Made by a program: the position numbers and the translations under genes
Virus record (IMG/VR): IMGVR_UViG_3300042269_000036
Reading direction: 5' to 3' (one strand)
Source: a virus
Length of the DNA: 43,647 nt
In this document: piece after piece, positions 1 through 43,647 of the stretch
How positions within the stretch are numbered: the first letter of the stretch is position 1
How the letters are laid out: each line of letters begins with the position of its first letter
The notes under the pieces: model-generated
What the model saw: only the letters and a program-made list of their open reading frames with translations
What the model was told of the DNA's origin: nothing
Database searches by the model: none

Positions 1-127
1 TTGCCCCTGAACCACCTGGCACCGCTCACAGCGAGGTGGTCACAAGGTGGGAATGCCGCCACAAATGCAATCCGACTTCGGCTTACTGGCGGCAACCACG
101 GGCGCGTCAAGTCGGCGTGTACCTTAT
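1..127. repeat. Terminal direct repeat, left copy (identical to 43521..43647)
   Basis: Both termini read base by base: ttgcccctgaaccacctggc...gtcggcgtgtaccttat, 127 nt, no mismatch. Confidence 0.97.
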
Positions 128-148
128 GTAGCCTTCCATTGGTCGTTA

Positions 149-157
149 CCCCCCCCC
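149..157 (-). repeat. Homopolymer, C9 on plus strand = G9 in the coding strand of the methyltransferase-like gene
   Basis: ggtcgttaCC CCCCCCCgat counted directly. Confidence 0.95.
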
Positions 158-353
158 GATTCATAAGCAACAGGGTGCTGAAGATCAACGATCCAGCACT
201 CAAAACCGGCGTCAAGCCACGGCTCGACCATCTTTCCTGTCACGTCGTACAGGCTTATAACTGTATCCTTCATACGTTCTCCAATGTCAGTGCATGGGCA
301 CGTTTAACCATACGGTGAAGCGGATTCGCTACGCTCTCCGCTTACCTTCATCG

Positions 354-536
354 TTAGGGATCTTGCAGCCAAGAAGTCCCATCCTCGTCAACGGAGATGC
401 CGGTTCGCAAACCGCAGTCCATACACTTCGCGGTATCGCCGTCGTAGCAGCTCCCTTCTGGGGCAGAGGTAAAGACTTCCATCCCCCCTCCACACTCCGG
501 GCAACTGTCATGCTCCCAGAATTTCCATTCATACAT
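354..536 (-). CDS. Small zinc-ribbon-like protein (60 aa)
   Basis: ORF with GGAGG RBS; CPEC...CMDC cysteine pairs. Confidence 0.6.
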   Translation of the reverse strand: MYEWKFWEHDSCPECGGGMEVFTSAPEGSCYDGDTAKCMDCGLRTGISVDEDGTSWLQDP

Positions 537-631
537 TTGCAGCCTCCATCCCTAACCAGCTAGTCCAGCGAATGGACCAACCGTGGCGGTTTTTGGTTTA
601 AACAGGGCAGCGCCATCGCTGACCCTGGTCG

Positions 632-961
632 TTAAGCAGAAAGCCACTTAACTGCGGCTTCAAGTCCGCGGGTTTTCTGTTTCGGAGCTACCTCCAGCAG
701 CATAGTCGCAGTTCCGCGGAACCTTTTTTCCATGTCCTCAAGAAATTCAGCGTTTTCGTGCCTCCCGCTCCTCCTCATAAAATCTGCAACGTCAAGCAAT
801 TCTTGCATGTCAGCATTAAACGACTTGCTTACTTTGCTGTTAAAAATATGATCTTCCGTCATTGATACGACTTCCTCCCCACAGTGGTGGCATCCAAACC
901 CGCCACACTGGAAACAAACATGTTCTCCGCTGGTATTTAATGTGTCGTCAGCTATTCCCAT
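632..961 (-). CDS. Hypothetical protein with N-terminal CxxC-x4-CxxC cluster (109 aa)
   Basis: ORF in operon context; CFQCGGFGCHHC. Confidence 0.6.
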   Translation of the reverse strand: MGIADDTLNTSGEHVCFQCGGFGCHHCGEEVVSMTEDHIFNSKVSKSFNADMQELLDVADFMRRSGRHENAEFLEDMEKRFRGTATMLLEVAPKQKTRGLEAAVKWLSA

Positions 962-1047
962 CCTTGACCCTCGAGTGGTAAATTTCTCTTACAGTTGCCT
1001 AACCAGCCGCTCGACCGAATCGCTAACGCTCTCGGTCAGCTATATCG

Positions 1048-1593
1048 TTATGCTCCACAATGAACCAGATCGTGAACAATTGGAGCCATCGGGAAGAAGC
1101 TATTGTCATTTTTCAATGACCAACATCCCTTTTCTTCGTCCCACACAATCGTAAAAACATCATGCTCGCCCCATGCCGGATACCGAACTGTATCGTGCTC
1201 CCAAAACTCGTTACCTTCTCCATCGGTAAAGCCTGTCCATAGTTCGATATCAAGCAAGATCGGCTTCTCAGTTTCTTGGTCATACCCGGCAAAACCAATC
1301 AGCGTTCCATCGTTTACATGATGGTAAATCTCGGCAATAGCATTGTGGTAAAATAGGTAGTTGCCGTTTTCTCTACTTCTCCCTCTTAGCTTAATGTCCA
1401 TTGTCTTCACCTCTCCAGTATTTGTTATCAAGCTCGTTATAAAGCCCGTAAAGTTCTCCCCTTGTTTGCTCGTCGGCGTTCTTATATTTCTCTTTAACCA
1501 CTTGCCGACAAAATCACCTTCTTTGATTTCAATGGCGTCAAGACCGTGCTGCTTGAGCTTTTCGCCTTTAAAGAGTCCAAGTTGTCCGTTCAC
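1048..1593 (-). CDS. Hypothetical protein, C-terminal half YopX-like by eye (181 aa)
   Basis: GTG start overlaps the stop of the upstream gene (ATGTGA) with GGAGG RBS. LLDIELWTGFTDGEGNEFWEHD...VFTIVWDEEKGCWSL resembles the YopX-type beta domain (from memory). Confidence 0.5.
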   Translation of the reverse strand: MNGQLGLFKGEKLKQHGLDAIEIKEGDFVGKWLKRNIRTPTSKQGENFTGFITSLITNTGEVKTMDIKLRGRSRENGNYLFYHNAIAEIYHHVNDGTLIGFAGYDQETEKPILLDIELWTGFTDGEGNEFWEHDTVRYPAWGEHDVFTIVWDEEKGCWSLKNDNSFFPMAPIVHDLVHCGA

Positions 1594-2858
1594 ATTGCCT
1601 CCATAATTTGCGTTACAAGTTCAATCCTGTCGCCTATGTGCCGCATGACGTTGGTTGCCATGCTGTTGCCGAGAGCCTTGTACCGTGGCCCATCAGGGCA
1701 TTGCTCTTCCGGTTTGTCGCGCCACGGTATACGGGTGTAGTTGTCAGGAAAAGCTTGTAGGCGTTCACATTCAACAGGGGTTAGACGGCGTACTTGCATG
1801 TTTGTCATGACATTTGCGGCATTGCGTCCTGTTGCGTTTTGGTTGGTGGCCAAAGAGTGCATAATTTCGCCAGTTAAAACGTCTCCAACTTGGTTCTGTG
1901 TGAACGCAACAGCCTGTCCTTGGGTCTGGTCAAGCGTATATGCCACGCTGTCCGAGAAGCCGTAGCCGTTGCTTGATGTCTGCGCTGTGCGGATGGCCAC
2001 CGCCTGTTGGCTGTTGGCCCCCAACGCAAAGCTCCTTTCATTGCTGCTTACGGGGTCTTGTGTGGCGTGAAAACATATCGGCGCACCGTCCCGGTTGCAG
2101 TTGAGAGCCGGGGAAAAATTCTGCGTTATCTCGGCGTTGGCTTGCCCGGATGACATGCAGACAAATTGCCTCGTCCCACCCTGCCCCCCTCTGAGCAGAG
2201 GCCCGTAATGCTCTATACTTGCGTTGCATTCTTCATCAAGGCCAATCGCAGGGCTTGCGGCAACTCTTTGCCCCGTTTGTCTGCTCGGCGCAGAATCCCC
2301 CGACAAGCTTTCGCGCTCAAAAAGTACCGCTGCGGCAGGTCGCCAGTCTCCAAGATATCCGACAACGAACACACGCCTTCGTCTTTGAGGCACAGCCCGT
2401 CTATGTGATTCCACTCGCACGAATTGAGCGTCAAAAACCCGGTAGGCGAACCCATACCCGAGTTCGGCCAGCATCCCGAGGAAGGTTCCAAAATCCCTGC
2501 CTCCGTTAGATGACAAGACCCCAGGGACGTTCTCCCATACCAACCATGTGGGCCGATATTTTGAAGCAATCGCACCAAAGATAAGCATGAGGTTCCCCCG
2601 TGGGTCAGCAAGCCCCTTTCGAAGTCCTGCGACTGAGAACGATTGACATGGGGTGCCTCCGACGAGAACATCGATATCTGCATCTGACCACTCCTTGTAT
2701 TTTGTCATGTCGCCATAGTTCGGCGTTTGTGGGTAACGATGTTGCAGGACGGCACACGGGAACGGCTCAATTTCGCTGTAAAACGCCGCTTTCCATCCAA
2801 GCGGCTCCCACGCCACTGTTGCAGCTTCAATCCCGCTGCATACGCTTCCGTAAGTCAC
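1590..2858 (-). CDS. dcm: DNA (cytosine-5) methyltransferase, Dcm type
   Basis: Motifs CSGIEAAT (I), GGTPCQSFS (IV), WENVPG (VI), QRRRRVF (VIII), ALGNSMA (X). Preferred start GTG 2858 (AGGAGG 5 nt upstream, overlaps upstream stop). The track start at 2981 is an unsupported 5' extension. Confidence 0.92.
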   Translation of the reverse strand: MTYGSVCSGIEAATVAWEPLGWKAAFYSEIEPFPCAVLQHRYPQTPNYGDMTKYKEWSDADIDVLVGGTPCQSFSVAGLRKGLADPRGNLMLIFGAIASKYRPTWLVWENVPGVLSSNGGRDFGTFLGMLAELGYGFAYRVFDAQFVRVESHRRAVPQRRRRVFVVGYLGDWRPAAAVLFERESLSGDSAPSRQTGQRVAASPAIGLDEECNASIEHYGPLLRGGQGGTRQFVCMSSGQANAEITQNFSPALNCNRDGAPICFHATQDPVSSNERSFALGANSQQAVAIRTAQTSSNGYGFSDSVAYTLDQTQGQAVAFTQNQVGDVLTGEIMHSLATNQNATGRNAANVMTNMQVRRLTPVECERLQAFPDNYTRIPWRDKPEEQCPDGPRYKALGNSMATNVMRHIGDRIELVTQIMEAM

Positions 2859-3112
2859 ATTGCCTCCTGTAGTCTGCGTTGCGTTTCTGCCAGCAGTTCG
2901 TCCTGCGTCATATACCGCCGCTCCCACCGATTCTTCCCGAGAGTGTGGATCCCCTCTTGACCGCGATGATGAAACGGGCAAAGTGGGGTTGCCTTTTCAT
3001 GTTTGCGCTTTTCCCCGAACCTGCGCACATGATGAATTTCGGCGGGCATCCCGCATATCAGGCAGCCGAGCGCCGCCACTTTATCCAGGTAGTTGCTTTC
3101 TGCTTTGGTCAT
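2855..3112 (-). CDS. Ref-like / HNH-type small nuclease (85 aa)
   Basis: CLICGMPAEIHHVRRFG...PLCPFHHRG pattern. ATG 3112 overlaps the upstream stop (ATGA). The track start at 3361 is rejected. Confidence 0.65.
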   Translation of the reverse strand: MTKAESNYLDKVAALGCLICGMPAEIHHVRRFGEKRKHEKATPLCPFHHRGQEGIHTLGKNRWERRYMTQDELLAETQRRLQEAM

Positions 3113-3498
3113 ACCGCCACCCTCTCTTTCCACTCCACTCCATGCTCTGCGCCAAAACAGTAGATAAGCTCGATTAGCTCCGAAAACTCCGCCTTGCTCA
3201 TTTTGGAAGTGTGCGCCCCTATCACCACAAAGCCCCCGTCGATCCCAGGAACGGCACGTTGCTTTTTCAGCCCTGCGGTAAGCACGTCCTTCCACTCTTC
3301 CTTCGTGAGTTTCTGCCCGTACCATTCGACTTGCGTTGACAATTCGGTGAGCAAGGGCCACAGCAAAGCGTTCTGATCGAGTGAGCGTGTCGGCGGCTTA
3401 ATCTCAACCACCATCCCTTCCGGTGCGTTCTGTACTGCTGCAATGGCGCGTTGACGGGCGGTTTCGTGAGACAGGATAAAGCGTTTCTTGTCCCTCAC
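3109..3498 (-). CDS. ninB: NinB/Orf-family recombination mediator
   Basis: KPPTRSLDQNALLWPLLTELSTQVEWYGQKLTKEEWKDVLTAGL matches the NinB signature from memory. GTG 3498 overlaps the upstream TGA, with GGAGGTG RBS. Confidence 0.7.
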   Translation of the reverse strand: MRDKKRFILSHETARQRAIAAVQNAPEGMVVEIKPPTRSLDQNALLWPLLTELSTQVEWYGQKLTKEEWKDVLTAGLKKQRAVPGIDGGFVVIGAHTSKMSKAEFSELIELIYCFGAEHGVEWKERVAV

Positions 3499-3722
3499 TG
3501 CCCCACCTCCCTGCACCCCGTGATAGCCACCCCAGGGCAAGCGCGTTCTGCTTGTTCCATGGCATCAGTGCCGTTTGGGGCGTGGATGCGGATAACGTTG
3601 CCGTCTGCAAGTTCGATTTCGTACAGGTCGAGGTAGGGGTGTTTCATGCTTTCCAGGTGTTCGTCGTAAGCGTCTCCCATGGCTGTATAAGCGTCGTACA
3701 TTTCATGGCCTTGATATGTCAT
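3495..3722 (-). CDS. Hypothetical acidic protein (75 aa)
   Basis: ORF translationally coupled on both sides. Confidence 0.55.
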   Translation of the reverse strand: MTYQGHEMYDAYTAMGDAYDEHLESMKHPYLDLYEIELADGNVIRIHAPNGTDAMEQAERACPGVAITGCREVGQ

Positions 3723-3946
3723 TTGCCACCTCCATACGGCAGATGCCCACCTGGGACCTCTACCTCGTCAACCTCCGGCCCCGTAGGGTCAAGTACCGGG
3801 GCGTAGCAGCAGTTGGACACATATTCAGGTTGCCGCACCGCAGTTTTAACCAGCCTGCCGCTCGGCCCTTCCAGCATTTCGCAACCATCGTCTTCGATGA
3901 TTTCGCAGTGCTCTTTGCACTCGCTGCATATTCCAAAGCTTTTCAT
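3719..3946 (-). CDS. Hypothetical Cys-rich protein (75 aa)
   Basis: AAAGGAGG RBS; CSECKEHC...CC. Confidence 0.6.
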   Translation of the reverse strand: MKSFGICSECKEHCEIIEDDGCEMLEGPSGRLVKTAVRQPEYVSNCCYAPVLDPTGPEVDEVEVPGGHLPYGGGK

Positions 3947-3963
3947 TGCTGCCTCCTTTAATT

Positions 3964-3990
3964 CCCCGCCCCCGACTATCGGGGGCGGGG
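3964..3990 (-). other. 11-bp all-GC stem-loop between ERF and the next gene
   Basis: CCCCGCCCCCG-actat-CGGGGGCGGGG. No U-tract on either strand, so not a classical intrinsic terminator. Confidence 0.6.
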
Positions 3991-4040
3991 TGCCGCAGAC
4001 CGAAACAGTTTCCTGCAGAACAGAAAAAATCTGCGGCTTG

Positions 4041-4655
4041 CTATCCGTTAACGACCTCGCCGCCGAGTTCCACGCGACGGGCCGCTGCGATTTCTTTAAG
4101 CTTTTCCGCTCCCGCCTTCGGCATGGCCTTGAGCCACGCTGCGCGGTTTTTTAAGATCCCGTCCACGTCAGAGGGGGTGAAAGCTCCGTCAAGTTCAGTG
4201 GATATGGTCTTGTAATGTTCCTTGTGCGGATCATTTCCGTTGCTTCGTTGCTGTGGCGCATTCTTCTGCTGTTTGGCATAGCCGTTTGTGTCAGCATCCT
4301 TGGTGTCGTCGATCAGAAAAAGGCCGTTAAGTGCGTATTTTCTTGCATAGCTGGATGCCGCGCCAGTGATCTGGCTTTCGTCCATACCCTTCTTTGTTTC
4401 GGCTTCGCGGGCGTATGCCGTCACTTCGGCGTGACACCCGTCCTGCCCTTCAAATTTGACCGTCGCCTTGACGTAGATGCGCCCGCCGATTTCTTCGATG
4501 ATGTCCGATATGGTCAGGCAAGCGTCGTGCTTTTTAAGCAGCGGCTTTACGGCCTCTAAAATGTCTTCACAGCTTCGGTAGTTGTAACCTCCGAAAGAAT
4601 TTTTTTGATTCTTAGGCGCTTTCAGTTCCGCTTGAATTTTCGCCAGTGCGTTCAT
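4041..4655 (-). CDS. erf: ERF-family single-strand annealing protein
   Basis: N-terminal MNALAKIQAELKAPKNQKNSFGGYNYRSCEDILEAVKPLL and GAASSYARKYALNGLF are typical ERF blocks. Sits next to an exonuclease. Confidence 0.8.
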   Translation of the reverse strand: MNALAKIQAELKAPKNQKNSFGGYNYRSCEDILEAVKPLLKKHDACLTISDIIEEIGGRIYVKATVKFEGQDGCHAEVTAYAREAETKKGMDESQITGAASSYARKYALNGLFLIDDTKDADTNGYAKQQKNAPQQRSNGNDPHKEHYKTISTELDGAFTPSDVDGILKNRAAWLKAMPKAGAEKLKEIAAARRVELGGEVVNG

Positions 4656-4667
4656 GGTTTCCTCCGA

Positions 4668-5453
4668 TTAAAACGCCGGGTCGAATTTCTTGATTTCCTT
4701 CCAGAGCGATAAAAGCCCCTGAAAAATCCTCCACCCGCGCTGCAATTCTTCTTCGTCGTGCATAATGACCTGCACAAGCCCAGGCTCCGACACGCTCACA
4801 AACACGTTGCCGCAAGCGGCGGTCGGCATGTCCAGCCCGTAACGGTAGGCCGCGAGTTGGATGCTGTGTTCGTCGTAGATAAGCTTCTTCGTGTCGGCCT
4901 CCGTAAACTCCTTGGTCTTTACGTCGAGCACCACGTTTGAAGTTCTGCTGTGCAGGTCCACCTTGCCGCCGTATCCGTAGGGGTGCGCGAAGCTCTTTTC
5001 CGGCTCCCACTCGCTGCCGATGGCAAATATCTGTTCCGTGGCCGCGACAACATAGGGCACATAGTCGGCTTCGATGGCATCCCCGCAAAAGTGCGCTTCG
5101 ATGGCCGCGTGAATGTTGGTGCCGCGCTGTGCTGCTTCAATCGCCTGCTGTTTGGAGTCGGCCATAATACGGGCGGCATAATCGTCCAGGGATTCGCCGT
5201 CGTGCATCGGCAGGGTCAGCGCGGCAAGAAGCACTTGTTTCTGCTTCCACACTTCAAGGGCGGGCTTGGCCATGACCTTCATGACCGTGGTAACACTCGG
5301 CACAAGTCTGTGCTTTCTGGCGTCCCGCATATCTACCGGCCTCATCCCGCCCTTTTTCTTTTCGATTTCGTAACAGGCCGCGCCGTCCGGTCGGTACCAA
5401 TGTCCACCCTGGCTGGCGATGCCGGTCGTGATTTTCGCTTCGACTCCGTTCAT
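4668..5453 (-). CDS. PD-(D/E)XK (Cas4/RecB-like) exonuclease
   Basis: GGKVDLH...VVLDVKTK (D...D/E-x-K) and QLAAYRYG. ATG 5453 with GGAGG RBS; the 5540 start is rejected. Confidence 0.7.
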   Translation of the reverse strand: MNGVEAKITTGIASQGGHWYRPDGAACYEIEKKKGGMRPVDMRDARKHRLVPSVTTVMKVMAKPALEVWKQKQVLLAALTLPMHDGESLDDYAARIMADSKQQAIEAAQRGTNIHAAIEAHFCGDAIEADYVPYVVAATEQIFAIGSEWEPEKSFAHPYGYGGKVDLHSRTSNVVLDVKTKEFTEADTKKLIYDEHSIQLAAYRYGLDMPTAACGNVFVSVSEPGLVQVIMHDEEELQRGWRIFQGLLSLWKEIKKFDPAF

Positions 5454-5464
5454 TTCGTCCTCCG

Positions 5465-5620
5465 TCAGTAGAAGTAGGTCGTACCCTCTTCCTCTCCCGT
5501 TTCCTCGATGTGCTTGCGGAAAGCCTCGCGGTCGCCCCAATAGTCGGGGTCGTCGTCAAACGGACGGTATTCGCGCTTGGCTTCCTCGATGTAATACTCC
5601 ACCCATTCGTCGGCGTTCAT
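5465..5620 (-). CDS. Hypothetical acidic protein (51 aa)
   Basis: ATG 5620 preceded by AGGAGG. The longer track ORF overlaps the upstream gene. Confidence 0.5.
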   Translation of the reverse strand: MNADEWVEYYIEEAKREYRPFDDDPDYWGDREAFRKHIEETGEEEGTTYFY

Positions 5621-5630
5621 GGCTTGCCTC

Positions 5631-5894
5631 CTATTTGCTGACTGCTTTCTCAAGACTCTCAACCCGCAACTTGAGACGGCTTAGTTCTTGTGCGCGTTCT
5701 TCCGGCAACCTTTCTTCAAGTTCCGCGATAGCACACTCAAAGGACTTATGCCCGACTGAATAAACCCCGTCTGCCGAGACTGAATACATGCTTGTGATGC
5801 TACCGTCAGACCGCGTGAAGAAAGATTCTTCCGCCCCGCAGTTTTTCGTCAGGCTCAACTCCATAACCTTTTCTATGGCTTGTCTGGTTTCCAT
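5631..5894 (-). CDS. Hypothetical protein with C-terminal coiled coil (87 aa)
   Basis: ATG 5894 preceded by GGAGGAG. Confidence 0.55.
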   Translation of the reverse strand: METRQAIEKVMELSLTKNCGAEESFFTRSDGSITSMYSVSADGVYSVGHKSFECAIAELEERLPEERAQELSRLKLRVESLEKAVSK

Positions 5895-6030
5895 TGTCTC
5901 CTCCGATTCTCGCTGCCTCGTCCGGAAAGTAGCTGGCAAGGCAGCGGTCACATATTCCGTGGGTTTCTCCCTCCTGATTGTCGTCAGTAAACCCCATTAC
6001 CGTTTTGCACCATGCACATCGGCGCGTCAT
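5806..6030 (-). CDS. Small zinc-ribbon protein (74 aa), hidden in the tail of a repeat-derived artefactual ORF
   Basis: ATG 6030 overlaps the TGA of the repeat-protein gene (ATGA). MTRRCAWCKTVMGF...THGICDRCL is a CxxC...HGICxxC pattern. The last 89 nt overlap gene 5631..5894 in another frame. Confidence 0.5.
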   Translation of the reverse strand: MTRRCAWCKTVMGFTDDNQEGETHGICDRCLASYFPDEAARIGGDNGNQTSHRKGYGVEPDEKLRGGRIFLHAV

Positions 6031-6719
6031 CGGTACAACTCCATGAACCTCAGCCGCTTGGCTACCATGACCGTTAGACGGTCGTTTTGTGAGTCCCAAG
6101 CAGCGTCCCGAGCAGCGGCCCAAGCAGCGTCCCGAGCAGCGGCCCGAGCAGCGTCCCGAGCAGCGGCCCGAGCAGCGTCCCGAGCAGCGGCCCCAGCAGC
6201 GGCCCAAGCAGCGTCCCGAGCAGCGGCCCGAGCAGCGTCCCGAGCAGCGGCCCAAGCAGCGGCCCGAGCAGCGGCCCAAGCAGCGGCCCGAGCAGCGGCC
6301 CAAGCAGCGGCCCGAGCAGCGGCCCAAGCAGCGGCCCCAGCAGCGTCCCGAATAGAATCATCGCCCGTTGCGAGGTAATCTTTTACAACCTGAGGAGCAT
6401 CCCATAAGTGGATAACGTCAAGTGCGCAGCTGCGAGCAAAGGTGCGTAAAATGTCGTCGCAATCTACACGCGCAAGATACGTGCGCTCGGTCGCACAGGA
6501 CTTGTCGCTGCCGTGCAGAATCTGGCCGCCAAGCTCTACCCGATAAAGAATGCTGCCGCTGGCATACATAAGCGCATCAATAAGCCGCTTGCTGGCATGC
6601 AATCCGTTCCCGCACAGTTCAAGTTCGCCCTCTACGGTGTGCGTCTTGCCGCACTGGACAGGGCGACCGTCGCCGTACCCGAGGGTTTCGTTTTCGTCGC
6701 AAAACCACCAACCATACAT
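6027..6719 (-). CDS. Protein with globular N-domain plus about 21 tandem AA(R/W)(A/D) tetrapeptide repeats (230 aa)
   Basis: ATG 6719 with AGGAGGG 5 nt upstream. N-domain MYGWWFCDENETLGYGDGRPV...LCGNGLHAS...RVEL; C-terminal AAWAAARAAAWAAARDAARAAARDAAW. Confidence 0.7.
   Translation of the reverse strand: MYGWWFCDENETLGYGDGRPVQCGKTHTVEGELELCGNGLHASKRLIDALMYASGSILYRVELGGQILHGSDKSCATERTYLARVDCDDILRTFARSCALDVIHLWDAPQVVKDYLATGDDSIRDAAGAAAWAAARAAAWAAARAAAWAAARAAAWAAARDAARAAARDAAWAAAGAAARDAARAAARDAARAAARDAAWAAARDAAWDSQNDRLTVMVAKRLRFMELYR
6094..6350. repeat. 12-bp GC-rich tandem repeat, about 21 units (plus-strand unit gcagcg[g/t]ccc[a/g]a)
   Basis: Direct reading; stop-free in several frames of both strands. 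Confidence 0.9.
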
Positions 6720-6733
6720 GTTCCCTCCTGTGT

Positions 6734-6910
6734 TCATCGGCATGACTCCATCATCTGCTGTGCATGCCGGGCTTCCAGCTGCGCGATGCGGTCCTCTCGC
6801 TCCATGCACTCCAGCAACCCCCACACAACTACGACGTAGAGGAACAAGATGCCAGCAAGGTAGCCACAGTTTTGTATAAACCACTTAACAGCACGATTCT
6901 TTGTTTCCAT
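6734..6910 (-). CDS. Small single-pass membrane protein (58 aa, below the ORF-track cutoff)
   Basis: Hand translation METKNRAVKWFIQNCGYLAGILFLYVVVVWGLLECMEREDRIAQLEARHAQQMMESCR. The stop lies 15 nt before the next ATG; overlaps the 3' end of 6885..7070 by 26 nt. Confidence 0.5.
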   Translation of the reverse strand: METKNRAVKWFIQNCGYLAGILFLYVVVVWGLLECMEREDRIAQLEARHAQQMMESCR

Positions 6911-7070
6911 TGCGCCCCCTTTTCAGCCGCCGCAGTTCCTGCGAGACAAACGTTTGCATAGCGTTGTCGGTCAGCTCACCGATGCGTATATGTTCGCCGC
7001 GCCGCCGTTTAGCAACGATGAGCTCCAAAAGATCGTTATAGGTTTTTTCCGAAACTCTTATATTTTTCAT
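6885..7070 (-). CDS. First early gene: small RHH/Arc-like DNA-binding candidate (61 aa)
   Basis: MKNIRVSEKTYNDLLELIV has a beta-strand then helix pattern. It is the first ORF downstream of the predicted early promoter/operator. Confidence 0.5.
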   Translation of the reverse strand: MKNIRVSEKTYNDLLELIVAKRRRGEHIRIGELTDNAMQTFVSQELRRLKRGRNGNKESCC

Positions 7071-7216
7071 GTTGGTACCTCGTTAAAGTTAAAGTGTTTC
7101 TCCGATTCGACGGGTCGCGGGCTCTGGCGCATTCGTCCGTTGCGCGGGACCGTCACAGCCCTTGCGGGCCTCGGCTCTATTCGGTTTTCAAAGATCGTTC
7201 GGCGTTGTTGATTTCA

Positions 7217-7244
7217 ACTATACGCCTTTTTCGCAAAACTGCAA
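7217..7244 (-). promoter_or_regulatory. Predicted early promoter: TTGCAG-N16-TATAGT
   Basis: -35 at 7244..7239 and -10 at 7222..7217 on the minus strand, about 145 nt upstream of ATG 7070. Confidence 0.5.
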
Positions 7245-7267
7245 GAAAAAATTGCACGTTTGCGAAA
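7229..7267. promoter_or_regulatory. 39-bp imperfect palindrome (operator candidate) overlapping the early -35
   Basis: TTTCGCAAAACTGCAA-gaaaaaa-TTGCACGTTTGCGAAA; the arms match 14/16. Confidence 0.6.
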
Positions 7268-7362
7268 TAAATATATGAAAAAATAGAAAGGTGTTGCAAA
7301 ACAGTGACTTGCGTTGTGGGATGTGAGTGCCTGGAGGTAAGAATGGTGGGAGAGGAGGTGTA

Positions 7363-7395
7363 GGGCGACGGTCAACCCGCCGCCCTTTGTTTGTT
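7363..7395 (+). terminator. Hairpin + T-run, terminator-like on the plus strand
   Basis: GGGCGACGG-tcaac-CCGCCGCCC (one mismatch) followed by TTTGTTTGTT. Overlaps the stop of minus-strand gene 7372..7575. No U-tract in the minus orientation. Confidence 0.45.
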
Positions 7396-7575
7396 ATACA
7401 CCCGCACCGTAAAACCCGGTCGCTTCATGGCGGGGAGGATGTCAATCTTACTGTATTTGCTATCCTTCACGCTGTATCCGGTAACGACCAACTCTCGGTT
7501 CAAAACGTCATCGATACGGATCTTGTTGCCGTCCAGGATTTCTGGATCTTCGGCAAAATCGGAGAAACGTTGCAT
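7372..7575 (-). CDS. Last late gene, hypothetical (67 aa)
   Basis: ATG 7575 overlaps the upstream TGA. MQRFSDFAEDPEILDGNKIRIDDVLNRELVVTGYSV. Confidence 0.55.
   Translation of the reverse strand: MQRFSDFAEDPEILDGNKIRIDDVLNRELVVTGYSVKDSKYSKIDILPAMKRPGFTVRVYNKQRAAG
7405..7446 (+). repeat. 42-bp repeat, copy A (inverted partner at 35890..35931)
   Basis: CACCGTAAAACCCGGTCGCTTCATGGCGGGGAGGATGTCAAT versus the reverse complement of copy B: 38/42 identical by hand alignment. Confidence 0.9.
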
Positions 7576-7886
7576 CACAATCCAGCCAGAGCACTATCCA
7601 CAAGGGTGTAACAGCTTTCGCGGAAGGTCTGATAATCCAGCCATTCCTGCGAGGTACGATCGAGTGCGAGTTTTCCGAGTTGAGATGAATAATCGTGACG
7701 CTCCGTGATCAGGGCGTCAATCAATGTCCCTCTGTTTATATCCGGCACATTGACATAATCGTATTCATATCCCTGCACAGTTTCGCCATCGACAATCTTC
7801 TCAACCTGTTCAATGTTAAACCGGAACTGATAACCGCCGTTGTGCGGCACGATTGCGTCAGGTTGCTGTGTACTGCTGCCTTTCAT
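7575..7886 (-). CDS. Hypothetical acidic protein (103 aa)
   Basis: ATG 7886 with AAAGGAG RBS. The track start at 8012 lies inside the upstream gene and is rejected. Confidence 0.6.
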   Translation of the reverse strand: MKGSSTQQPDAIVPHNGGYQFRFNIEQVEKIVDGETVQGYEYDYVNVPDINRGTLIDALITERHDYSSQLGKLALDRTSQEWLDYQTFRESCYTLVDSALAGL

Positions 7887-7923
7887 AATTAACTCCTTTG
7901 TGGGTATTTTTTGTGCGGACGCA

Positions 7924-9195
7924 TTACGCTTTCTTAAAGCAGAGCCGCCCGCCGACATCCGTCCTCGCAGTCGAAGCCGCGCTAAACGCAAACCAATAGA
8001 ACGGACCCGCAACCGAACCGTAAAACGCGTAACCGCCCACCCGGAAAACGCGCAGACCCGCCGCTTGATAGAAATAGTCGGTCATTTTTGTGGATGACGA
8101 ACCTGTAACATCTGCCGGGAGGACGATGCCTAGCCCGGAGTGCGGTTTGCCGCCGTAGCCGTTGCTGGTTGGCAACAGCACGCCGTCACCTACGGCGTTG
8201 AGCAATCGCGTCCAGCCAGCCACTGATGAGTAATTAAACGGCGGCTTGGTCTTGTAGTAGACCGCATAATCGCTCACAAGAGATGCCACGCGGTCCCAGA
8301 CGTTGCCGTAGGTGTTTTCGATGCCGAGTACCTGGGAATAGTCGGTAAGATAGCCGTCCGTGCCACCGGCTTGCACAGCACTGTGATAACCGCCTGCTGC
8401 ATCACCAAGACCACAACGCCCGATATTGACGTCGTTGGTCCATCCGCCATCGGTTAATGCGGTCCGCCCGCCGCCGACCATGCTCTGAAAATTCCAGCCC
8501 GCAAAAGCCACCAGCAGCAGCAACCGCTCCCAATGCCGCGTCATAAAATCCGCCTGCTGCCAACCCGCCCCGCGAGCCTCCGCCAGGGTATCGGTTACCT
8601 CCGTGGTCAAACCGGCATGGCCCCAATCGCCTGTACGGGTTGTTACCGGCCAGACGGGGGATGTGCCGTCGCGGGGGTCTTTAGCTATAGAGGACAATTT
8701 GTTTTGTCCAGGGACAAGTGACGCCTCATATGCCCCCAGATACACCGCGCTACTGTCCGCAAACACCGGATGCAGCGCGAAACCGTCGAGGGGCAGGTGG
8801 CTGAGCAGGATGTAATACCAATCGCCCCATATACCGGTTTTGACGTAGGCCGGTAGATACTCCATCATGATCTGACCATTACCGCCGGTAAGATCAACGT
8901 CTGTACCATCCTCATGTTTGGTAAAGTCCGCCCAACTAATGCCTTTATAGACCGTTCCGTCATCGGCAAGGACAACGCGCCTTAGCTGCTGAAAGATCGG
9001 CGATATGTAGGTGCCCGGGAAGCTACCCACGGCAAGGCCCTGCGCTGAACCGAGGCGTTGCCAAGTATCGGTGGTGATGTTGTAGGCGGCCCCGACATAG
9101 TTTGATTGGGTCGCCCCTCCAATATCGCCGGTCATTGCCAGCATATTGGTGACAGCATCGTTAAGCTGGTCAAACGTATAACTTAAAGTACCCAT
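7924..9195 (-). CDS. Second receptor-binding candidate with lectin/FGE-like C-terminus (423 aa)
   Basis: GIENTYGNVWDRV and terminal RVFRVGGYAFYGSVAGPFYWFAFSAASTARTDVGGRLCF resemble the C-type-lectin fold ends of Mtd-like tail proteins (from memory). Confidence 0.45.
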   Translation of the reverse strand: MGTLSYTFDQLNDAVTNMLAMTGDIGGATQSNYVGAAYNITTDTWQRLGSAQGLAVGSFPGTYISPIFQQLRRVVLADDGTVYKGISWADFTKHEDGTDVDLTGGNGQIMMEYLPAYVKTGIWGDWYYILLSHLPLDGFALHPVFADSSAVYLGAYEASLVPGQNKLSSIAKDPRDGTSPVWPVTTRTGDWGHAGLTTEVTDTLAEARGAGWQQADFMTRHWERLLLLVAFAGWNFQSMVGGGRTALTDGGWTNDVNIGRCGLGDAAGGYHSAVQAGGTDGYLTDYSQVLGIENTYGNVWDRVASLVSDYAVYYKTKPPFNYSSVAGWTRLLNAVGDGVLLPTSNGYGGKPHSGLGIVLPADVTGSSSTKMTDYFYQAAGLRVFRVGGYAFYGSVAGPFYWFAFSAASTARTDVGGRLCFKKA

Positions 9196-9347
9196 TATGC
9201 TTCCCTTTTTGTGTAGACAGGTTCGCCGTTTACGTCAAAAACGGGTTCTGGTTTCCCTGTTGTGTTGTTGAGAGCGTAGAGCCTCGTTCTGCGCCGCAGT
9301 GCGTTTCCGCCACCTCTGCCGATGCCTAAGCCAAGACCAAGTTTCAT
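9195..9347 (-). CDS. Small protein (50 aa, below the ORF-track cutoff)
   Basis: Hand translation MKLGLGLGIGRGGGNALRRRTRLYALNNTTGKPEPVFDVNGEPVYTKREA. AAAGGAGGG RBS; ATGA overlap upstream and TAATG overlap downstream. Confidence 0.55.
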   Translation of the reverse strand: MKLGLGLGIGRGGGNALRRRTRLYALNNTTGKPEPVFDVNGEPVYTKREA

Positions 9348-9757
9348 TTCGCCCTCCTTTTATCCACCGTCCGCGCCGCCGAATAACCGACATAGCCGAC
9401 ACCAAACAGCGTATAGAGCGTGTCAGGGATAGCTTGCAGCCAAGCTTTAAACCCTTCCGCGACACCTACCGCTATCGCCGGATAAAACGCGTGCAAAACG
9501 CCCATTGGGATACCGGCAAGAATGCAGACATAAATAACGTACATAAATGACGGGCGGGCGCGGGAAGTCCACGGGTCTTTGCTGTTGGCCTCCGCGAGAA
9601 TAGCGGACATGCGCGTTTCCAGTTCTTTCAACTCGCCGTTTTGCTGCATCTTTACAAGTTCCGCCTTGGCCTTCATTTTTTCCACAGGGTCAGGTATAAA
9701 CTTGTCGATCAGCTTACCGCCGATATCTAAAACGCCATCGATAATCGGTATCATCAT
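9344..9757 (-). CDS. Holin, 3-TM GTA-type family by eye (137 aa)
   Basis: N-terminal IIDGVLDIGGKLIDKFIPDPVEKMKAKAEL...AEANSKDPWTSRARPSFMY followed by hydrophobic segments. Start ATG 9757 overlaps the upstream stop. Confidence 0.6.
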   Translation of the reverse strand: MMIPIIDGVLDIGGKLIDKFIPDPVEKMKAKAELVKMQQNGELKELETRMSAILAEANSKDPWTSRARPSFMYVIYVCILAGIPMGVLHAFYPAIAVGVAEGFKAWLQAIPDTLYTLFGVGYVGYSAARTVDKRRAK

Positions 9758-10269
9758 TTGTCCGCTGTCCTCCGTAGTGTCGCCGATGGGTGCAGATAGA
9801 CCGCGCCTTCCTCGTCCGGGAATTCGGCCCACTGGCACCGCCCACTGTCGCTGTCAATGTTGTAAGGCTTGCTGCCGATATAAAACCCTGCGCCGTTGGA
9901 GCCCTTGAAACTGATAAACAGCCCCGGCAGCGGAACGAGACAGCGAAACACGTTGGCGTCCGGGTTGCTCCAGTCGTGCGCCCAAGGCTTTCCGGTCCAG
10001 ACATACCGCCCAAACGACATTGCCACAGTCAGCCCCCATGGGTAGGCAAACAGCCGTTCCTTGCCGCGTTTCTCGTCGTCGTCCGGCCACGGCTCCAAGC
10101 GGAGCGCAACAATCCACGCCCTGTGCATGGGGTTGAGTTTTGCAGCCATCTTGACGGTCCACTGCCACGCAAGCAGGGGATAGGAGACGCAAGCGGCAAG
10201 AACACGCATGCACCACGTTTTAGTGTCTGCGTACCAACCGGCGAATAAGTTGTGTAATTTCGTCAGCAT
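9754..10269 (-). CDS. Hypothetical protein with N-terminal hydrophobic segment (171 aa)
   Basis: ORF with AAAAGG RBS region, coupled to the holin gene. Confidence 0.55.
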   Translation of the reverse strand: MLTKLHNLFAGWYADTKTWCMRVLAACVSYPLLAWQWTVKMAAKLNPMHRAWIVALRLEPWPDDDEKRGKERLFAYPWGLTVAMSFGRYVWTGKPWAHDWSNPDANVFRCLVPLPGLFISFKGSNGAGFYIGSKPYNIDSDSGRCQWAEFPDEEGAVYLHPSATLRRTADK

Positions 10270-10336
10270 ATTTTTACCTTTTCGTTGATTGCTAATCTAC
10301 GGACCCGCTCTTGGTGCGCGTAACCTTTTGTTATGC

Positions 10337-10441
10337 CTAGGAAAGTTTGCTTGACTGTTGTTTGATACATTGTTGGCAGTGCGGCGTGTAGGCTTTGCCG
10401 CAAGCCTTGCAGTCAGCCCAAGTCAGTACATTGGTATCCAT
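10337..10441 (-). CDS. Possible 34-aa CxxC...CxxC mini-protein
   Basis: Hand translation MDTNVLTWADCKACGKAYTPHCQQCIKQQSSKLS. Overlaps the 3' end of the phosphoesterase gene; weak RBS. Confidence 0.25.
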   Translation of the reverse strand: MDTNVLTWADCKACGKAYTPHCQQCIKQQSSKLS

Positions 10442-11376
10442 TCCGACCGTATCCTTTCCAAGCCTGTGCCGTTCGGGAAGGCTTCGATAACCCAGAACCC
10501 AACATGAGCCGCCAGCTTTTTGCCCCGCATAAACTTGGTTTGCGAACAGCCCGTACCGACCTCAAACGCCTGCACATTCCGGCAATCGAGTTGCACTGAT
10601 TTGTGGGCGTGGCCGCTAAGTAAAATGTGCGGTTTATCGCCGCCAGAAAGCCCCTCAATGAACTTTTGCAGCCGGTACGATAAAGCGTATGAGGCACCGT
10701 CCCTGCCATGCCACAGCATGATTTCCAGGCCGTTAACGGTAATGGTCGCTTCGTCTTGTCCAAGGTGCGTGAAGTGCGGCACCATCTTTTCGATTTGCTT
10801 GCCGCTGATAAGGCCGATGTTGCCCTTCTCTTGGTACCAAGCGTCATGATTGCCGTCGATGGCCTTGATAGGGCATGGCGCTTGGTTGAGATAGGAGCAA
10901 GCGAGATCCACTTGTGCATCGAACCCAACAGCGTCAAGCTCGTAAATATGCCCCGGTCTGCCGCTCATGCCTTCCAGAATATCGCCAGCGTGAAGGATGC
11001 AAGACACGTTTTCCGATGCCGCCATGTCGCACAGCCTCCACCAGAAGTCAGGAGAGCTTTTGTTATGGCCCCAATGGGTGTCACCGCAGGCAATGAACTT
11101 GACGCTTTCGGTTCCCCACTCGTAATGCTTCGGCTGGCTCTTTTCCGGCTTCTTGAGGCTGCGAAGGATGACTTCGATTTCCGCATCCCGCAGATTGCTG
11201 ACCTTTTCCAGCAAAGCTCCGCGCTTTACGTCGCCATTCCCGGCAAGCTCCCGGCGCTTTCGACGCAAAAAAAGGCGGGCTTTTTTCTCGCCCACCTTCG
11301 CTGCCTTCTTCAATCTGTCGCGGCCTATAGTCGGGTCAGCACGGAAGGCCGCTTCCATGCGCTGTGTGTCTGTCAA
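10423..11376 (-). CDS. Calcineurin-like metallophosphoesterase with ~90-aa basic N-terminal extension (317 aa)
   Basis: GDTHWG, HAGDILEG, DGNHD and SGHAH motifs in canonical order. TTG start with GGAGGG RBS. Confidence 0.8.
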   Translation of the reverse strand: MTDTQRMEAAFRADPTIGRDRLKKAAKVGEKKARLFLRRKRRELAGNGDVKRGALLEKVSNLRDAEIEVILRSLKKPEKSQPKHYEWGTESVKFIACGDTHWGHNKSSPDFWWRLCDMAASENVSCILHAGDILEGMSGRPGHIYELDAVGFDAQVDLACSYLNQAPCPIKAIDGNHDAWYQEKGNIGLISGKQIEKMVPHFTHLGQDEATITVNGLEIMLWHGRDGASYALSYRLQKFIEGLSGGDKPHILLSGHAHKSVQLDCRNVQAFEVGTGCSQTKFMRGKKLAAHVGFWVIEAFPNGTGLERIRSEWIPMY

Positions 11377-11543
11377 TTTCCCTCCGTGGGTGCGATTGCA
11401 CCCTTATAGGGTACGCGGTCTTTGTATTCTTCGCGCTTGCCACGGTTCCACTGAGTTACGGGTCTGTACCTAATAAAAGCCGCAAACTCTGGACGCTAAG
11501 AATAGACCTCGGTCTTAGCATTGCACTTTTCGCGGTCTTTCAT
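11373..11543 (-). pseudogene. Small ORF interrupted by an in-frame TAG after codon 15
   Basis: AAAGGAGGTGG RBS, then MKDREKCNAKTEVYS-TAG-RPEFAAFIRYRPVTQWNRGKREEYKDRVPYKGAIAPTEGN. Its final TGA overlaps the TTG start of the next gene. Confidence 0.4.
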
Positions 11544-11591
11544 TGGCACCACCTCCTTTCAAAGTTCCCGCTACGTGGATTCCCGTAACGG

Positions 11592-11756
11592 TCAAATGAG
11601 CTCTTCGTATCGCTCACGTTCTTCCCTTCGGAAATTCGGGTTAATACACGGTTCGGCATAGTGCAAATTACAGGCGTTGCAGACCTGCGTGCATTCTTCT
11701 CGGTCTTCGCATACGTCGCAACACTTCGCCCGCCCGTAGATTTCGCAGAAGCACAT
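11592..11756 (-). CDS. Cys-rich mini-protein (54 aa, 10 Cys; below the ORF-track cutoff)
   Basis: ATG overlaps the endolysin TGA (TGATG). MCFCEIYGRAKCCDVCEDREECTQVCNACNLHYAEPC. Confidence 0.45.
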   Translation of the reverse strand: MCFCEIYGRAKCCDVCEDREECTQVCNACNLHYAEPCINPNFRREERERYEELI

Positions 11757-12136
11757 CAGTACAACCACGCTACGTACGGGTCTTTGTCTTCGTCGCCATC
11801 CACATGGATAAAATCACGGCCGATTCCTATGCGCGTAAACCCAGCACTGATAAGTGCAAACAGCACAAAAAACCTGTGGCGGCTCCCGATAGTCGATATG
11901 TCCGCAGCGCATCCCTTTATATGCGACGAGGTTGGCTTAGAGCCGACCGCAGCGTTATGACTAGGGCAACGGTATCCGCTGGTGATTTTAAAGCGCACAC
12001 CGGCCATTTCTCGCGCCTCGTCCAGTTTGTGCAGGAAAACGCGGTCTACTTTCTCAACTCCGCAGCATCTGCACGAAAACTCGCCTGGTACGAAATGCTC
12101 AATCTCGTCCCACAGCCCTTTTTCAAACTTCGTCAT
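11756..12136 (-). CDS. Peptidase M15-type endolysin
   Basis: SGYRCPSHNAAVGSKPTSSHIKGCAADI zinc-peptidase signature. Confidence 0.8.
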   Translation of the reverse strand: MTKFEKGLWDEIEHFVPGEFSCRCCGVEKVDRVFLHKLDEAREMAGVRFKITSGYRCPSHNAAVGSKPTSSHIKGCAADISTIGSRHRFFVLFALISAGFTRIGIGRDFIHVDGDEDKDPYVAWLY

Positions 12137-12139
12137 GCG

Positions 12140-12367
12140 TTACCCTCCGATCTTGGACTTGAAACTCGCACCGACGATGAACAGAGCCAAAGCACCAAGC
12201 AGCACAAGAGCTATAAACCCGCGACGGATTGCGCTTGTTGACTCGCGGTAAATCTTGAGCAGAGTTCGGATGTCGTGGCGGTCATCTTCGGTAAATGTGC
12301 AGTCGTGGTTGATTTGTACCGCATCGGCAATAGCTTTAATGTCTTCGTCGGTAAGAGTCCGTTTCAT
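12140..12367 (-). CDS. Small protein with C-terminal TM helix, holin/anchor candidate (75 aa)
   Basis: RRGFIALVLLGALALFIVGASF; directly upstream of the endolysin. Confidence 0.5.
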   Translation of the reverse strand: MKRTLTDEDIKAIADAVQINHDCTFTEDDRHDIRTLLKIYRESTSAIRRGFIALVLLGALALFIVGASFKSKIGG

Positions 12368-12376
12368 TGGCCCACT

Positions 12377-12401
12377 AAAAAGCCCCGATTGACACCGGGG
12401 C
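12377..12401 (-). terminator. Intrinsic terminator after the tail-fibre gene
   Basis: GCCCCG-gtgtcaat-CGGGGC followed by TTTTT on the minus strand. Confidence 0.65.
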
Positions 12402-12502
12402 AGTTGTTGGTTAAATTTCGAATATGAACACGAGATATGCGATATATTTTTATCTTTGCAGGATTTACGTTTTAACGTTCCTGTTTTTGGTGCTTTTATA
12501 GA

Positions 12503-14113
12503 TTAGTCCCATAGGTATTTGTAGCCTAGGCATATAAGGCCTGCACTGAGGGCTGTGCTACTGGCCCTTAGGCGTATTTCGGAAGAGGCATCGCAAAGAA
12601 TTTCAATCTCCATTTGTGATCTTTGGGAGACCAACCCGTCACGCGTCATGCGAAGATTGTATGTTTCTGAGGTTGGTGCCGTGTCTGTTTGTCTCGTCTC
12701 TGTAACCAACCCGAAAAGGTCGCCAGAGCCAGTCGGACAGTTTAGGAGGAAAGAAACCCTTGCTCGAGAACCTGGAGGTGCGGTCAGCCTCATTGTTTCC
12801 GCATTGGTGGGAAGCGCCGTTCGCGTTCTTTCTTTTTTCGGCGTGTCCCAAACAATTCTGCCATCGCTGTCTGAAAAAAATGGTACGATATTCCCGGCCC
12901 CGTCATTAAGCACCCACCCTATCTGCCTGTATAGCGAATATGAAGACGCATCGGAAAGCAGGTTTGTTGCAGAGGCGTCAGAATCGAACCCAGCATCGAT
13001 CAAGGACAAATCTGACGAAGCGATTAAAAACACCCTGTACCATTCGGGCTCGGTGCGCGTGAAGACGGCAGTACCATCCGACACGGTGGGATTTGATGTT
13101 GCGTACCCTGACGGCTGCGAAGAACCGGAAGTTCCAGCGGTGGTGCACTCCCACCACCAAGGTGAAGAAGTTACTTTAATCAAATCGCCAAGGCTGTAAG
13201 CCGTGGAATTTGCCCTGTCTTCGATGCTCGTCTCTAGCGTCAAACCTGACGGGAACCCTCCTGCGTCTGTTCCTTGCGCCCATGCTGCGTCAATCTGTTT
13301 TGTCAAGCCGGTCGCTAAAGTTATAATCGCCTGGTTTGTGCTGTCACGGCATGCGCCCGCAGATATGTCTATATCGTGGGATGCGTCGGTCCCGTTCGCA
13401 ATATTTAATCCATAGTGTGATGCGCCAAGCATTACGCTTGCTGCGTTTAGGCTTGCAGGAGTTACAGCTGCGGCAGTGTCTTCCCCTGCTTGTGTATCCG
13501 CGTCGGTAGCGAACCTCATCACCCCTTTAAGGACGCTTGTCGCATCGGCGTCGATCTTTTCCAAAGTCACTGCGCCTTTGGCAAGTTTCTCCGTTACAAT
13601 TGAGCCGTTTTCAACTATGGTATATTGTGGCGTTTCGTTTGTCACAGCATCCCCGGTTTCGTTCCACACGAGGACTTTCCCCGCCTCGGGATGCGGCAGG
13701 TCGGTACTCGCTCCGGAAGTATCGGAATCGGGGAGCTTAAACGACACGCCGACTTGTCGGGACAGTTGTTGTATCTGCATAACGATCCGGTCAAGCTCTT
13801 GTTCCAGCGTGTCCGGCCTGAACCCGTCGCCCTGGATTAAGTCAAGCCGTTGCGTGTAATCAACGTTCCGCACGACAATCAATTTCCCGTCGCTGTATGT
13901 TGCAACCGTAGTAAGCTCACCGCCACTTTCACTGCCCGCTCCCGTTAGGGTATAATCGGTTGTGAGCGTCAGAGGATATGAAATGTCACCGGCTGCATCT
14001 TCACGATAGACCGTCAAATCTGAGTCTTGGAGGAAATAAAAAGGGACGGTATAAACCGTCCCCCCTGTGCAAACGAAAATTTGCTTGCTTGTCTCGTTGG
14101 ATAGTGCCATCAC
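12503..14113 (-). CDS. Tail fibre / tailspike (536 aa)
   Basis: Position after the internal virion genes. N-terminal YFLQDSDLTVY...DYTLTG...LIVVRNVDYTQRLDL...LEQELDRIVMQIQQL is an adaptor-type block. Confidence 0.65.
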   Translation of the reverse strand: MMALSNETSKQIFVCTGGTVYTVPFYFLQDSDLTVYREDAAGDISYPLTLTTDYTLTGAGSESGGELTTVATYSDGKLIVVRNVDYTQRLDLIQGDGFRPDTLEQELDRIVMQIQQLSRQVGVSFKLPDSDTSGASTDLPHPEAGKVLVWNETGDAVTNETPQYTIVENGSIVTEKLAKGAVTLEKIDADATSVLKGVMRFATDADTQAGEDTAAAVTPASLNAASVMLGASHYGLNIANGTDASHDIDISAGACRDSTNQAIITLATGLTKQIDAAWAQGTDAGGFPSGLTLETSIEDRANSTAYSLGDLIKVTSSPWWWECTTAGTSGSSQPSGYATSNPTVSDGTAVFTRTEPEWYRVFLIASSDLSLIDAGFDSDASATNLLSDASSYSLYRQIGWVLNDGAGNIVPFFSDSDGRIVWDTPKKERTRTALPTNAETMRLTAPPGSRARVSFLLNCPTGSGDLFGLVTETRQTDTAPTSETYNLRMTRDGLVSQRSQMEIEILCDASSEIRLRASSTALSAGLICLGYKYLWD

Positions 14114-17100
14114 TCACCTTTTCTTTTTGGCAAGAATATGTTTGCCGCCGTCCCGTTGCCTTCTTCTATCTGGTCATAACCTTTTTTCATGCGTCGGTAT
14201 ACTTGGGAGACGGGGACACCAGAAGCAAAGCTTGCGGCCTCCGCAAGCCCAAACATAACCTTTCTTGCATCGTCAGCGGTCGGGTCTGTAAGCAGATTGG
14301 CCGTGCTCCTCCCCGTTCGGCCAACAATGTTGACAAGCTCAAGTGCCGGGGTACTAACAATATCACCGTACCCGCGCCCCATGGCGTACTCAACCAAGTC
14401 GCGTACAATGGGAAGGCCCTGGACACTGCTTCCAATAACTTCTTTTGCAATCTCTTCAGGTTCTGGAGGTTCTCCAGTCCGCAACATGGCTAAAAAGATG
14501 ATGGGTACAAGGGGTTGCGCCACCCCCGTTAAAAAGTTATGGAACAAAAACTCATGCAGAGACATTTTACCGGCGCGCCATGCACCCCAAGTAGCTCTTT
14601 GCAGATTACCAAAATTGCCAGCGAAGCCAAAAAATGGAGTAAACAGCCTTCCGATAGCCGACAACCCCTCGGTAGAGCGTTGCAGGTGCGACAAGTCCAG
14701 CGCATTGCCTGACGGCTGGATTTCTTTGATCTTCGTATCGGCATAATCAACGGCTTGCTCCACGTCGCCGTCAAACTTGTCAAGCCCATCCCGATACGAC
14801 CCAAGCCATGTTGGGAGGAAGGACACGGAGTCAGCCGCGACAATCCCAGCATAGCCAACAGCCATAATATCTTCACGGCTCATGCCGAAGAATTTCTTTT
14901 CCGGCTTGAACTTCATCATCTGACGCCGGAAATCGTTATCATATGCCATATACCGTGACCGCATATATGGCGACAATTTCATGATATTGTCAAAAGCTTC
15001 TTTCGGTCCTTTGATAAATTGTCCGTACCCGCGCAGCATGGTCGGGAGTCCTACCCTGGCCTGCGCCTGGAAAAACCCGCCAAAGTTTTTCATGGCGGTA
15101 ACAATATTCCATCCCATATAAAATGCGGAACTGCGCTTCATAGCCCATTGAATGGTTTTTTCCCAGCGTGTCCCGACCATGCCGTCTGGCCTGATCATGT
15201 GCTTCAAGCTTGGCCGGATCATCTTGTAAAGCTCCGGCCCTAATACACGGATGGCTTCGGATTGATACGTCTTGTTCCTCGTTACTCGGTCAACATCCCT
15301 AACAATAGGCGCAAGATGGATATATCTCAGGGTGTCGCTCAAGTGTTCACTCAACACCGACATGGAGAGTTTTATAGGAAGCTTAGACCCGGTTGCGGTG
15401 CGCTTCTTGGTAAACCCAGACTTGGCCGAAGGGGTTTGCAGAACGGCTTCCTGTCGTGAGGACAAGTCGCTCATTTCGTCCCACATGGCTGCAAGCATAG
15501 ACAGACTCCCATCGTATCGAATGGGGAAATACCCACCGCTAATCTCAATGGGGCCGCCGTCTTTTGTTTGCACGGTAATCGGTTTTGCCTCAACTTTTTT
15601 CAGCCGGAAATGATTAAGCTTCAAATGTACCGCGTCAACTTGCGGGTAGAGATCGTTGATGCTGTCCCAAATGCCCTGCACAGCCCTCCAATCTTTTTGA
15701 GAAAGAAATTTTGTAAGCTCCTTGAACTGTTCAACGGCCATGGGTGTGCCATTAACCGTAAAACCTGCGGACATACGTTGCAGGTTGTCTGCGTTGCCCA
15801 TGTTTAGGGCTACCATGATAATATGCTCAAAGGTCCAATGTCGGTTATCCGGCTTGAAACAGTCCGGCACAGGAACGTCGGTTTTAACCTCCTTTCCGTG
15901 ATCCTTCCATGACGTAATCAGTTGTTCGAGGTGCGGTGTTATCTTGCCGCCGACCTCTTCCATGGCGGCGTAGAAATTATCCAGCCCCTTGGCGAGGGGG
16001 GTCCAAAGTTTGCGCTCGTTGACACCGGCCTTGCCCTTCTTACTGATATTGGCCCACCCGTCCATCTGCCGGAACAGCCACAGGGGGATGCGCAGACCGG
16101 CAAAATACGACTCTTTCACGTCCTGCAACTTGCGCCGCAGGCTGTCGTGCTTCGCCAGCTTCTTGCCCTTCATCTTGGCTGCTTCCTGTACGGCTTCGGC
16201 TGCAAGGTCGGCAATGGCTGTTTTCTCGTCTGAGAGTAGAGCTTTTTTGACTTCGCGACCACGCCCGACGAGGAATTTCAACAGGTCGTCCAGTTCCTGG
16301 ATTTCGCCCCATGTCATTTCCGATGTGGCGCGAGTGTCGTTGTGCAGCCAATCGGAGAATACCGGAACACCCAGGGCGGTTATGTCGTCAAGATTGCCTG
16401 TTATACCGCTTAAAAACTCGCCAAGCTGTGGCGTGCCTTCGTCAACATTGAGCCTACGTGACACCATCTGGTTGCGGAGTAAAAGCTGGTTGATCTGCTG
16501 CCGGTATTCGTAAGCAACATCGGCCTTTACCGCACGTTTCCACCGTGCTTGCGTCTTGCGATAGGCTTCGTTCGCCCGATAGTGGGCAGCGATAAGAGAT
16601 TCGTTAAGCCGCGCCTTTTCATTCAAGTCGAACGCCTTGGTCCAATCCTGCGCCTTGACGGCCTTAATGACCTGCTGACGCAACCGACGCGAAGCCACCA
16701 ACAACTTATTGACCTTGATGGCATCGCCTACCTTCTGCCCGCCTGTGGTCTGGTCTGCCCATACGCGCAAGGCTTTACGGGTCAACGCTGCCCGTCCTTG
16801 TGCTTCTTTGCGCGCCAACCATTTGCTTTCAAGCTCCATCTGCTTACGGGCTTTTGCGGTCCTTATCGCTTCTTCCGTGGTCAGTTCCGCGTCGTGCTCG
16901 ATGTCTAATTGAGCGACGCGCTGTTCTATCCACTGCGTTTTCGTCTTAGACTTGGATAACTCCTTGACGAATTCCCGCGCTGACTCGTAACCGGCTTCGA
17001 TAGCTGCGTGCTCGATGTCGAGGCCGTCTTTTTTAAACAGCCCCTTTACATTCGGAAGCTTCACATCGCCGAACAGCCGCTTAACGCTGGACCTATCAAT

Positions 17101-20100
17101 GCCGCCGCGTTCCACAAGCATGGTCATGGCCTTATAGACCGGCACTTCTTCAACTTCCGCCTTCGCCTGTTTGCGCCATTCCTTCAGTCGCTCGTCGAGT
17201 TTTGCGGTGCGCTGCTTGTCCTTCTTTTCTGCCGCTTCGGTTTCTGCACCATCGACGGCCTTTCTGTATTCCGCGATTTCTTCCGGTGTTGCACCGGCCT
17301 CTTTGAAAAACGCTTCATCAAGTGCCGCGATCTGCGCCGCCATTTCACGGGCCTGCCTTATTTCCTCGTCGGTGGCCACGAGCCTATCGAATACGCGCCT
17401 AATATCGTCGTTGATCTCCACCTGCAAGGCATCGGCGGTCTTGTAGATGTTTACCAGCCAGCGTTTGAACTGCCGGAAAGCGCCTATAAGACCTGTGGCC
17501 GGGGCTTCCCCTTCGCGTAAGTAAGCCTCAAAACCACGGGCGAATTGCTCGTGCTGTTCCGTGGTCAGCTCACCGTCTACGCCAAGCCATTCCTTGATCG
17601 CGTTCCACTCGTCAACCTGCACGCCGTACTTGTCGGCCACATATTTCAAATCGTTCAGGAACAGGTGCCCCATTTCGTGCAGAAAGGTGGATACGTTGGC
17701 CTGCTCAAACAGGGTGATAAGGTTGTTGCCTTCGCCGGAGATTAACGCGCCACGCGGGGCAGCATCGGTGCGGAAAATGGTGTCAGCTTGGTAGTTGATG
17801 CGCGGGTCGGTGGCGTCGAAGGTGCCTCGGTTGCCGGTAGCGGATTTGATCTGGGTGGGGGAGAAGACGGCATACACATCGGACGGTTGCCTTGTTTCTG
17901 TGTTCGCGGAGTCAATAACATTGCGAATTATAAGGCCGTCGTGCCCACCGGACACCGCCCGCTCAAAAGCGTCGGGATGAGTCTCGAACCAGAACTTCCC
18001 TTTTGCGTCAACCTCTAACGGGTTCTCCATTGAAAGGTAGGCCGGGACAATGTTGCTCCCTTCACTCGGAACCTCGAACCTCTCTACACGATCCCCTGCA
18101 TCCCTGCGCTTGGCAGCGAGTTGGTCTACCTTCTCCCTTGCGGCCAAGGCTTGCGCGGATTTAGGGCCATAGTCTAGGGCCGCATGCCCCCATTCCATCA
18201 AGGCAGCGTCTTCGGCGCTCCTTGCCGAGCGGAACTCATCACTCCCCATCCAGGGGGCCGCATATCCACCTGCCACTTCAGGACTGTCTGTGAAGAATGC
18301 CGCATCCGCAAAGCGCTCCCCAACCTCACCGGCACGCGCAAGGTCGAATGTTCCGAAGTCGGCGGTTGTCCCATGATAAACCACCAGCGGTTCGCCGTCC
18401 TCATCGACCACCTTGCTATCACCGAACCAGGTTTTGAACTCAGGAGTATCAATCTTTCCTGCCCCTTGGAACTGCGCCGCGTCAAGCTGATGCTCTGCCG
18501 CGAACTCGTCAAACCCCTGCCGCTGGATGGTGATGCCGAATCGTTTTAGATGTTCCGCCGCTTCAATTCCGGTCAGCTTCGCCAAGACGTTGGCGCGGGC
18601 GATGATCGGCATAATGCTGTACGAGGCGTTGTCACCCTTCACCCCTGCGTCTTCTAGCTGGGCCTTAAGGTCGGCTTCAATTTGATCTACCATGTCAGGA
18701 GAAATTAGACGCCGTTGCTCTTCATCGTACAGCTCTTTAATCCGGACGTTCGCGGCACTTTCGGCTTGCACATCGGCCTCGGCTGCGTTAACCGTGGTTT
18801 CCTCTGCGCTGATACTCAGATCGTTCTGGAATAACGTCATGGCTTGGTCGGTACCGACGCCCGCAGCAACCTTCCCGAAGTCCATTTCTACTGCGCCACC
18901 GGTTTGTAACGCCGTGATAAGCTCGGTTCGGCTTACACCATACTGCTCCGCCCATGTCGTTACTTCCTGCTGAGTCATCCCCTGTTCGTCAATGAGCGTT
19001 TCGACAAGACGGTCCGCTTGCAAATACACTTTCTCGACGCCGTTCTTTTTCCCGACACGCTCCATGAACTCCGCGAACGCTTCAGGAGACCTCTCTTTAA
19101 GACGCGAAGCTTCAACAGAAGTGGCAACGTCAATCAGCTTGTTTTTTCGTACCTCAGCTTCCGTCTTGGCTTTGTGAGCGGCTTTTATGTCTCCGGCAAG
19201 GGTAACCCCGCCGCCTACCAGCCCGGTCACGGCCATCCCCTTTCCTACCTTTTCGGCAATCCCCTGCAACTGCTCCATGGTCGCAGGGTCTTTAATGGTC
19301 TGCGTGATGCTCTGGTCCTGTAACACGCCGCCGACAATGATGTTCGTCAACTCCTGCGCCATTTCGGTCGTAACTTCGCCGGTCCACGCCATTGCGTAGT
19401 TTTTGGCGAAATCGAAAAACGCTTTGCGAATTGTCGGGTTGGAAAGCACCAAGCCCTTAACGCCGTTCGACATAACTTTTCGCAACCCAGGAATGACTTT
19501 CGCCAGAGCCGAAAAGCCGACCGTTTCTAGGGTGGCGTTGGCGACACCGACAAGCTCGGCGGCTGCGGCGGCTGTTTTGTCGTCTATCTGGTTGCCTTCG
19601 CCGTCCTGCAAGGTGCGAAACTCGCGGAACGCCTGCCCCGCTTCCACGTCGTGCGCATGCTCGAAATACCCAACGCGGAGACCTATCCCAGCACCAGCCA
19701 AGGCCCCGGCAGGGGCGGTAATCGGTGCGGCAATCTCTCCGGTAGGTGCTGCGGCCACAGCTCCGGCACCGGCACCTGTTATAGCACCGGTCAAGCCGCG
19801 TTCCATAACTTTAGGCGACTTCATCGACTCGAACATTTGGCCGACAAGCTCAGACGCTGCCGGGATGAATGATGACAGGCCCGTATCTGTGGTCTCATAA
19901 TTGCTGGCCGCGTCGAGCTTGGCGAGGTATTCAAGCTGATCGGGAGGTAAGTCTTTGCCCTGCAATATGAGCCGCCGCCGTTGTTCCCACAGCACCCCGC
20001 CCCGGTCCATTGCTTGTCCGGAAATGAATTCGCGGTATGTGTCGGTGCCCTTGACGAAACCAGGAACGAGAGACGAAGAAAGCCCCTCAATGTTCTTCAC

Positions 20101-20478
20101 GGCCTCCGCGTTTACAGCTTCCTGCTGCTGCTTTTTCAAAGCGGATGTCTTTTCCTCAATGGTGGCGAGGTTCTCAAGATCGTCCTGTGCCAGCGACATG
20201 AACCATGCATCTCTCGTCTGCCCTACAAGCACGGGGGCGCGGTCCCGCAACTTGTCGAAATCAGGCATATTTGCGGCTCTTCTCGCCACGTCTATGTTGT
20301 CTTTAACGGCGCTTTGAGATACGCCGAGCTTGGAGGACAGGTTGTAGAGTTCGGCAACCTCGTCGGGGTTGCGTTCGGCCTGTTTATACGCCTGTTGCGG
20401 GGTGTCCGGCTCCGAGACAGTTTCCCATTTTTCGTGCTGTTTTTCGGCCCATGTGCCGTCTGAGCGTAGAATTTCCAT
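14110..20478 (-). CDS. Giant polyvalent/internal virion protein (2122 aa)
   Basis: Single uninterrupted ORF in the internal-protein position of a podovirus module. Carries ART-like and HExxH modules (see sub-features) and Gly/Ala-rich hydrophobic stretches. Confidence 0.75.
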   Translation of the reverse strand: MEILRSDGTWAEKQHEKWETVSEPDTPQQAYKQAERNPDEVAELYNLSSKLGVSQSAVKDNIDVARRAANMPDFDKLRDRAPVLVGQTRDAWFMSLAQDDLENLATIEEKTSALKKQQQEAVNAEAVKNIEGLSSSLVPGFVKGTDTYREFISGQAMDRGGVLWEQRRRLILQGKDLPPDQLEYLAKLDAASNYETTDTGLSSFIPAASELVGQMFESMKSPKVMERGLTGAITGAGAGAVAAAPTGEIAAPITAPAGALAGAGIGLRVGYFEHAHDVEAGQAFREFRTLQDGEGNQIDDKTAAAAAELVGVANATLETVGFSALAKVIPGLRKVMSNGVKGLVLSNPTIRKAFFDFAKNYAMAWTGEVTTEMAQELTNIIVGGVLQDQSITQTIKDPATMEQLQGIAEKVGKGMAVTGLVGGGVTLAGDIKAAHKAKTEAEVRKNKLIDVATSVEASRLKERSPEAFAEFMERVGKKNGVEKVYLQADRLVETLIDEQGMTQQEVTTWAEQYGVSRTELITALQTGGAVEMDFGKVAAGVGTDQAMTLFQNDLSISAEETTVNAAEADVQAESAANVRIKELYDEEQRRLISPDMVDQIEADLKAQLEDAGVKGDNASYSIMPIIARANVLAKLTGIEAAEHLKRFGITIQRQGFDEFAAEHQLDAAQFQGAGKIDTPEFKTWFGDSKVVDEDGEPLVVYHGTTADFGTFDLARAGEVGERFADAAFFTDSPEVAGGYAAPWMGSDEFRSARSAEDAALMEWGHAALDYGPKSAQALAAREKVDQLAAKRRDAGDRVERFEVPSEGSNIVPAYLSMENPLEVDAKGKFWFETHPDAFERAVSGGHDGLIIRNVIDSANTETRQPSDVYAVFSPTQIKSATGNRGTFDATDPRINYQADTIFRTDAAPRGALISGEGNNLITLFEQANVSTFLHEMGHLFLNDLKYVADKYGVQVDEWNAIKEWLGVDGELTTEQHEQFARGFEAYLREGEAPATGLIGAFRQFKRWLVNIYKTADALQVEINDDIRRVFDRLVATDEEIRQAREMAAQIAALDEAFFKEAGATPEEIAEYRKAVDGAETEAAEKKDKQRTAKLDERLKEWRKQAKAEVEEVPVYKAMTMLVERGGIDRSSVKRLFGDVKLPNVKGLFKKDGLDIEHAAIEAGYESAREFVKELSKSKTKTQWIEQRVAQLDIEHDAELTTEEAIRTAKARKQMELESKWLARKEAQGRAALTRKALRVWADQTTGGQKVGDAIKVNKLLVASRRLRQQVIKAVKAQDWTKAFDLNEKARLNESLIAAHYRANEAYRKTQARWKRAVKADVAYEYRQQINQLLLRNQMVSRRLNVDEGTPQLGEFLSGITGNLDDITALGVPVFSDWLHNDTRATSEMTWGEIQELDDLLKFLVGRGREVKKALLSDEKTAIADLAAEAVQEAAKMKGKKLAKHDSLRRKLQDVKESYFAGLRIPLWLFRQMDGWANISKKGKAGVNERKLWTPLAKGLDNFYAAMEEVGGKITPHLEQLITSWKDHGKEVKTDVPVPDCFKPDNRHWTFEHIIMVALNMGNADNLQRMSAGFTVNGTPMAVEQFKELTKFLSQKDWRAVQGIWDSINDLYPQVDAVHLKLNHFRLKKVEAKPITVQTKDGGPIEISGGYFPIRYDGSLSMLAAMWDEMSDLSSRQEAVLQTPSAKSGFTKKRTATGSKLPIKLSMSVLSEHLSDTLRYIHLAPIVRDVDRVTRNKTYQSEAIRVLGPELYKMIRPSLKHMIRPDGMVGTRWEKTIQWAMKRSSAFYMGWNIVTAMKNFGGFFQAQARVGLPTMLRGYGQFIKGPKEAFDNIMKLSPYMRSRYMAYDNDFRRQMMKFKPEKKFFGMSREDIMAVGYAGIVAADSVSFLPTWLGSYRDGLDKFDGDVEQAVDYADTKIKEIQPSGNALDLSHLQRSTEGLSAIGRLFTPFFGFAGNFGNLQRATWGAWRAGKMSLHEFLFHNFLTGVAQPLVPIIFLAMLRTGEPPEPEEIAKEVIGSSVQGLPIVRDLVEYAMGRGYGDIVSTPALELVNIVGRTGRSTANLLTDPTADDARKVMFGLAEAASFASGVPVSQVYRRMKKGYDQIEEGNGTAANIFLPKRKGE
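17665..17679 (-). other. HEMGH zinc-metallopeptidase motif inside the polyvalent protein (aa 934-938)
   Basis: CAC GAA ATG GGG CAC read directly; context STFLHEMGHLFLND. Confidence 0.6.
17809..18447 (-). other. ART-like (ADP-ribosyltransferase-type) module of the polyvalent protein, aa ~678-890
   Basis: TPEFKTWFGDSKVVDEDGEPLVVYHGT..FGTFD...AAFFTDSPEVAGGYA...VPAYLSMENPLEV, pattern recalled from polyvalent-protein ART domains. Confidence 0.45.
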
Positions 20479-20487
20479 ATTTTTTTA

Positions 20488-20515
20488 TTGCCTGCGGACG
20501 CTGTGGTGGTATATT
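20488..20515 (+). promoter_or_regulatory. Extended -10 promoter for the plus-strand moron: TTGCCT-N16-(TGg)TATATT
   Basis: Read directly; 40 nt upstream of an AAAGGAGG RBS. Confidence 0.55.
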
Positions 20516-20555
20516 TTAAATACGTTTATTAGTCTTGCTTTGAAAGGAGGAAGCT

Positions 20556-20801
20556 ATGCGTTTGTTTTGCATTTTCATAGACGCTGCGATCATATTGTTG
20601 TTTTCGTCTATGTCAATTAAGTCTTTTTCTTATGGTGGCGACGACTGGATTTTTTATTGCATGTTTTCAACAATTGCAGCGCTTAACGTTTTCACACTCA
20701 TCAAGCTTCGGGCGGACGATCTTCCGATAGGCTGGATAAGGTTATATATTCGCAGAAAGGCACTTGAAGAAAAGGCTCGCATATCTAATTTGTCTAATTA
20801 G
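20556..20801 (+). CDS. Two-TM membrane protein, moron (81 aa)
   Basis: Opposite strand to all neighbours. Visibly AT-rich, with its own promoter and strong RBS. LFCIFIDAAIILLFSSMSI and WIFYCMFSTIAALNVFTLI. Confidence 0.7.
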   Translation: MRLFCIFIDAAIILLFSSMSIKSFSYGGDDWIFYCMFSTIAALNVFTLIKLRADDLPIGWIRLYIRRKALEEKARISNLSN

Positions 20802-22518
20802 CCTTTTCCCGCATCTTCTGCCCATCAACCGTCAGGTAATAGTGATAGCCTTCACGCTTACCGAGGTAAAAAACGTTCTGCTCTTCGTCCCAAATGGCGT
20901 TAGGCCACTCTCCGGCTTTGCGGATTTTATTTACTTCCCGCTGTATGTAAGTCTGCCTGTTCTCTCGCCTGTATCTCTCTGTTGTTGCTTCTGGCGTCGC
21001 CTTAATAATGGCTTGTTCTTCTTGGGAATAATGGCCAAGATCGGGGAAGCTCCCAAAATCCCACGTCGCTTTTTCTATGTCTGGCTGCGCAAGCTCCGTC
21101 CCCATCTTCACGATTTCGTTATAAGACGGATTGCGCTTGTTGACGCTGCGGAATTCTAAAACGTCCTGATACAAGACCTTCATAAACCGCGCCTTGTCCT
21201 GGTCGTCTTTGAATATATCGCGCAAGTCACCTTTAAGAGTTTCAACGGCTTTGCCAAGGCTAGGCACCTCGCGCACTTTGCCAACTTCGGTCATGAGACT
21301 CTTGGCGTCTGATGGGTCAAGTTGTCCCTGGTTCGCGGCTCGCATCAAGTCAAGCTCCTGCCAGTCGCCAGACAAGACCTTCTCATAAGCCAAAAACCAT
21401 TGGTTTAGCCGGTTTGTTTTCTCCCCGTCCTCGCCTCCTGTGGCACGCCTTAGCCAGCTTTTCACCTGTAGCTTCTGTGTAGGCTCAAGTCCTCCGTCTT
21501 TATCGATCGACGCAATGGAAACGTTCTCACCGTCATTGAAAATACGGTTGTAATATCGCTCTAGGCGGTCAAATTGCTTTTCATTGTCGATCTTGTCCTG
21601 TACCGCATGTTTGTGCGTCAGGTTGGAGATAACGGCGTTCCTGACATCATCGTCGTCAATGTCTTGTGCGAGCTCAAGCTGTGAAGCAGGCGTTCCCGCT
21701 ATGGATTCAATCCGGTCTGTTTCCTTGTCGGCCTCGAACGGCACCCGCTCCTTTTCGGCCAACTCCGTAAGCGTTACAAGGTCGGACGGTTCGAGAACCT
21801 TCTTTATTTTGTCGTCGGCAAGAATTTCTTTTGTGCGGATTGGATCATCGTGCAACAACGTGCTTAATGCCGTCTTGGTAATCGTCGCCGCCGCCACCCG
21901 CTTGCCGTTTTTTACCGCTTGTGCATTGCCTGTGGGGCCGACAATAAACTCTATCTGCTCGTTCATGTTGGCAATGGCAATGTTTATTTCCTCAACACCG
22001 CCGCCTGCCTGCAAGTCGGAAGCAAGTTGTTTTTCTGCAACATCCTGCGTGTCTTGCAGGGTCTGTCTGCGCCATTCCTGAATTTGCGTAGATTCCCAAG
22101 CCGCGAATTTGCGCCGGTATGAGTTCTCTACATATCCAAGGTGCTCAATGGCCTTGTCGCGGTATCTCTTATTGACACCGTGCTTTGATAACAGCTCGTC
22201 TTTCCACTTGCGCGAGTTGTCGTTATAGTTCTGATAGACCCCTTTAAATCCGGTCTGCTCGTTCGCAAGTGCGGCCTGTCCTTGACGTTCCTGTTTAGTC
22301 TTTTCCCACTCTTCAAGGGATCTCTGCTGGAACTCGTTTTTTGCCGCGAGGATGGCCGTGCGCTGTTCGCGTTCTTCCTTCCGTTGCGCGAACTGCATCA
22401 GGGCGTTGCCGAAGTTTTCACCAGCGTCGGCTACCGCTTGGTCTGCCGTGTTTCGTTTATACCCACCGACCGATGTCGGTAGGCTTATGCTGCTTTCGTA
22501 GGTTGGTATTCTAGGCAC
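20794..22518 (-). CDS. Internal virion protein (574 aa)
   Basis: Position between the small internal protein and the giant protein; Gln/Glu-rich helical sequence. Confidence 0.5.
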   Translation of the reverse strand: MPRIPTYESSISLPTSVGGYKRNTADQAVADAGENFGNALMQFAQRKEEREQRTAILAAKNEFQQRSLEEWEKTKQERQGQAALANEQTGFKGVYQNYNDNSRKWKDELLSKHGVNKRYRDKAIEHLGYVENSYRRKFAAWESTQIQEWRRQTLQDTQDVAEKQLASDLQAGGGVEEINIAIANMNEQIEFIVGPTGNAQAVKNGKRVAAATITKTALSTLLHDDPIRTKEILADDKIKKVLEPSDLVTLTELAEKERVPFEADKETDRIESIAGTPASQLELAQDIDDDDVRNAVISNLTHKHAVQDKIDNEKQFDRLERYYNRIFNDGENVSIASIDKDGGLEPTQKLQVKSWLRRATGGEDGEKTNRLNQWFLAYEKVLSGDWQELDLMRAANQGQLDPSDAKSLMTEVGKVREVPSLGKAVETLKGDLRDIFKDDQDKARFMKVLYQDVLEFRSVNKRNPSYNEIVKMGTELAQPDIEKATWDFGSFPDLGHYSQEEQAIIKATPEATTERYRRENRQTYIQREVNKIRKAGEWPNAIWDEEQNVFYLGKREGYHYYLTVDGQKMREKAN

Positions 22519-22520
22519 GA

Positions 22521-22958
22521 TTACGCCCCCTGCTGATAGGCATTATAGGACAGCACAGAAGACCCGACCTTCCCGACCGTTGAAACAACCGCTCCGGTAG
22601 CCTTGCTGCTGTAGTTCCGCGCCGCTACCTTGGCCTTGTTCGCCTGCGCCTCGCCTCCAACCATAATGGCCGTCATGTCTTCTGCCGATTCCTGCAAAGT
22701 CGAAGCAAACACGTCCTGCACACTGCCAGACATAAGAGAAACGCCAGCCTTAGCGTATCCTACACGCTGCTTGCCCATCAGCTTTTGCGTGCGCTCAAAT
22801 TGCCGTCTTGCCTCAACCGCCGCTTTCTTGCGCTGGTACTCGGCTTCGTTCTCGGCTACTTTTTCGTTGAATTTGGCCGTTTGATAAGAGGTGTAGCCGC
22901 CGTAAGCCGCAGCTGCTGCGGTTACAACCAATGCTGCCGCTGCAAGTCCCATTACCAA
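22521..22958 (-). CDS. Small internal virion protein with N-terminal TM (145 aa)
   Basis: MVMGLAAAALVVTAAAAAYGG then coiled coil; podovirus gp14-like position. Confidence 0.45.
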   Translation of the reverse strand: MVMGLAAAALVVTAAAAAYGGYTSYQTAKFNEKVAENEAEYQRKKAAVEARRQFERTQKLMGKQRVGYAKAGVSLMSGSVQDVFASTLQESAEDMTAIMVGGEAQANKAKVAARNYSSKATGAVVSTVGKVGSSVLSYNAYQQGA

Positions 22959-23419
22959 ATCCTTCCAAGCATATAGGCATCAACCTTGTCAACCTCATGC
23001 TGTTTCATAATGCCTTCAACCTCGAACCCGAGTTTTTGCAACCACTTGAAACCGTGCGGGTGATCGGCTCTCACATGGGCCTCAAGCCTGTGCAGCCCAA
23101 TGGCCTCTTGCGCGGATTCAAGCCCTCGCACGCATGCCTTCCAAAACTCTTTCGGCATGCGCTCAACCGCCGTTCCCGTCCATGCGCTGCACTGTGCGAC
23201 ACCAGGCCATTTCTGCAAAAACACCCATATGGCGACCACTTCGTCCTCGCACATAAAGCTGTTGATAATGGCGCATTTCTCAAGCTTGCCAAACAGTCTG
23301 TGCATGCTCCCGAAGCCGCCATGCAGCCTGACAACCATAGCATCATGCTCACGCAACTTTGGCAAAAGCTGTTCCAGGTGTTCCATTTCGAACGGCACCA
23401 CTTTAATCATCGTTGCCAA
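22952..23419 (-). CDS. GNAT-fold acetyltransferase-like protein embedded in the tail module (155 aa)
   Basis: RLEAHVRADHPHGFKWLQKLGFEVEGIMKQH is a typical GNAT C-terminal beta-alpha block. Confidence 0.5.
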   Translation of the reverse strand: MATMIKVVPFEMEHLEQLLPKLREHDAMVVRLHGGFGSMHRLFGKLEKCAIINSFMCEDEVVAIWVFLQKWPGVAQCSAWTGTAVERMPKEFWKACVRGLESAQEAIGLHRLEAHVRADHPHGFKWLQKLGFEVEGIMKQHEVDKVDAYMLGRIW

Positions 23420-25530
23420 ACCTCATAGTTGACCACCAAGGCGTTTATCGTGACGGGCAACGGCATATCACGCCGCAAATAAACGCGCTTGTCACTGCTA
23501 TAAGCCCCCTCAATAAAGATGGACTTTTCCCCGCTGAACGGCTCAGGGGCTTCGCCAAACGTTATGTTTTCGTTGAAAATGATTTCGTCAAGGTTGTTGT
23601 AGTCAGGGCCAGCCTTAAGGCCGTAAGAGTCTGACAGCCTAACGGCCACATATGGAAGAGATTTTACGCGTCCAATGCTTGCGCCATCGTTCAACGGTTC
23701 TTCAATGGGCAGAGTTTCCAAGTCAGACACATAATGCAGCCCAACAGCCACCTTGCTGGCGGCATAGTCAAGCTCTATCTGCCCGCTAGATACCGTTTTG
23801 TTGGATACGATGATGCCATCGGCCAACACGTCAACGTCTTCGCCTTCCAAATGGTCAAGACCCGTAATGGTTGTCGTGGCAACGCCATCATATAGCACGC
23901 CACAATCGACAAGGTAAGCATCTGCAAGGTCGTCAGAGTTGAACTCATCGGCCATGTATTCGACATACTTTACAGTGCTGCCGTCAATGGTGCGCTCAAC
24001 GATGAAATACGGGATATCCCTATCTCCTCCGTTGACACAGGTAACGCTCTTCACGCTCCCTCCGGTCGTGTGCCGGTGCCACCCGACAACCTTGTCGTCC
24101 CGCTTGTAGGTCAATGCCATCAGGGTTCCGTCAGAACGCACGCACCACACGATGGAGCTTGACCGCTGGATATCAATATCAACAATGGTATTGCTGCGAA
24201 GCAAGTGCTCTGCAAGAAGCGTCAGGTCCGGAGAACGGTAAGAGTCGTCGTCGTACAAATAGGCGAATTCATGCAGGGCTTTACCGTCTCGCGCCACGAA
24301 CAACACGGCATTGCCAACCTGTAAAGCCTGGATGTTCGCCCCGCCAACCGTGGTGTGCCGCCTCGCAAGGATCGCAGACGGCGTAATAGGCTCGTCCTGC
24401 CCCCCGCCGTTCATGAGCCATTCGCCGCCCGTGGTGCCGACGGCAAGCCCACCGCGAGCCGTGGTGAGCCACTTGATTTGGTTGACCTCGTTGGAGAGCG
24501 TTTTAAACGAGCACGCGTCCGAGTCCGTCACTTCGGCCTGCACCCTGAAGCTTGACAGGGCATCGGTTTCTGACAAATCGATATCGCTGCCGTTAGCTAC
24601 CACAAGACGCGCTTCGTGTAACGCGCCAACTGCGGGATATCCGGTCGTGTCGCTGTATTTACCGAGTTTCCATTGTGTGGTTGCCGAGGTCGGGAAGCTA
24701 CCAACCACAACCGTCACAGTGCAGTGCGTTGAGTCGACAACAGCGGTTATCTCGCCCCACTTCCATGCAGCCGAATTGTAAATGCGTACCAGCCGCCCGA
24801 CGTCGGTCGGCAAAAACCCCTGCCCGTCATTGATGCCGTCTGTGGAACTAGCCGTTACCGTGACGCTGCCAGTCCCAGCGGATGCGACTAAGGTTGTCGT
24901 GGTGCTGTTTAATGGTAAATACGGACCGTCAAGAAAGACCTCGTTGACAAACAACCATTCGGCCTCTCCGTACCGCTCCAACCTTTTGGTTGGATAGTCG
25001 GGGTGAAAGAACCACATAACGTCTGCGCTTTGCGTAATATGCAGATCGAACAGTTCGTCTTCCTGGTACGGGGTTGGGATTTCAAACACATCGCCGCTAA
25101 GCGGATACCACCAATCGGTTTCCGTTGAAGGGTTGTAGTTCAGGTTCGCGTCAGACAGCGAGTAATAATTAACGCCGCTATAAGATACCAAGGCTCCATG
25201 AGCATACGTGGTACCGCTATCCCATGCGTCCAAAGTCCCAACGGTCAACAGTGATCCGTCACGGCCAAGCCTGATATATTCCGGTCCAATTTCCAGAACA
25301 TAGGAAATATCAGCAGAATACTCGAACGGCAAAAGCCGCTGTACTTTCGTAGCATCCTTTACGGGCCACCCGTAAAACGTTCCCGGTCTTGTCGTTGCCC
25401 CGCCGTGCGGATGAAGGATGAAGTTTTCAAGACGGGCGAGAGAGTTCTTGTATTGCGGAAGGTCCACGCGCCCGAATAGTCGTTCGGAGATTTCCCCGCC
25501 TGTGAAGGATGTTTGCCAACGCCAGATCAT
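23407..25530 (-). CDS. Tail tubular protein B / nozzle (707 aa)
   Basis: Size and position; N-terminal WQTSFTGGEISERLFGRVDLPQYKNSLARLENFILHPHGGATTRPG. Confidence 0.65.
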   Translation of the reverse strand: MIWRWQTSFTGGEISERLFGRVDLPQYKNSLARLENFILHPHGGATTRPGTFYGWPVKDATKVQRLLPFEYSADISYVLEIGPEYIRLGRDGSLLTVGTLDAWDSGTTYAHGALVSYSGVNYYSLSDANLNYNPSTETDWWYPLSGDVFEIPTPYQEDELFDLHITQSADVMWFFHPDYPTKRLERYGEAEWLFVNEVFLDGPYLPLNSTTTTLVASAGTGSVTVTASSTDGINDGQGFLPTDVGRLVRIYNSAAWKWGEITAVVDSTHCTVTVVVGSFPTSATTQWKLGKYSDTTGYPAVGALHEARLVVANGSDIDLSETDALSSFRVQAEVTDSDACSFKTLSNEVNQIKWLTTARGGLAVGTTGGEWLMNGGGQDEPITPSAILARRHTTVGGANIQALQVGNAVLFVARDGKALHEFAYLYDDDSYRSPDLTLLAEHLLRSNTIVDIDIQRSSSIVWCVRSDGTLMALTYKRDDKVVGWHRHTTGGSVKSVTCVNGGDRDIPYFIVERTIDGSTVKYVEYMADEFNSDDLADAYLVDCGVLYDGVATTTITGLDHLEGEDVDVLADGIIVSNKTVSSGQIELDYAASKVAVGLHYVSDLETLPIEEPLNDGASIGRVKSLPYVAVRLSDSYGLKAGPDYNNLDEIIFNENITFGEAPEPFSGEKSIFIEGAYSSDKRVYLRRDMPLPVTINALVVNYEVWQR

Positions 25531-26138
25531 GTTCTCTCGCTAACGTAGGAGGTTGATTGGTACGGTTCTGTTCGGTCGGTTTGCGCGTTCAGGGTCTTCA
25601 TCCGCGCCATGCGGGCATCGTACACGCCTCTAAGAGCGTCAGCCATTTTGTAGCTTTTGGCGACGATCATAGCGAGGTCAACAGACATCCTTGCGGCGAA
25701 GGCCTGCACAAACGATGGTGAAAACTTCGATGGGTCCTCGACACTGGCAATATAGAGGATTTTTACCTCTTCCTCGTCTGTCAAAAGCTTTTCGCCCTCA
25801 ACCTCCCACGTTTTCCCAAATGTCGCCACCTGAACACTCTGCGCTGTCGATTGGTCGAGCATGGCATATTCGTCGTCCTGCATTTCGAGCACTCGCAGGC
25901 AATCGGACGGCAAAGCGTAGGCATACAGGTAGCCGTATCCCGGGGTTTCATCAAGCCGCGCCAAAATCGCCCTGCGCTTGCAGAACGTCCAAGCGTGCGC
26001 CTCCTGAACCTCGTCTCGCAACAGGCTATATATGGCCTTACACGCTCTTCCTTCTGCGCTGGCATCATCCATGGTTGCAATTCTGCCGCCGCCCATCATG
26101 CCTAATGCTAGATTGCAAATTTGTACGTCACTGGCCAT
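25527..26138 (-). CDS. Tail tubular protein A / adaptor (203 aa)
   Basis: ICNLALGMMGGGRIATMDDASAEGRACKAIY...HAWTFCKRRAILA...YALPSDCLRV. Confidence 0.65.
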   Translation of the reverse strand: MASDVQICNLALGMMGGGRIATMDDASAEGRACKAIYSLLRDEVQEAHAWTFCKRRAILARLDETPGYGYLYAYALPSDCLRVLEMQDDEYAMLDQSTAQSVQVATFGKTWEVEGEKLLTDEEEVKILYIASVEDPSKFSPSFVQAFAARMSVDLAMIVAKSYKMADALRGVYDARMARMKTLNAQTDRTEPYQSTSYVSERT

Positions 26139-26146
26139 GTATCACC

Positions 26147-26171
26147 GAAAAGGGGAGGCCGAAGCCTCCCC
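26147..26171 (-). terminator. Intrinsic terminator after the capsid gene block
   Basis: GGGGAGGC-UUCG-GCCUCCCC followed by UUUU on the minus strand. Confidence 0.65.
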
Positions 26172-26179
26172 ATTGTGGG

Positions 26180-26362
26180 TTAACGGATGCCGTCACCAAG
26201 GTCTGTCAGGGTTTCCGGCTGTTTGTCTGGCTTATTTTCCTTCTTCTTGGTTTTGGCGGGTTCGCAACATGCGGGGCACTTCTTGCCGAGGATGTCGAAC
26301 TCTTCTCCCGGCCTGCGACGCGCCCCGCCGATAAAGCACATTACCTTAGCTCTTACGCGCAT
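26180..26362 (-). CDS. Hypothetical basic protein (60 aa)
   Basis: ORF between the cement-like gene and the terminator; CPACC. Confidence 0.45.
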   Translation of the reverse strand: MRVRAKVMCFIGGARRRPGEEFDILGKKCPACCEPAKTKKKENKPDKQPETLTDLGDGIR

Positions 26363-26372
26363 ATGTCACCCC

Positions 26373-26822
26373 TTACAGAGCGTCAGGATAGGCGACGTTG
26401 TACGGCACGTCACTGGTCAGGAAAGCATTGACCTTGCCAGCTGTAACGGCTTCAACCGCAGTGGTCTGCAAAACGCCGAGATACCGCTCGTAAGTGCCTT
26501 GAGGAAGTTTCACGGCGCATACCTGATACCCTTCGACCAAAGTGGCCTGCGCAATGGCTGAGGTGCTGAAATGGTACGTTGCGCTGCCGTCTGTGGCAAT
26601 AGCGGCCTGGGCGTCGGAACACAGATGGAACTGCACGGTAACGCCATCGCCAGCGGAATCGACATCGGTGTCAACCTCGATGACAAGATACAGGTCTTCC
26701 CCAACGCCGGGGTTGCCAGGGACAGCGGTCATGTCAATGACATCGCCGATCAGATACGAGCCAGCCGCCCCCGTATTGAGGGCGGTGGCATCGCAAAATT
26801 CGTTGCGTTCGTCGAGAATCAT
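26373..26822 (-). CDS. Capsid cement/decoration-like protein (149 aa)
   Basis: Immediately after the major capsid gene. Beta-rich, with GDVIDMT...GEDLYLVIEVDT pattern as recalled for BPP-1-type cement proteins. Confidence 0.45.
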   Translation of the reverse strand: MILDERNEFCDATALNTGAAGSYLIGDVIDMTAVPGNPGVGEDLYLVIEVDTDVDSAGDGVTVQFHLCSDAQAAIATDGSATYHFSTSAIAQATLVEGYQVCAVKLPQGTYERYLGVLQTTAVEAVTAGKVNAFLTSDVPYNVAYPDAL

Positions 26823-26837
26823 ATTTGCTCCTTTATC

Positions 26838-27836
26838 TTAAATGCCGGATTCGGTGTTCAGAATGGCGTCACAGCGTCGTACCGGGATGCCGTCGAACAT
26901 GGTGACATGCTTGCCTGCTACCTGCTCCATGGTCAGCGTAGACGATGCCACTTTGTTCATGATCTGACGCCGCAGGAAACTTTTGACGGTGCGATTACAG
27001 TAGAAGGCAGGACGGCCCATGGACAGCGAGGGGATAATTTCCACAGCCTGGGTCATCAGGTCGATGAGGTCGGGGCCGGAAGAGGCGTTTTTAACCAGGT
27101 CTTCCTGGTCAATGCTGATACGGCACACATACCGCCAGTCCCGCACAGTCAAGCCGCAGTCCCAACGGTAATGGCTGCGGTAGGCTTCCATGCGCCCCCC
27201 GCTGCCGTCAACGTCCTCGATGGTAACCTGCCCCTTGTCCTCATGTTGCAGACCTGCCTTGGAGCCTTTGGGATAAATGCCGTGTACGGTGTTCGGGCCC
27301 CAAACGACAAGCCAGATAGAAGTGTTATCGGAGCCGTCAGGGGTGGCGGCAGAGGTCAGGATGTTGTCGCCGTTTTGTGCGCTCTGATCGTTGAACCGCG
27401 GGGAGAAGCCCGTAAAGGCTTCGGGTTCGGTGGACTCATTGCCGTAAAAGAGGGTGGAAGAAAACTCGTTATTCATCCCCTCGATGTGGGCGCGGTCCTC
27501 AGACAGCCGGAATGATGCGGTGTTCCCGTTCAGATCGGCAAGAGCCTTGTCAACTTCGGCATAAGCTTCGAGCATACCGCAGGTGTCGGTAATCTGCGCG
27601 GTGGTCGATTTTGTCGGCTGCACGCCACCGTACAGCTTACGCCAGGTCGGAGTCGGAAGACCGGTGCGGATGGTGGTCCGATGGCCGGTTGGGAGGTTGC
27701 CTTCAAGCCAGACCATATCCTGCAAAATTTCGTTGGTCTGGTTCAACATTTCGGCAATAGTGTCAATTTTGCCGTTGGGGTCCAGCCGCTTGGTTATGTC
27801 AAGCAGCGTCGGGTGAGTAGTTGCAAGTGTGCTCAT
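26838..27836 (-). CDS. Major capsid protein (332 aa)
   Basis: Follows the scaffold gene. MSTLATTHPTLLDITKRLDPNGKIDTIAEMLNQTNEILQDMVWLEGN is the N-terminus of the BPP-1/epsilon15-type capsid family (from memory). Confidence 0.75.
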   Translation of the reverse strand: MSTLATTHPTLLDITKRLDPNGKIDTIAEMLNQTNEILQDMVWLEGNLPTGHRTTIRTGLPTPTWRKLYGGVQPTKSTTAQITDTCGMLEAYAEVDKALADLNGNTASFRLSEDRAHIEGMNNEFSSTLFYGNESTEPEAFTGFSPRFNDQSAQNGDNILTSAATPDGSDNTSIWLVVWGPNTVHGIYPKGSKAGLQHEDKGQVTIEDVDGSGGRMEAYRSHYRWDCGLTVRDWRYVCRISIDQEDLVKNASSGPDLIDLMTQAVEIIPSLSMGRPAFYCNRTVKSFLRRQIMNKVASSTLTMEQVAGKHVTMFDGIPVRRCDAILNTESGI

Positions 27837-27910
27837 GTTTTACCTTTCTCTCTGCCATCACGACAGTGAATATATGTGCGGCCCTGTCTCTCGACGGTCC
27901 ATGTTCGTTA

Positions 27911-28537
27911 TCAGTTCATGTCCGGATACAAAATGTGTTCTGGGGTCTTCTCGCCCCCGCCGACGCCTCCCTGCGGACTGTCCTCAGAGAGCTTCTCGCC
28001 GATTTTTGACAATAGCTTGACCAAAACGGGAGAATTCCCCATGCCAGACTCATCAAGCCACTTACCAACTTCCTCATCCGCAAAAGTTTTCAACGTCTGG
28101 TTGGCAAGCCGCAGGGCCTCATCGTACTTCTCTTTGCCCATCTCCGACGCCATCTGCTTGAGCCCTTCTTGCATCTGTGCATCGGCTTGTTCCCGCAATT
28201 TCTCCGTCAGGTTGCCCATCCGCTCCACGTCGAACTTAACGAGCGCATTCACCTGTTCTTGGGTCAATCCGGCCTCTTTCGCAACGGGCGCGAAGGCTTC
28301 AAAAGTGGTGCTATCAATTTCCACACCTTCGGGGGCCGTGTATTCCTCCGGGGCTTGCGGGCCTTTCAAGGCGTCCTGCAATGCCTCAAACGAGTCGTAG
28401 CCCTTCATCGACTCGCGGTATTCTTCCGGCAATGCGTCTGCCCAATGACTTTGGTTTTCGCCTCCCTGCTCTTGGCTAACCTCTGTCGCTTCCGTTCCCT
28501 GGTCGGTTCCGGTGTCAAGTGCTGATTCTTCGCTCAT
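27911..28537 (-). CDS. Scaffolding protein (208 aa)
   Basis: Acidic, helical, located between portal and capsid genes. Confidence 0.55.
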   Translation of the reverse strand: MSEESALDTGTDQGTEATEVSQEQGGENQSHWADALPEEYRESMKGYDSFEALQDALKGPQAPEEYTAPEGVEIDSTTFEAFAPVAKEAGLTQEQVNALVKFDVERMGNLTEKLREQADAQMQEGLKQMASEMGKEKYDEALRLANQTLKTFADEEVGKWLDESGMGNSPVLVKLLSKIGEKLSEDSPQGGVGGGEKTPEHILYPDMN

Positions 28538-28806
28538 TAGTCCTCCATGGATATCTGTGTCAATTCAAGGCCGCGTTGCTCCAACTCAAGCAAGCCTTGA
28601 TAGCTTCGTTTGTCCAGTGCGTTGAGGATCTTCAACCCGATAGCGCGCATCCCCTCATTGTAAAACGTCTGGCTGTTGCCGGTCATGCTCGGCTCAAATA
28701 CGCCGCACTCACGAAGCAGGTCTTCAAGTACTCTTTGCCCGTGCGGTGTGGCAAGAAATGTGCGTCGGTAATCCTCACGCATCCTGCGGATGGCGTCCTT
28801 ATCCAT
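28537..28806 (-). CDS. Head-module hypothetical protein (89 aa)
   Basis: Coupled ORF; TPHGQRVLEDLLRECGVF...TFYNEGMRAIGLKILN. Confidence 0.55.
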   Translation of the reverse strand: MDKDAIRRMREDYRRTFLATPHGQRVLEDLLRECGVFEPSMTGNSQTFYNEGMRAIGLKILNALDKRSYQGLLELEQRGLELTQISMED

Positions 28807-29045
28807 CAGTAAAGTGCCACAATATCAGTCGCGGTTGTGCCTGTTGACCACACTCGCGTTACTTCCATGCTGATATACCCATCGGTTGCAGGCCAAACAA
28901 AGGTGTCGCCCAAGATCGTGGTAATCTTTACCGTCCCGTAACCTCCTACCCATAGCGATCTTGCAGGCCTAGGAAGGTCGGTGTCGTCGGCAGGTGTTAC
29001 GAGGAAGCCGCCTGCCCCTGCGGATATCGAGCCATTCGGTTGCAT
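28806..29045 (-). CDS. Head-module hypothetical protein (79 aa)
   Basis: Coupled ORF directly after the portal gene. Confidence 0.55.
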   Translation of the reverse strand: MQPNGSISAGAGGFLVTPADDTDLPRPARSLWVGGYGTVKITTILGDTFVWPATDGYISMEVTRVWSTGTTATDIVALY

Positions 29046-29054
29046 GTCTTCTCC

Positions 29055-30719
29055 TTATACTGCTGGCAATTTGTCCAACAGACCGTTTAATGCCGTGTCT
29101 TCTCCGGTAGGGGTTTGCCCTAAATCCTTCGCCGCTTTTGCCGCCTGTGACGCCTGCTCCATCATCATTTGTTGAGCCTGCGCTTGCTTGCGTTGCTGCC
29201 GCATCTCTGCCGCTTCGTCGTCGCTCCGTAGCATCTTCGGGTCAGCCCCAGCAAGGTCGGCGTATTCTTCCAGCATGGCATCAAAATTAACGCGGTCGAG
29301 AACTTCCGGATTGAAATTCGCAAGGTTCCCGGCAAACATGGCCGTCCTCTCTATCGCTTGCGTTCCGACTGCTTTCTGCGCCTGGGCGAGCAAAGACGTG
29401 TATTCAACCTTGATTTCCTGCCCCTGTATCTCCCTCGGAGGCTCCGGCAGGCGGCCGTTACGCATTAAAATATCGAACACGCGGTCTACCAGAGGTGAAA
29501 GGAACTCGCTGTTCTGCCGCTCTAGGACAGGCCCGAGAATGGCGAGCTTTTCTTCATGCCTTCGCGCCACCTCCGTGGCTGTCATGTTTTTGTCTTCGAG
29601 GATCATCAGGAACAGATCGTTGAAAAATCCCTGCCTTATCCTGTTTTCTACCTCGCGTATTTCGGAAGCGACCGCGCCAATGTCCGGCGTAATCTGCACG
29701 GTCGACCGTATAATTTCGTTTTCCTTGGCGTTGACATAGTTCTGCGCATTTGGGAGCAGCGACAGCCTGCCTTTAAAGCTCGATGGTATGTTCATCGGTG
29801 GGTTGACAACCTTGTCAATCGACGCGAGCTTGTCACGCTCCAACTTCTGCAGCATCTTTATATCGCCCAACATCTCCATGCCGGGGCAATTAGAGCCGTA
29901 AGCGTCTTCTCCCACCACCTCCCAACGCGGGAACATGGCAGGCTGGGTATTGAACCCGCTCTCTTTTAGAAACGAGTCCTCCGGAGCCCCGTCCTCCCAA
30001 TAGACCGAGGCCCAAGGCATGTTGTCAGACCCGGCTTTGTTGGGGTCGTAGTCCTTGCGCGGAAAGACGGCGTTAATTACTCGCACCTGCGCGTCTGGAT
30101 TCTTTTCTGCAAGGTTGCGCGTATGCGGAGAGCAGTTGTTAAGCCCGAACTGTTCCGCTACCGTCCTTGCGGTCATCCAGTACCACCTGAAGCCCGTGTC
30201 AACACTCCCTGCATGGTCTGTGGCCAGCGTGTAGCTGCCGACCGTCCAAGGTACACAGCGGATCATCTTCTTAGGATCTTCGTAGACGGCAAAAGGTCCG
30301 GTGCCGAACACTACCTGCTCTAAAAACGGCGTATGCACGGCACTGTAGAAGTTTGACCGCGTAAACACCCCGTACATCACCTGCTGAACATCGTGGAGCC
30401 ACAACTTGGCGGGCTCCCAATCGTTCATATCCTCGTCCCACAGGCTCAGCTTCAGCCACGGGAGTGAGTGCGGTACCAATCCACCTTTGAGACCTGAAAC
30501 GGCAATCGATACGGCGCGTGAGGCGGTACCGTTAATGATTTTGCTGTGCTTGTACTTGTCGCCCTTGCCTGCCTGCGTGTGCTTATCGACAAACCGCCCA
30601 TGGCGCGGCAGGATGAAGTCTGCAAGGTCTTTCCAGTGCGAATGCCAATCGGCGTCATCGCTGTCGCGTTTGAGCTTGTACCGCCGCTTAAGCCGGCGTA
30701 GTTTCTCGCTTGTAATCAT
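29055..30719 (-). CDS. Portal (head-to-tail connector, T7 type) (554 aa)
   Basis: Size and position after terminase; DWHSHWKDLADFILPRHGRF N-terminal block. Confidence 0.8.
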   Translation of the reverse strand: MITSEKLRRLKRRYKLKRDSDDADWHSHWKDLADFILPRHGRFVDKHTQAGKGDKYKHSKIINGTASRAVSIAVSGLKGGLVPHSLPWLKLSLWDEDMNDWEPAKLWLHDVQQVMYGVFTRSNFYSAVHTPFLEQVVFGTGPFAVYEDPKKMIRCVPWTVGSYTLATDHAGSVDTGFRWYWMTARTVAEQFGLNNCSPHTRNLAEKNPDAQVRVINAVFPRKDYDPNKAGSDNMPWASVYWEDGAPEDSFLKESGFNTQPAMFPRWEVVGEDAYGSNCPGMEMLGDIKMLQKLERDKLASIDKVVNPPMNIPSSFKGRLSLLPNAQNYVNAKENEIIRSTVQITPDIGAVASEIREVENRIRQGFFNDLFLMILEDKNMTATEVARRHEEKLAILGPVLERQNSEFLSPLVDRVFDILMRNGRLPEPPREIQGQEIKVEYTSLLAQAQKAVGTQAIERTAMFAGNLANFNPEVLDRVNFDAMLEEYADLAGADPKMLRSDDEAAEMRQQRKQAQAQQMMMEQASQAAKAAKDLGQTPTGEDTALNGLLDKLPAV

Positions 30720-31168
30720 CCGGCCTCCAACGCCTTCGAATTGCGCTTGCGTCGCGTGTATTCCATTTCCGTGGCCATTCTGCTGCGTGCGTTGCCTGTC
30801 GCCTGTTTGTAAACCCCATCGGCCGTCTCGCGGTCTCCGGTTGCAGGCACATGGGTTTTCAGACCGTCAAGCGCCGCCTTTTTTTGCTGCCCCTTGCTCT
30901 CTTTATATGGCTTCAGTGTGCCATCCGAGAGGTCAACAAACAGCTTCTTGGACCCCCACAGAGGAAAAGGTGTTTTGTTGGACGGCGTCTCTTCCGAGGT
31001 CTGTGCAGGGGTCTCCTTGCGGTTCTTGCCGTAAAGCTGCGTGCTGCCCATACCGAGAGCGGCGGTCTTCGCTTCATACGCCTGAGACAACGCCAGTGCT
31101 TTGCGCTTCGCTTTCTTCTCTTCCAATTCAGGATCGGATTGTTCCGGTGTGTCTGGCGATCCGCCCAT
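30716..31168 (-). CDS. Hypothetical basic protein between terminase and portal (150 aa)
   Basis: Coupled ORF. Confidence 0.55.
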   Translation of the reverse strand: MGGSPDTPEQSDPELEEKKAKRKALALSQAYEAKTAALGMGSTQLYGKNRKETPAQTSEETPSNKTPFPLWGSKKLFVDLSDGTLKPYKESKGQQKKAALDGLKTHVPATGDRETADGVYKQATGNARSRMATEMEYTRRKRNSKALEAG

Positions 31169-31176
31169 GGTTCCTC

Positions 31177-32727
31177 CTATAGGTTTTCGAACGGGTCGTA
31201 TGCTTCCTGCCCCCTGTTTAACTCATCGTAAAAACCGCCCCTTACGTCAGGGTCCGGGAATTCCGCGCCTAGATCCGGGTCAACTATGCGTGCGATGTTG
31301 TCGAGCATGTCATCATGGATGCAGACCGGGAAACATATGTATTCCTCGTCGACGAAGAGCTTTACATAGTCAGCCATCTTCCCATCGTGCAACATAAACG
31401 GCAGGTGGTGCGGCATCCAAAACCGACCGTTTTCAAATATCGGGATCAGCTTGCGGATGCGGTCGAACTTAGGCATCGGGCCGCCAAGCGGCGTTATGTC
31501 GAAGTGGTAGGTCTCTTGATGCTGCTTATCCTCAATATGCTCGATGTCCGAGTCCTTGCCGTATTTCTCGTAGCCAACAGCCAGCGGGCGATACTTTTTG
31601 TGAAACTCGAACAGCTTCTTAGTTCGCTCCGTCAAATTAAGGCGGTCGCGTATGCCGTCAATGAGATAATAATTCCTGTCCGGGCCAAGCCCAATCACCA
31701 CCATTGAGGTGTAGTCGGAGCCTTTCTTTTTTTCTCCTGCTGGGTCTACCAAAATGTAGCGGTTAAATAAGTCGCTATCGATTGACGGATAGAACCGCAA
31801 CCAATCCAGTTGAAACCCTTGCGCTTCGTCGGCTGTTGGATTTTGCAGCATTTGACACCCGAAAACATACGGCCCCATGTCCCGCCTCTTGTCACTCAAG
31901 GAATCTGCAGACAAAAAAACCGGCTTGCCGTCTGGCTTGCCGGTATCTGTTGCCGGATAGATGCGTGGTGTTACCGCCTCGCGCTCCATCATTGTTCTGT
32001 ATGTGTCGTTAAAGTGGTACCGCGTACCTATGTGCCTCCGCTTGCCTCCGTGCGCCCCCAGGTTGAGCGACACAGCCCATCGCTCTGTGACCTTGGCAAT
32101 CATTTCTGGAGTGGTTACGGACTCAAGAGTTACAACGTCATCATAGATGAGCAAATTAAAGTGCTTCGATGTCGGCTGCCCGTCTACAAGACCCCAAGCT
32201 TCGACAGTGGCCTCTTTCGGGTTGCCTTTCCGCTTTACAATGATGCCGCTGTCTAGGGACCATTTAGGGGCTTCGCGGCGCGGGTTTTCCCATAATACGT
32301 CTTTGTAAATCTCTTTCAGGAGGTCGTTGCTCTCGAACTCCTGCATAATCTGCGCTAAGAATGCCTTAGCAATGGGCCTCGTACAGGAAAAGATACCCGC
32401 CGTTACTTCCTGGTCCCAATGAAACGAATCCTCGCTGTGCGAATCCAGAATATCCTGTATGGTTCGGCCGAAAGTTATCAGCGTTGACTTGTAGTGCTCA
32501 CGCGCCCACAGGTCTAAATAGCCATCAGGGCATTGCTGCACCTCAATGCAACGCTCAAACAGCCAGTCTCTGTCAATGTCCCTTCTGTGCAGCAACTTGG
32601 TGAGCAGGAAGAAAAGGTCTCGCCTGCCAAGCTCGTTCATTGTTCGGATAACGCAATTATCTTTTTCTGCGTCGTTTAGGATGTCCGCGTAAAACTCATT
32701 CGCTTGTTTTCTGCTCGTAAATTTCAC
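31177..32727 (-). CDS. terL: Terminase large subunit (516 aa)
   Basis: WAREHYKST (Walker A variant), LLIYDDVVT (Walker B), ILVDPAG...MVVIG nuclease block. The GTG start at 32727 has a weak RBS; ATG 32640 is an alternative. Confidence 0.85.
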
Positions 32728-33199
32728 GCATCTTTTCCGATACTGCCGGAGACATAGAGTGTTCTACTTCGATAGGCTTGCCATCTTTGCCGGAATGTTC
32801 GTGTTCCTGCTTATCCCTCAAACCAAGGTCGCGGGCGATGATGTTGGCGTTGAGCAGATCGGCCGCCGCGCCTTGAAACTTCTGGTTGTAAATAACCCTC
32901 TCGGCTCGCGTTGTGACTTCCGAAAAATCTTCTCTGTTGCGGTAATCATCCCAGGTGCTTGTCCCGATATCTAGGAACAGGCATAACCCGTCAATCGTCA
33001 TTGCTCGCATTTTATAAACCGTGTCGCGGGTCACGTTGCCTTGGAAGCAAAACAGCTTGTCTTCCATAAGCGGGTTTTCTTCTACCCATTGGAAATACTC
33101 GGCACAAGCGTCCCATAGTTCGTCCGGCGAAGAGAAAATAGGCTTTCTCCCATGGGAGCTACGCGCCTTCCAAAACTGATTTCCTTTAGGTGCTGCCAT
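32696..33199 (-). CDS. terS: Terminase small subunit (167 aa)
   Basis: [38 protein letters not shown] is the typical gp3-type packaging protein N-terminus. Confidence 0.7.
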
Positions 33200-33202
33200 A
33201 AT

Positions 33203-33340
33203 TCAATTCTTTCTTGTCTTCCGCGCCATCTTGTTCCCGCACTCGCCGCCGCGACACATGCACCGTCGCCCTTTATCCATAAACCGTCCCGCTGTGCAGT
33301 ATGTGCGGCAGTAAGCGGGATCAATGTCGGATTGCTTCAA
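33203..33340 (-). CDS. Possible small basic Cys-rich protein (45 aa from TTG)
   Basis: CRTYC...CMCRGGEC. Start uncertain; the 71-aa track version would cross the plus-strand promoter. Confidence 0.3.
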   Translation of the reverse strand: MKQSDIDPAYCRTYCTAGRFMDKGRRCMCRGGECGNKMARKTRKN

Positions 33341-33369
33341 AATATTTTTCACTTTTTTTATTTTCCCTG

Positions 33370-33398
33370 TTGACACACCGAACGGTGTGCGGTATAGT
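33370..33398 (+). promoter_or_regulatory. Near-consensus promoter TTGACA-N17-TATAGT
   Basis: Read directly; 43 nt upstream of ATG 33441. Confidence 0.7.
33374..33389. promoter_or_regulatory. Perfect 7-bp inverted repeat in the promoter spacer (operator candidate)
   Basis: CACACCG-aa-CGGTGTG. Confidence 0.65.
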
Positions 33399-33440
33399 TT
33401 AATCACAGTGAGGGACAAACCAACTAATCAGGAGGAAATC

Positions 33441-33734
33441 ATGATCGAACTGACTATCAAACGACCCAACGGCGAAATCGAAAAAGTTGAAACAGAGTTC
33501 GGCGGTATGACTAAGGCAATGTTTGAAAAAATCCAGGAAGCCACTCTCAACGCAGGACGCGGTGAAGTCCTTAGCTGGGAACTCGTTGACACCCGCACCG
33601 AAGAAGAAAAACAAGCCCTCGCAAAACAAGACGCCATAGAAAGAATTAAATCTGAAATGGCCAAATGCCGCGACTATGACAATAAGCGCTATATCGCACT
33701 CCGCAGTGAACTTGAAACGCTTACCGGCAAATAA
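33441..33734 (+). CDS. Small acidic protein (97 aa), first gene of the plus-strand cassette
   Basis: ATG 33441 with AGGAGG RBS. MIELTIKRPNGEIEKVETEFGG..., rich in E/D. Confidence 0.7.
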   Translation: MIELTIKRPNGEIEKVETEFGGMTKAMFEKIQEATLNAGRGEVLSWELVDTRTEEEKQALAKQDAIERIKSEMAKCRDYDNKRYIALRSELETLTGK

Positions 33735-33744
33735 GGAGGTCGCT

Positions 33745-34140
33745 TTGAAATTTGTAAATCGTTTCCATGGAACTGAAATTGAGCTTGCCCCGATATCTAC
33801 AGGTGAAACTGTTTATGGCGAACCTTGTGCAGAATTTACAGAGTCACAGATAAGAGAAGCCAGTATGTCTCTTTGCGGTGTAAAAGATTGCACTTGCCTC
33901 AAATTTGAGCCTTATTGTTATGACGATGACGGGGAAAGATATTTAATCATGCTCAAGTCGCAGGCCATGACCCGCGACGAACTCAAGACAGCTCAATCCC
34001 GCCTCGGCCTCACCAACCAGCAATTAGCCGACACCCTGAAAGTCTCCCTCCGTGCCGTCGAAATGTGGCGGCAGGGGGCTAGGCCAATTCCTGGCCCGGT
34101 AGAAGTTGCGATTAATCTAATACTTAATCAGCCCCGCTAG
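33745..34140 (+). CDS. Protein with C-terminal XRE-type HTH (131 aa)
   Basis: TTG 33745 with AAGGAGG RBS. C-terminal LGLTNQQLADTLKVSLRAVEMWRQGARPIPGPVEVAINLIL is an HTH with a MqsA/antitoxin-like tail. Confidence 0.7.
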   Translation: MKFVNRFHGTEIELAPISTGETVYGEPCAEFTESQIREASMSLCGVKDCTCLKFEPYCYDDDGERYLIMLKSQAMTRDELKTAQSRLGLTNQQLADTLKVSLRAVEMWRQGARPIPGPVEVAINLILNQPR

Positions 34141-34153
34141 TTCGGGGCTTTTT
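34130..34153 (+). terminator. Intrinsic terminator of the plus-strand cassette
   Basis: AGCCCCG-ctagtt-CGGGGCT followed by TTTT; the stop codon lies in the loop. Confidence 0.75.
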
Positions 34154-34271
34154 CATGCCGCGTCATCTCCACGCCGCCGCCCTTAACCAGTTGCGCACAG
34201 CCTTGGCATCGGGGGAAGTCAAGTGGCTTGTCGCTCCATCGGCAGGTTTTGCAGTCCCGAGTTATCCCCAT
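34137..34271 (-). CDS. Possible 44-aa CxxC...CxxC protein
   Basis: MGITRDCKTCRWSDKPLDFPRCQGCAQLV; no convincing RBS. Confidence 0.3.
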   Translation of the reverse strand: MGITRDCKTCRWSDKPLDFPRCQGCAQLVKGGGVEMTRHEKAPN

Positions 34272-34371
34272 AGGACACACGCCATAATAACGCCGGAGGT
34301 TAACCCAAACCCGCAGGCGGCAGATAAGGCCGCGACATGGGCCAAGGTGACGGCTATTTCGTAAACTATTT

Positions 34372-34716
34372 TCATTCGCCCAGCCTCTCGATTTCAAAGT
34401 CGATATACCGGCGCGCCTTTTTCAGATCCTCGATAGCGGCACCTTTTTTCCCAGCCCTCAGCACATACTTGACCACGTTGCCCAAACAGAAATTAAGCTC
34501 TCGCGTCACCTGGATAACCTCGATAGGCTCCCCGCATTTGCACCTGACCCCGGTGTCCGTGTAATGCGGTGGATGGTTAACCATGTCGGCTAACTCGTCT
34601 TGCTTGTCGTGCGTCACTGGTGGTTGCCTTGATACGCAACTCTCGTTACTGCATTGCAAAAATTCTCCGTTGTTCTCCAACGCACAACCACAATAAGCGC
34701 AACTGTAAACCGCCAT
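34372..34716 (-). CDS. DUF3310-like protein with N-terminal zinc ribbon (114 aa)
   Basis: VNHPPHY...GNVVKYVLRAGKKG..EDLKKARRYI pattern recalled for DUF3310. Confidence 0.6.
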   Translation of the reverse strand: MAVYSCAYCGCALENNGEFLQCSNESCVSRQPPVTHDKQDELADMVNHPPHYTDTGVRCKCGEPIEVIQVTRELNFCLGNVVKYVLRAGKKGAAIEDLKKARRYIDFEIERLGE

Positions 34717-34875
34717 CTACTCCACCTCGTAAATGTCAGAACCGCCTCTGCACTCGCTCTGCGGCAACTCGCCACTCGCGATGAGGCACGCCTGCGGACA
34801 TTTATGCCGGTCTTGGCATCCCCGGCAGCATGCGCCGTCTTTTCCCCTTATTTCGCAGCGGCAGCGTGTTTTCAT
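34717..34875 (-). CDS. Cys-rich mini-protein (52 aa, below the ORF-track cutoff)
   Basis: Hand translation MKTRCRCEIRGKDGACCRGCQDRHKCPQACLIASGELPQSECRGGSDIYEVE. ATGA overlap upstream; TAG immediately followed by the next ATG. Confidence 0.5.
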   Translation of the reverse strand: MKTRCRCEIRGKDGACCRGCQDRHKCPQACLIASGELPQSECRGGSDIYEVE

Positions 34876-35060
34876 TTAATCCTCAAAATGTGACAGGCCT
34901 TGTTCGTGCATCTTCTGCGCTCTCCCTCCACCGTGGCGTTGTCCGTCCCGCACTCGCATACCCGCTGGATAATTAGCGGGTAGCCGATAGGCACTTCACC
35001 GCCGAACTGTGCTGCGAGGTCGATGTAGTATTGCCGCCATTGCTCTTCGGTTGGGTACAT
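34872..35060 (-). CDS. Hypothetical protein (62 aa)
   Basis: Coupled ORF. Confidence 0.5.
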   Translation of the reverse strand: MYPTEEQWRQYYIDLAAQFGGEVPIGYPLIIQRVCECGTDNATVEGERRRCTNKACHILRIK

Positions 35061-35064
35061 GGCA

Positions 35065-35286
35065 TCACCAGTAACAGATTTGCGGCTTCTTCGCTAACGG
35101 CCACACTTCGTTGTCAGCGTCAAAACCCATTTCACAACGTCTCGCAACCATCCGTTCTTTTGCGCGGTTCGGCCTCCCGGTCATTTCTCGGTTCCACTCG
35201 TTGGGCGTTGTCATCTGCTCCCAATGGGGCCGGTTGTTCTCCGCTCTCGGATTGTGCTTTCTGCCGTGATGATATGTGCGGCTCAT
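35065..35286 (-). CDS. Hypothetical basic protein (73 aa)
   Basis: AAGGTGA RBS. Confidence 0.5.
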   Translation of the reverse strand: MSRTYHHGRKHNPRAENNRPHWEQMTTPNEWNREMTGRPNRAKERMVARRCEMGFDADNEVWPLAKKPQICYW

Positions 35287-35295
35287 GGCATCACC

Positions 35296-35445
35296 TTAAA
35301 GACCGTCTAGCCACTCTACGCCGCGATAAAACACCTCATCGTAGCGCGGTGGCATCACTGTGCTTTCCTCACGGAGCTTCTTTTTCGTCGCTATAGAGCG
35401 CTTGATTCTTTCCCGCGCCTCTTCGCGCAACTCTTCGACTGTCAT
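35296..35445 (-). CDS. First late ORF, 49 aa (below the ORF-track cutoff)
   Basis: Hand translation MTVEELREEARERIKRSIATKKKLREESTVMPPRYDEVFYRGVEWLDGL; GGAG upstream. Confidence 0.4.
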   Translation of the reverse strand: MTVEELREEARERIKRSIATKKKLREESTVMPPRYDEVFYRGVEWLDGL

Positions 35446-35454
35446 ACACGCTCC

Positions 35455-35493
35455 ATAAAAAGTGCCGCTACTACTTTGGAGAGTAGCAGCGGC
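35455..35493 (-). terminator. Intrinsic terminator downstream of the tRNA
   Basis: GCCGCUGCUACU-cuccaa-AGUAGUAGCGGC (12 bp, one G-U) followed by ACUUUUUAU. Confidence 0.7.
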
Positions 35494-35570
35494 TACAGGA
35501 GGAGAGGTGCCTAATTACGCTTAGGCTTGCGGCTCGGTTAAGGCCAGAGCTTGCCTATTTTCTGCCAAAG

Positions 35571-35646
35571 TGGAGCCGCTAGCGGGACTCGAACCCGCAA
35601 CCTACTGTTTACAAGACAGCTGCTCTACCAGTTGAGCTACTGCGGC
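35571..35646 (-). tRNA. tRNA-Thr (anticodon UGU), CCA encoded
   Basis: Hand-folded cloverleaf: acceptor GCCGCAG/UAGCGGC (one A-A mismatch), D arm GCUC-AACUGGUA-GAGC, anticodon stem GCUGU/ACAGU with loop CUUGUAA, T arm GCGGG-UUCGAGU-CCCGC. Confidence 0.85.
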
Positions 35647-35889
35647 AGAATTTTAAAAGTGCCCCCACGGCCGCACACAGGAACAAGCATCAAGCGGTTT
35701 TGCACTGGTCGCCACACCAAATAGCCTTGGACGTGCCCTCGCTGTATCACCGTTGCACAGAAGATAGCCAGGTCGCTCACTCCGTTGCTTGTCGTCGCCG
35801 TTATATGCCCGTAGGCAGAATAGGCTAAGGGCGCTACGTGGATTACCGTAACGGCCTTGTAACTCCGCCTCCGCATGGAAGGTGAGCTA

Positions 35890-35931
35890 ATTGACATCCT
35901 CCCGGCCGTGAACTGACCGGGTTTTACGGTG
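35890..35931 (-). repeat. 42-bp repeat, copy B (inverted partner of 7405..7446)
   Basis: Minus strand reads CACCGTAAAACCCGGTCAGTTCACGGCCGGGAGGATGTCAAT; 38/42 identical to copy A. Confidence 0.9.
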
Positions 35932-35940
35932 TGCTTTGAT

Positions 35941-35971
35941 AAAAAAAGGGCTGCGAATCTCTCCACAGCCC
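35941..35971 (-). terminator. Intrinsic terminator between the last early gene and the late region
   Basis: GGGCUGUGGAGAGAUUCGCAGCCC followed by UUUUUUU on the minus strand. Confidence 0.7.
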
Positions 35972-36003
35972 TGCGCTTACCTAATTCTCTCAAGATACTT
36001 TAT

Positions 36004-36032
36004 AAGCTAACATCGCTAAAAAAAATTGTCAA
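36004..36032 (-). promoter_or_regulatory. Predicted late promoter TTGACA-N14-TGt-TAGCTT (extended -10)
   Basis: Minus strand, read directly; only ~30 nt upstream of the terminator hairpin. Confidence 0.5.
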
Positions 36033-36087
36033 GGGATTTTTGCATAACCTTTTAGTATATCGAATTTGCCGGTTTAGACAAAATTTT

Positions 36088-36438
36088 TTATTCGCCTTTA
36101 TCGCCCTGCTCAGTCGTACCGTAGACAAGATCGGCAATATGCAAGCCAGAGTTTTCAAGCCTCCTCCTCGCAACCTCTTTCCAAAACGTCCTGTGCGGTT
36201 TTCTCAACTCCTTCGGTACCGGGTTGTAATCCTGGGTGCCGAAGTAAATTGACTTGATCGCCAGCGAATCGCCGCAGGATAAGAAGTCAATCGCCCATTC
36301 CAAAAACGTCCTACCTCCACCCCTGCCGCCTGTCTGCACCCTTTCTGCTGGCTGTATTGCGTCCGGCAATATTTCCGATTCGTGCCGGAGAATCCATGCT
36401 GCTCTGAATACCCTGCGTTTCTGCGGCCATGTTAGCAT
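36088..36438 (-). CDS. Last early gene, hypothetical (116 aa); late-regulator candidate by position only
   Basis: ATG 36438 with AAAGGAG RBS. The 175-aa track version overlaps the upstream gene. Confidence 0.55.
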   Translation of the reverse strand: MLTWPQKRRVFRAAWILRHESEILPDAIQPAERVQTGGRGGGRTFLEWAIDFLSCGDSLAIKSIYFGTQDYNPVPKELRKPHRTFWKEVARRRLENSGLHIADLVYGTTEQGDKGE

Positions 36439-36452
36439 CTGCGCTCCTTTCG

Positions 36453-36647
36453 CTATTGGTCCACAAGATCCCTCAACCTCTCGCCCCTGCTCCACATCTC
36501 CCGAAGCACCTTTAAATCCTCGGCCATCCATGACGTTCTCGACGTTGCCTGCCCGTTGTGTATCAGCCATGTGGATTGAGGTATTTTCGCGCCGTTGCAG
36601 CGAGGGCAGTAGCAATCTACGAGGTAGTCTTGTTTAGGCCCGGCCAT
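36453..36647 (-). CDS. Small protein with CxCxxC and a W-x-EDLKVLREMW helix (64 aa)
   Basis: MAGPKQDYLVDCYCPRCNG...SWMAEDLKVLREMWSRGE. Confidence 0.55.
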   Translation of the reverse strand: MAGPKQDYLVDCYCPRCNGAKIPQSTWLIHNGQATSRTSWMAEDLKVLREMWSRGERLRDLVDQ

Positions 36648-36665
36648 TCCTAGCCTCCTTACCGG

Positions 36666-37976
36666 TCATGCCACACCTCGTATCTCTTCAAGGTTTCCGT
36701 AGCGCGAGAACTCAGGCAACCACACCAGCTTAATAGCACCCGTTGGGCCGTTGCGCTGCTTGGCTACGATAAGTTCCGCCCTGCGCTCGTGATGCAAGAT
36801 GTCACAGTTCCCGGCCTTGCATTTGTCGCAGTACACCGCCTCCCGGTAGGGAAACAGAATCAGGTCGGCGTCCTGTTCAATCGCTCCGGACTCCCGCAGG
36901 TCGGCCATCGTCGGGCGCTTGTCGGTGCGCTTTTCCAAGTCGCGGGAAAGCTGCGACAGGCAGATGATCGGGACGTTTAACTCCTTCGCCAGCCCCTTGA
37001 GGCTACGCGTAATATCTCCAACGGCTAAATCGTGCCGGTCGGCTTTGGGTGTCTTCATCAGTTGCAGATAGTCGATCACGATCAGGTCAAGGCCATGCTG
37101 CCGTTTATGTCGTCGCGCCTTGGCCCTCAACTCCATCACGCCAAGCCTTGCCGTGTCGTCAATCCAGATCGGCATGGACGCCATAGTTTCCGATGCCTGG
37201 ATCAGTTTCGGCCAGTCGCTCTCGATAAGCTGCCCGGTTCTAAGCCGCTGGCCATCCACTCTGCCGATAGAGCCAAGCATTCGTTTAATCAGCGACTTGT
37301 CGCCCATTTCCAAGGAAAATCCCAAGCCCTTGAACCCTTTGATCGCTGCGTTTTCAAGGATGTTTACGGCCAAGGCTGTTTTTCCCATCGACGGACGACC
37401 GGCGAGAATAACGAGATCCCCCGGTTGCAGCCCCGAAGTCATGCGGTCCAGTTCGGTATAGCCGGTCGTGATGCCGGTAATGGCACTTTTGTTGTTGTAG
37501 TGCTGCTCGATTTCAGCCAGCACAGGTCCGAGTAAATCTTTAACCCGGATCGCCGTTTGTTCGGCCCCGCCGCCCTCGCGAATTTCCATAATTTTTGACT
37601 CAGCTAAATCCAGAGCGTTGTCGTCTTCGATCGCGTCCTGAATTTCCCGGCAAGCGTTTATCAACTTCCGAGCCGTGGCAAACTTGCGGATGCTGGCGCA
37701 ATAATGTGGTATGTGTGTTGGCAACCACCCGTCTGTGCACAAGTCATTAAGGTAGGATGCGCTTACTTGGCCACGCAGTGCCGAAGACACCGCCACCAGA
37801 TCAGGAGGCGTGGATTTGTCGCTCAGTTTGCGCATGGCACCGTAGATATGGCGATGGCGCTCTGACGCGAAATCGTCCACGCCAAGAAACACGCGGTCCA
37901 TGGCGGCGGGATCGACAAGGATACAGCCAATCACGGCCTTTTCTGCGTTTATGTCGGCGAGAGTATGGCGGTCCAT
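36666..37976 (-). CDS. dnaB: Replicative DNA helicase, DnaB family (436 aa)
   Basis: AEKAVIGCILVDP N-domain, GRPSMGKTALAVN Walker A, LIVIDYLQLM Walker B, SRDLEKR...DLRESGAIEQDAD. Confidence 0.92.
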   Translation of the reverse strand: MDRHTLADINAEKAVIGCILVDPAAMDRVFLGVDDFASERHRHIYGAMRKLSDKSTPPDLVAVSSALRGQVSASYLNDLCTDGWLPTHIPHYCASIRKFATARKLINACREIQDAIEDDNALDLAESKIMEIREGGGAEQTAIRVKDLLGPVLAEIEQHYNNKSAITGITTGYTELDRMTSGLQPGDLVILAGRPSMGKTALAVNILENAAIKGFKGLGFSLEMGDKSLIKRMLGSIGRVDGQRLRTGQLIESDWPKLIQASETMASMPIWIDDTARLGVMELRAKARRHKRQHGLDLIVIDYLQLMKTPKADRHDLAVGDITRSLKGLAKELNVPIICLSQLSRDLEKRTDKRPTMADLRESGAIEQDADLILFPYREAVYCDKCKAGNCDILHHERRAELIVAKQRNGPTGAIKLVWLPEFSRYGNLEEIRGVA

Positions 37977-38650
37977 TCTTCTTCGTCCTTTCGCTGTTTA
38001 GGGGTGAGTTGCACGACTTTCTGCTGATTCCTCCCTTGCTGCAAATATCCCTCGAATTTGTTTCCAAAAAGAGTTTCTGGCCTAAGGTATGGTTCCATCT
38101 TCTCGTCGCCCATCCACTGCCCCGCCATGGTGCTGATGACGGCCTTGAAATCGGCTAAGGAGAAACCTTCTTTCCATCTGGCCGTTATTAGGCTTTTTGT
38201 TTTACTGGTTGTTGGCTTAAATGCCTTCCCTGTTTTTTCGTTCAGGAAGTTGATTATTTCAGAAAAAGGGATATTGTTTTTTATTGATGGTTCTTTTATA
38301 GGTTCTATGTGAACCTCGTTCACATCTATTTGGTCGTCAGGTTCACATCGATGTGAACCTCGTTCACATCGGGGAGATGCGTTTTCGTCGTCCACAATTA
38401 GTGTGTATATGTTGCTTTTTTTCAACCCGCCAACTGCCCTGTTCGTGACCCTAAGTATCCCTTTGGCTTGGAGTGATTTAACAGATTTCACAACTGCTCG
38501 TCTCGTGAACCCGGTTTTTTGCGCGACACGTTCCATGCCGGGCCAACAACGGCCATCATCGTTTGCGTGGTCAGCGAGAGCTAAAAGTATTAGTTTTTCT
38601 GTAGGAGTACATTTTTGTTTCCAAGCCCATGCCATTGTTGATACGCTCAT
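37949..38650 (-). CDS. Replication initiator / helicase-loader-like protein (233 aa)
   Basis: N-terminal winged-HTH block KLILLALADHANDDGRCWPGMERVAQKTGFTRRAVVKSVKSL and C-terminal FSEIINFLNEKTGKAFKPT...ARWKEGFSLADFKAVI. Contains iterons. Confidence 0.7.
   Translation of the reverse strand: MSVSTMAWAWKQKCTPTEKLILLALADHANDDGRCWPGMERVAQKTGFTRRAVVKSVKSLQAKGILRVTNRAVGGLKKSNIYTLIVDDENASPRCERGSHRCEPDDQIDVNEVHIEPIKEPSIKNNIPFSEIINFLNEKTGKAFKPTTSKTKSLITARWKEGFSLADFKAVISTMAGQWMGDEKMEPYLRPETLFGNKFEGYLQQGRNQQKVVQLTPKQRKDEEEWTAILSPT
38306..38370. repeat. Iteron cluster (ori candidate) inside the initiator gene
   Basis: ATGTGAAC-ctc-GTTCACATC at 38307..38326, GTTCACATC at 38341..38349, GATGTGAAC-ctc-GTTCACATC at 38350..38370. 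Confidence 0.7.
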
Positions 38651-38707
38651 TTACCACCATCCATAAAATGAAAATAAAAAAGCCCGAACCACTGGCCCGT
38701 CTGTTGA

Positions 38708-38826
38708 GTGTCTAGGTCAACATGCAGGGTTTAAACCAGCGATTCGGGGCCGCTCTGAACGCGCAATAAAGGCGTAGCTGTCCCAATATGTGGTAACGGA
38801 AACCCTGAGAATGTTGACCTAGACAC
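38708..38826. repeat. 119-nt long-range hairpin: perfect 16-bp arms plus an 8-bp extension
   Basis: GTGTCTAGGTCAACAT (38708..38723) pairs with ATGTTGACCTAGACAC (38811..38826). CAGGGTTT (38725..38732) pairs with AAACCCTG (38800..38807). Confidence 0.85.
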
Positions 38827-38843
38827 CTTCCAATCTACCGAAA

Positions 38844-39191
38844 TCACCCCGCTTTGTCAAGATGCTGCTTACGCTTGCCGTCTCCAGCCCACACCTGGAA
38901 TTCTTTGCACTCGCGGCACGTGGACATGCAGAAAGCAAACAGTTTAGCGTGGCATCTATGACACGGCGGAAGGTCGTCGTTCCACTTGTAAACCCTCGCC
39001 ATATTGCGGTGGATAATCCTGTCTTCCTCGGCCCATAACTCTTTGATGATCGCCGCCTTTTGTTCGGAGCAGGAAAACCCTTCGTGGCGCATAAGGTCGG
39101 CCATCTCTCCGGGGCCTGCGGGGTCTATCGCGCCGCTTAACACTCGTTTTATCATGCGGTAGTGGTGCTTGCGCTGGTTGTACGATGCCAT
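38844..39191 (-). CDS. Hypothetical protein with C-terminal Cys cluster (115 aa)
   Basis: ATG 39191 with AAGGAGGGG RBS; PPCHRCHAKLFAFCMSTCRECKEF. Confidence 0.6.
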   Translation of the reverse strand: MASYNQRKHHYRMIKRVLSGAIDPAGPGEMADLMRHEGFSCSEQKAAIIKELWAEEDRIIHRNMARVYKWNDDLPPCHRCHAKLFAFCMSTCRECKEFQVWAGDGKRKQHLDKAG

Positions 39192-39201
39192 GTGCCCCTC
39201 C

Positions 39202-41448
39202 TTATGCAATAAATGACATTTGCTCTGCGGTGTTGGTGTCGGCCTCAACGAGGTTTTTAACGGCCTGACTGAAATAACTGTCTTTCAATTCAACCCCGAC
39301 GAATTTTCTACCCATTTTCAATGACTGGTAGCCTTCTGACCCGATCCCGGCAAATGGCGAGAAAACCGTGTCGCCCTCATTGGTCCACAGTTGCAAGGAC
39401 CGTTCAATAACGTCGAGTTGCAACGGGCAAATGTGCCGTTCGTCTTTATCGTCGCGAGCGGAAGTACGCTGCAATGTGTTGGACGGGTTAATGTCCATCC
39501 AGACCGGGGATGCGTACCTTTGCCACACGTCGATTGACAAATTTTTCGTTTGTTTAAACGTCGACTGATCGCCCGCGAAATACTTAAGTTCACCGCACAC
39601 AGGTTCTGGGTTTTCCCCCGGTTTGCGCATGACCACCAGATAATCTGGTATGCCCTGACGCGACATGCAACTATCTTTTTTAAGTTGTTTGTGGAGTAAT
39701 CCAAGTGCCTTTGTGCGTTGCATGGCCGTTACCGGGTCCTTCCAAATAACCACTTCGCTGTGATATATCCAGCCAGCGTCCTGAAATGTTTTGATGAGTT
39801 GCCCGCGAAAATCCTTAATGCCGATAACCCCGTCGCGCGCTTTACTGGTCGGAAGATTCATACAATGAAACGCGCAGAGCCTCCCCGGCTTAGTAATACG
39901 CAACAGTTCCGGCACCAAGAAACTGAAATGGTCAGCAAATTCCTGATCCGTTTTACAGTTCCCCATGTCGCGGTCGCTGGCCGAGTAGGTATAAAGCGAT
40001 GCGAACGGCGGGGAAAAGATCGAAAAATGCACGCTGTCGTCGGGGATTTCCCGCGTTACGTCAACGCAATCGCCATGGTATAAGGTCCAATTTTCGGATG
40101 ATTCAACCCCACGCGCATAGTCAACAGTCTGACGCGTTGTGCCGTGGATCTCATCGGTGTTAATACCCGCCATATATTTCACCATTTCTGACGCCATCAA
40201 CTCCGCGTCAGCCTCTTTGCGTTCAATGTTTTTCACAACCGCCCCTTCCGTTTCTGCGGTCACGACATGGACTGTGACCTTGTTTTTCTGCCCGAACCGC
40301 CAGCATCGCCTAACCGCCTGATAAAATTGCTCATAGGAATCGGACAGTCCGAGAAAAATCATAGTGTCGCAATGTTGCCAATTCATGCCAAACCCGGCGA
40401 TGCTTGGTTTGGTGACAAGCGTTTTAACACTGCCATCCGAAAAGCCGAGCATGGCAGATTCTTTGTGCTCGTTTTTATCAGATCCTTTCACTTCTACCGC
40501 GCCGTCAATTAAATGTTTTGCTGCGGCAGATTCATCGTTGAGGTTGCACCATACTAGGCACGGTCCATTCGTGTTGTTGGCAATTTCTGCTGCGAGCTTG
40601 GCGCGTTTGCCCACAGTGGCTTTGCGCTCTTGCTGTCGCTCCTGCAACGTAAGCGCCTCGACCGGGAACAAAAACCCATCGGGAGCCTCATTCTTTTTGA
40701 CAACATGGTGTTTAATCTCAAGCGGCGGCAAAATAAATCCTCCGTCGTCATACCCAAGATCGGACGGTTTGCGAATCATGACTGCCCAGGACGCCACCCA
40801 TCGCCAGAAATCATTTTGAGCATGCCCTTTGATTCGCCATTTCTGCGTTTCTCCACCGTCATGCACAAAAAACATGCTTAACATTTCCACACGGCTCATC
40901 ACACCCAAAAACTCTGCATGGTTGCCTAGTTCCATGTGATCGTTCGGGGCGGGCGTTGCGGTACACGCCAGACGAAAGGCCGTGTTTTTGAACGCATCTA
41001 TAATCTCATTTCTTATTTTCCCGGTATAGCTCTTTAAAATTGATGATTCATCAAGGACGACACCAGCAAAATGGTCTGCATTAAATTTGCCAAGCATTTC
41101 ATAATTGGTTATTGTGATTCCTGATGAAACTTGTTCTTGGCTGCGGCAATACTTCACGTCAATGCCAAACTTCGCGCCCTCCCTAACGGTTTGCATTGAC
41201 ACGGCCAGCGGAGCCAGGATTAACACATCGCCGCCCGTATACTCATGAACATGCTTCCCCCACTCTAGCTGTATGGCTGTTTTGCCCATTCCACAATCGG
41301 CAAACAGCGCTGCCCTCCCGCGCTTTAACGCCCAACGAACAATGTCTTTCTGGAATTCGAACAGTGCCGGGTTTATTCCAACGTCTGCGCGTATTCCAGT
41401 TGCCGCGTCCGCCACGGCTTTTTTCTGCAAAAAGTCCTCGTATCGCAT
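39202..41448 (-). CDS. Fusion of SNF2/DEAD-type helicase and beta-class N6A/N4C DNA methyltransferase (748 aa)
   Basis: DCGMGKT (Walker A), VVLDESS (DExx), helicase C block QAVRRCWRFGQ. Then FSPPFASLY (motif IV) precedes FSPFAGIGSEG (motif I). Confidence 0.85.
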   Translation of the reverse strand: MRYEDFLQKKAVADAATGIRADVGINPALFEFQKDIVRWALKRGRAALFADCGMGKTAIQLEWGKHVHEYTGGDVLILAPLAVSMQTVREGAKFGIDVKYCRSQEQVSSGITITNYEMLGKFNADHFAGVVLDESSILKSYTGKIRNEIIDAFKNTAFRLACTATPAPNDHMELGNHAEFLGVMSRVEMLSMFFVHDGGETQKWRIKGHAQNDFWRWVASWAVMIRKPSDLGYDDGGFILPPLEIKHHVVKKNEAPDGFLFPVEALTLQERQQERKATVGKRAKLAAEIANNTNGPCLVWCNLNDESAAAKHLIDGAVEVKGSDKNEHKESAMLGFSDGSVKTLVTKPSIAGFGMNWQHCDTMIFLGLSDSYEQFYQAVRRCWRFGQKNKVTVHVVTAETEGAVVKNIERKEADAELMASEMVKYMAGINTDEIHGTTRQTVDYARGVESSENWTLYHGDCVDVTREIPDDSVHFSIFSPPFASLYTYSASDRDMGNCKTDQEFADHFSFLVPELLRITKPGRLCAFHCMNLPTSKARDGVIGIKDFRGQLIKTFQDAGWIYHSEVVIWKDPVTAMQRTKALGLLHKQLKKDSCMSRQGIPDYLVVMRKPGENPEPVCGELKYFAGDQSTFKQTKNLSIDVWQRYASPVWMDINPSNTLQRTSARDDKDERHICPLQLDVIERSLQLWTNEGDTVFSPFAGIGSEGYQSLKMGRKFVGVELKDSYFSQAVKNLVEADTNTAEQMSFIA

Positions 41449-41482
41449 GCTAAATCCTCCTGAACGTCACGACTACCCACTA

Positions 41483-41962
41483 TTAAAATAGTTGAGTGCG
41501 GTACAATGCGTCTCCGTCAAAACGGCATTCCGGCATGTGAGCAAAGGGGATTTCATCGTCCGGGTTAAACGGCGCTTCCTGATATGCCCCGCCTCCGCCC
41601 GTCTCGCTTCCGTGCTGGCTGCGTGAGGCGTTTTCTTGCCTCTGCCCTTGTCCTTGGTTGCGTGGGCCATAATCGACGCGGGAAGCCTTTAATTCTGTGC
41701 GGTACTTGTCTTGCCCATCCTGCCCTTGCCACTTGCGCGTTTTCATTCGGCCCTCAACAACGACGTAGCTACCGACTTGCAAATACTTGTTCATGTTTTC
41801 TGCCTGCTTGTCCCAGATTTCACACTGGAACCACTCGGTGTGATCCTTGTCGAAACCTTCTGTTACGCCGACGGAGAAGTTGCAAACAGCTTTACCTTGC
41901 GGCGTGTAGCGCAATTCCATTTTGCCGATGTTGCCAGTAATAACTATCCGTTGGAATCCCAT
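41483..41962 (-). CDS. ssb: Single-stranded DNA-binding protein with extended C-terminus (159 aa)
   Basis: OB-fold block NRIVITGNIGKMELRYTPQGKAVCNFSVGV...WFQCEIWDKQAE, Gly/Gln-rich linker, PDDEIPF followed by 20 further residues. Confidence 0.85.
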   Translation of the reverse strand: MGFQRIVITGNIGKMELRYTPQGKAVCNFSVGVTEGFDKDHTEWFQCEIWDKQAENMNKYLQVGSYVVVEGRMKTRKWQGQDGQDKYRTELKASRVDYGPRNQGQGQRQENASRSQHGSETGGGGAYQEAPFNPDDEIPFAHMPECRFDGDALYRTQLF

Positions 41963-41990
41963 GTTATATCTCCAAAGTTAAAGTAATGGC

Positions 41991-42332
41991 TTAGCTTTCC
42001 AATCGCTTGAGCAGGTTGCCGAGCTTGCAGTCTGCGGCGTGACCTTCTGTTTTTAGCCTGTCACAAACAGCACAAACATTGTCATAACGGTCATCGCCAT
42101 ACGCCCACTCCAACTCCTTGAGCAGTTCCAGCATTTCTGCGTTTTGCTGTTTCAACTCATCTCCTGGACTTACTTGCCACGGTTCTTTTATTTCTCGCCA
42201 AAACGGGCAGTCTTCCTTTTTCCCGTATTTCCGAGCATGACAACAATTCTCCGATGGCTCGCCGTTTTCAATGACGCAATCATGCTGTGGCGGTTCCCCA
42301 ATGCCATGGTCTACAAAACAGCCATATTTCAT
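41991..42332 (-). CDS. Hypothetical Cys-rich protein (113 aa)
   Basis: ATG 42332 with AGGAGG RBS. The longer track version overlaps the upstream gene. Confidence 0.55.
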   Translation of the reverse strand: MKYGCFVDHGIGEPPQHDCVIENGEPSENCCHARKYGKKEDCPFWREIKEPWQVSPGDELKQQNAEMLELLKELEWAYGDDRYDNVCAVCDRLKTEGHAADCKLGNLLKRLES

Positions 42333-42354
42333 CTCTTCCTCCTTCTTCATATCG

Positions 42355-42822
42355 TTATGCCGCCTCAACGCGCATCTTGTCCGCATGGTACACAGCCACA
42401 GCATAGGCGCTGCGTTTGTCCGAGTTGCCCTTGAGCAGATGCAGCGGCCCACCTTTTTTATCGCTGCCGAAGCGGGTTAAAAGCGCCTGCCGGATCAGCG
42501 AGTCCTTAACCTTCATGCCGCCGATTAATGCCCGTGCGTATTCAGGGCGCGGGTAGATGTAGCAGTTAACCTCTTCAATCGCCGCTATCCTGCGGCACTC
42601 TCCAACGATGTAGCAGGTTTCAAAGACCGTCTTGCCAACCGCCATCCCGTAGCTCTGTATCCCTTCAATAACCACTGTGCCAATGCCGCTTTTGATAAGC
42701 GCCGGAAGGGTAAAGTCAAGGAAGCGGTTGTTGTCCTGTTTGTCCGCTTCGACCACCGCGTAGTCTTCAGACATGACTGCATACGCTGTTTCTTCGCTGC
42801 CTGGGTCAATGCCGATTATCAT
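42355..42822 (-). CDS. RuvC-like Holliday-junction resolvase (155 aa)
   Basis: MIIGIDPGSEETAYAV, TVVIEGIQS, SDKRSAYAVAVYH. Confidence 0.75.
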   Translation of the reverse strand: MIIGIDPGSEETAYAVMSEDYAVVEADKQDNNRFLDFTLPALIKSGIGTVVIEGIQSYGMAVGKTVFETCYIVGECRRIAAIEEVNCYIYPRPEYARALIGGMKVKDSLIRQALLTRFGSDKKGGPLHLLKGNSDKRSAYAVAVYHADKMRVEAA

Positions 42823-43058
42823 GCTACCCCCGCGAATGCCTGTTGTGCATTCTCGACCAGGTTACCGGCACGCGTAATGACGCCGCGCAACCGCTGTATC
42901 TCCGTGGCCTGCTCGCCAATGATTTCACGGCAGCGGATATTGTCCTGTTTCAGCGCGTCCGATTTCATGCGGCACCGCGCCAGCTCTGCGTCTTTGGCGT
43001 CAATAATCATGCGCTGCTCTGATACGGCTATCTCTAGTGCCGTGCATCTGTCACACAT
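42819..43058 (-). CDS. Coiled-coil hypothetical protein (79 aa)
   Basis: ATG 43058 with AAAGGAG RBS. Confidence 0.55.
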   Translation of the reverse strand: MCDRCTALEIAVSEQRMIIDAKDAELARCRMKSDALKQDNIRCREIIGEQATEIQRLRGVITRAGNLVENAQQAFAGVA

Positions 43059-43074
43059 ATGCGCTCCTTTAATT

Positions 43075-43118
43075 AATTTTCCGCTTTTGGCCTTTAATAT
43101 CGTGATAAGCGGAAAATT
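43075..43118. repeat. 12-bp perfect inverted repeat just upstream of an RBS
   Basis: AATTTTCCGCTT-n20-AAGCGGAAAATT. Confidence 0.8.
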
Positions 43119-43135
43119 TTCCACCTATCACCCTG

Positions 43136-43647
43136 TTAAACGGCCCTCGCCAGCAGTGGTTTTCCATTGGCCTCAAAAACAGCCTTCGCGAAACCGACCG
43201 GCGTTGCCGACCTGATATTGTGACGTTCGGAAGACGGCGGACATTTGTGTATCCTGTCGTCTGGTTCTGCCATCCCATCTGCCTCGTATCGTTCCGGCAT
43301 CACAAAGCCGTTGCCTGTCCACAGGCAGGTCTTCTTGGTGTAATTGTCCTGCCGCGCCCACCCCGTAAAATGATGCGGATGGAAACTATGGTCAGGCTTT
43401 CTCCAATGGCTTGAAATATTGCTGACAGGGTTTTCTATCAAATACGGCGCTCCGGCCCATTCGCAAAACTCCGCAGCCGTTGCGAACATTGCAATACTCA
43501 TTTCCAGCCGCCTAAGCCCCTTGCCCCTGAACCACCTGGCACCGCTCACAGCGAGGTGGTCACAAGGTGGGAATGCCGCCACAAATGCAATCCGACTTCG
43601 GCTTACTGGCGGCAACCACGGGCGCGTCAAGTCGGCGTGTACCTTAT
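43136..43647 (-). CDS. 3' (catalytic) part of the junction-spanning C5 DNA-methyltransferase-like gene
   Basis: The ORF runs off the window end and continues at 128..164 after circularisation. FPPCDHLAVSG (PC motif), YLIENPVS (ENV-like), RSATPVGFAKAV (motif X-like). Confidence 0.65.
   Translation of the reverse strand, partial: KVHADLTRPWLPPVSRSRIAFVAAFPPCDHLAVSGARWFRGKGLRRLEMSIAMFATAAEFCEWAGAPYLIENPVSNISSHWRKPDHSFHPHHFTGWARQDNYTKKTCLWTGNGFVMPERYEADGMAEPDDRIHKCPPSSERHNIRSATPVGFAKAVFEANGKPLLARAV
43521..43647. repeat. Terminal direct repeat, right copy (identical to 1..127)
   Basis: See left copy. Confidence 0.97.

Follow-up and report, generated by a model that had tools for sequence, protein, structure and literature searches.

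A G9 tract splitting a compact C5-methyltransferase-like phage gene as a probable slippage-prone ON/OFF site

The window analyzed here, a stretch of 43,647 nt of viral DNA (IMG/VR record IMGVR_UViG_3300042269_000036), is a closed phage genome with a true length of 43,520 bp that carries a terminal overlap, positions 1-127 being 100% identical to positions 43521-43647 (repeat family D2). This 127-nt repeat adds no sequence but is the overlap left by the assembly of a closed circular contig, and its length suggests a short-read de Bruijn assembly with k = 127. The phage possesses three methyltransferase-like genes, all on the minus strand: a classical C5 methylase gene (1590..2981; PF00145, E = 8e-48), a gene for a 748-aa fusion of an SNF2 helicase with an N6_N4 methylase, recognized by Pfam search (39202..41448), and, at the contig end, a split gene that is the subject of this work. 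Elsewhere in the genome, a 12-nt unit is repeated in about 20 tandem copies at 6047-6399, within a minus-strand ORF (6027..6884).

The split gene opens with ATG 273, preceded at a distance of 5 nt by a Shine-Dalgarno-like GGAG (279..282, minus strand) read from the sequence. The N-terminal frame (124..273, minus strand) includes a motif I-like 'LYDVTG' region and a VD.QH strand and, with the sequence as it stands, ends after 49 aa at TAA 126..124, downstream of a G9 homopolymer (149..157, minus strand; C9 on the plus strand) that lies in codons for Ser-Gly-Gly-(Val) and whose in-frame length is G8. The catalytic part is found in the +1 frame, starting from ATG 164 (1..164, minus strand) with FPPC, crossing the contig end from window position 1 to 43520, and continuing with IENPVS, which holds the ENP motif, and the C-terminal helices (43136..43520, minus strand) to TAA 43138..43136. 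Since window positions 1-127 equal 43521-43647, the apparent junction within the methylase gene is the assembly overlap. The initial annotation had described a methylase-like gene broken at G9 and spanning 218 codons across the junction; reading the minus-strand frames directly, we found all of its coordinates to be right, and its codon count already allows for the 127-nt overlap. A split enzyme made of two subunits was set aside, since ATG 164 has no obvious ribosome-binding site and the natural G8 alleles described below encode one chain; this start is also unused by JGI's gene caller. The C9 is the sole G/C run of at least 7 in the genome, the next longest being 6. As a first-order composition model expects up to about 0.36 such runs per genome, its occurrence is unremarkable by itself, and the noteworthy aspect is its exact coincidence with the frame change.

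The idea that a profile search would place the gene among C5 methyltransferases was borne out in part. Both halves match the phrog_757 'DNA methyltransferase' profile, with E = 5.9e-9 for the N part (profile positions 13-46) and E = 1.3e-53 for the C part (positions 73-222 of the 247 in the profile). A Pfam search with both halves at E values up to 1 returned no match, PF00145 included, while the identical search does pick up the other, classical C5 enzyme of the genome; the NCBIfam models gave no match to the intact allele, and HMMER with a 37-sequence profile gave no sequence-level match to PDB chains. With the Pfam, NCBIfam, and PDB sequence searches empty, the family placement therefore rests on PHROG, motifs, and fold. 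Using tblastn, relatives were found in 1573 phage records. Most of them bear the annotation DNA (cytosine) methylase, and they include a 'putative DNA-cytosine methylase' of Escherichia phage D6 (54% identity), many proteins of Arthrobacter phages, and the 216-aa product of an intact gene in phage Cote, a typical relative. Family members are for the most part intact and free of long G/C runs. The compact family, represented by PHROG 757, by the phage D6 protein, and by an Arthrobacter phage 'DNA methylase' of about 216 aa, shares length, motifs, and fold with the gene studied here, which differs in being split at G9. It had been considered that the 49-aa fragment might be unrelated to methylases and that homologues might begin at ATG 164; on the contrary, the fragment aligns with the N termini of more than 50 intact relatives, so that it is homologous to the family N terminus, and the relatives do not start at the position of ATG 164.

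In an alignment of 37 relatives, C77, E120, N121, P122, and R194 are invariant, and the first 40 residues are conserved as SL.D.TG....PW..AGY.C..VD.QH. The Pro-Cys of C5 methyltransferase motif IV is present as FPPC with the invariant Cys77, which in the window lies in the +1 frame, and motif VI is represented by E120-N121-P122 followed by V123 (IENPVS), the ENP variant of ENV. The motif I region, SL(F/Y)D.TG..(..)PW, follows the strand formed by residues 4-8 of the structural model; its position fits and its glycine pattern is non-canonical. The intact natural 218-aa allele, modeled by AlphaFold2 with a 36-row alignment, gave a pLDDT of 90.5 and a pTM of 0.88. When this model was compared with the PDB by Foldseek, the top seven matches were all catalytic domains of DNMT3A or DNMT3B (E values of 1e-6 to 4e-5; PDB 2qrv, 8te3, and 6kda at 1e-6 to 2e-5), with a probability of 1.0 and a TM score of about 0.5, and DNMT2 appeared lower down; a viral structure library gave matches to proteins of the family and to classical cytosine methylases of viruses. 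DNMT3A and DNMT3B resemble the phage protein in having the Pro-Cys motif, an ENV-type motif, and a target-recognition region that is short, but sequence identity is only 13 to 14% and the phage protein is shorter by about 60 residues. By its motifs and predicted fold, the protein is C5-methyltransferase-like while standing outside the curated sequence models; a literature search for biochemical characterization of this compact methylase family found none. The homopolymer codes for Ser-Gly-Gly-Val at residues 39-42, placed by the model in a turn right before a beta hairpin. This turn connects the AdoMet-binding N-terminal strands with the catalytic Pro-Cys strand, and its length varies across the family.

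A search of the protein collection returned roughly 6,400 members of the family. For comparison of the tract among close relatives, the 90% protein cluster around the C part was collected, the corresponding DNA was fetched, and the tract was read in the contigs. The cluster contains a 182-aa product (P0003) called on another contig and beginning MNRGGVTT, which is possible only from G9, and shorter products (121, 122, and 117 aa) whose called starts lie downstream of a break, as well as two forms that are full-length (218 and 223 aa) and have the sequence ...AYESGGVTTNG..., exactly as predicted for G8. The initial annotation had proposed that G8 would yield a single 218-aa protein, and natural G8 alleles (P0126) encode precisely that product, with the in-frame codons TCG GGG GGG GTA for Ser-Gly-Gly-Val. 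It had also pointed to related phages as the place to look, and both alleles do exist there on near-identical DNA: among the contigs inspected (97 to 100% identity), G9 was present in the window and nine contigs (L083-L086, which are JGI contigs from four samples and identical to the window; L096 from Logan; L097-L098; and L099-L100) and G8 in ten (L087-L091, L092-L095, and L101), with no G7 or G10 at this site. Twenty public contigs (JGI and Logan) encode the 49-aa product diagnostic of G9. The JGI metagenomes concerned are 3300042273, 3300042274, 3300042279, and 3300042281, and run SRR11802669 gave a G9 contig and run SRR11802587 a G8 contig. A scan of IMG/VR for exact matches to the flanks of the tract returned none, and in the nearest virus record the methylase-gene region had no match.

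Nine variable sites within the gene define five haplotypes, on which the tract states are distributed as follows: H1 (the window and L083-L086) is all G9, H2 (L087-L091) is all G8, H3 (GCCCCAGTG) includes G8 in L092-L095 and G9 in L097-L098, H4 (L096, L099, and L100) is all G9, and H5 (L101) is G8. Within H3, a single G is the sole difference between L092 (G8) and L097 (G9) over the roughly 2.5 kb that they share, while a comparison of L093 with L097 over 2206 nt shows, besides the G8/G9 run, one SNP and a T8/T9 run. The T8/T9 run is intergenic (about position 1385 of L093), approximately 230 nt upstream of the methylase gene, and two of the three differences in these 2.2 kb are thus changes in homopolymer length. 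From this distribution we infer at least two changes in tract state: the extra G was either gained once and later lost again, or gained independently three times. The uniform G9 of H1 in the inspected contigs suggests an OFF allele that is fairly stable and does not flicker rapidly. The uniformity of H1 and H2 indicates a state stable enough to be linked to lineage, and the samples may be replicates of one community. In L097, an 84.6-kb JGI contig, the near-identical G9 methylase gene (2228-3369) lies in a different neighborhood, adjoining an N6_N4 methylase gene and a BglII-like endonuclease gene; the methylase gene therefore moves between genomic contexts.

The wider family was sampled independently of any tract by searching IMG/VR with peptide patterns, which yielded 80 loci; the distinct family genes from IMG/VR numbered 58. 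The gene is broken or split in 8 of the 80 loci, namely, L006 (nonsense), L079, and six loci with single-base frameshifts. The latter correspond to 5 distinct genes of the 58, all five of which are frameshifted at a G/C run of at least 7, and each opens without a stop after a one-base change in the run in silico. The runs concerned lie at several sites: G9 at the site of the window's tract in L005 (1033-1041); G9 located 47 nt nearer the FPPC codons in L054; G7 at a Thr-Gly-Gly-Gly-Phe site in L023 (3331-3337)/L024 and in L076 (513-519); and C9 at an Ala-Pro-Pro-Gly site in L056 (3392-3400). The Ala-Pro-Pro-Gly site also exists in an intact form, with C8, in L027 (1228-1235), and is thus a second ON/OFF site; over 1772 nt the identity between L027 and L056 is 99.8% (3 mismatches and one gap). 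The Thr-Gly-Gly-Gly-Phe site, the third tract site, is occupied by in-frame G8 in L011 (973-980) and L015 (505-512). A separate lineage contains a split gene with G9 (L102) and an intact one with G8 (L103), the two sharing 86% DNA identity. A degenerate pattern combining G7 with FPPCDH codons, searched as exact matches, found L005 alone in IMG/VR and, in a metagenome collection, one true relative (L107) together with five chance matches. The G9 of L107 (316-324) is in frame, the preceding codon being TGG versus ATG in L005, with 86.5% identity overall; L005 may hence owe its extra base to an A next to the run and not to a further G, or L107 may be a compensated form. Inactivation also occurs away from homopolymers: L006 has an in-frame stop at about position 3190 (EFCE*SEAPY) in an otherwise conserved gene, and the gene is frameshifted in two cultured T1-like phages, Citrobacter phage BSwS KMM3 (L111) and Shigella phage pSf-1 (L112), where the two-piece tblastn matches show no long homopolymer at the break and the pieces are annotated as hypothetical proteins. 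Such breaks away from runs, that of L006 included, fit a dispensable gene.

We favor, with a probability of roughly 65%, the reading that the tract at 149..157 is a real slippage-prone site at which the gene is ON with G8 and OFF with G9, and that it is OFF in this genome. The proposed mechanism would comprise the following steps: (i) the gene would code for a C5-cytosine-methyltransferase-like enzyme of about 218 aa belonging to a large phage family; (ii) slippage of DNA polymerase would add or remove a G in the run coding for Ser-Gly-Gly-Val; (iii) with G8 the 218-aa protein would be made, while with G9 translation would end after 49 residues and the catalytic part would be out of frame, probably with loss of activity; (iv) this phage would be in the OFF state for the split methylase, with two other methylase genes remaining; and (v) the switching would be reversible. 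The possible benefit would be a hedge between hosts that cut unmethylated DNA and hosts with Type IV enzymes that cut methylated DNA. Such an adaptive bet-hedging layer is plausible but unproven.

The two alleles could also be produced by recurrent loss of function, with G8 arising by accident from Gly-Gly codons in a G+C-rich gene, the run acting as a mutational hot spot, and G9 marking a recently dead dispensable gene with no selected switching; we consider this explanation possible though doubtful. The abundance of tracts in the family was evaluated by shuffling synonymous codons within each of the 58 distinct genes, with one-base repairs made in silico. G/C runs of at least 8 were observed in 7 genes versus 2.9 expected under the shuffle (P = 0.027) and G runs alone in 4 versus 2.3 expected (P = 0.2), so that the frequency of tracts appears weakly above that expected from codon usage. 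This closeness to the expectation is what loss of function would predict, and the uniform G9 of H1, the two further methylase genes of the genome, and the breaks located off the runs (the nonsense codon of L006 and the frameshifts of the cultured isolates) point the same way. What loss of function explains less easily is the retention of the run in three lineages whose proteins differ by about 25%, and within pairs whose DNA differs by 14%, when one synonymous change would abolish it. All three lineages have GGG GGG GTA at this site, compared with agreement in all three at 21% of comparable fourfold sites, and, given that two of the three lineages were found via the tract, this conservation is suggestive as a sign of selection. 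Moreover, the G9 alleles show no damage in either half save for the single G, and the haplotype pattern would demand either reversion or three independent gains.

An error of sequencing or assembly, with a true genome of G8 and an ordinary intact gene, has in our estimation a slim chance. Homopolymers are classic sites of indel errors, and a systematic error would likewise put the frameshifts of the family at runs. Against this, the product specific to G9 was found on 20 contigs from several samples and two independent assembly pipelines, JGI and Logan, each of which gives both states, with G8 for other haplotypes, and the inspected contigs are all G9 in H1 and all G8 in H2. The terminal overlap, as noted above, suggests a short-read de Bruijn assembly, and consensus errors at 8- to 9-mers are rare in assemblies of that type. 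Because the state follows the haplotype across many samples and two assemblers, a random homopolymer error is hard to reconcile with the data, and G9 as an assembly artifact is judged unlikely from the contig comparison.

Least probable of all is recoding, by which the G9 allele would yield some full-length enzyme through +1 slippage of tRNA-Gly or transcriptional slippage and OFF would mean low: a +1 slip in GGG GGG G re-pairs perfectly and gives the exact G8 product, and G9 alleles are common and otherwise intact, but the shift site has no stop, rare codon, or recognizable stimulator, the distance to the zero-frame stop varies (8 codons in the window, 3 in L005, and 5 in L054), and the G8 alleles, which a programmed shift would not need, are about equally common. 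A programmed -1 frameshift on G GGG GGG was rejected, as it leads to the wrong frame, +1 (or -2) being required.

Beyond the slippage-prone tract itself, a broader proposition can be advanced, tentatively and as an unlikely rather than an expected outcome: that the compact C5-like phage family uses G/C homopolymers at several positions as selected contingency switches, by which methylating and non-methylating genomes would always coexist and hedge classical restriction-modification against methylation-dependent Type IV nucleases.

In bacteria, methyltransferases that homopolymers switch ON and OFF are a classical theme, and phasevarions rely on simple-sequence repeats in Type III mod and Type I hsd genes (Haemophilus, Neisseria, Helicobacter, and Campylobacter). 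These systems share with the gene described here a repeat within a methyltransferase ORF, slippage in which leads to ON/OFF states and a changed methylome. They differ in being cellular genes, usually parts of restriction-modification systems, that regulate host gene expression, whereas the present gene is an orphan phage gene whose expected effect is on the restriction sensitivity of the phage DNA itself. In phages, homopolymer contingency loci have been described in T2/T4 genes, e.g., agt and rIIA, and in other phages (Gomez, Barrick & Waters, bioRxiv 10.1101/2025.10.21.683753), and the same work cites poly-G tracts in receptor-binding genes of Campylobacter Fletchervirus (Sorensen et al. 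2021, as cited in 10.1101/2025.10.21.683753) and, for Bordetella phage BPP-1, a poly-G tract in a methylase gene (Liu et al. 2004, as cited in 10.1101/2025.10.21.683753). The BPP-1 protein Bpm was considered as a homologue and rejected, being annotated as an adenine methylase and so a member of a different family from the compact C5-like gene of the window. The likeness to the phage contingency loci lies in a homopolymer in an accessory gene that deals with host defense, a one-base change in length toggling the frame; the difference is that our evidence is comparative and drawn from metagenome contigs.

To conclude, the principle is already in print for other phages, and the gain made here is incremental. 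This study contributes a very small enzyme whose natural ON/OFF alleles occur on DNA that is otherwise the same, and it shows that the single-base frameshifts in an unbiased sample of the family all fall at G/C runs, at several different sites. Split methylase genes should be neither discarded nor silently repaired by annotators, and the family offers a simple test system, with a 218-aa enzyme and natural ON/OFF alleles one base apart. If the switch is functional, self-methylation of the phage would be a stochastic, heritable, and reversible trait, which would bear on the prediction of host range and restriction escape from phage genomes, and a 'broken' methylase in a metagenome-assembled phage would represent a state and not a loss.

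What the first reader, a model, noticed from the sequence alone, without database searches (positions are those of the whole stretch)
6027..6719. Early protein ending in about 21 tandem AA(R/W)(A/D) tetrapeptides encoded by a 12-bp DNA repeat
Region 6094..6350 is a near-perfect 12-bp tandem repeat. In the gene frame it reads AAWAAARAAAWAAARDAARAAARDAAW... for about 85 residues, attached to a Cys/Gly-containing globular N-domain (MYGWWFCDENETLGYGDGRPV...LCGNGLHAS...RVELGG). W and R alternate with an 8-residue period on an all-Ala background, which predicts one long amphipathic helix with aromatic and basic stripes. The repeat is stop-free in several frames of both strands, and so spawns several artefactual ORFs. 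It should be prone to slippage or unequal recombination, that is, length polymorphism. It is the third gene of the early operon, a typical place for host-takeover or anti-defence proteins. I cannot assign a function.
Basis: partly seen in the sequence, partly recalled or inferred. Interest (0 to 1): 0.6.

Follow-up and report, generated by a model that had tools for sequence, protein, structure and literature searches.

The report
Phage early protein with hypervariable alanine repeats
This is a real early phage gene from a very large, unstudied family: a conserved head domain, probably related to part of the T4 RIIB anti-exclusion protein, is joined to a fast-changing alanine-rich repeat that likely forms a helical hairpin for binding host proteins, but its function is untested.

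Summary
The gene at 6027..6719 (minus strand, 230 aa) ends in 21 in-frame 12-bp units. These differ at only two bases, giving A-A-[W/R/G]-[A/D].

It is not a one-off. The head is Pfam DUF7666, and about 2,850 clusters (50% identity) of phage and prophage proteins share the head plus linker. All that carry a name are called hypothetical. This scan has already met the family several times on other DNA.

- **Structure:** AlphaFold2 (pLDDT 94) predicts a beta head, a short helical adaptor and a long antiparallel helical hairpin, not one long helix. Neither the whole model nor the head resembles any solved structure.
- **Array evolution:** within each array the synonymous sites are uniform, while different phages use different Ala codons. 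That is concerted evolution, with diversity kept at two replacement sites. A second allele is 99.5% identical in its unique coding sequence but has 6 units instead of 21.
- **Relatives:** the head probably shares a fold and a C-x2-G-[L/F]-H motif with the C-terminal domain of T4 RIIB. Canonical DUF7666 proteins of cultured phages carry other short repeats with the same two-residue variability.

Best reading: an early host-interference or counter-defence binder with a rapidly evolving surface. The function remains untested.

The parts
6027..6719 (-). Whole gene, 230 aa plus stop (P0001)
   Evidence: ORF and translation. The frame and the start are conserved in homologues.
6724..6729 (-). Shine-Dalgarno AGGAGG, 4 nt before the ATG
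   Evidence: Read directly from the sequence.
6462..6719 (-). Head domain, aa 1-86: beta-rich DUF7666 with invariant R19, G39, H41 and near-invariant W4, F6, D17, C36, S43 (motif C-x2-G-L-H-A-S)
   Evidence: Pfam PF24703, E 2.8e-9, 37.8 bits against a cut-off of 27. Conservation. AF2 pLDDT 97. Foldseek matches to viral DUF7666 and RIIB models. hhalign to RIIB.
6345..6461 (-). Helical adaptor, aa 87-125 (family consensus LRxFARxCALDVIHLWDAPxVVxxYLxTGDESLR)
   Evidence: Helices 88-101 and 110-118 in the model. Near-invariant residues L91 to G119. In a relative, a sub-threshold Imm5_like match covers this part.
6093..6344 (-). Array of 21 units of 12 bp, encoding A-A-[W/R/G]-[A/D] (aa 126-209)
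   Evidence: TRF. Per-position counts. Predicted to form the two arms of a helical hairpin with a turn near aa 168-170, where pLDDT falls to 73-79.
6027..6092 (-). C-terminal conserved helix, aa 210-230 (SQNDRLTVMV...), plus stop
   Evidence: The family consensus QNxRLxxMV follows the array in most members, including members with almost no array.
5806..6030 (-). Downstream 74-aa ORF with four Cys (CxxC...CxxC); its ATG overlaps the stop of the repeat gene (ATGA)
   Evidence: Translation. The same first 23 nt follow the gene in the allele L031. Not analysed further.

Best explanation
The gene encodes a modular early phage protein. A constant beta-rich head (DUF7666, probably the same fold as the C-terminal domain of T4 RIIB) and a short helical adaptor carry a protruding antiparallel helical hairpin built from A-A-x-x units. 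In each unit the two alanines form the invariant helical framework. The third residue (W/R/G) and the fourth (A/D) probably face outward, though this was not checked on coordinates. Because all units are identical at the DNA level apart from two bases, replication slippage or unequal recombination can lengthen, shorten and reshuffle the array without breaking the frame. I infer that the hairpin is a rapidly evolving binding surface. It would direct the conserved head to a host component early in infection, most likely a defence or abortive-infection protein.

Shown here: the gene, the frame, the family, the repeat anatomy, the concerted-evolution pattern and the length variation.

Predicted: the hairpin fold.

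Inferred: binding, and a role in counter-defence.
For: - **Family size:** more than 2,986 homologues in the word-indexed search, which was capped. About 2,852 clusters at 50% identity match the head plus linker. Members occur in viral contigs and in genome assemblies and MAGs assigned to several bacterial phyla.
- **Selection on the protein, not on a DNA motif:** within arrays of 20 viral-contig loci plus the L031 allele, nt 7 and nt 11 carry 249 of 310 minor-allele counts. The synonymous third positions of the two Ala codons carry 2. Between loci the Ala codons differ (GCC GCC, GCT GCG, GCC GCA and others).
- **The array changes faster than its flanks:** the L031 allele differs at 2 of 441 unique coding nt but has 6 units against 21. 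It also has unit junctions that are absent from the window's array.
- **Structure:** pLDDT 93.9, pTM 0.80, head plus adaptor plus hairpin. Relatives with 1-3 units keep the head, the adaptor and the C-terminal helix, so the array behaves as an extensible insert.
- **Head related to an anti-defence protein:** Foldseek matches six RIIB models at E 1e-3 to 7e-3, with about 100 columns aligned at about 3 A rmsd (given for five of the six). These scores are close to those for bona fide DUF7666 models. hhalign of the family against an RIIB alignment gives E 1e-4 to 2e-4 and probability 44-55%, aligning W, C-x2-G-L-H and S. RIIB counters RexAB and triggers CARD-gasdermin systems (bioRxiv 10.1101/2023.05.28.542683, read).
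- **Same architecture elsewhere:** ES18 gp53 has DUF7666 plus 11 units of TG[DNY][QW]SAATN, and lies between the N-like gene and cIII/kil/erf. Rheinheimera phage Barba18A gp041 has DUF7666 plus about 24 units of NTG[NDFY][RQWL]. In both, the units are DNA-identical apart from two codons.
- **Position:** an early operon upstream of the recombination genes.
Against: - There is no experimental datum on any family member.
- There is no conserved neighbouring gene that might hint at a target.
- The RIIB link is remote. hhalign probabilities are only 17-55%. There is no rIIA partner, and RIIB's own mechanism is unknown.
- The hairpin is a prediction on a self-similar sequence, and confidence drops at the turn. 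I could not inspect the coordinates, so the outward orientation of W/R/D is inferred.
- Unit types are almost randomly ordered along arrays. A purely structural spacer with relaxed constraints would also give this.
- Arrays can be stable. L001 and L002 are identical, and the Barba isolates differ by at most one unit.
- Unit counts come from assemblies that often break at these arrays, and read data could not be consulted.
Confidence: 0.5

Rival explanations
1. It protects the infected cell or lysogen against other phages (superinfection exclusion or defence) rather than countering host defence. The variable hairpin would then recognise proteins of competing phages.
For: Canonical DUF7666 genes sit in moron-like places. 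fEg-Aba01 gp28c lies between repressor genes of the lysogeny module. ES18 gp53 lies between the N-like gene and cIII; from my own knowledge, lambda and P22 carry sieB and ral there. One viral contig has three tandem paralogues (L005), as is common for diversifying recognition genes.
Against: No match to any of the 5,027 PADLOC defence models. In this window the gene lies in the early lytic operon of what looks like a podovirus with no lysogeny genes nearby. The nearest characterised relative of the head, RIIB, acts against defence.
Confidence: 0.15
2. It is an Imm5-type immunity protein that directly neutralises a toxin, for example a toxin of an abortive-infection or toxin-antitoxin module. 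The helical part would be the toxin-binding domain.
For: In one relative (the L021 protein) the adaptor and the first repeats match Pfam Imm5_like at 16.5-19.9 bits, E 1.4e-5 per genome, covering model positions 11-86. From my own knowledge, Imm5 and Imm5_like are all-helical predicted immunity proteins; the source paper (Zhang et al. 2012, PMC3482391) pairs Imm5 with Tox-CdiAC.
Against: The score is below the 25-bit cut-off. None of the 117 family members, including this protein, matches at E <= 0.1. No toxin gene is adjacent, and the neighbours are not conserved. The head domain is not part of Imm5 proteins.
Confidence: 0.12
3. The array is a selectively near-neutral expansion of a slippery sequence. 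Only the head and adaptor matter, and the hairpin is a tolerated spacer of arbitrary length.
For: Array length ranges from about 1 to more than 30 units. Unit order is close to random, and positions 3 and 4 are nearly independent. Some members have a degenerate, non-repetitive helical region instead.
Against: Variation is confined to two replacement sites while synonymous sites stay uniform. The same small alphabet (W/R/G and A/D) recurs in phages whose heads are only 50-60% identical and which use different Ala codons. The same two-residue logic recurs in unrelated repeat types attached to DUF7666.
Confidence: 0.13
4. The two variable bases are written by a diversity-generating retroelement or another targeted mutator.
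For: The two variable sites can take any base without creating a stop codon (NGG, GNC). Across the family all four bases occur at each site. The AGG-using form of the A-A-R-D unit, seen in other loci but not in this window, has adenines only at these two sites.
Against: No Y-x-DD reverse-transcriptase motif in any frame of 150 aa or more. No second copy of the unit anywhere in the 43.6-kb window that could serve as a template. In this array Arg is CGG, and A never occurs at site 7.
Confidence: 0.02
5. Each 4-residue unit (a 6 A rise along the helix) reads one nucleotide of a single-stranded nucleic acid, so the two variable residues form a recognition code as in TAL or PUF repeats.
For: Only circumstantial. 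There are two variable residues per unit, and W, R and D are typical base-contacting residues (my own knowledge). The unit rise is close to the nucleotide spacing of extended single strands (inference).
Against: A 4-residue repeat precesses by 40 degrees per unit on a straight helix. The model shows a hairpin with no obvious groove. The net charge is near neutral. No nucleic-acid-binding family matches.
Confidence: 0.04

Closest known systems
Pfam DUF7666 (PF24703) phage proteins, e.g. Salmonella phage ES18 gp53, Rheinheimera phage Barba18A gp041, Acinetobacter phage fEg-Aba01 gp28c
   Same: The head domain scores over the Pfam cut-off and carries the C-x2-G-[L/F]-H motif. hhalign of the family against fEg-Aba01 gp28c gives probability 96.5%, E 7e-10. 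The architecture is the same: a head followed by DNA-identical short tandem repeats with two variable residues per unit. These genes also sit in early or moron positions.
   Different: This subfamily is divergent (38 bits against 115-127 bits for the canonical members). It has Ser where the canonical motif has a second Cys. It adds a helical adaptor, and its repeat is a 4-residue helical unit rather than a 5- or 9-residue unit. No close relative exists among 50,697 GenBank phage records.
T4 RIIB (protector from prophage-induced early lysis; counters RexAB)
   Same: The C-terminal part of RIIB (T4 residues about 210-280) aligns with the head, sharing W, C-x2-G-L-H and S. Several RIIB models match the head structurally. 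Both are early, non-essential-looking phage genes.
   Different: RIIB has an N-terminal HTH and a middle domain and no repeat array. It works with RIIA, which is absent here. The homology is remote and unproven.
Imm5 / Imm5_like predicted immunity proteins (PF14423, PF21805; Zhang et al. 2012, PMC3482391)
   Same: Alanine-rich, all-helical. One relative matches the first 75 positions of the model at sub-threshold level, across the adaptor and the first repeats.
   Different: No match for this protein or for 117 relatives at E <= 0.1. There is no polymorphic-toxin context, and a DUF7666 head is present.
High-internal-conservation repeats of fungal NOD-like receptors, and TAL-effector repeats
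   Same: Units are near-identical at the DNA level, variation is focused on a few replacement sites, and unit number changes by recombination or slippage.
   Different: Those units are 33-42 residues long and fold as WD40, ANK, TPR or TAL modules. Here the unit is 4 residues of a continuous helix. This is an analogy of evolutionary mode, not homology.

Membership tests
Pfam DUF7666 (PF24703) | HMM score above the gathering cut-off (27 bits) | tested here: met
   37.8 bits, E 2.8e-9, aa 22-92. All 117 aligned relatives also match.
Pfam DUF7666 (PF24703) | Core motif C-x2-G-[L/F]-H in a beta-rich domain of about 95 aa | tested here: met
   C36, G39, L40 and H41 are invariant or nearly so. The AF2 head has pLDDT 97. 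Foldseek matches proteins named DUF7666 at E 8e-7 to 5e-4.
A-A-x-x hairpin subfamily (phrog_18326-like) | Head, then LRxFARxCALDVIHLWDAP adaptor, then tetrapeptide array, then QNxRLxxMV helix | tested here: met
   Consensus of alignment A1. phrog_18326 E 2.1e-11 over aa 87-220.
T4 RIIB family (PF26926 in the precomputed table) | Full-length architecture (N-terminal HTH, middle domain, C-terminal domain) | tested here: not met
   Only the last 70-100 residues or so of RIIB align. This protein has no HTH.
T4 RIIB family (PF26926 in the precomputed table) | Homology of the head to the RIIB C-terminal domain | tested here: inconclusive
   hhalign E 2.4e-4 with probability 44%, and E 1.2e-4 with probability 55%. 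Foldseek E 1e-3 to 7e-3 to six RIIB models.
T4 RIIB family (PF26926 in the precomputed table) | Partner gene rIIA | tested here: not met
   tblastn of T4 rIIA against the window and the loci held at that point found only noise, E > 2.
T4 RIIB family (PF26926 in the precomputed table) | Relief of RexAB exclusion | not testable with these tools
   Needs a plaque assay.
Imm5_like (PF21805) | HMM score above the cut-off (25 bits) | tested here: not met
   No hit for P0001 and 0 of 117 relatives at E <= 0.1. The best relative reaches 16.5-19.9 bits.
Imm5_like (PF21805) | Encoded next to a polymorphic toxin or in a poly-immunity locus | tested here: not met
   Phage early operon here. The neighbours in 21 related loci (20 viral contigs plus L031) share no gene besides the family itself.
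DGR variable protein | Reverse transcriptase and a template repeat in the same element | tested here: not met
   No Y-x-DD motif in long frames, and no second copy of the unit.
ADP-ribosyltransferase (Arr-like), as annotated for fEg-Aba01 gp28c | Sequence or fold similarity to solved ADP-ribosyltransferases | tested here: not met
   Foldseek of the whole model and of the head against the PDB: best E 0.5, no ADP-ribosyltransferase among the top 50. Profile and single-sequence searches of the PDB: none.
Known anti-phage defence proteins (PADLOC 2.0) | Match to any defence-system model | tested here: not met
   No match at E <= 0.01.

The most novel reading that the evidence does not exclude
A constant RIIB-like effector head would be aimed at changing host defence proteins by a repeat surface that is rewritten through unit shuffling at two residues per unit. 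This would be a phage counterpart of TAL-effector or fungal NLR repeat evolution, and it could finally show what the RIIB C-terminal domain does.
Probability: 0.3. Interest if true: 0.85.

Novelty: new member of a known kind. Interest (0 to 1): 0.5.

Why it matters
The family is very large: thousands of 50%-identity clusters in phages and prophages across several bacterial phyla. It sits in early or moron positions and shows one of the clearest concerted-evolution-plus-diversification signatures in phage genes. Yet I found no paper on it: DUF7666 gives zero hits in 8.4 million full texts.

If the head really is the RIIB C-terminal fold, these proteins offer small, tractable models for a 70-year-old open question, namely what rII does. 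If the arrays are binding surfaces, they would be a new, very compact scaffold for evolvable recognition. This particular gene adds nothing beyond one more clean example.

Tried and rejected
- **Solved structures:** Foldseek of the whole model and of the head alone gave nothing better than E 0.5. Profile and sequence searches of the PDB gave nothing.
- **ADP-ribosyltransferase reading:** this comes from the depositors' annotation of fEg-Aba01 gp28c and from an earlier scan note. I could not reproduce it.
- **Imm5_like membership:** sub-threshold only. I could not obtain an Imm5_like alignment for a profile-profile test.
- **DGR:** no reverse transcriptase and no template repeat.
- **Iteron or DNA-motif reading:** rejected, because the Ala codons differ between phages while the peptide is kept.
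- **Glycine at the predicted hairpin turn:** no enrichment.
- **Conserved neighbours across 21 related loci:** none.
- **rIIA partner:** none.
- **Defence-model match:** none.
- **Close relatives in GenBank phages:** none. Only canonical DUF7666 proteins at E about 0.3.
- **Nearest held virus record (G001):** lacks the gene. The window's own assembly is not held.
- **Literature:** the ES18 genome paper could not be retrieved. Searches for DUF7666 and for tetrapeptide repeats in phage gave nothing.
- **Host of the window's phage:** not identified. The gene I tried is a widespread helicase/methylase.

Full report
**1. What is there**

The minus strand carries an ORF from ATG 6719 to the stop at 6027, giving 230 aa. 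An AGGAGG lies four bases upstream. The longer GTG-initiated version listed mechanically (6884) is not supported: homologues start where the ATG version does, with W4 and F6 conserved.

Tandem Repeats Finder reports one 12-bp array at 6095-6351, with 21.4 copies and score 402. In the coding register it consists of 21 units, GCTGCT[T/C/G]GGG[C/A]C, covering aa 126-209. Ten of the 12 positions are invariant, including all four synonymous third positions. The two variable bases are both replacement sites and give W/R/G and A/D. The ORFs in other frames across the repeat have no support and are by-products of the repeat. The strict W/R alternation applies only to the first eight units.

**2. It is one member of a very large family**

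- The N-terminal 90 residues match Pfam DUF7666 above the cut-off. The rest matches phrog_18326, of unknown function.
- A word-indexed search returned more than 2,986 significant homologues among 8,000 scored candidates.
- An exhaustive HMMER scan with only the head and adaptor (120 aa) found 2,852 clusters at 50% identity with E <= 1e-3, and 1,539 with E <= 1e-10.
- Every named member is 'hypothetical protein'.
- Relatives occur in IMG/VR viral contigs. They also occur in genomes or MAGs labelled Novosphingobium, Asaia, Rhodanobacteraceae, Betaproteobacteria, Planctomycetes, Gemmatimonadota and others.
- No close relative is present in 50,697 GenBank phage records.
- The full-text library has no paper that mentions DUF7666.
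- This scan has met the same family on other DNA several times. I treated those notes as leads and re-tested what I use below.

**3. Anatomy**

The family alignment shows four parts:
- a conserved head, with invariant R19, G39 and H41, and near-invariant W4, F6, D17, C36 and S43;
- a conserved helical adaptor ending in ...YLxTGDESLR;
- the tetrapeptide array;
- a conserved C-terminal QNxRLxxMV helix.

AlphaFold2 with 117 sequences gives pLDDT 93.9 and pTM 0.80. The model has beta strands to residue 86, helices 88-101 and 110-118, then two long helices (121-167 and 171-228) joined by a three-residue turn. Confidence drops to 73-79 at the turn. The head and adaptor alone give pLDDT 97.1.

That arrangement places the conserved C-terminal helix near the core.

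Relatives with only one to three units keep the head, the adaptor and the C-terminal helix. Others have a non-repetitive helical segment in the same place. The array thus behaves as an extensible insert in a pre-existing hairpin.

Composition is uniform along arrays. There is no glycine enrichment at the centre. Residues 3 and 4 are almost independent, and W/R alternation is only 1.2 times expectation.

**4. How the array evolves**

I examined the window plus 20 IMG/VR viral-contig loci and the L031 allele.
- Within each array, variation is concentrated at nt 7 and nt 11 (142 and 107 of 310 minor-allele counts). The third positions of the two Ala codons vary twice in total.
- Between loci the Ala codons differ freely, for example GCC GCC, GCT GCG, GCC GCA and GCA GCT.
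- This combination is the signature of concerted evolution of the units, with diversity retained at two replacement sites. It also rules out a DNA-level motif such as iterons.

A metagenomic allele (P0002, L031) differs from the window gene at only 2 of 441 unique coding bases. It has 6 units instead of 21, and it has unit junctions (G-G, R-R) that do not occur in the window's array. It is therefore a distinct allele rather than a simple assembly collapse of this one. The array changes far faster than its flanks.

This is not a fast contingency switch, however. L001 and L002, from two samples, have identical arrays. In the related DUF7666-pentapeptide gene of 115 Rheinheimera phage isolates, only three of the 60 listed records differ, each by one unit.

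One caveat applies. Two of nine genome contigs end inside or at the array. Short-read assemblies evidently struggle here, and unit counts, including the 21 of this window, need read-level confirmation.

A DGR is excluded as the source of variation. No reverse-transcriptase motif and no second copy of the unit exist in the window.

**5. What the head resembles**

Nothing in the PDB resembles the whole model or the head (best E 0.5). No PDB sequence matches the profiles.

Against predicted viral structures, the head matches several groups:
- proteins named DUF7666 from phages and giant viruses (E 8e-7 to 5e-4);
- a 'pentapeptide' protein of a Rheinheimera phage;
- giant-virus proteins named ankyrin-repeat or DUF4116;
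- six RIIB proteins of T4-like phages (E 1e-3 to 7e-3, about 100 aligned columns at about 3 A for five of them). These scores are close to those of the bona fide DUF7666 hits.

Profile comparisons agree with the RIIB link:
- the family against T4 rIIB alone gives E 1.4e-3;
- the family against a 46-sequence RIIB alignment gives E 2.4e-4 and probability 44%;
- a trimmed head alignment with canonical DUF7666 sequences added gives E 1.2e-4 and probability 55%.

In each case T4 residues about 210-280 align, with W214, C252, G255, L256 and H257 matched to W4, C36, G39, L40 and H41. I rate the homology of the head with the RIIB C-terminal domain as probable, about two in three, and not proven.

RIIB is needed to overcome RexAB, by an unknown mechanism, and it triggers CARD-gasdermin systems (bioRxiv 10.1101/2023.05.28.542683). 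No rIIA homologue accompanies the gene here.

The 'ADP-ribosyltransferase' label on fEg-Aba01 gp28c could not be reproduced.

The Imm5_like resemblance proposed earlier is real but sub-threshold, and is limited to the adaptor and first repeats of one relative.

**6. The same design with other repeats**

Canonical DUF7666 proteins of cultured phages carry different short repeats that follow the same rule.
- ES18 gp53 has the head at aa 5-98 (E 5e-34), then 11 units of 27 bp encoding TG[D/N/Y][Q/W]SAATN.
- Barba18A gp041 has the head, then about 24 identical 15-bp units encoding NTG[N/D/F/Y][R/Q/W/L].
- In both, the variation is confined to two adjacent codons.
- ES18 gp53 lies between the N-like antiterminator and cIII/kil/erf in the PL operon. 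fEg-Aba01 gp28c lies among the repressor genes.

The recurring combination of a constant head with a repeat surface carrying two variable residues per unit is the strongest argument that the arrays are evolving binding surfaces rather than neutral filler.

**7. Most likely mechanism**

My best reading is an early host-interference protein, most likely for counter-defence. The A-A-x-x hairpin would be a quickly rewritable binding surface that brings the conserved head to a host target (confidence 0.5).

What is shown, predicted and inferred is kept apart in the structured fields. The rivals are: superinfection exclusion or defence (0.15), a neutral spacer (0.13), an Imm5-type toxin neutraliser (0.12), a nucleic-acid code (0.04) and a DGR or other mutator (0.02).

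**8. Verdict**

This is a real, well-formed member of a catalogued but uncharacterised family. It was already seen repeatedly in this scan and is not unusual within that family. Interest lies in the family, not in this copy.

Noticed in passing
window 5806-6030 (-): A 74-aa ORF with two CxxC pairs starts with an ATG that overlaps the stop of the repeat gene (ATGA). Its tail overlaps the next gene, which probably starts at the METRQ... methionine near 5894. The same first 23 nt follow the gene in the allele L031.
   Followed up: partly
L005 4263-7361 (+): One viral contig carries three paralogues of the family within 3.1 kb, the last two adjacent (4263-5075, 5941-6633, 6630-7361). Their arrays differ, and some units contain K, E, S or L.
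   Followed up: no
L043 (Asaia sp. HN128) and L044 (Phycisphaerae MAG): The contigs end inside or exactly at the tetrapeptide array. Short-read assemblies therefore break at these repeats, and unit counts in assemblies are unreliable.
   Followed up: partly
L037 2489-3337 (+), Salmonella phage ES18 gp53: DUF7666 head plus 11 near-identical 27-bp units in which only two codons vary. The C-terminal part matches NCBIfam 'protein YdhT' at 49.8 bits, well below the cut-off.
   Followed up: partly
L036 1471-2448 (+), Rheinheimera phage Barba18A gp041: DUF7666 head fused to Pentapeptide_2 repeats, with about 24 identical 15-bp units. Among 115 isolates, three of the 60 listed differ, each by one unit. 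Each genome holds 7-11 places matching this region.
   Followed up: partly
P0030, P0076, P0057 (homologues): Fusions exist. Two members have an N-terminal A1S_2505-family phage non-structural domain (NCBIfam NF049995, E 2e-38 for P0030; phrog_2072 for both). One has a C-terminal extension of about 180 aa with a faint resemblance to the DNA polymerase III beta clamp (E 0.003).
   Followed up: no
L034 2411-2998 (+), Acinetobacter phage fEg-Aba01 gp28c: A canonical DUF7666 protein is annotated by its depositors as a 'putative ADP-ribosyltransferase' (Arr-like). None of the sequence or fold searches here supports this.
   Followed up: partly
window 39202-41448 (-): This 748-aa protein is 60% identical to a gene of Synechococcus phage S-CBS3 annotated as a DNA methylase. 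In other matching phages the region is annotated as a helicase or a methylase.
   Followed up: no

Follow-up and report, generated by a model that had tools for sequence, protein, structure and literature searches.

[quoted passage not shown] Each hairpin carries a 4-nt guide at its 5' foot, AAAG on the left and GAAT on the right, and recognition follows a pairing rule (PMC5934647), with the right-end guide GAAT pairing with TCAA for right-end cleavage (PMC3201880, PMC5934647). IS608 has no terminal inverted repeats and makes no target duplication (PMC3201880, PMC5934647), and elements of its type use the lagging-strand template (PMC6006769, PMC5027513). Furthermore, TTTAT is the experimentally defined TAM of a Geobacillus TnpB, and gene-less, PATE-like derivatives of IS605 that keep the transposon ends are known (PMC10055086).

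Here, we analysed a 43,647-nt stretch of viral DNA (the window, by which we mean the whole stretch) in which two inward-pointing copies of a 42-nt core border the late region. Comparison with relatives and with full-length insertion sequences suggests, at a probability of roughly 0.88, that each core is a 48-nt remnant of an IS609-type IS200/IS605 insertion sequence that has lost its interior.

Two inverted 48-nt elements with insertion-sequence ends

The assembly closes into a circle, as bases 1-127 of the window are identical to 43521-43647, and the minus strand is home to nearly all genes. On this strand, the replication genes are followed by a 175-aa ORF, the non-coding stretch with copy B and the tRNA-Thr gene, and then by the terminase, portal, capsid, tail, lysis and tail-fibre genes, a 67-aa ORF and the early and recombination genes (below 7.2 kb; Table 1). 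An inverted 42-bp core at the two borders of the late region had been reported in a first-pass annotation, and this observation was borne out. The arms (7390-7446 and 35890-35946; 57 nt, 82% complementary) constitute the longest inverted repeat found in the window by a repeat search, cores A and B are identical at 38/42 positions by blastn, and a degenerate 42-mer pattern matched twice in the window, against 0 matches expected from 100 shuffles. The positions ascribed to the copies also held: copy A overlaps the 3' end of the minus-strand 67-aa ORF, copy B is non-coding, and the two bracket the structural and late block, with tRNA-Thr, terminase, portal and capsid through the tail genes inside. 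By contrast, the further ~40 nt of weak similarity claimed beyond the core gave a local alignment no better than shuffles (p = 0.78). PHROGs and Pfam returned nothing for the 67-aa ORF, a 145-aa ORF or the 175-aa ORF upstream of copy B, and a DNA search with 6800-8200 against the phage collection gave no match. At both gathering and permissive thresholds Rfam matched the tRNA alone, and the GC skew of the window showed no origin signal. The putative promoter upstream of copy B scores below the threshold of the promoter scan.

Table 1 Coordinates of the features discussed in the text
Feature	Position	Strand	Remarks
Terminator-like hairpin (7363-7385) and T-run at the late/early boundary	7363..7393	+	Oriented for + strand transcripts; outside the repeat
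TTAT target/TAM adjoining the left end of copy A	7394..7397	+	Tail of the T-run
Copy A, 48-nt single-hairpin mini-element	7398..7445	+	ACACCCGCACCGTAAAA-CCCGGTC GCTTCAT GGCGGGG-AGGATGTCAA; alignment A1, L159/L167 pair
Truncated chimeric gene, 67 aa	7372..7575	minus	Codons 1-43 (7447-7575) homologous to a conserved 97-aa phage protein
tRNA-Thr(UGU)	35571..35646	minus	ARAGORN and Rfam; first gene downstream of copy B
Copy B, 48-nt single-hairpin mini-element	35891..35938	minus	CAAAGCACACCGTAAAA-CCCGGTC AGTTCAC GGCCGGG-AGGATGTCAA; alignment A1
TTAT target/TAM adjoining the left end of copy B	35939..35942	minus	Tail of the terminator T-run
Predicted promoter-proximal intrinsic terminator/attenuator at the late-operon head	35943..35972	minus	Stem 35972-35947, then T-run
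Sigma-70-like promoter candidate, TTGACA-17 nt-TAGCTT	36004..36032	minus	Read from sequence; upstream of terminator B
DnaB gene	36666..37976	minus	
O-like initiator gene	37949..38650	minus	
Helicase/methylase gene	39202..41448	minus	

The repeated unit could be refined to 48 nt, namely 7 variable nt directly after TTAT followed by the first 41 nt of the 42-nt core and ending in TCAA; the final T of the core is probably flank, outside the element. Alignment A1 pairs the first ~38 nt of these mini-elements, through the hairpin, with the left end of full-length IS200/IS605 elements that carry TnpB, and the last 10 nt with the right ends of such elements. Copy A, for example, is made up of a left-end linker, the guide AAAA, a hairpin and a right-end tail that ends in TCAA. 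TTAT stands at the left junction in all 12 distinct insertion contexts, both window copies included, and most of these read TTTAT; the 12 independent contexts all diverge exactly 5' of TTAT, and the right flanks of complete mini-elements diverge after GTCAA. In both copies the 3' tail from the hairpin foot through TCAA measures 10 nt (copy A, GGCGGGG/AGGATGTCAA/; copy B, GGCCGGG/AGGATGTCAA/; slashes mark boundaries), and the same spacing is found at the full-length right ends of L012, L018, L109 and IS609. The target tetranucleotide of the window elements lies 17 nt 5' of the hairpin foot. The IS608 rule holds for the window copies, L012 and the other mini-elements, whose guide AAAA pairs with TTAT, and for the L018 element, whose guide AAAG pairs with the flank TTAC. 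The elements have no terminal inverted repeats, and their junctions showed no target duplication.

The full-length comparison includes two close relatives of the window, one (L012) with a TnpB above the NCBIfam IS200_TnpB cutoff and the other (L018) with an element that has both an IS200/IS605 TnpA and a TnpB. The L012 element begins TTAT/CCACTCGCACCGTAAAACCCGGTCCTTCAGGGCGGGGATATAAGG and ends ...GAATCCCCTTCCTTTAGGGAGGGGAGGAGGTCAA/. Its right end recurs in L109 after a C-terminal remnant of TnpB, and its left end recurs after TTAT in L023, L029, L030 and L160 (Desulfuromonadaceae MAG), with flanks that all differ. Both ends of IS609 from E. coli K-12, which has a tnpA pseudogene and insQ, align with the window elements as well. 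A search with the 14-mer GGGAGGATGTCAAT gave at least 119 matches, mostly by chance, and led to L109 and L127. The protein motif 'IDILPA..GF' was discarded, as its matches in L109 and L127 fall outside real ORFs. We also rejected a 5'-truncated fragment of a class C group II intron as the source of the core, because Rfam gave no match and the core aligns with the ends of TnpB-carrying insertion sequences. The intron idea had been prompted by insertion after terminators and by a reverse transcriptase gene near the intact 97-aa gene in L009.

The 48-nt unit encodes no tnpA, tnpB or omega-RNA, and tblastn with the L012 TnpB detected no TnpB in the window; the unit is thus either a remnant or a non-autonomous derivative. 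In alignment A1 it has a single hairpin, and the guide of the right end (GAAT/GGAT) is missing. The thermodynamic stability of the element hairpins is ordinary (z -0.35 and -0.81), and the stem of copy A contains a G.G mismatch, both points against a remnant. In several copies (L164, L020 and copy A) the stem is a mismatched hybrid, with a 5' arm of the left-end type and a 3' arm of the right-end type. The CAAAGCA linker on the left of copy B is unlike the CCACCCG of full-length left ends, and the linker is hypervariable among mini-elements that are otherwise identical, which also counts against a remnant. Among the viral contigs searched for full-length parents with a B-type hairpin, B copies alone were found.

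The same 48-nt fusion is present in unrelated metagenomic and viral contigs (L020/L021/L025 and L163-L166), in phages HK97 and HK106, where tfa lies on one side of it and the sib/att/int region on the other, and in H-19B, 933J and dozens of Stx1a-converting phages, where the stx1A start codon follows ~40 nt downstream. None of these sites carries an annotation. Of 5426 complete E. coli genomes, 4966 have matches resembling the left end. We found no description of the 48-nt mini form in the searchable literature, where one may still exist.

Resident hairpins and breakpoints

Folding confirmed the strong GC hairpin that had been reported upstream of each core. Hairpin A (7363-7385) folds at -9.4 kcal/mol with z -3.8 in single-strand folding; its stem of 8-9 pairs is followed by TTTGTTTGTT, and the terminator scan made no call. 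Hairpin B (35972-35947) folds at -8.1 kcal/mol with z -3.3, and the scan calls a terminator with 11 pairs and T7. The common design of the two is not a matter of shared descent, however, as each hairpin occurs in relatives without the core. L152 and L155 have a promoter, hairpin and T-run identical to those of window B (...GCAGCCCTTTTTTTAT), and the element is absent; in L151 the position of terminator B is taken by a hairpin of another sequence, again with no element; and L159 has hairpin A and the left flank, which continue as ...TTTGTTTTTAT/CCGTGTGTCAAC... with no core. Because the hairpins are found in relatives that lack the core, the hairpin and T-run are resident and the core is the intruder. 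As judged from these relatives, both upstream hairpins are resident, mutually unrelated and not part of the repeat, and their presence without the element rules out the idea of homologous hairpins with compensatory changes. Upstream of the element, similarity between copies A and B is confined to CGC(C/A)GCCCTTT(G/T)TTT (p about 0.02). In about 5 of the 12 insertion contexts, a hairpin stands immediately before the T-rich target. Hairpin, T-run and core recur together because this family inserts 3' of TTAT or TTTAT, a motif that the T-run of a terminator supplies when followed by AT. The shared architecture is therefore one of target choice and not a composite functional unit.

At copy A, the inner edge falls within a protein-coding gene. 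The homologues of the 67-aa ORF (P0002-P0008) are 97 aa each. Identity to the closest of them, P0002, is 100% for residues 1-43, and from there on the two are unrelated; codons 44-67, the final 24 of the ORF, come from reading on through the mini-element, the T-run and the hairpin. L009, L010 and L011, the contigs in which the gene is intact, share 98-100% DNA identity with the window up to 7446 and none beyond, which identifies the inner edge of core A as a rearrangement breakpoint. A search of the window did not recover the missing C-terminal half of the 97-aa gene. After the intact gene, L009 and L010 have a 63-aa gene and, beyond it, a lysogeny module on the opposite strand (integrase and HTH repressors). 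Neither the integrase of the L009 region (by tblastn) nor its repressor or nearby reverse transcriptase has a homologue in the window. The uninterrupted right-hand site for A, as seen in L009, reads GATTTAT/TCTTACTG and so has its own TTAT. Furthermore, L159 and L167 form an empty and filled pair at site A. They are collinear, share the same flanks on both sides and differ by ~50 nt, about the length of the element.

At the position of copy B, three relatives (L151, L152 and L155) have 0.3-0.7 kb with one to three small genes, and they become homologous to the window again precisely from TTAGCTCACC on, the bases directly behind core B. The uninterrupted right-hand site in L151, GAATTAT/TTAGCTC, likewise has its own TTAT; that of L155 reads ATCT/ and not TTAT/. 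Given that TTAT is found at right-hand sites too, each copy couples the left flank of one legitimate target site with the right flank of a second. The 41 nt after the linker of copy B are identical (41/41) to L166, in an unrelated context. An earlier proposal that the cores are recombination scars came closest, in that their inner edges are sharp breakpoints; no evidence of a module inversion was found.

Proposed origin of the elements and alternative explanations

The parent would have been an IS609-like element with tnpA and the RNA-guided nuclease gene tnpB. Each remnant would retain the 17-nt left linker including the guide AAAA, one subterminal hairpin and the 10-nt tail to TCAA, and would have lost the interior between the end hairpins, including tnpB and the guide RNA. 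As the right-end guide is absent and the stems are mismatched hybrids, we infer that recombination or slippage between the end hairpins, which resemble each other, deleted the interior. While the element was full-length or present in two copies, the DNA adjoining it on the right may have been lost up to another TTAT, either by homologous recombination of two like-oriented copies (annealases of the Erf/Rad52 type are encoded by these phages) or by aberrant right-end strand transfer to a downstream TTAT, which would give an adjacent deletion. At A, such an event would have removed the 3' half of the 97-aa gene and the DNA beyond it, where L009 has its lysogeny module, and at B a cassette of small genes. 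At the four junction sites, none of the relatives found had a full-length element or a second copy. If replication starts in or near the O-like gene (~38.3 kb), the active strand of both copies would lie on the lagging-strand template, which may explain why they point inward, an arrangement that two copies alone would show by accident in 1 of 4 cases. The 48-nt fusion product is probably immobile, and the remnants are most likely without function in the phage today.

Alternatively, the 48-nt unit could be an active miniature transposon, a minimal PATE or MITE moved in trans by TnpA from full-length elements in the host and homing to TTTAT behind terminators. This would fit the presence of the chimeric form in at least seven unrelated contexts plus HK97 and the Stx1 phages, the identity of copy B with L166 over 41 nt in unrelated genomes, the clean L159/L167 pair, and the fact that the best 40 of 147 matching phage records all have the complete mini form; moreover, gene-less PATE-like derivatives of IS605 do exist (PMC10055086). 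However, the guide that pairs with TCAA in IS608 is absent, there is one hairpin whereas the TnpA dimer binds two, and the mismatched hybrid stems of L164, L020 and copy A resemble products of recombination between left and right hairpins. In addition, copies A and B differ although they share a genome, and collapse of full-length copies after insertion accounts for the same data. We consider active movement unlikely. A more far-reaching proposal, that the unit would be truly mobile as the smallest known derivative of the IS609 family and would serve as portable homology for module exchange, appears somewhat less probable still. In that case an element reduced to a single hairpin, a single guide and two cleavage sites would move into temperate as well as lytic phages at the TTTAT of terminator ends, and the exchange could include the loss of lysogeny modules and the capture of leader positions such as the 5' UTR of stx1.

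A regulatory reading, in line with one of the options listed in the first-pass annotation, would make the cores paired cis-regulatory sites (nut/put/Q-utilisation-like, or for RNA processing), each serving one direction of transcription into the late region. Copy B does lie in the late-operon leader just past a promoter-proximal terminator, the core (38/42) is better conserved than its surroundings, and the element is also found in the stx1 leader of Stx1 phages. Nevertheless, L151, L152 and L155 share the promoter, terminator and late genes and manage without the core, just as L159 has hairpin A without it; the boundaries are those of transposon ends, and the unit is present in unrelated genomes. 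A transcript of copy A would be antisense to all genes, no convincing plus-strand promoter was found, and no Rfam family matched, so that we regard a regulatory role as very improbable. Inversion sites for the 28-kb segment, or a packaging signal, merit even less credence. Inverted repeats do flank a defined module, but the core recurs in unrelated genomes with ends that match those of TnpB-carrying elements, the L009 integrase has no counterpart in the window, and none of 28 ORFs scanned against Pfam or PHROGs matched an invertase or recombinase family. Neither a linked serine invertase nor alternative orientations, which define hix/gix-type invertible segments, came to light in that scan and in the relatives with copy B (L002-L004) or copy A (L012-L019), which keep the flanks of the window with no inverted arrangement seen. 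Inversion would also put the late genes on the strand opposite their promoter, and 48 nt at 85% identity is a poor substrate for recombination. Hardly any likelihood attaches to the suggestion that copy B is a pseudogene fragment, the decayed inverted duplicate of the 3' end of the 67-aa gene. The plus strand of copy B reads IDILPAVN*PGFTV-CFDKKRAA, against IDILPAMKRPGFTVRVYNKQRAAG in the gene tail, with a 3-nt indel between them, yet intact homologues lack the tail altogether and the similarity ends exactly at the element boundary. The peptide is a reverse-strand reading of a transposon end, like the reading at the TnpB right end in L109. The suggestion had the direction reversed, since the gene end is itself a read-through of a transposon remnant, and on the homologues compared we take it to be already refuted.

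Implications and comparison with described systems

With remnants of an IS609-type element as the preferred reading, the two cores are ordinary transposon debris of a well-known kind, unannotated, and not a regulatory, packaging or inversion system. A false regulatory reading, that of paired nut/put-like sites, can be dropped from the annotation of the phage, and the 67-aa gene is to be treated as a truncated chimera and not as a real gene. Debris of the IS609 type is at present unannotated even in the reference phages HK97, H-19B and 933J, and it can be searched for with the signature TTAT/N7-CACCGTAAAA-hairpin-AGGATGTCAA/. Debris of this kind flags mosaic junctions, in this phage at the late/early boundary and in the late-operon leader. 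Were the 48-nt unit mobile, it would be an unusually small transposable element and a plausible driver of module exchange in lambdoid-type phages.

As in IS608, the insertion point of the window elements lies 3' of a tetranucleotide, which a guide of 4 nt recognizes from the 5' foot of the hairpin. The window elements differ from IS608 in that the target is TTAT (guide AAAA) and not TTAC (guide AAAG) and the linker is 17 nt and not 19 nt long; among the elements of the relatives, L018 alone has the AAAG/TTAC combination of IS608. Described PATEs retain both the left-end and the right-end hairpin and are longer than the 48-nt unit. They share with it the absence of genes and the retention of transposon ends. 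The 48-nt unit, however, is a single-hairpin fusion of left and right ends whose mobility is unproven, and in alignment A1 it does not have the two hairpins, each with a guide, that characterize a PATE.

IS609 of E. coli K-12 is among the closest matches. Its left end, TTTTTAT/CCGGTGCGCCGTAAAACCCC..GGGG, aligns with the window elements and has the same target, TTTAT, as here; its right end, ..GGAGGATGTCAA/, aligns with them as well. In K-12, too, a terminator hairpin and T-run immediately precede the copy, as they do in the window. In contrast, IS609 is ~1.7 kb long with two end hairpins and genes, and the window elements are 48 nt long and gene-less, with one hybrid hairpin and with neither an omega-RNA scaffold nor a right-end guide. 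Similar positions recur in the reference phages: the HK97 copy lies at the end of the late operon between tfa and sib/att, like copy A, and the Stx1-phage copy lies downstream of Q and just upstream of stx1A, a late-leader position like that of copy B. Both belong to a different sequence subtype, with the hairpin CCCCGTCC/GGGCGTGG, and both also follow TTTAT.

Full-length elements and variation of the mini-element

Full-length IS200/IS605 elements were found in two contigs of relatives (L012 and L018), inserted into phage sequence that is otherwise near-identical. Judging from these insertions, transposons of this family are evidently active in the phage population to which the window belongs. 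[quoted passage not shown] Its first 6-7 nt after TTAT are hypervariable (window 35932-35938 compared with contigs L166, L165 and L163), with the starts CAAAGCA, CTGACG, CCGGTGC, CAGATCG and ACACCCG, and the 41 nt 3' of this start are sometimes identical across unrelated genomes. Compared with L020 and L021, L025 has lost the right tail of the mini-element through a deletion, and the GGGAGGG of the L025 mini-element now lies at Shine-Dalgarno distance from the ATG of the downstream gene. This placement may represent a case of co-option.

The mini-element was also located in HK97 and in Stx1 phages. In the Stx1 phages an A+T-rich stretch immediately precedes it. This stretch, which has no such annotation in the record, is probably the stx1 promoter region regulated by Fur; if so, the mini-element is part of the stx1 leader.

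Features located in the window and in other sequences
Feature	Sequence	Position	Strand	Content or context	Target
IS200/IS605 element	L012	5087-6220 and flanks		TnpB only	TTAT
IS200/IS605 element	L018	361-1919		TnpA + TnpB	TTAC
48-nt mini-element	NC_002167.1 (HK97)	20864-20915		between tfa and sib/att; unannotated	
48-nt mini-element	AF034975.3 (H-19B)	12149-12199		Stx1 phages: ~40 nt upstream of stx1A ATG	
'Polyvalent' virion-type protein, 2122 aa	window	14110-20478	-	domains LPD22 and ADP-ribosyltransferase (ART-PolyVal)	

Gene content and genome ends

Directly adjoining copy B, the tRNA-Thr segment (window 35507-35790) is swapped for approximately 48 nt in the near-identical contigs L003 (6485-6534) and L004, and presence of the tRNA is therefore polymorphic. 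In relatives L009 (543-5880), L010 and L011 the intact 97-aa gene is followed by a lysogeny module in convergent orientation, with an integrase and HTH repressors; L009 additionally encodes, two genes upstream, a reverse transcriptase (RVT_1) of 305 aa. No homologue of the integrase, HTH repressors or reverse transcriptase of these relatives was present in the window, so the lysogeny module appears to be missing from its lineage.

ORF 6027..6884 (-) has a DUF7666 domain and contains a 12-nt unit in approximately 30 tandem copies (window 6047-6399), of which related contigs L002 and L004 hold a diverged version. The first and last 127 nt of the window (1-127 and 43521-43647) are 100% identical, which suggests that the assembly overlaps itself at its ends and that the genome is circular or terminally redundant, with a length of 43,520 bp.

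Head of the late operon

At the head of the late operon (window 35943-36032), a sigma-70-like promoter is followed within at most approximately 55 nt by a strong terminator, and a hairpin is kept at the terminator position in relatives. This arrangement, together with the kept hairpin, suggests that late control operates through antitermination. Just upstream of the promoter, the 175-aa ORF 36088..36615 (-) had no match in Pfam or PHROG; its position is that of Q in lambdoid phages.

Follow-up and report, generated by a model that had tools for sequence, protein, structure and literature searches.

Among the virion genes of the viral DNA analysed here (record IMGVR_UViG_3300042269_000036; 43,647 nucleotides, in the following called the window) lies one open reading frame that is far larger than the others in the window. 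It runs from ATG to stop, encodes 2122 aa and carries two unrelated enzyme-like modules. Does it encode a protein of the DNA ejection apparatus, and which of its parts belong to that apparatus and which are cargo? With a probability of roughly three in four, we read the gene product as the counterpart of T7 gp16 (IVP-D) in an epsilon15/BPP-1-like podophage: a large internal virion (ejection) protein of the Bbp10 type, built as a polyvalent protein from a conserved frame and an ADP-ribosyltransferase (ART) in a cargo slot. Packaging, ejection, processing and ART activity enter this reading as predictions.

Genomic setting and the Bbp10-type frame

The genes on the minus strand follow the order portal, protease, major capsid protein, tail tubular proteins A and B, two small internal virion proteins, a 574-aa protein, the 2122-aa protein and tail fibre. 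The order bbp13-bbp12-bbp11-bbp10-bbp9 in BPP-1 is identical, in agreement with the initial annotation, which had placed the gene at the position of podovirus ejection proteins. Searches with the 574-aa neighbour against PHROG, Pfam and PDB revealed no match. A tblastn search detected BPP-1 bbp10 (E 9e-62, aa 888-2059) and also matched the Cobetia phage Carin1 as well as Caulobacter, Pseudomonas AF and Xanthomonas CP2 phages. In all of them, that is BPP-1 Bbp10 (NP_958679), Carin1 gp32 and the homologues from Pseudomonas phage AF, Xanthomonas phage CP2 and Caulobacter phage, the gene occupies the same position between an IVP-C-like gene and the tail fibre gene. The gene product is probably a giant internal protein that is ejected into the host with the DNA.

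Table 1. Features of the 2122-aa gene and its neighbours in the window
Feature	Position (nt)	Strand	Evidence
Tail fibre (neighbour), T7-type N-terminal adaptor	12503..14113	-	phrog_1640 and other tail-fibre families, aa 2-128
Whole gene: Bbp10-type giant internal virion (ejection) protein, polyvalent protein (predicted)	14110..20478	-	ORF/translation, tblastn, synteny with T7 and BPP-1 virion modules
Conserved C-terminal module (aa 1501-2122), common to Bbp10-type proteins	14113..15978	-	PHROG 9880; alignment A5, 40 relatives
Hydrophobic, transmembrane-like segment (aa 1978-1999), predicted	14482..14547	-	Hydropathy scan, highest peak 1.71
Hydrophobic, transmembrane-like segment (aa 1871-1889), predicted	14812..14868	-	Hydropathy scan
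Long helical middle region (aa 1024-1500)	15979..17409	-	Long helices in model of aa 660-1160; part of PHROG 9880 match
Conserved HExxH domain (aa 905-1020), minimal zincin-like fold	17419..17766	-	AlphaFold; common to Bbp10 and Carin1 gp32
E977, candidate third zinc ligand	17548..17550	-	Invariant in 81/81 and 54/54 homologues; third helix, aa 973-989
HEMGH (H934, E935, H938)	17665..17679	-	Invariant in 81/81 and 54/54 homologues; in helix aa 929-951
Exchangeable cargo cassette holding the ART (aa 661-901; 724 nt)	17776..18499	-	blastn breakpoints
ART-PolyVal domain with conserved leader FKxWFGDSKVVD (aa 681-897)	17788..18438	-	PF18760, 86.3 bits
D847, invariant acid in GHDGLII, start of strand 5	17938..17940	-	Asp in 51/51 aligned ART domains, then invariant Gly
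Y739, conserved Tyr of H-Y-D site	18262..18264	-	Tyr in 50/51 aligned ART domains
H702, predicted NAD-binding His, end of strand 1	18373..18375	-	His in 50/51 aligned ART domains; invariant in alignment A4
Gly/Ala-rich hydrophobic stretch (aa 225-270)	19669..19806	-	Hydropathy peak aa 249-267
LPD22 domain (aa 28-120)	20119..20397	-	Pfam PF18834, 64 bits (cut-off 28.6)
574-aa protein (neighbour), IVP-C (Bbp11) position	20794..22518	-	Synteny
Small internal virion protein (neighbour)	22521..22958	-	phrog_418, E 6e-17

The N-terminal 650 aa and the C-terminal ~1100 aa, initially left unassigned, can both be assigned in part. An LPD22 domain lies close to the N-terminus (aa 28-120), as it does in Bbp10 and Carin1 gp32, and the C-terminal ~1240 aa match PHROG 9880, which holds the Bbp10 (IVP-D) module (aa 878-2109, E 1.9e-180). 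The Gly/Ala-rich stretch displayed faint sub-threshold Pfam matches to Gly-zipper and P22 gp7, and any role of it at a membrane would be conjectural. C-terminal transmembrane helices are reported for all gp16-like proteins (PMC8954989), and two predicted segments of this kind are found in the C-terminal module of the 2122-aa protein. Profile searches with the C-terminal and N-terminal regions detected no solved structure, T7 gp16 included.

The ART-PolyVal domain

The ART segment scored 86.3 bits (aa 660-900) and the whole protein 78.3 bits against the Pfam model ART-PolyVal (PF18760), for which the cut-off is 31.2 bits. The leader FKxWFGDSKVVD was found upstream of the YHGT motif in 35 related loci. 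A script confirmed all motif coordinates of the initial annotation: PLVVYHGT corresponds to aa 697-704, FFTDSPEVAGGYA to aa 728-740, YLSMENPLEV to aa 814-823 and FLHEMGHLF to aa 932-940, and the proposed ART range of nt 17809..18447 to aa 678-890.

An alignment of 51 ART domains revealed the catalytic triad H702/Y739/D847 with 98-100% conservation, which answers the check that had been suggested for it. In the predicted model H702 directly follows the strand aa 699-701, Y739 lies in a short helix just after the strand aa 727-730 (at moderate local confidence) and D847 just before the fifth strand (aa 848-855). In the profile match to the cholix toxin ART, Y739 is paired with the Tyr of the toxin. 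An H-Y-D site with the Asp in strand 5 has been described for the ART-PolyVal clade (Iyer 2017, PMC5512222), and the position of D847 agrees with this. E818 in YLSMENPLEV was considered as the catalytic acid and rejected, as it is not conserved and D847 is the invariant acid. Of the proposal that this block is an ART with catalytic motifs, the domain assignment and the intact site therefore stand, but its third motif, YLSMENPLEV, contributes no conserved acid.

Searches with the ART domain profile against PDB gave the ARTs of cholix toxin, exotoxin A and diphtheria toxin as best matches, which were weak (E 0.011-0.3). The ART core was modelled moderately well (pLDDT about 59-70 around strands 1-2), and a Foldseek search with this moderately confident model found no ART. 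A helical hairpin of ~60 residues (aa ~747-799), inserted between the two stretches matching Pfam ART-PolyVal, was modelled confidently. On sequence grounds, the segment is a bona fide ART-PolyVal domain with the catalytic residues of its family, and its activity is predicted.

Host proteins are the likelier substrates. The ART-PolyVal clade has been grouped with protein-modifying ARTs of the diphtheria/cholix/PARP type (Iyer 2017, PMC5512222), and the best PDB profile matches belong to the same group of toxins. Both observations argue against an alternative that we regard as quite unlikely, namely that the ART spares host proteins and instead ADP-ribosylates nucleic acid, or consumes or reshapes NAD+-derived molecules and in this way blunts, for example, an NAD-dependent host defence. 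In favour of it, some ARTs of the superfamily modify DNA or RNA and others are NADases (PMC9503650), the sequence itself does not point to a target, and the helical hairpin could set an unusual specificity.

The exchangeable cassette and the conserved HExxH domain

Comparison of the locus with three relatives (L097, L001 and G001) by blastn showed alignments that end at exactly 17776 and 18499. In L097 the DNA flanks are 94-96% identical and 487 unrelated nt take the place of the cassette. Outside the cassette, the scaffold protein shares 98.5-99.8% of its residues with P0003. Four different inserts were found among five close relatives, so that phages that are otherwise nearly identical carry unrelated inserts in place of the cassette. 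The HExxH domain, in contrast, is kept in all relatives, BPP-1 Bbp10 among them. It belongs to the conserved frame, whereas the ART cassette is dispensable and can be exchanged. The initial annotation had described both as modules not needed for a channel. This holds for the ART in so far as it is exchangeable, but the HExxH domain, being in the conserved frame, cannot be called "not needed" for ejection. Such relatives also form natural pairs, in which the scaffolds match at 98.5-99.8% identity over most of the protein, with the ART in one member and an unrelated 162-aa insert in the other. These pairs are a ready-made comparison for the role of an injected ART, and for the hosts and defence systems on which it matters.

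An HExxH motif would be expected 0.03 times by chance from the composition of the protein, and the motif and the Glu that follows it are invariant in 81/81 and 54/54 homologous domains; the occurrence is thus above chance. E977 lies 39 residues after H938, and H976, E984 and Y986 close to this candidate third ligand are 94-98% conserved. AlphaFold modelled the domain as a two-stranded beta-hairpin with four helices (pLDDT 89.7, pTM 0.81), whereas the canonical zincin core consists of an N-terminal helix, a three-stranded sheet and two C-terminal helices. The zincin-like arrangement of HExxH in one helix and Glu in a later helix is present in the model.

Database searches assigned the domain to no described peptidase family. 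No Pfam model covers it, and no peptidase family reached the cut-off; MPTase-PolyVal (PF18818) was absent from the Pfam result lists. Among the members of the HExxH family, sub-threshold Pfam matches were to SprT-like (5), DUF4344 (4) and M3, M78 and Tox-MPTase4 (3 each). The best PDB profile match of the domain was the SprT metalloprotease Spartan (E 0.025), spanning a strand and the HExxH helix. A Foldseek search of the model against PDB gave nothing significant (best E 0.42), with no zincin among the top 50, and a search against BFVD detected homologues and weak IrrE-like matches only (probabilities 0.66-0.77). The family itself comprises 12,011 cluster representatives at E<=1e-3, which points to a very large HExxH family outside the domain databases searched. 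Of the zinc-metallopeptidase originally proposed, the invariant HExxH...E signature is borne out, but the peptidase fold is not, given the insignificant Foldseek result and zincin profile matches below threshold. A zincin-type peptidase is plausible.

The same null results for a peptidase fold and for a Pfam peptidase family would also suit a structural metal site or hinge without catalysis, with the ART remaining tethered to the channel protein. Full-length transfer has been described for N4 vRNAP and for ArdC-type proteins, which contain such domains (Iyer 2017, PMC5512222). We nevertheless consider this reading very unlikely: E935, the invariant Glu of the motif, is the general base and binds no metal, a site with a structural role alone would have no use for it in 81/81 homologues, and H976, E984 and Y986 close to the third ligand are conserved too.

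If the domain is a peptidase, its location suggests self-processing. It always lies at the junction of cargo and frame. In some relatives the domain occurs in repeats or is interrupted by cargo domains, an arrangement that suits processing better than digestion of the cell wall. The domain is also very small (about 115 aa), and its model has no visible substrate-binding extension. A role apart from self-processing, in which the domain cuts peptidoglycan cross-links for passage of the ejectosome or degrades a host protein as an effector, appears unlikely to us. Effector roles have been listed as an alternative for such peptidases (Iyer 2017, PMC5512222), and a wall-degrading role has been proposed for the metallopeptidase of phi24B gp47 by its authors (bioRxiv 10.64898/2026.04.10.717836). 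In line with the latter, no lysozyme or transglycosylase domain could be detected in the 574-aa protein at the Bbp11 position, and none of the internal virion proteins examined was identified as a wall hydrolase. However, Bbp10 retains the HExxH domain although its neighbour Bbp11 carries a transglycosylase. Self-processing itself is not a given, since the virion RNA polymerase of N4, with a peptidase domain of this kind, is packaged unprocessed (Iyer 2017, PMC5512222).

In 149 relatives with both domains, 66% of the transitions from ART to HExxH have the two domains side by side. As a tentative extension, the site just upstream of HExxH in Bbp10-type ejection proteins could be a dedicated recombination slot, in which effector cassettes are swapped between near-identical phages like the tips of polymorphic toxins. 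The HExxH family might then be a cis-acting protease that frees any cargo inside the host, with a second slot within the protease domain, between helix 2 and the Glu helix.

Proposed function and comparison with known systems

In the proposed architecture, LPD22 with the N-terminal region (aa 1-660), the HExxH...E domain (aa 905-1020), the long helical region and the C-terminal module with its two hydrophobic segments form the frame, and the slot at aa 660-901 is filled by the ART-PolyVal domain with an intact H702-Y739-D847 site. The protein would be packed in the capsid and leave through the tail together with the DNA or before it, as suggested by analogy with T7 gp16 and with phi24B gp47, which is found in virions. 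Its C-terminal module may enter the inner membrane and, like T7 gp16, help to build the DNA conduit. The adjacent zincin-like domain may cut the polypeptide, in the capsid or after entry, and so detach the N-terminal region and the cargo from the part that forms the channel. Once in the cytoplasm, the ART would use NAD+ to ADP-ribosylate at least one host macromolecule early in infection, by analogy with T4 Alt. In this way the protein may contribute to disarming host defences.

The closest known relatives are the Bbp10-type proteins. Like the 2122-aa protein, they have LPD22 at the N-terminus, a slot for cargo and the HExxH...E domain, and their C-terminal modules (~1200 aa) are 23-30% identical to its own. 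The cargo differs, being PBECR1 (RNase-like) in Bbp10, PBECR5 in Carin1 gp32 and an ART here, and the identity across the frame is about 26% only. Bbp10 has been listed as a homologue of IVP-D (T7 gp16), and IVPs are said to carry domains destined for the host cytoplasm (Hardies 2016, Table 2 of PMC4819975). Neither phmmer nor profile searches against PDB sequences matched gp16 itself, though gp16 is in PDB (for example 7EYB), so that the link to gp16 rests on Bbp10 and on Hardies 2016 (PMC4819975). Like T7 gp16, the protein is mostly helical with hydrophobic segments close to the C-terminus, and its gene, the largest of the internal-virion-protein operon, closes this operon immediately ahead of the tail fibre gene. 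Both bear an enzymatic add-on, which is a transglycosylase in gp16 and here a predicted cytoplasm-directed ART, not a wall hydrolase.

Two further phage proteins resemble it in part. T4 Alt is a functional model by analogy, as an ART that is delivered with the DNA and modifies host proteins at the start of infection; however, Alt belongs to the R-S-E clade (Alt/VIP2) and is a separate myovirus head protein, not part of an ejection protein. The 2811-aa gp47 of the Stx podophage phi24B is likewise a giant polyvalent protein with LPD and metallopeptidase domains; it is abundant in virions by proteomics and has been proposed as an ejection protein (bioRxiv 10.64898/2026.04.10.717836). Unlike the 2122-aa protein, gp47 carries LPD5, LPD1, LPD38 and MuF-C without an ART and belongs to the F116/933W structural group.

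The initial description as a polyvalent-type protein is upheld by LPD22, ART-PolyVal and HExxH domains on one chain, which bring disparate biochemistry together in a single polypeptide, and by a late virion setting between tail tubular, internal virion and tail-fibre genes. Polyvalent proteins (Iyer, Burroughs, Anand, de Souza and Aravind 2017, PMC5512222) similarly unite unrelated enzymatic domains in one giant late-gene polypeptide, with an ART of the H-Y-D (Tox-ART-HYD2-related) type, a zincin-like HExxH domain beside the cargo and an LPD domain. In the prototype of ART-PolyVal the fusion partner is an N4-type virion RNA polymerase; here the ART is carried by an ejection protein of the Bbp10/IVP-D type. 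This kind of protein is published (Iyer 2017, PMC5512222; Hardies 2016, PMC4819975) and very common, and the present gene is a further member. With the concept dating from 2016-2017 and thousands of relatives, current understanding is unchanged; the locus adds one more case, clean and well bounded, of a short-tailed phage that equips its DNA-ejection protein with a host-modifying enzyme.

The largest gene and its Bbp10-type product

On the minus strand, the largest gene is an uninterrupted ORF for a protein of 2122 aa; no other ORF in the window approaches it in length. This ORF and the motifs quoted in the initial annotation were all recovered at the positions assigned there (see table). Together with its neighbours, which share its strand, the gene forms a T7-like virion module. 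The order runs from terminase through portal, protease, major capsid protein and tail tubular A and B to two small internal virion proteins, which are followed by a 574-aa protein, the 2122-aa protein and the tail fibre. Elsewhere in the window, genes for Erf, an exonuclease, a replication-initiator, DnaB and a methyltransferase were found. Matches to helicases (phrog_16, phrog_62) and to a DNA methyltransferase occur together in one 748-aa protein, and a second methyltransferase is encoded separately.

Pfam searches with six separate segments detected LPD22 (64 bits) and ART-PolyVal (86 bits; cut-off 31) and no other domain. The C-terminal part matched PHROG 9880 (E 1.9e-180). Searches of deposited phages with tblastn revealed the C-terminal ~1200 aa in Bbp10 of Bordetella phage BPP-1 (E 9e-62), in gp32 of Cobetia phage Carin1 and in Caulobacter, Pseudomonas (AF), Xanthomonas (CP2) and Vibrio phages. 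The gene order of BPP-1 is identical to that of the virion module in the window. For the epsilon15 subgroup, Bbp10 has been listed as the IVP-D (T7 gp16) homologue (Hardies et al. 2016, PMC4819975). C-terminal transmembrane helices are reported in all gp16-like proteins (PMC8954989), and two hydrophobic segments predicted near the C-terminus of the 2122-aa protein are consistent with such helices. Neither the C-terminal nor the N-terminal region showed direct similarity to T7 gp16 or any solved structure; PDB sequences gave no match to profiles of either region (alignment A5 for the C-terminal module, A6 for the N-terminal one), nor to the whole protein in a phmmer search. The link to gp16 is therefore drawn through Bbp10, the gene order and published work. 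In bacterial genomes, no close relatives were detected with the N-terminal 665 aa as query.

Features of the 2122-aa protein, its gene and the surrounding DNA, with corresponding positions in the contig that carries the relative P0003 (L097)
Feature	Protein (aa)	Window (nt)	L097 (nt)	Remark
Largest ORF		14110..20478		minus strand
LPD22	28-120
Slot	661-901	17776..18499
Slot insert 1				ART of the 2122-aa protein
Slot insert 2				second ART, only 35% identical; frame there 75-79% identical
Slot insert 3				ART-like block, below Pfam threshold
Slot insert 4	~661-822		11980-12466	162-aa block without Pfam match, in P0003 and P0006 (aa numbers are those of P0003 and P0006)
Leader FKxWFGDSKVVD	681-695	18394-18438
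PLVVYHGT	697-704			includes H702
FFTDSPEVAGGYA	728-740
YLSMENPLEV	814-823			includes E818
PHROG 9880 match	878-2109
HEMGH		17665-17679
Loop, second cargo slot in relatives	~966-972
Hydrophobic segments	1871-1889, 1978-1999
Gap ahead of the gene		20479-20793		315 nt
Segment with no DNA match in L097		20532-20800
81-aa ORF		20556-20801		opposite strand, hydrophobic
Promoter match		20616-20589		sigma-70-like, 11/12, strand of the gene
574-aa protein		20794-22518		position of BPP-1 Bbp11
Tail-fibre/lysis interval		11562-12841	17401-20945	1.3 kb vs 3.5 kb
Second methyltransferase		1590-2981
748-aa protein		39202-41448

The ADP-ribosyltransferase and its slot

In the closest relatives, only one block differs from the 2122-aa protein. 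The relative P0003 (2043 aa) showed 99.5% identity over aa 271-660, 98.5% over aa 1031-1500 and 99.8% over aa 1501-2122, with the slot occupied by an unrelated 162-aa insert. At the DNA level, L097 was 96.2% identical to window 12842-17775 and 94.0% identical to 18500-20531, with no match between them, and both breakpoints recurred against two other relatives. Among five close relatives, the slot held four different inserts (see table). Since near-identical relatives hold other inserts in this place, the ADP-ribosyltransferase (ART) is dispensable, exchangeable cargo. The HExxH domain, in contrast, is part of the conserved frame and not equivalent to the ART. The two adjoin in 66% of ART-to-HExxH transitions in the 149 relatives with both domains. 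Of practical value is the natural pair that the exchange provides, two near-isogenic forms of which one has the ART and the other lacks it.

Further differences from L097 were observed outside the slot. At the place of the unmatched segment upstream of the gene, L097 has a 77-aa opposite-strand ORF, the contig being 94-97% identical elsewhere. Between its tail-fibre and lysis genes, L097 also carries an IS605-type TnpB gene (OrfB_IS605, Cas12f-like TNB). The tail-fibre genes of the window and L097 do not align at their C-terminal end.

An alignment of 51 ART domains showed a conserved polar core of H702 (98%), G703 (100%), Y739 (98%) and D847-G848 (100%). E818, in the third motif named by the initial annotation, is not conserved and was rejected as a catalytic residue; the catalytic site itself is intact, so the domain does not lack the triad, of which D847 is part. 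In an AlphaFold model of aa 660-1160 with moderate local confidence, H702 comes after the first strand, Y739 directly follows the second and D847 starts the fifth. This is the H-Y-D arrangement given for polyvalent-protein ARTs, which are related to PARP and the diphtheria/cholix group (Iyer et al. 2017). The best, weak PDB matches of the ART profile were the ARTs of cholix toxin, exotoxin A and diphtheria toxin (E 0.011-0.3), with the His and Tyr motifs aligned. Foldseek with the same 501-aa model returned helical noise only, with no ART and no zincin, probably because ART strands 1-2 were poorly modelled.

Across 35 related loci, a strongly conserved leader (FKxWFGDSKVVD) stands directly ahead of the first ART strand. 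Its conservation exceeds that of most of the ART, and it is 100% identical in the relative P0002, where the ART core is only 35% identical.

The HExxH domain

No Pfam family matched the HExxH domain. Its residues H934, E935, H938 and E977 were invariant in 81/81 and 54/54 homologues, and H976, E984 and Y986 were conserved in 94-98%. A chance occurrence of the motif was rejected, as 0.03 were expected and yet it is invariant across the family. A purely structural metal site is a rival to the peptidase reading of these residues.

When aa 900-1022 were folded alone with 52 sequences, the model was confident (pLDDT 89.7, pTM 0.81) and showed a beta-hairpin, the HExxH helix, a short helix, the E977 helix and a final helix. 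This predicted order is as expected of a minimal gluzincin, but the evidence for the fold is weak. Foldseek with this model against the PDB revealed nothing significant (best E 0.42), and a BFVD search returned homologues and weak IrrE-like matches only. In a profile search of PDB sequences, the Spartan SprT metalloprotease was the top match (E 0.025), spanning the strand and the HExxH helix, and individual members gave scattered sub-threshold matches to several metallopeptidase families. We therefore describe the domain as zincin-like, its membership in the zincins being unproven.

The family is very large: of 1.84 billion cluster representatives, 12,011 fall into it at E<=0.001, most of them within proteins of 2000-3000 aa. 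Its alignment is too variable for pattern scanning. In several relatives (P0092, P0073, P0014, P0105, P0108 and P0089) the domain is split by inserted cargo that parts the hairpin and HExxH helix from the Glu helix. The inserted cargo is a single ART in each of P0092 and P0073, whereas P0014 has five or more ART copies. Because cargo splits the domain there, the corresponding loop is a second cargo slot.

Proposed function and comparison with known phages

Polyvalent ejection proteins with ART and HExxH domains are a published and very common kind. In one search, the ART-HExxH region had matches in over 4400 large proteins, and relatives of the ART are encoded in at least 513 stretches from IMG/VR and in no fewer than 559 from species-representative bacterial genomes.

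On the model of T7 gp16 and of phi24B gp47, a virion-borne polyvalent protein, the 2122-aa protein would probably sit in the core of the capsid and be ejected via the tail. The C-terminal module may become part of the DNA conduit by inserting into the inner membrane, and the ART may use NAD+ in the cytoplasm on host macromolecules, as T4 Alt does; alternatively, it might target nucleic acid or NAD+ pools. If the chain is cut where cargo meets frame, the zincin-like domain would be the obvious candidate, a role proposed for such peptidases by Iyer et al.; the N4 virion RNA polymerase, with such a peptidase domain, is packaged uncut. As a rival to cutting, the HExxH domain could have the cell wall or host proteins as its target. 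No recognisable wall hydrolase was detected among the internal virion proteins examined here, and the 574-aa protein had no PHROG, Pfam or PDB match, whereas BPP-1 Bbp11 in the same position has a transglycosylase.

Internal virion proteins variably host cytoplasm-destined domains (Hardies et al. 2016, PMC4819975). The HExxH domain is also present in Bbp10 and Carin1 gp32, where the same frame carries other cargo, namely the nuclease-like domains PBECR1 in Bbp10 and PBECR5 in Carin1 gp32.
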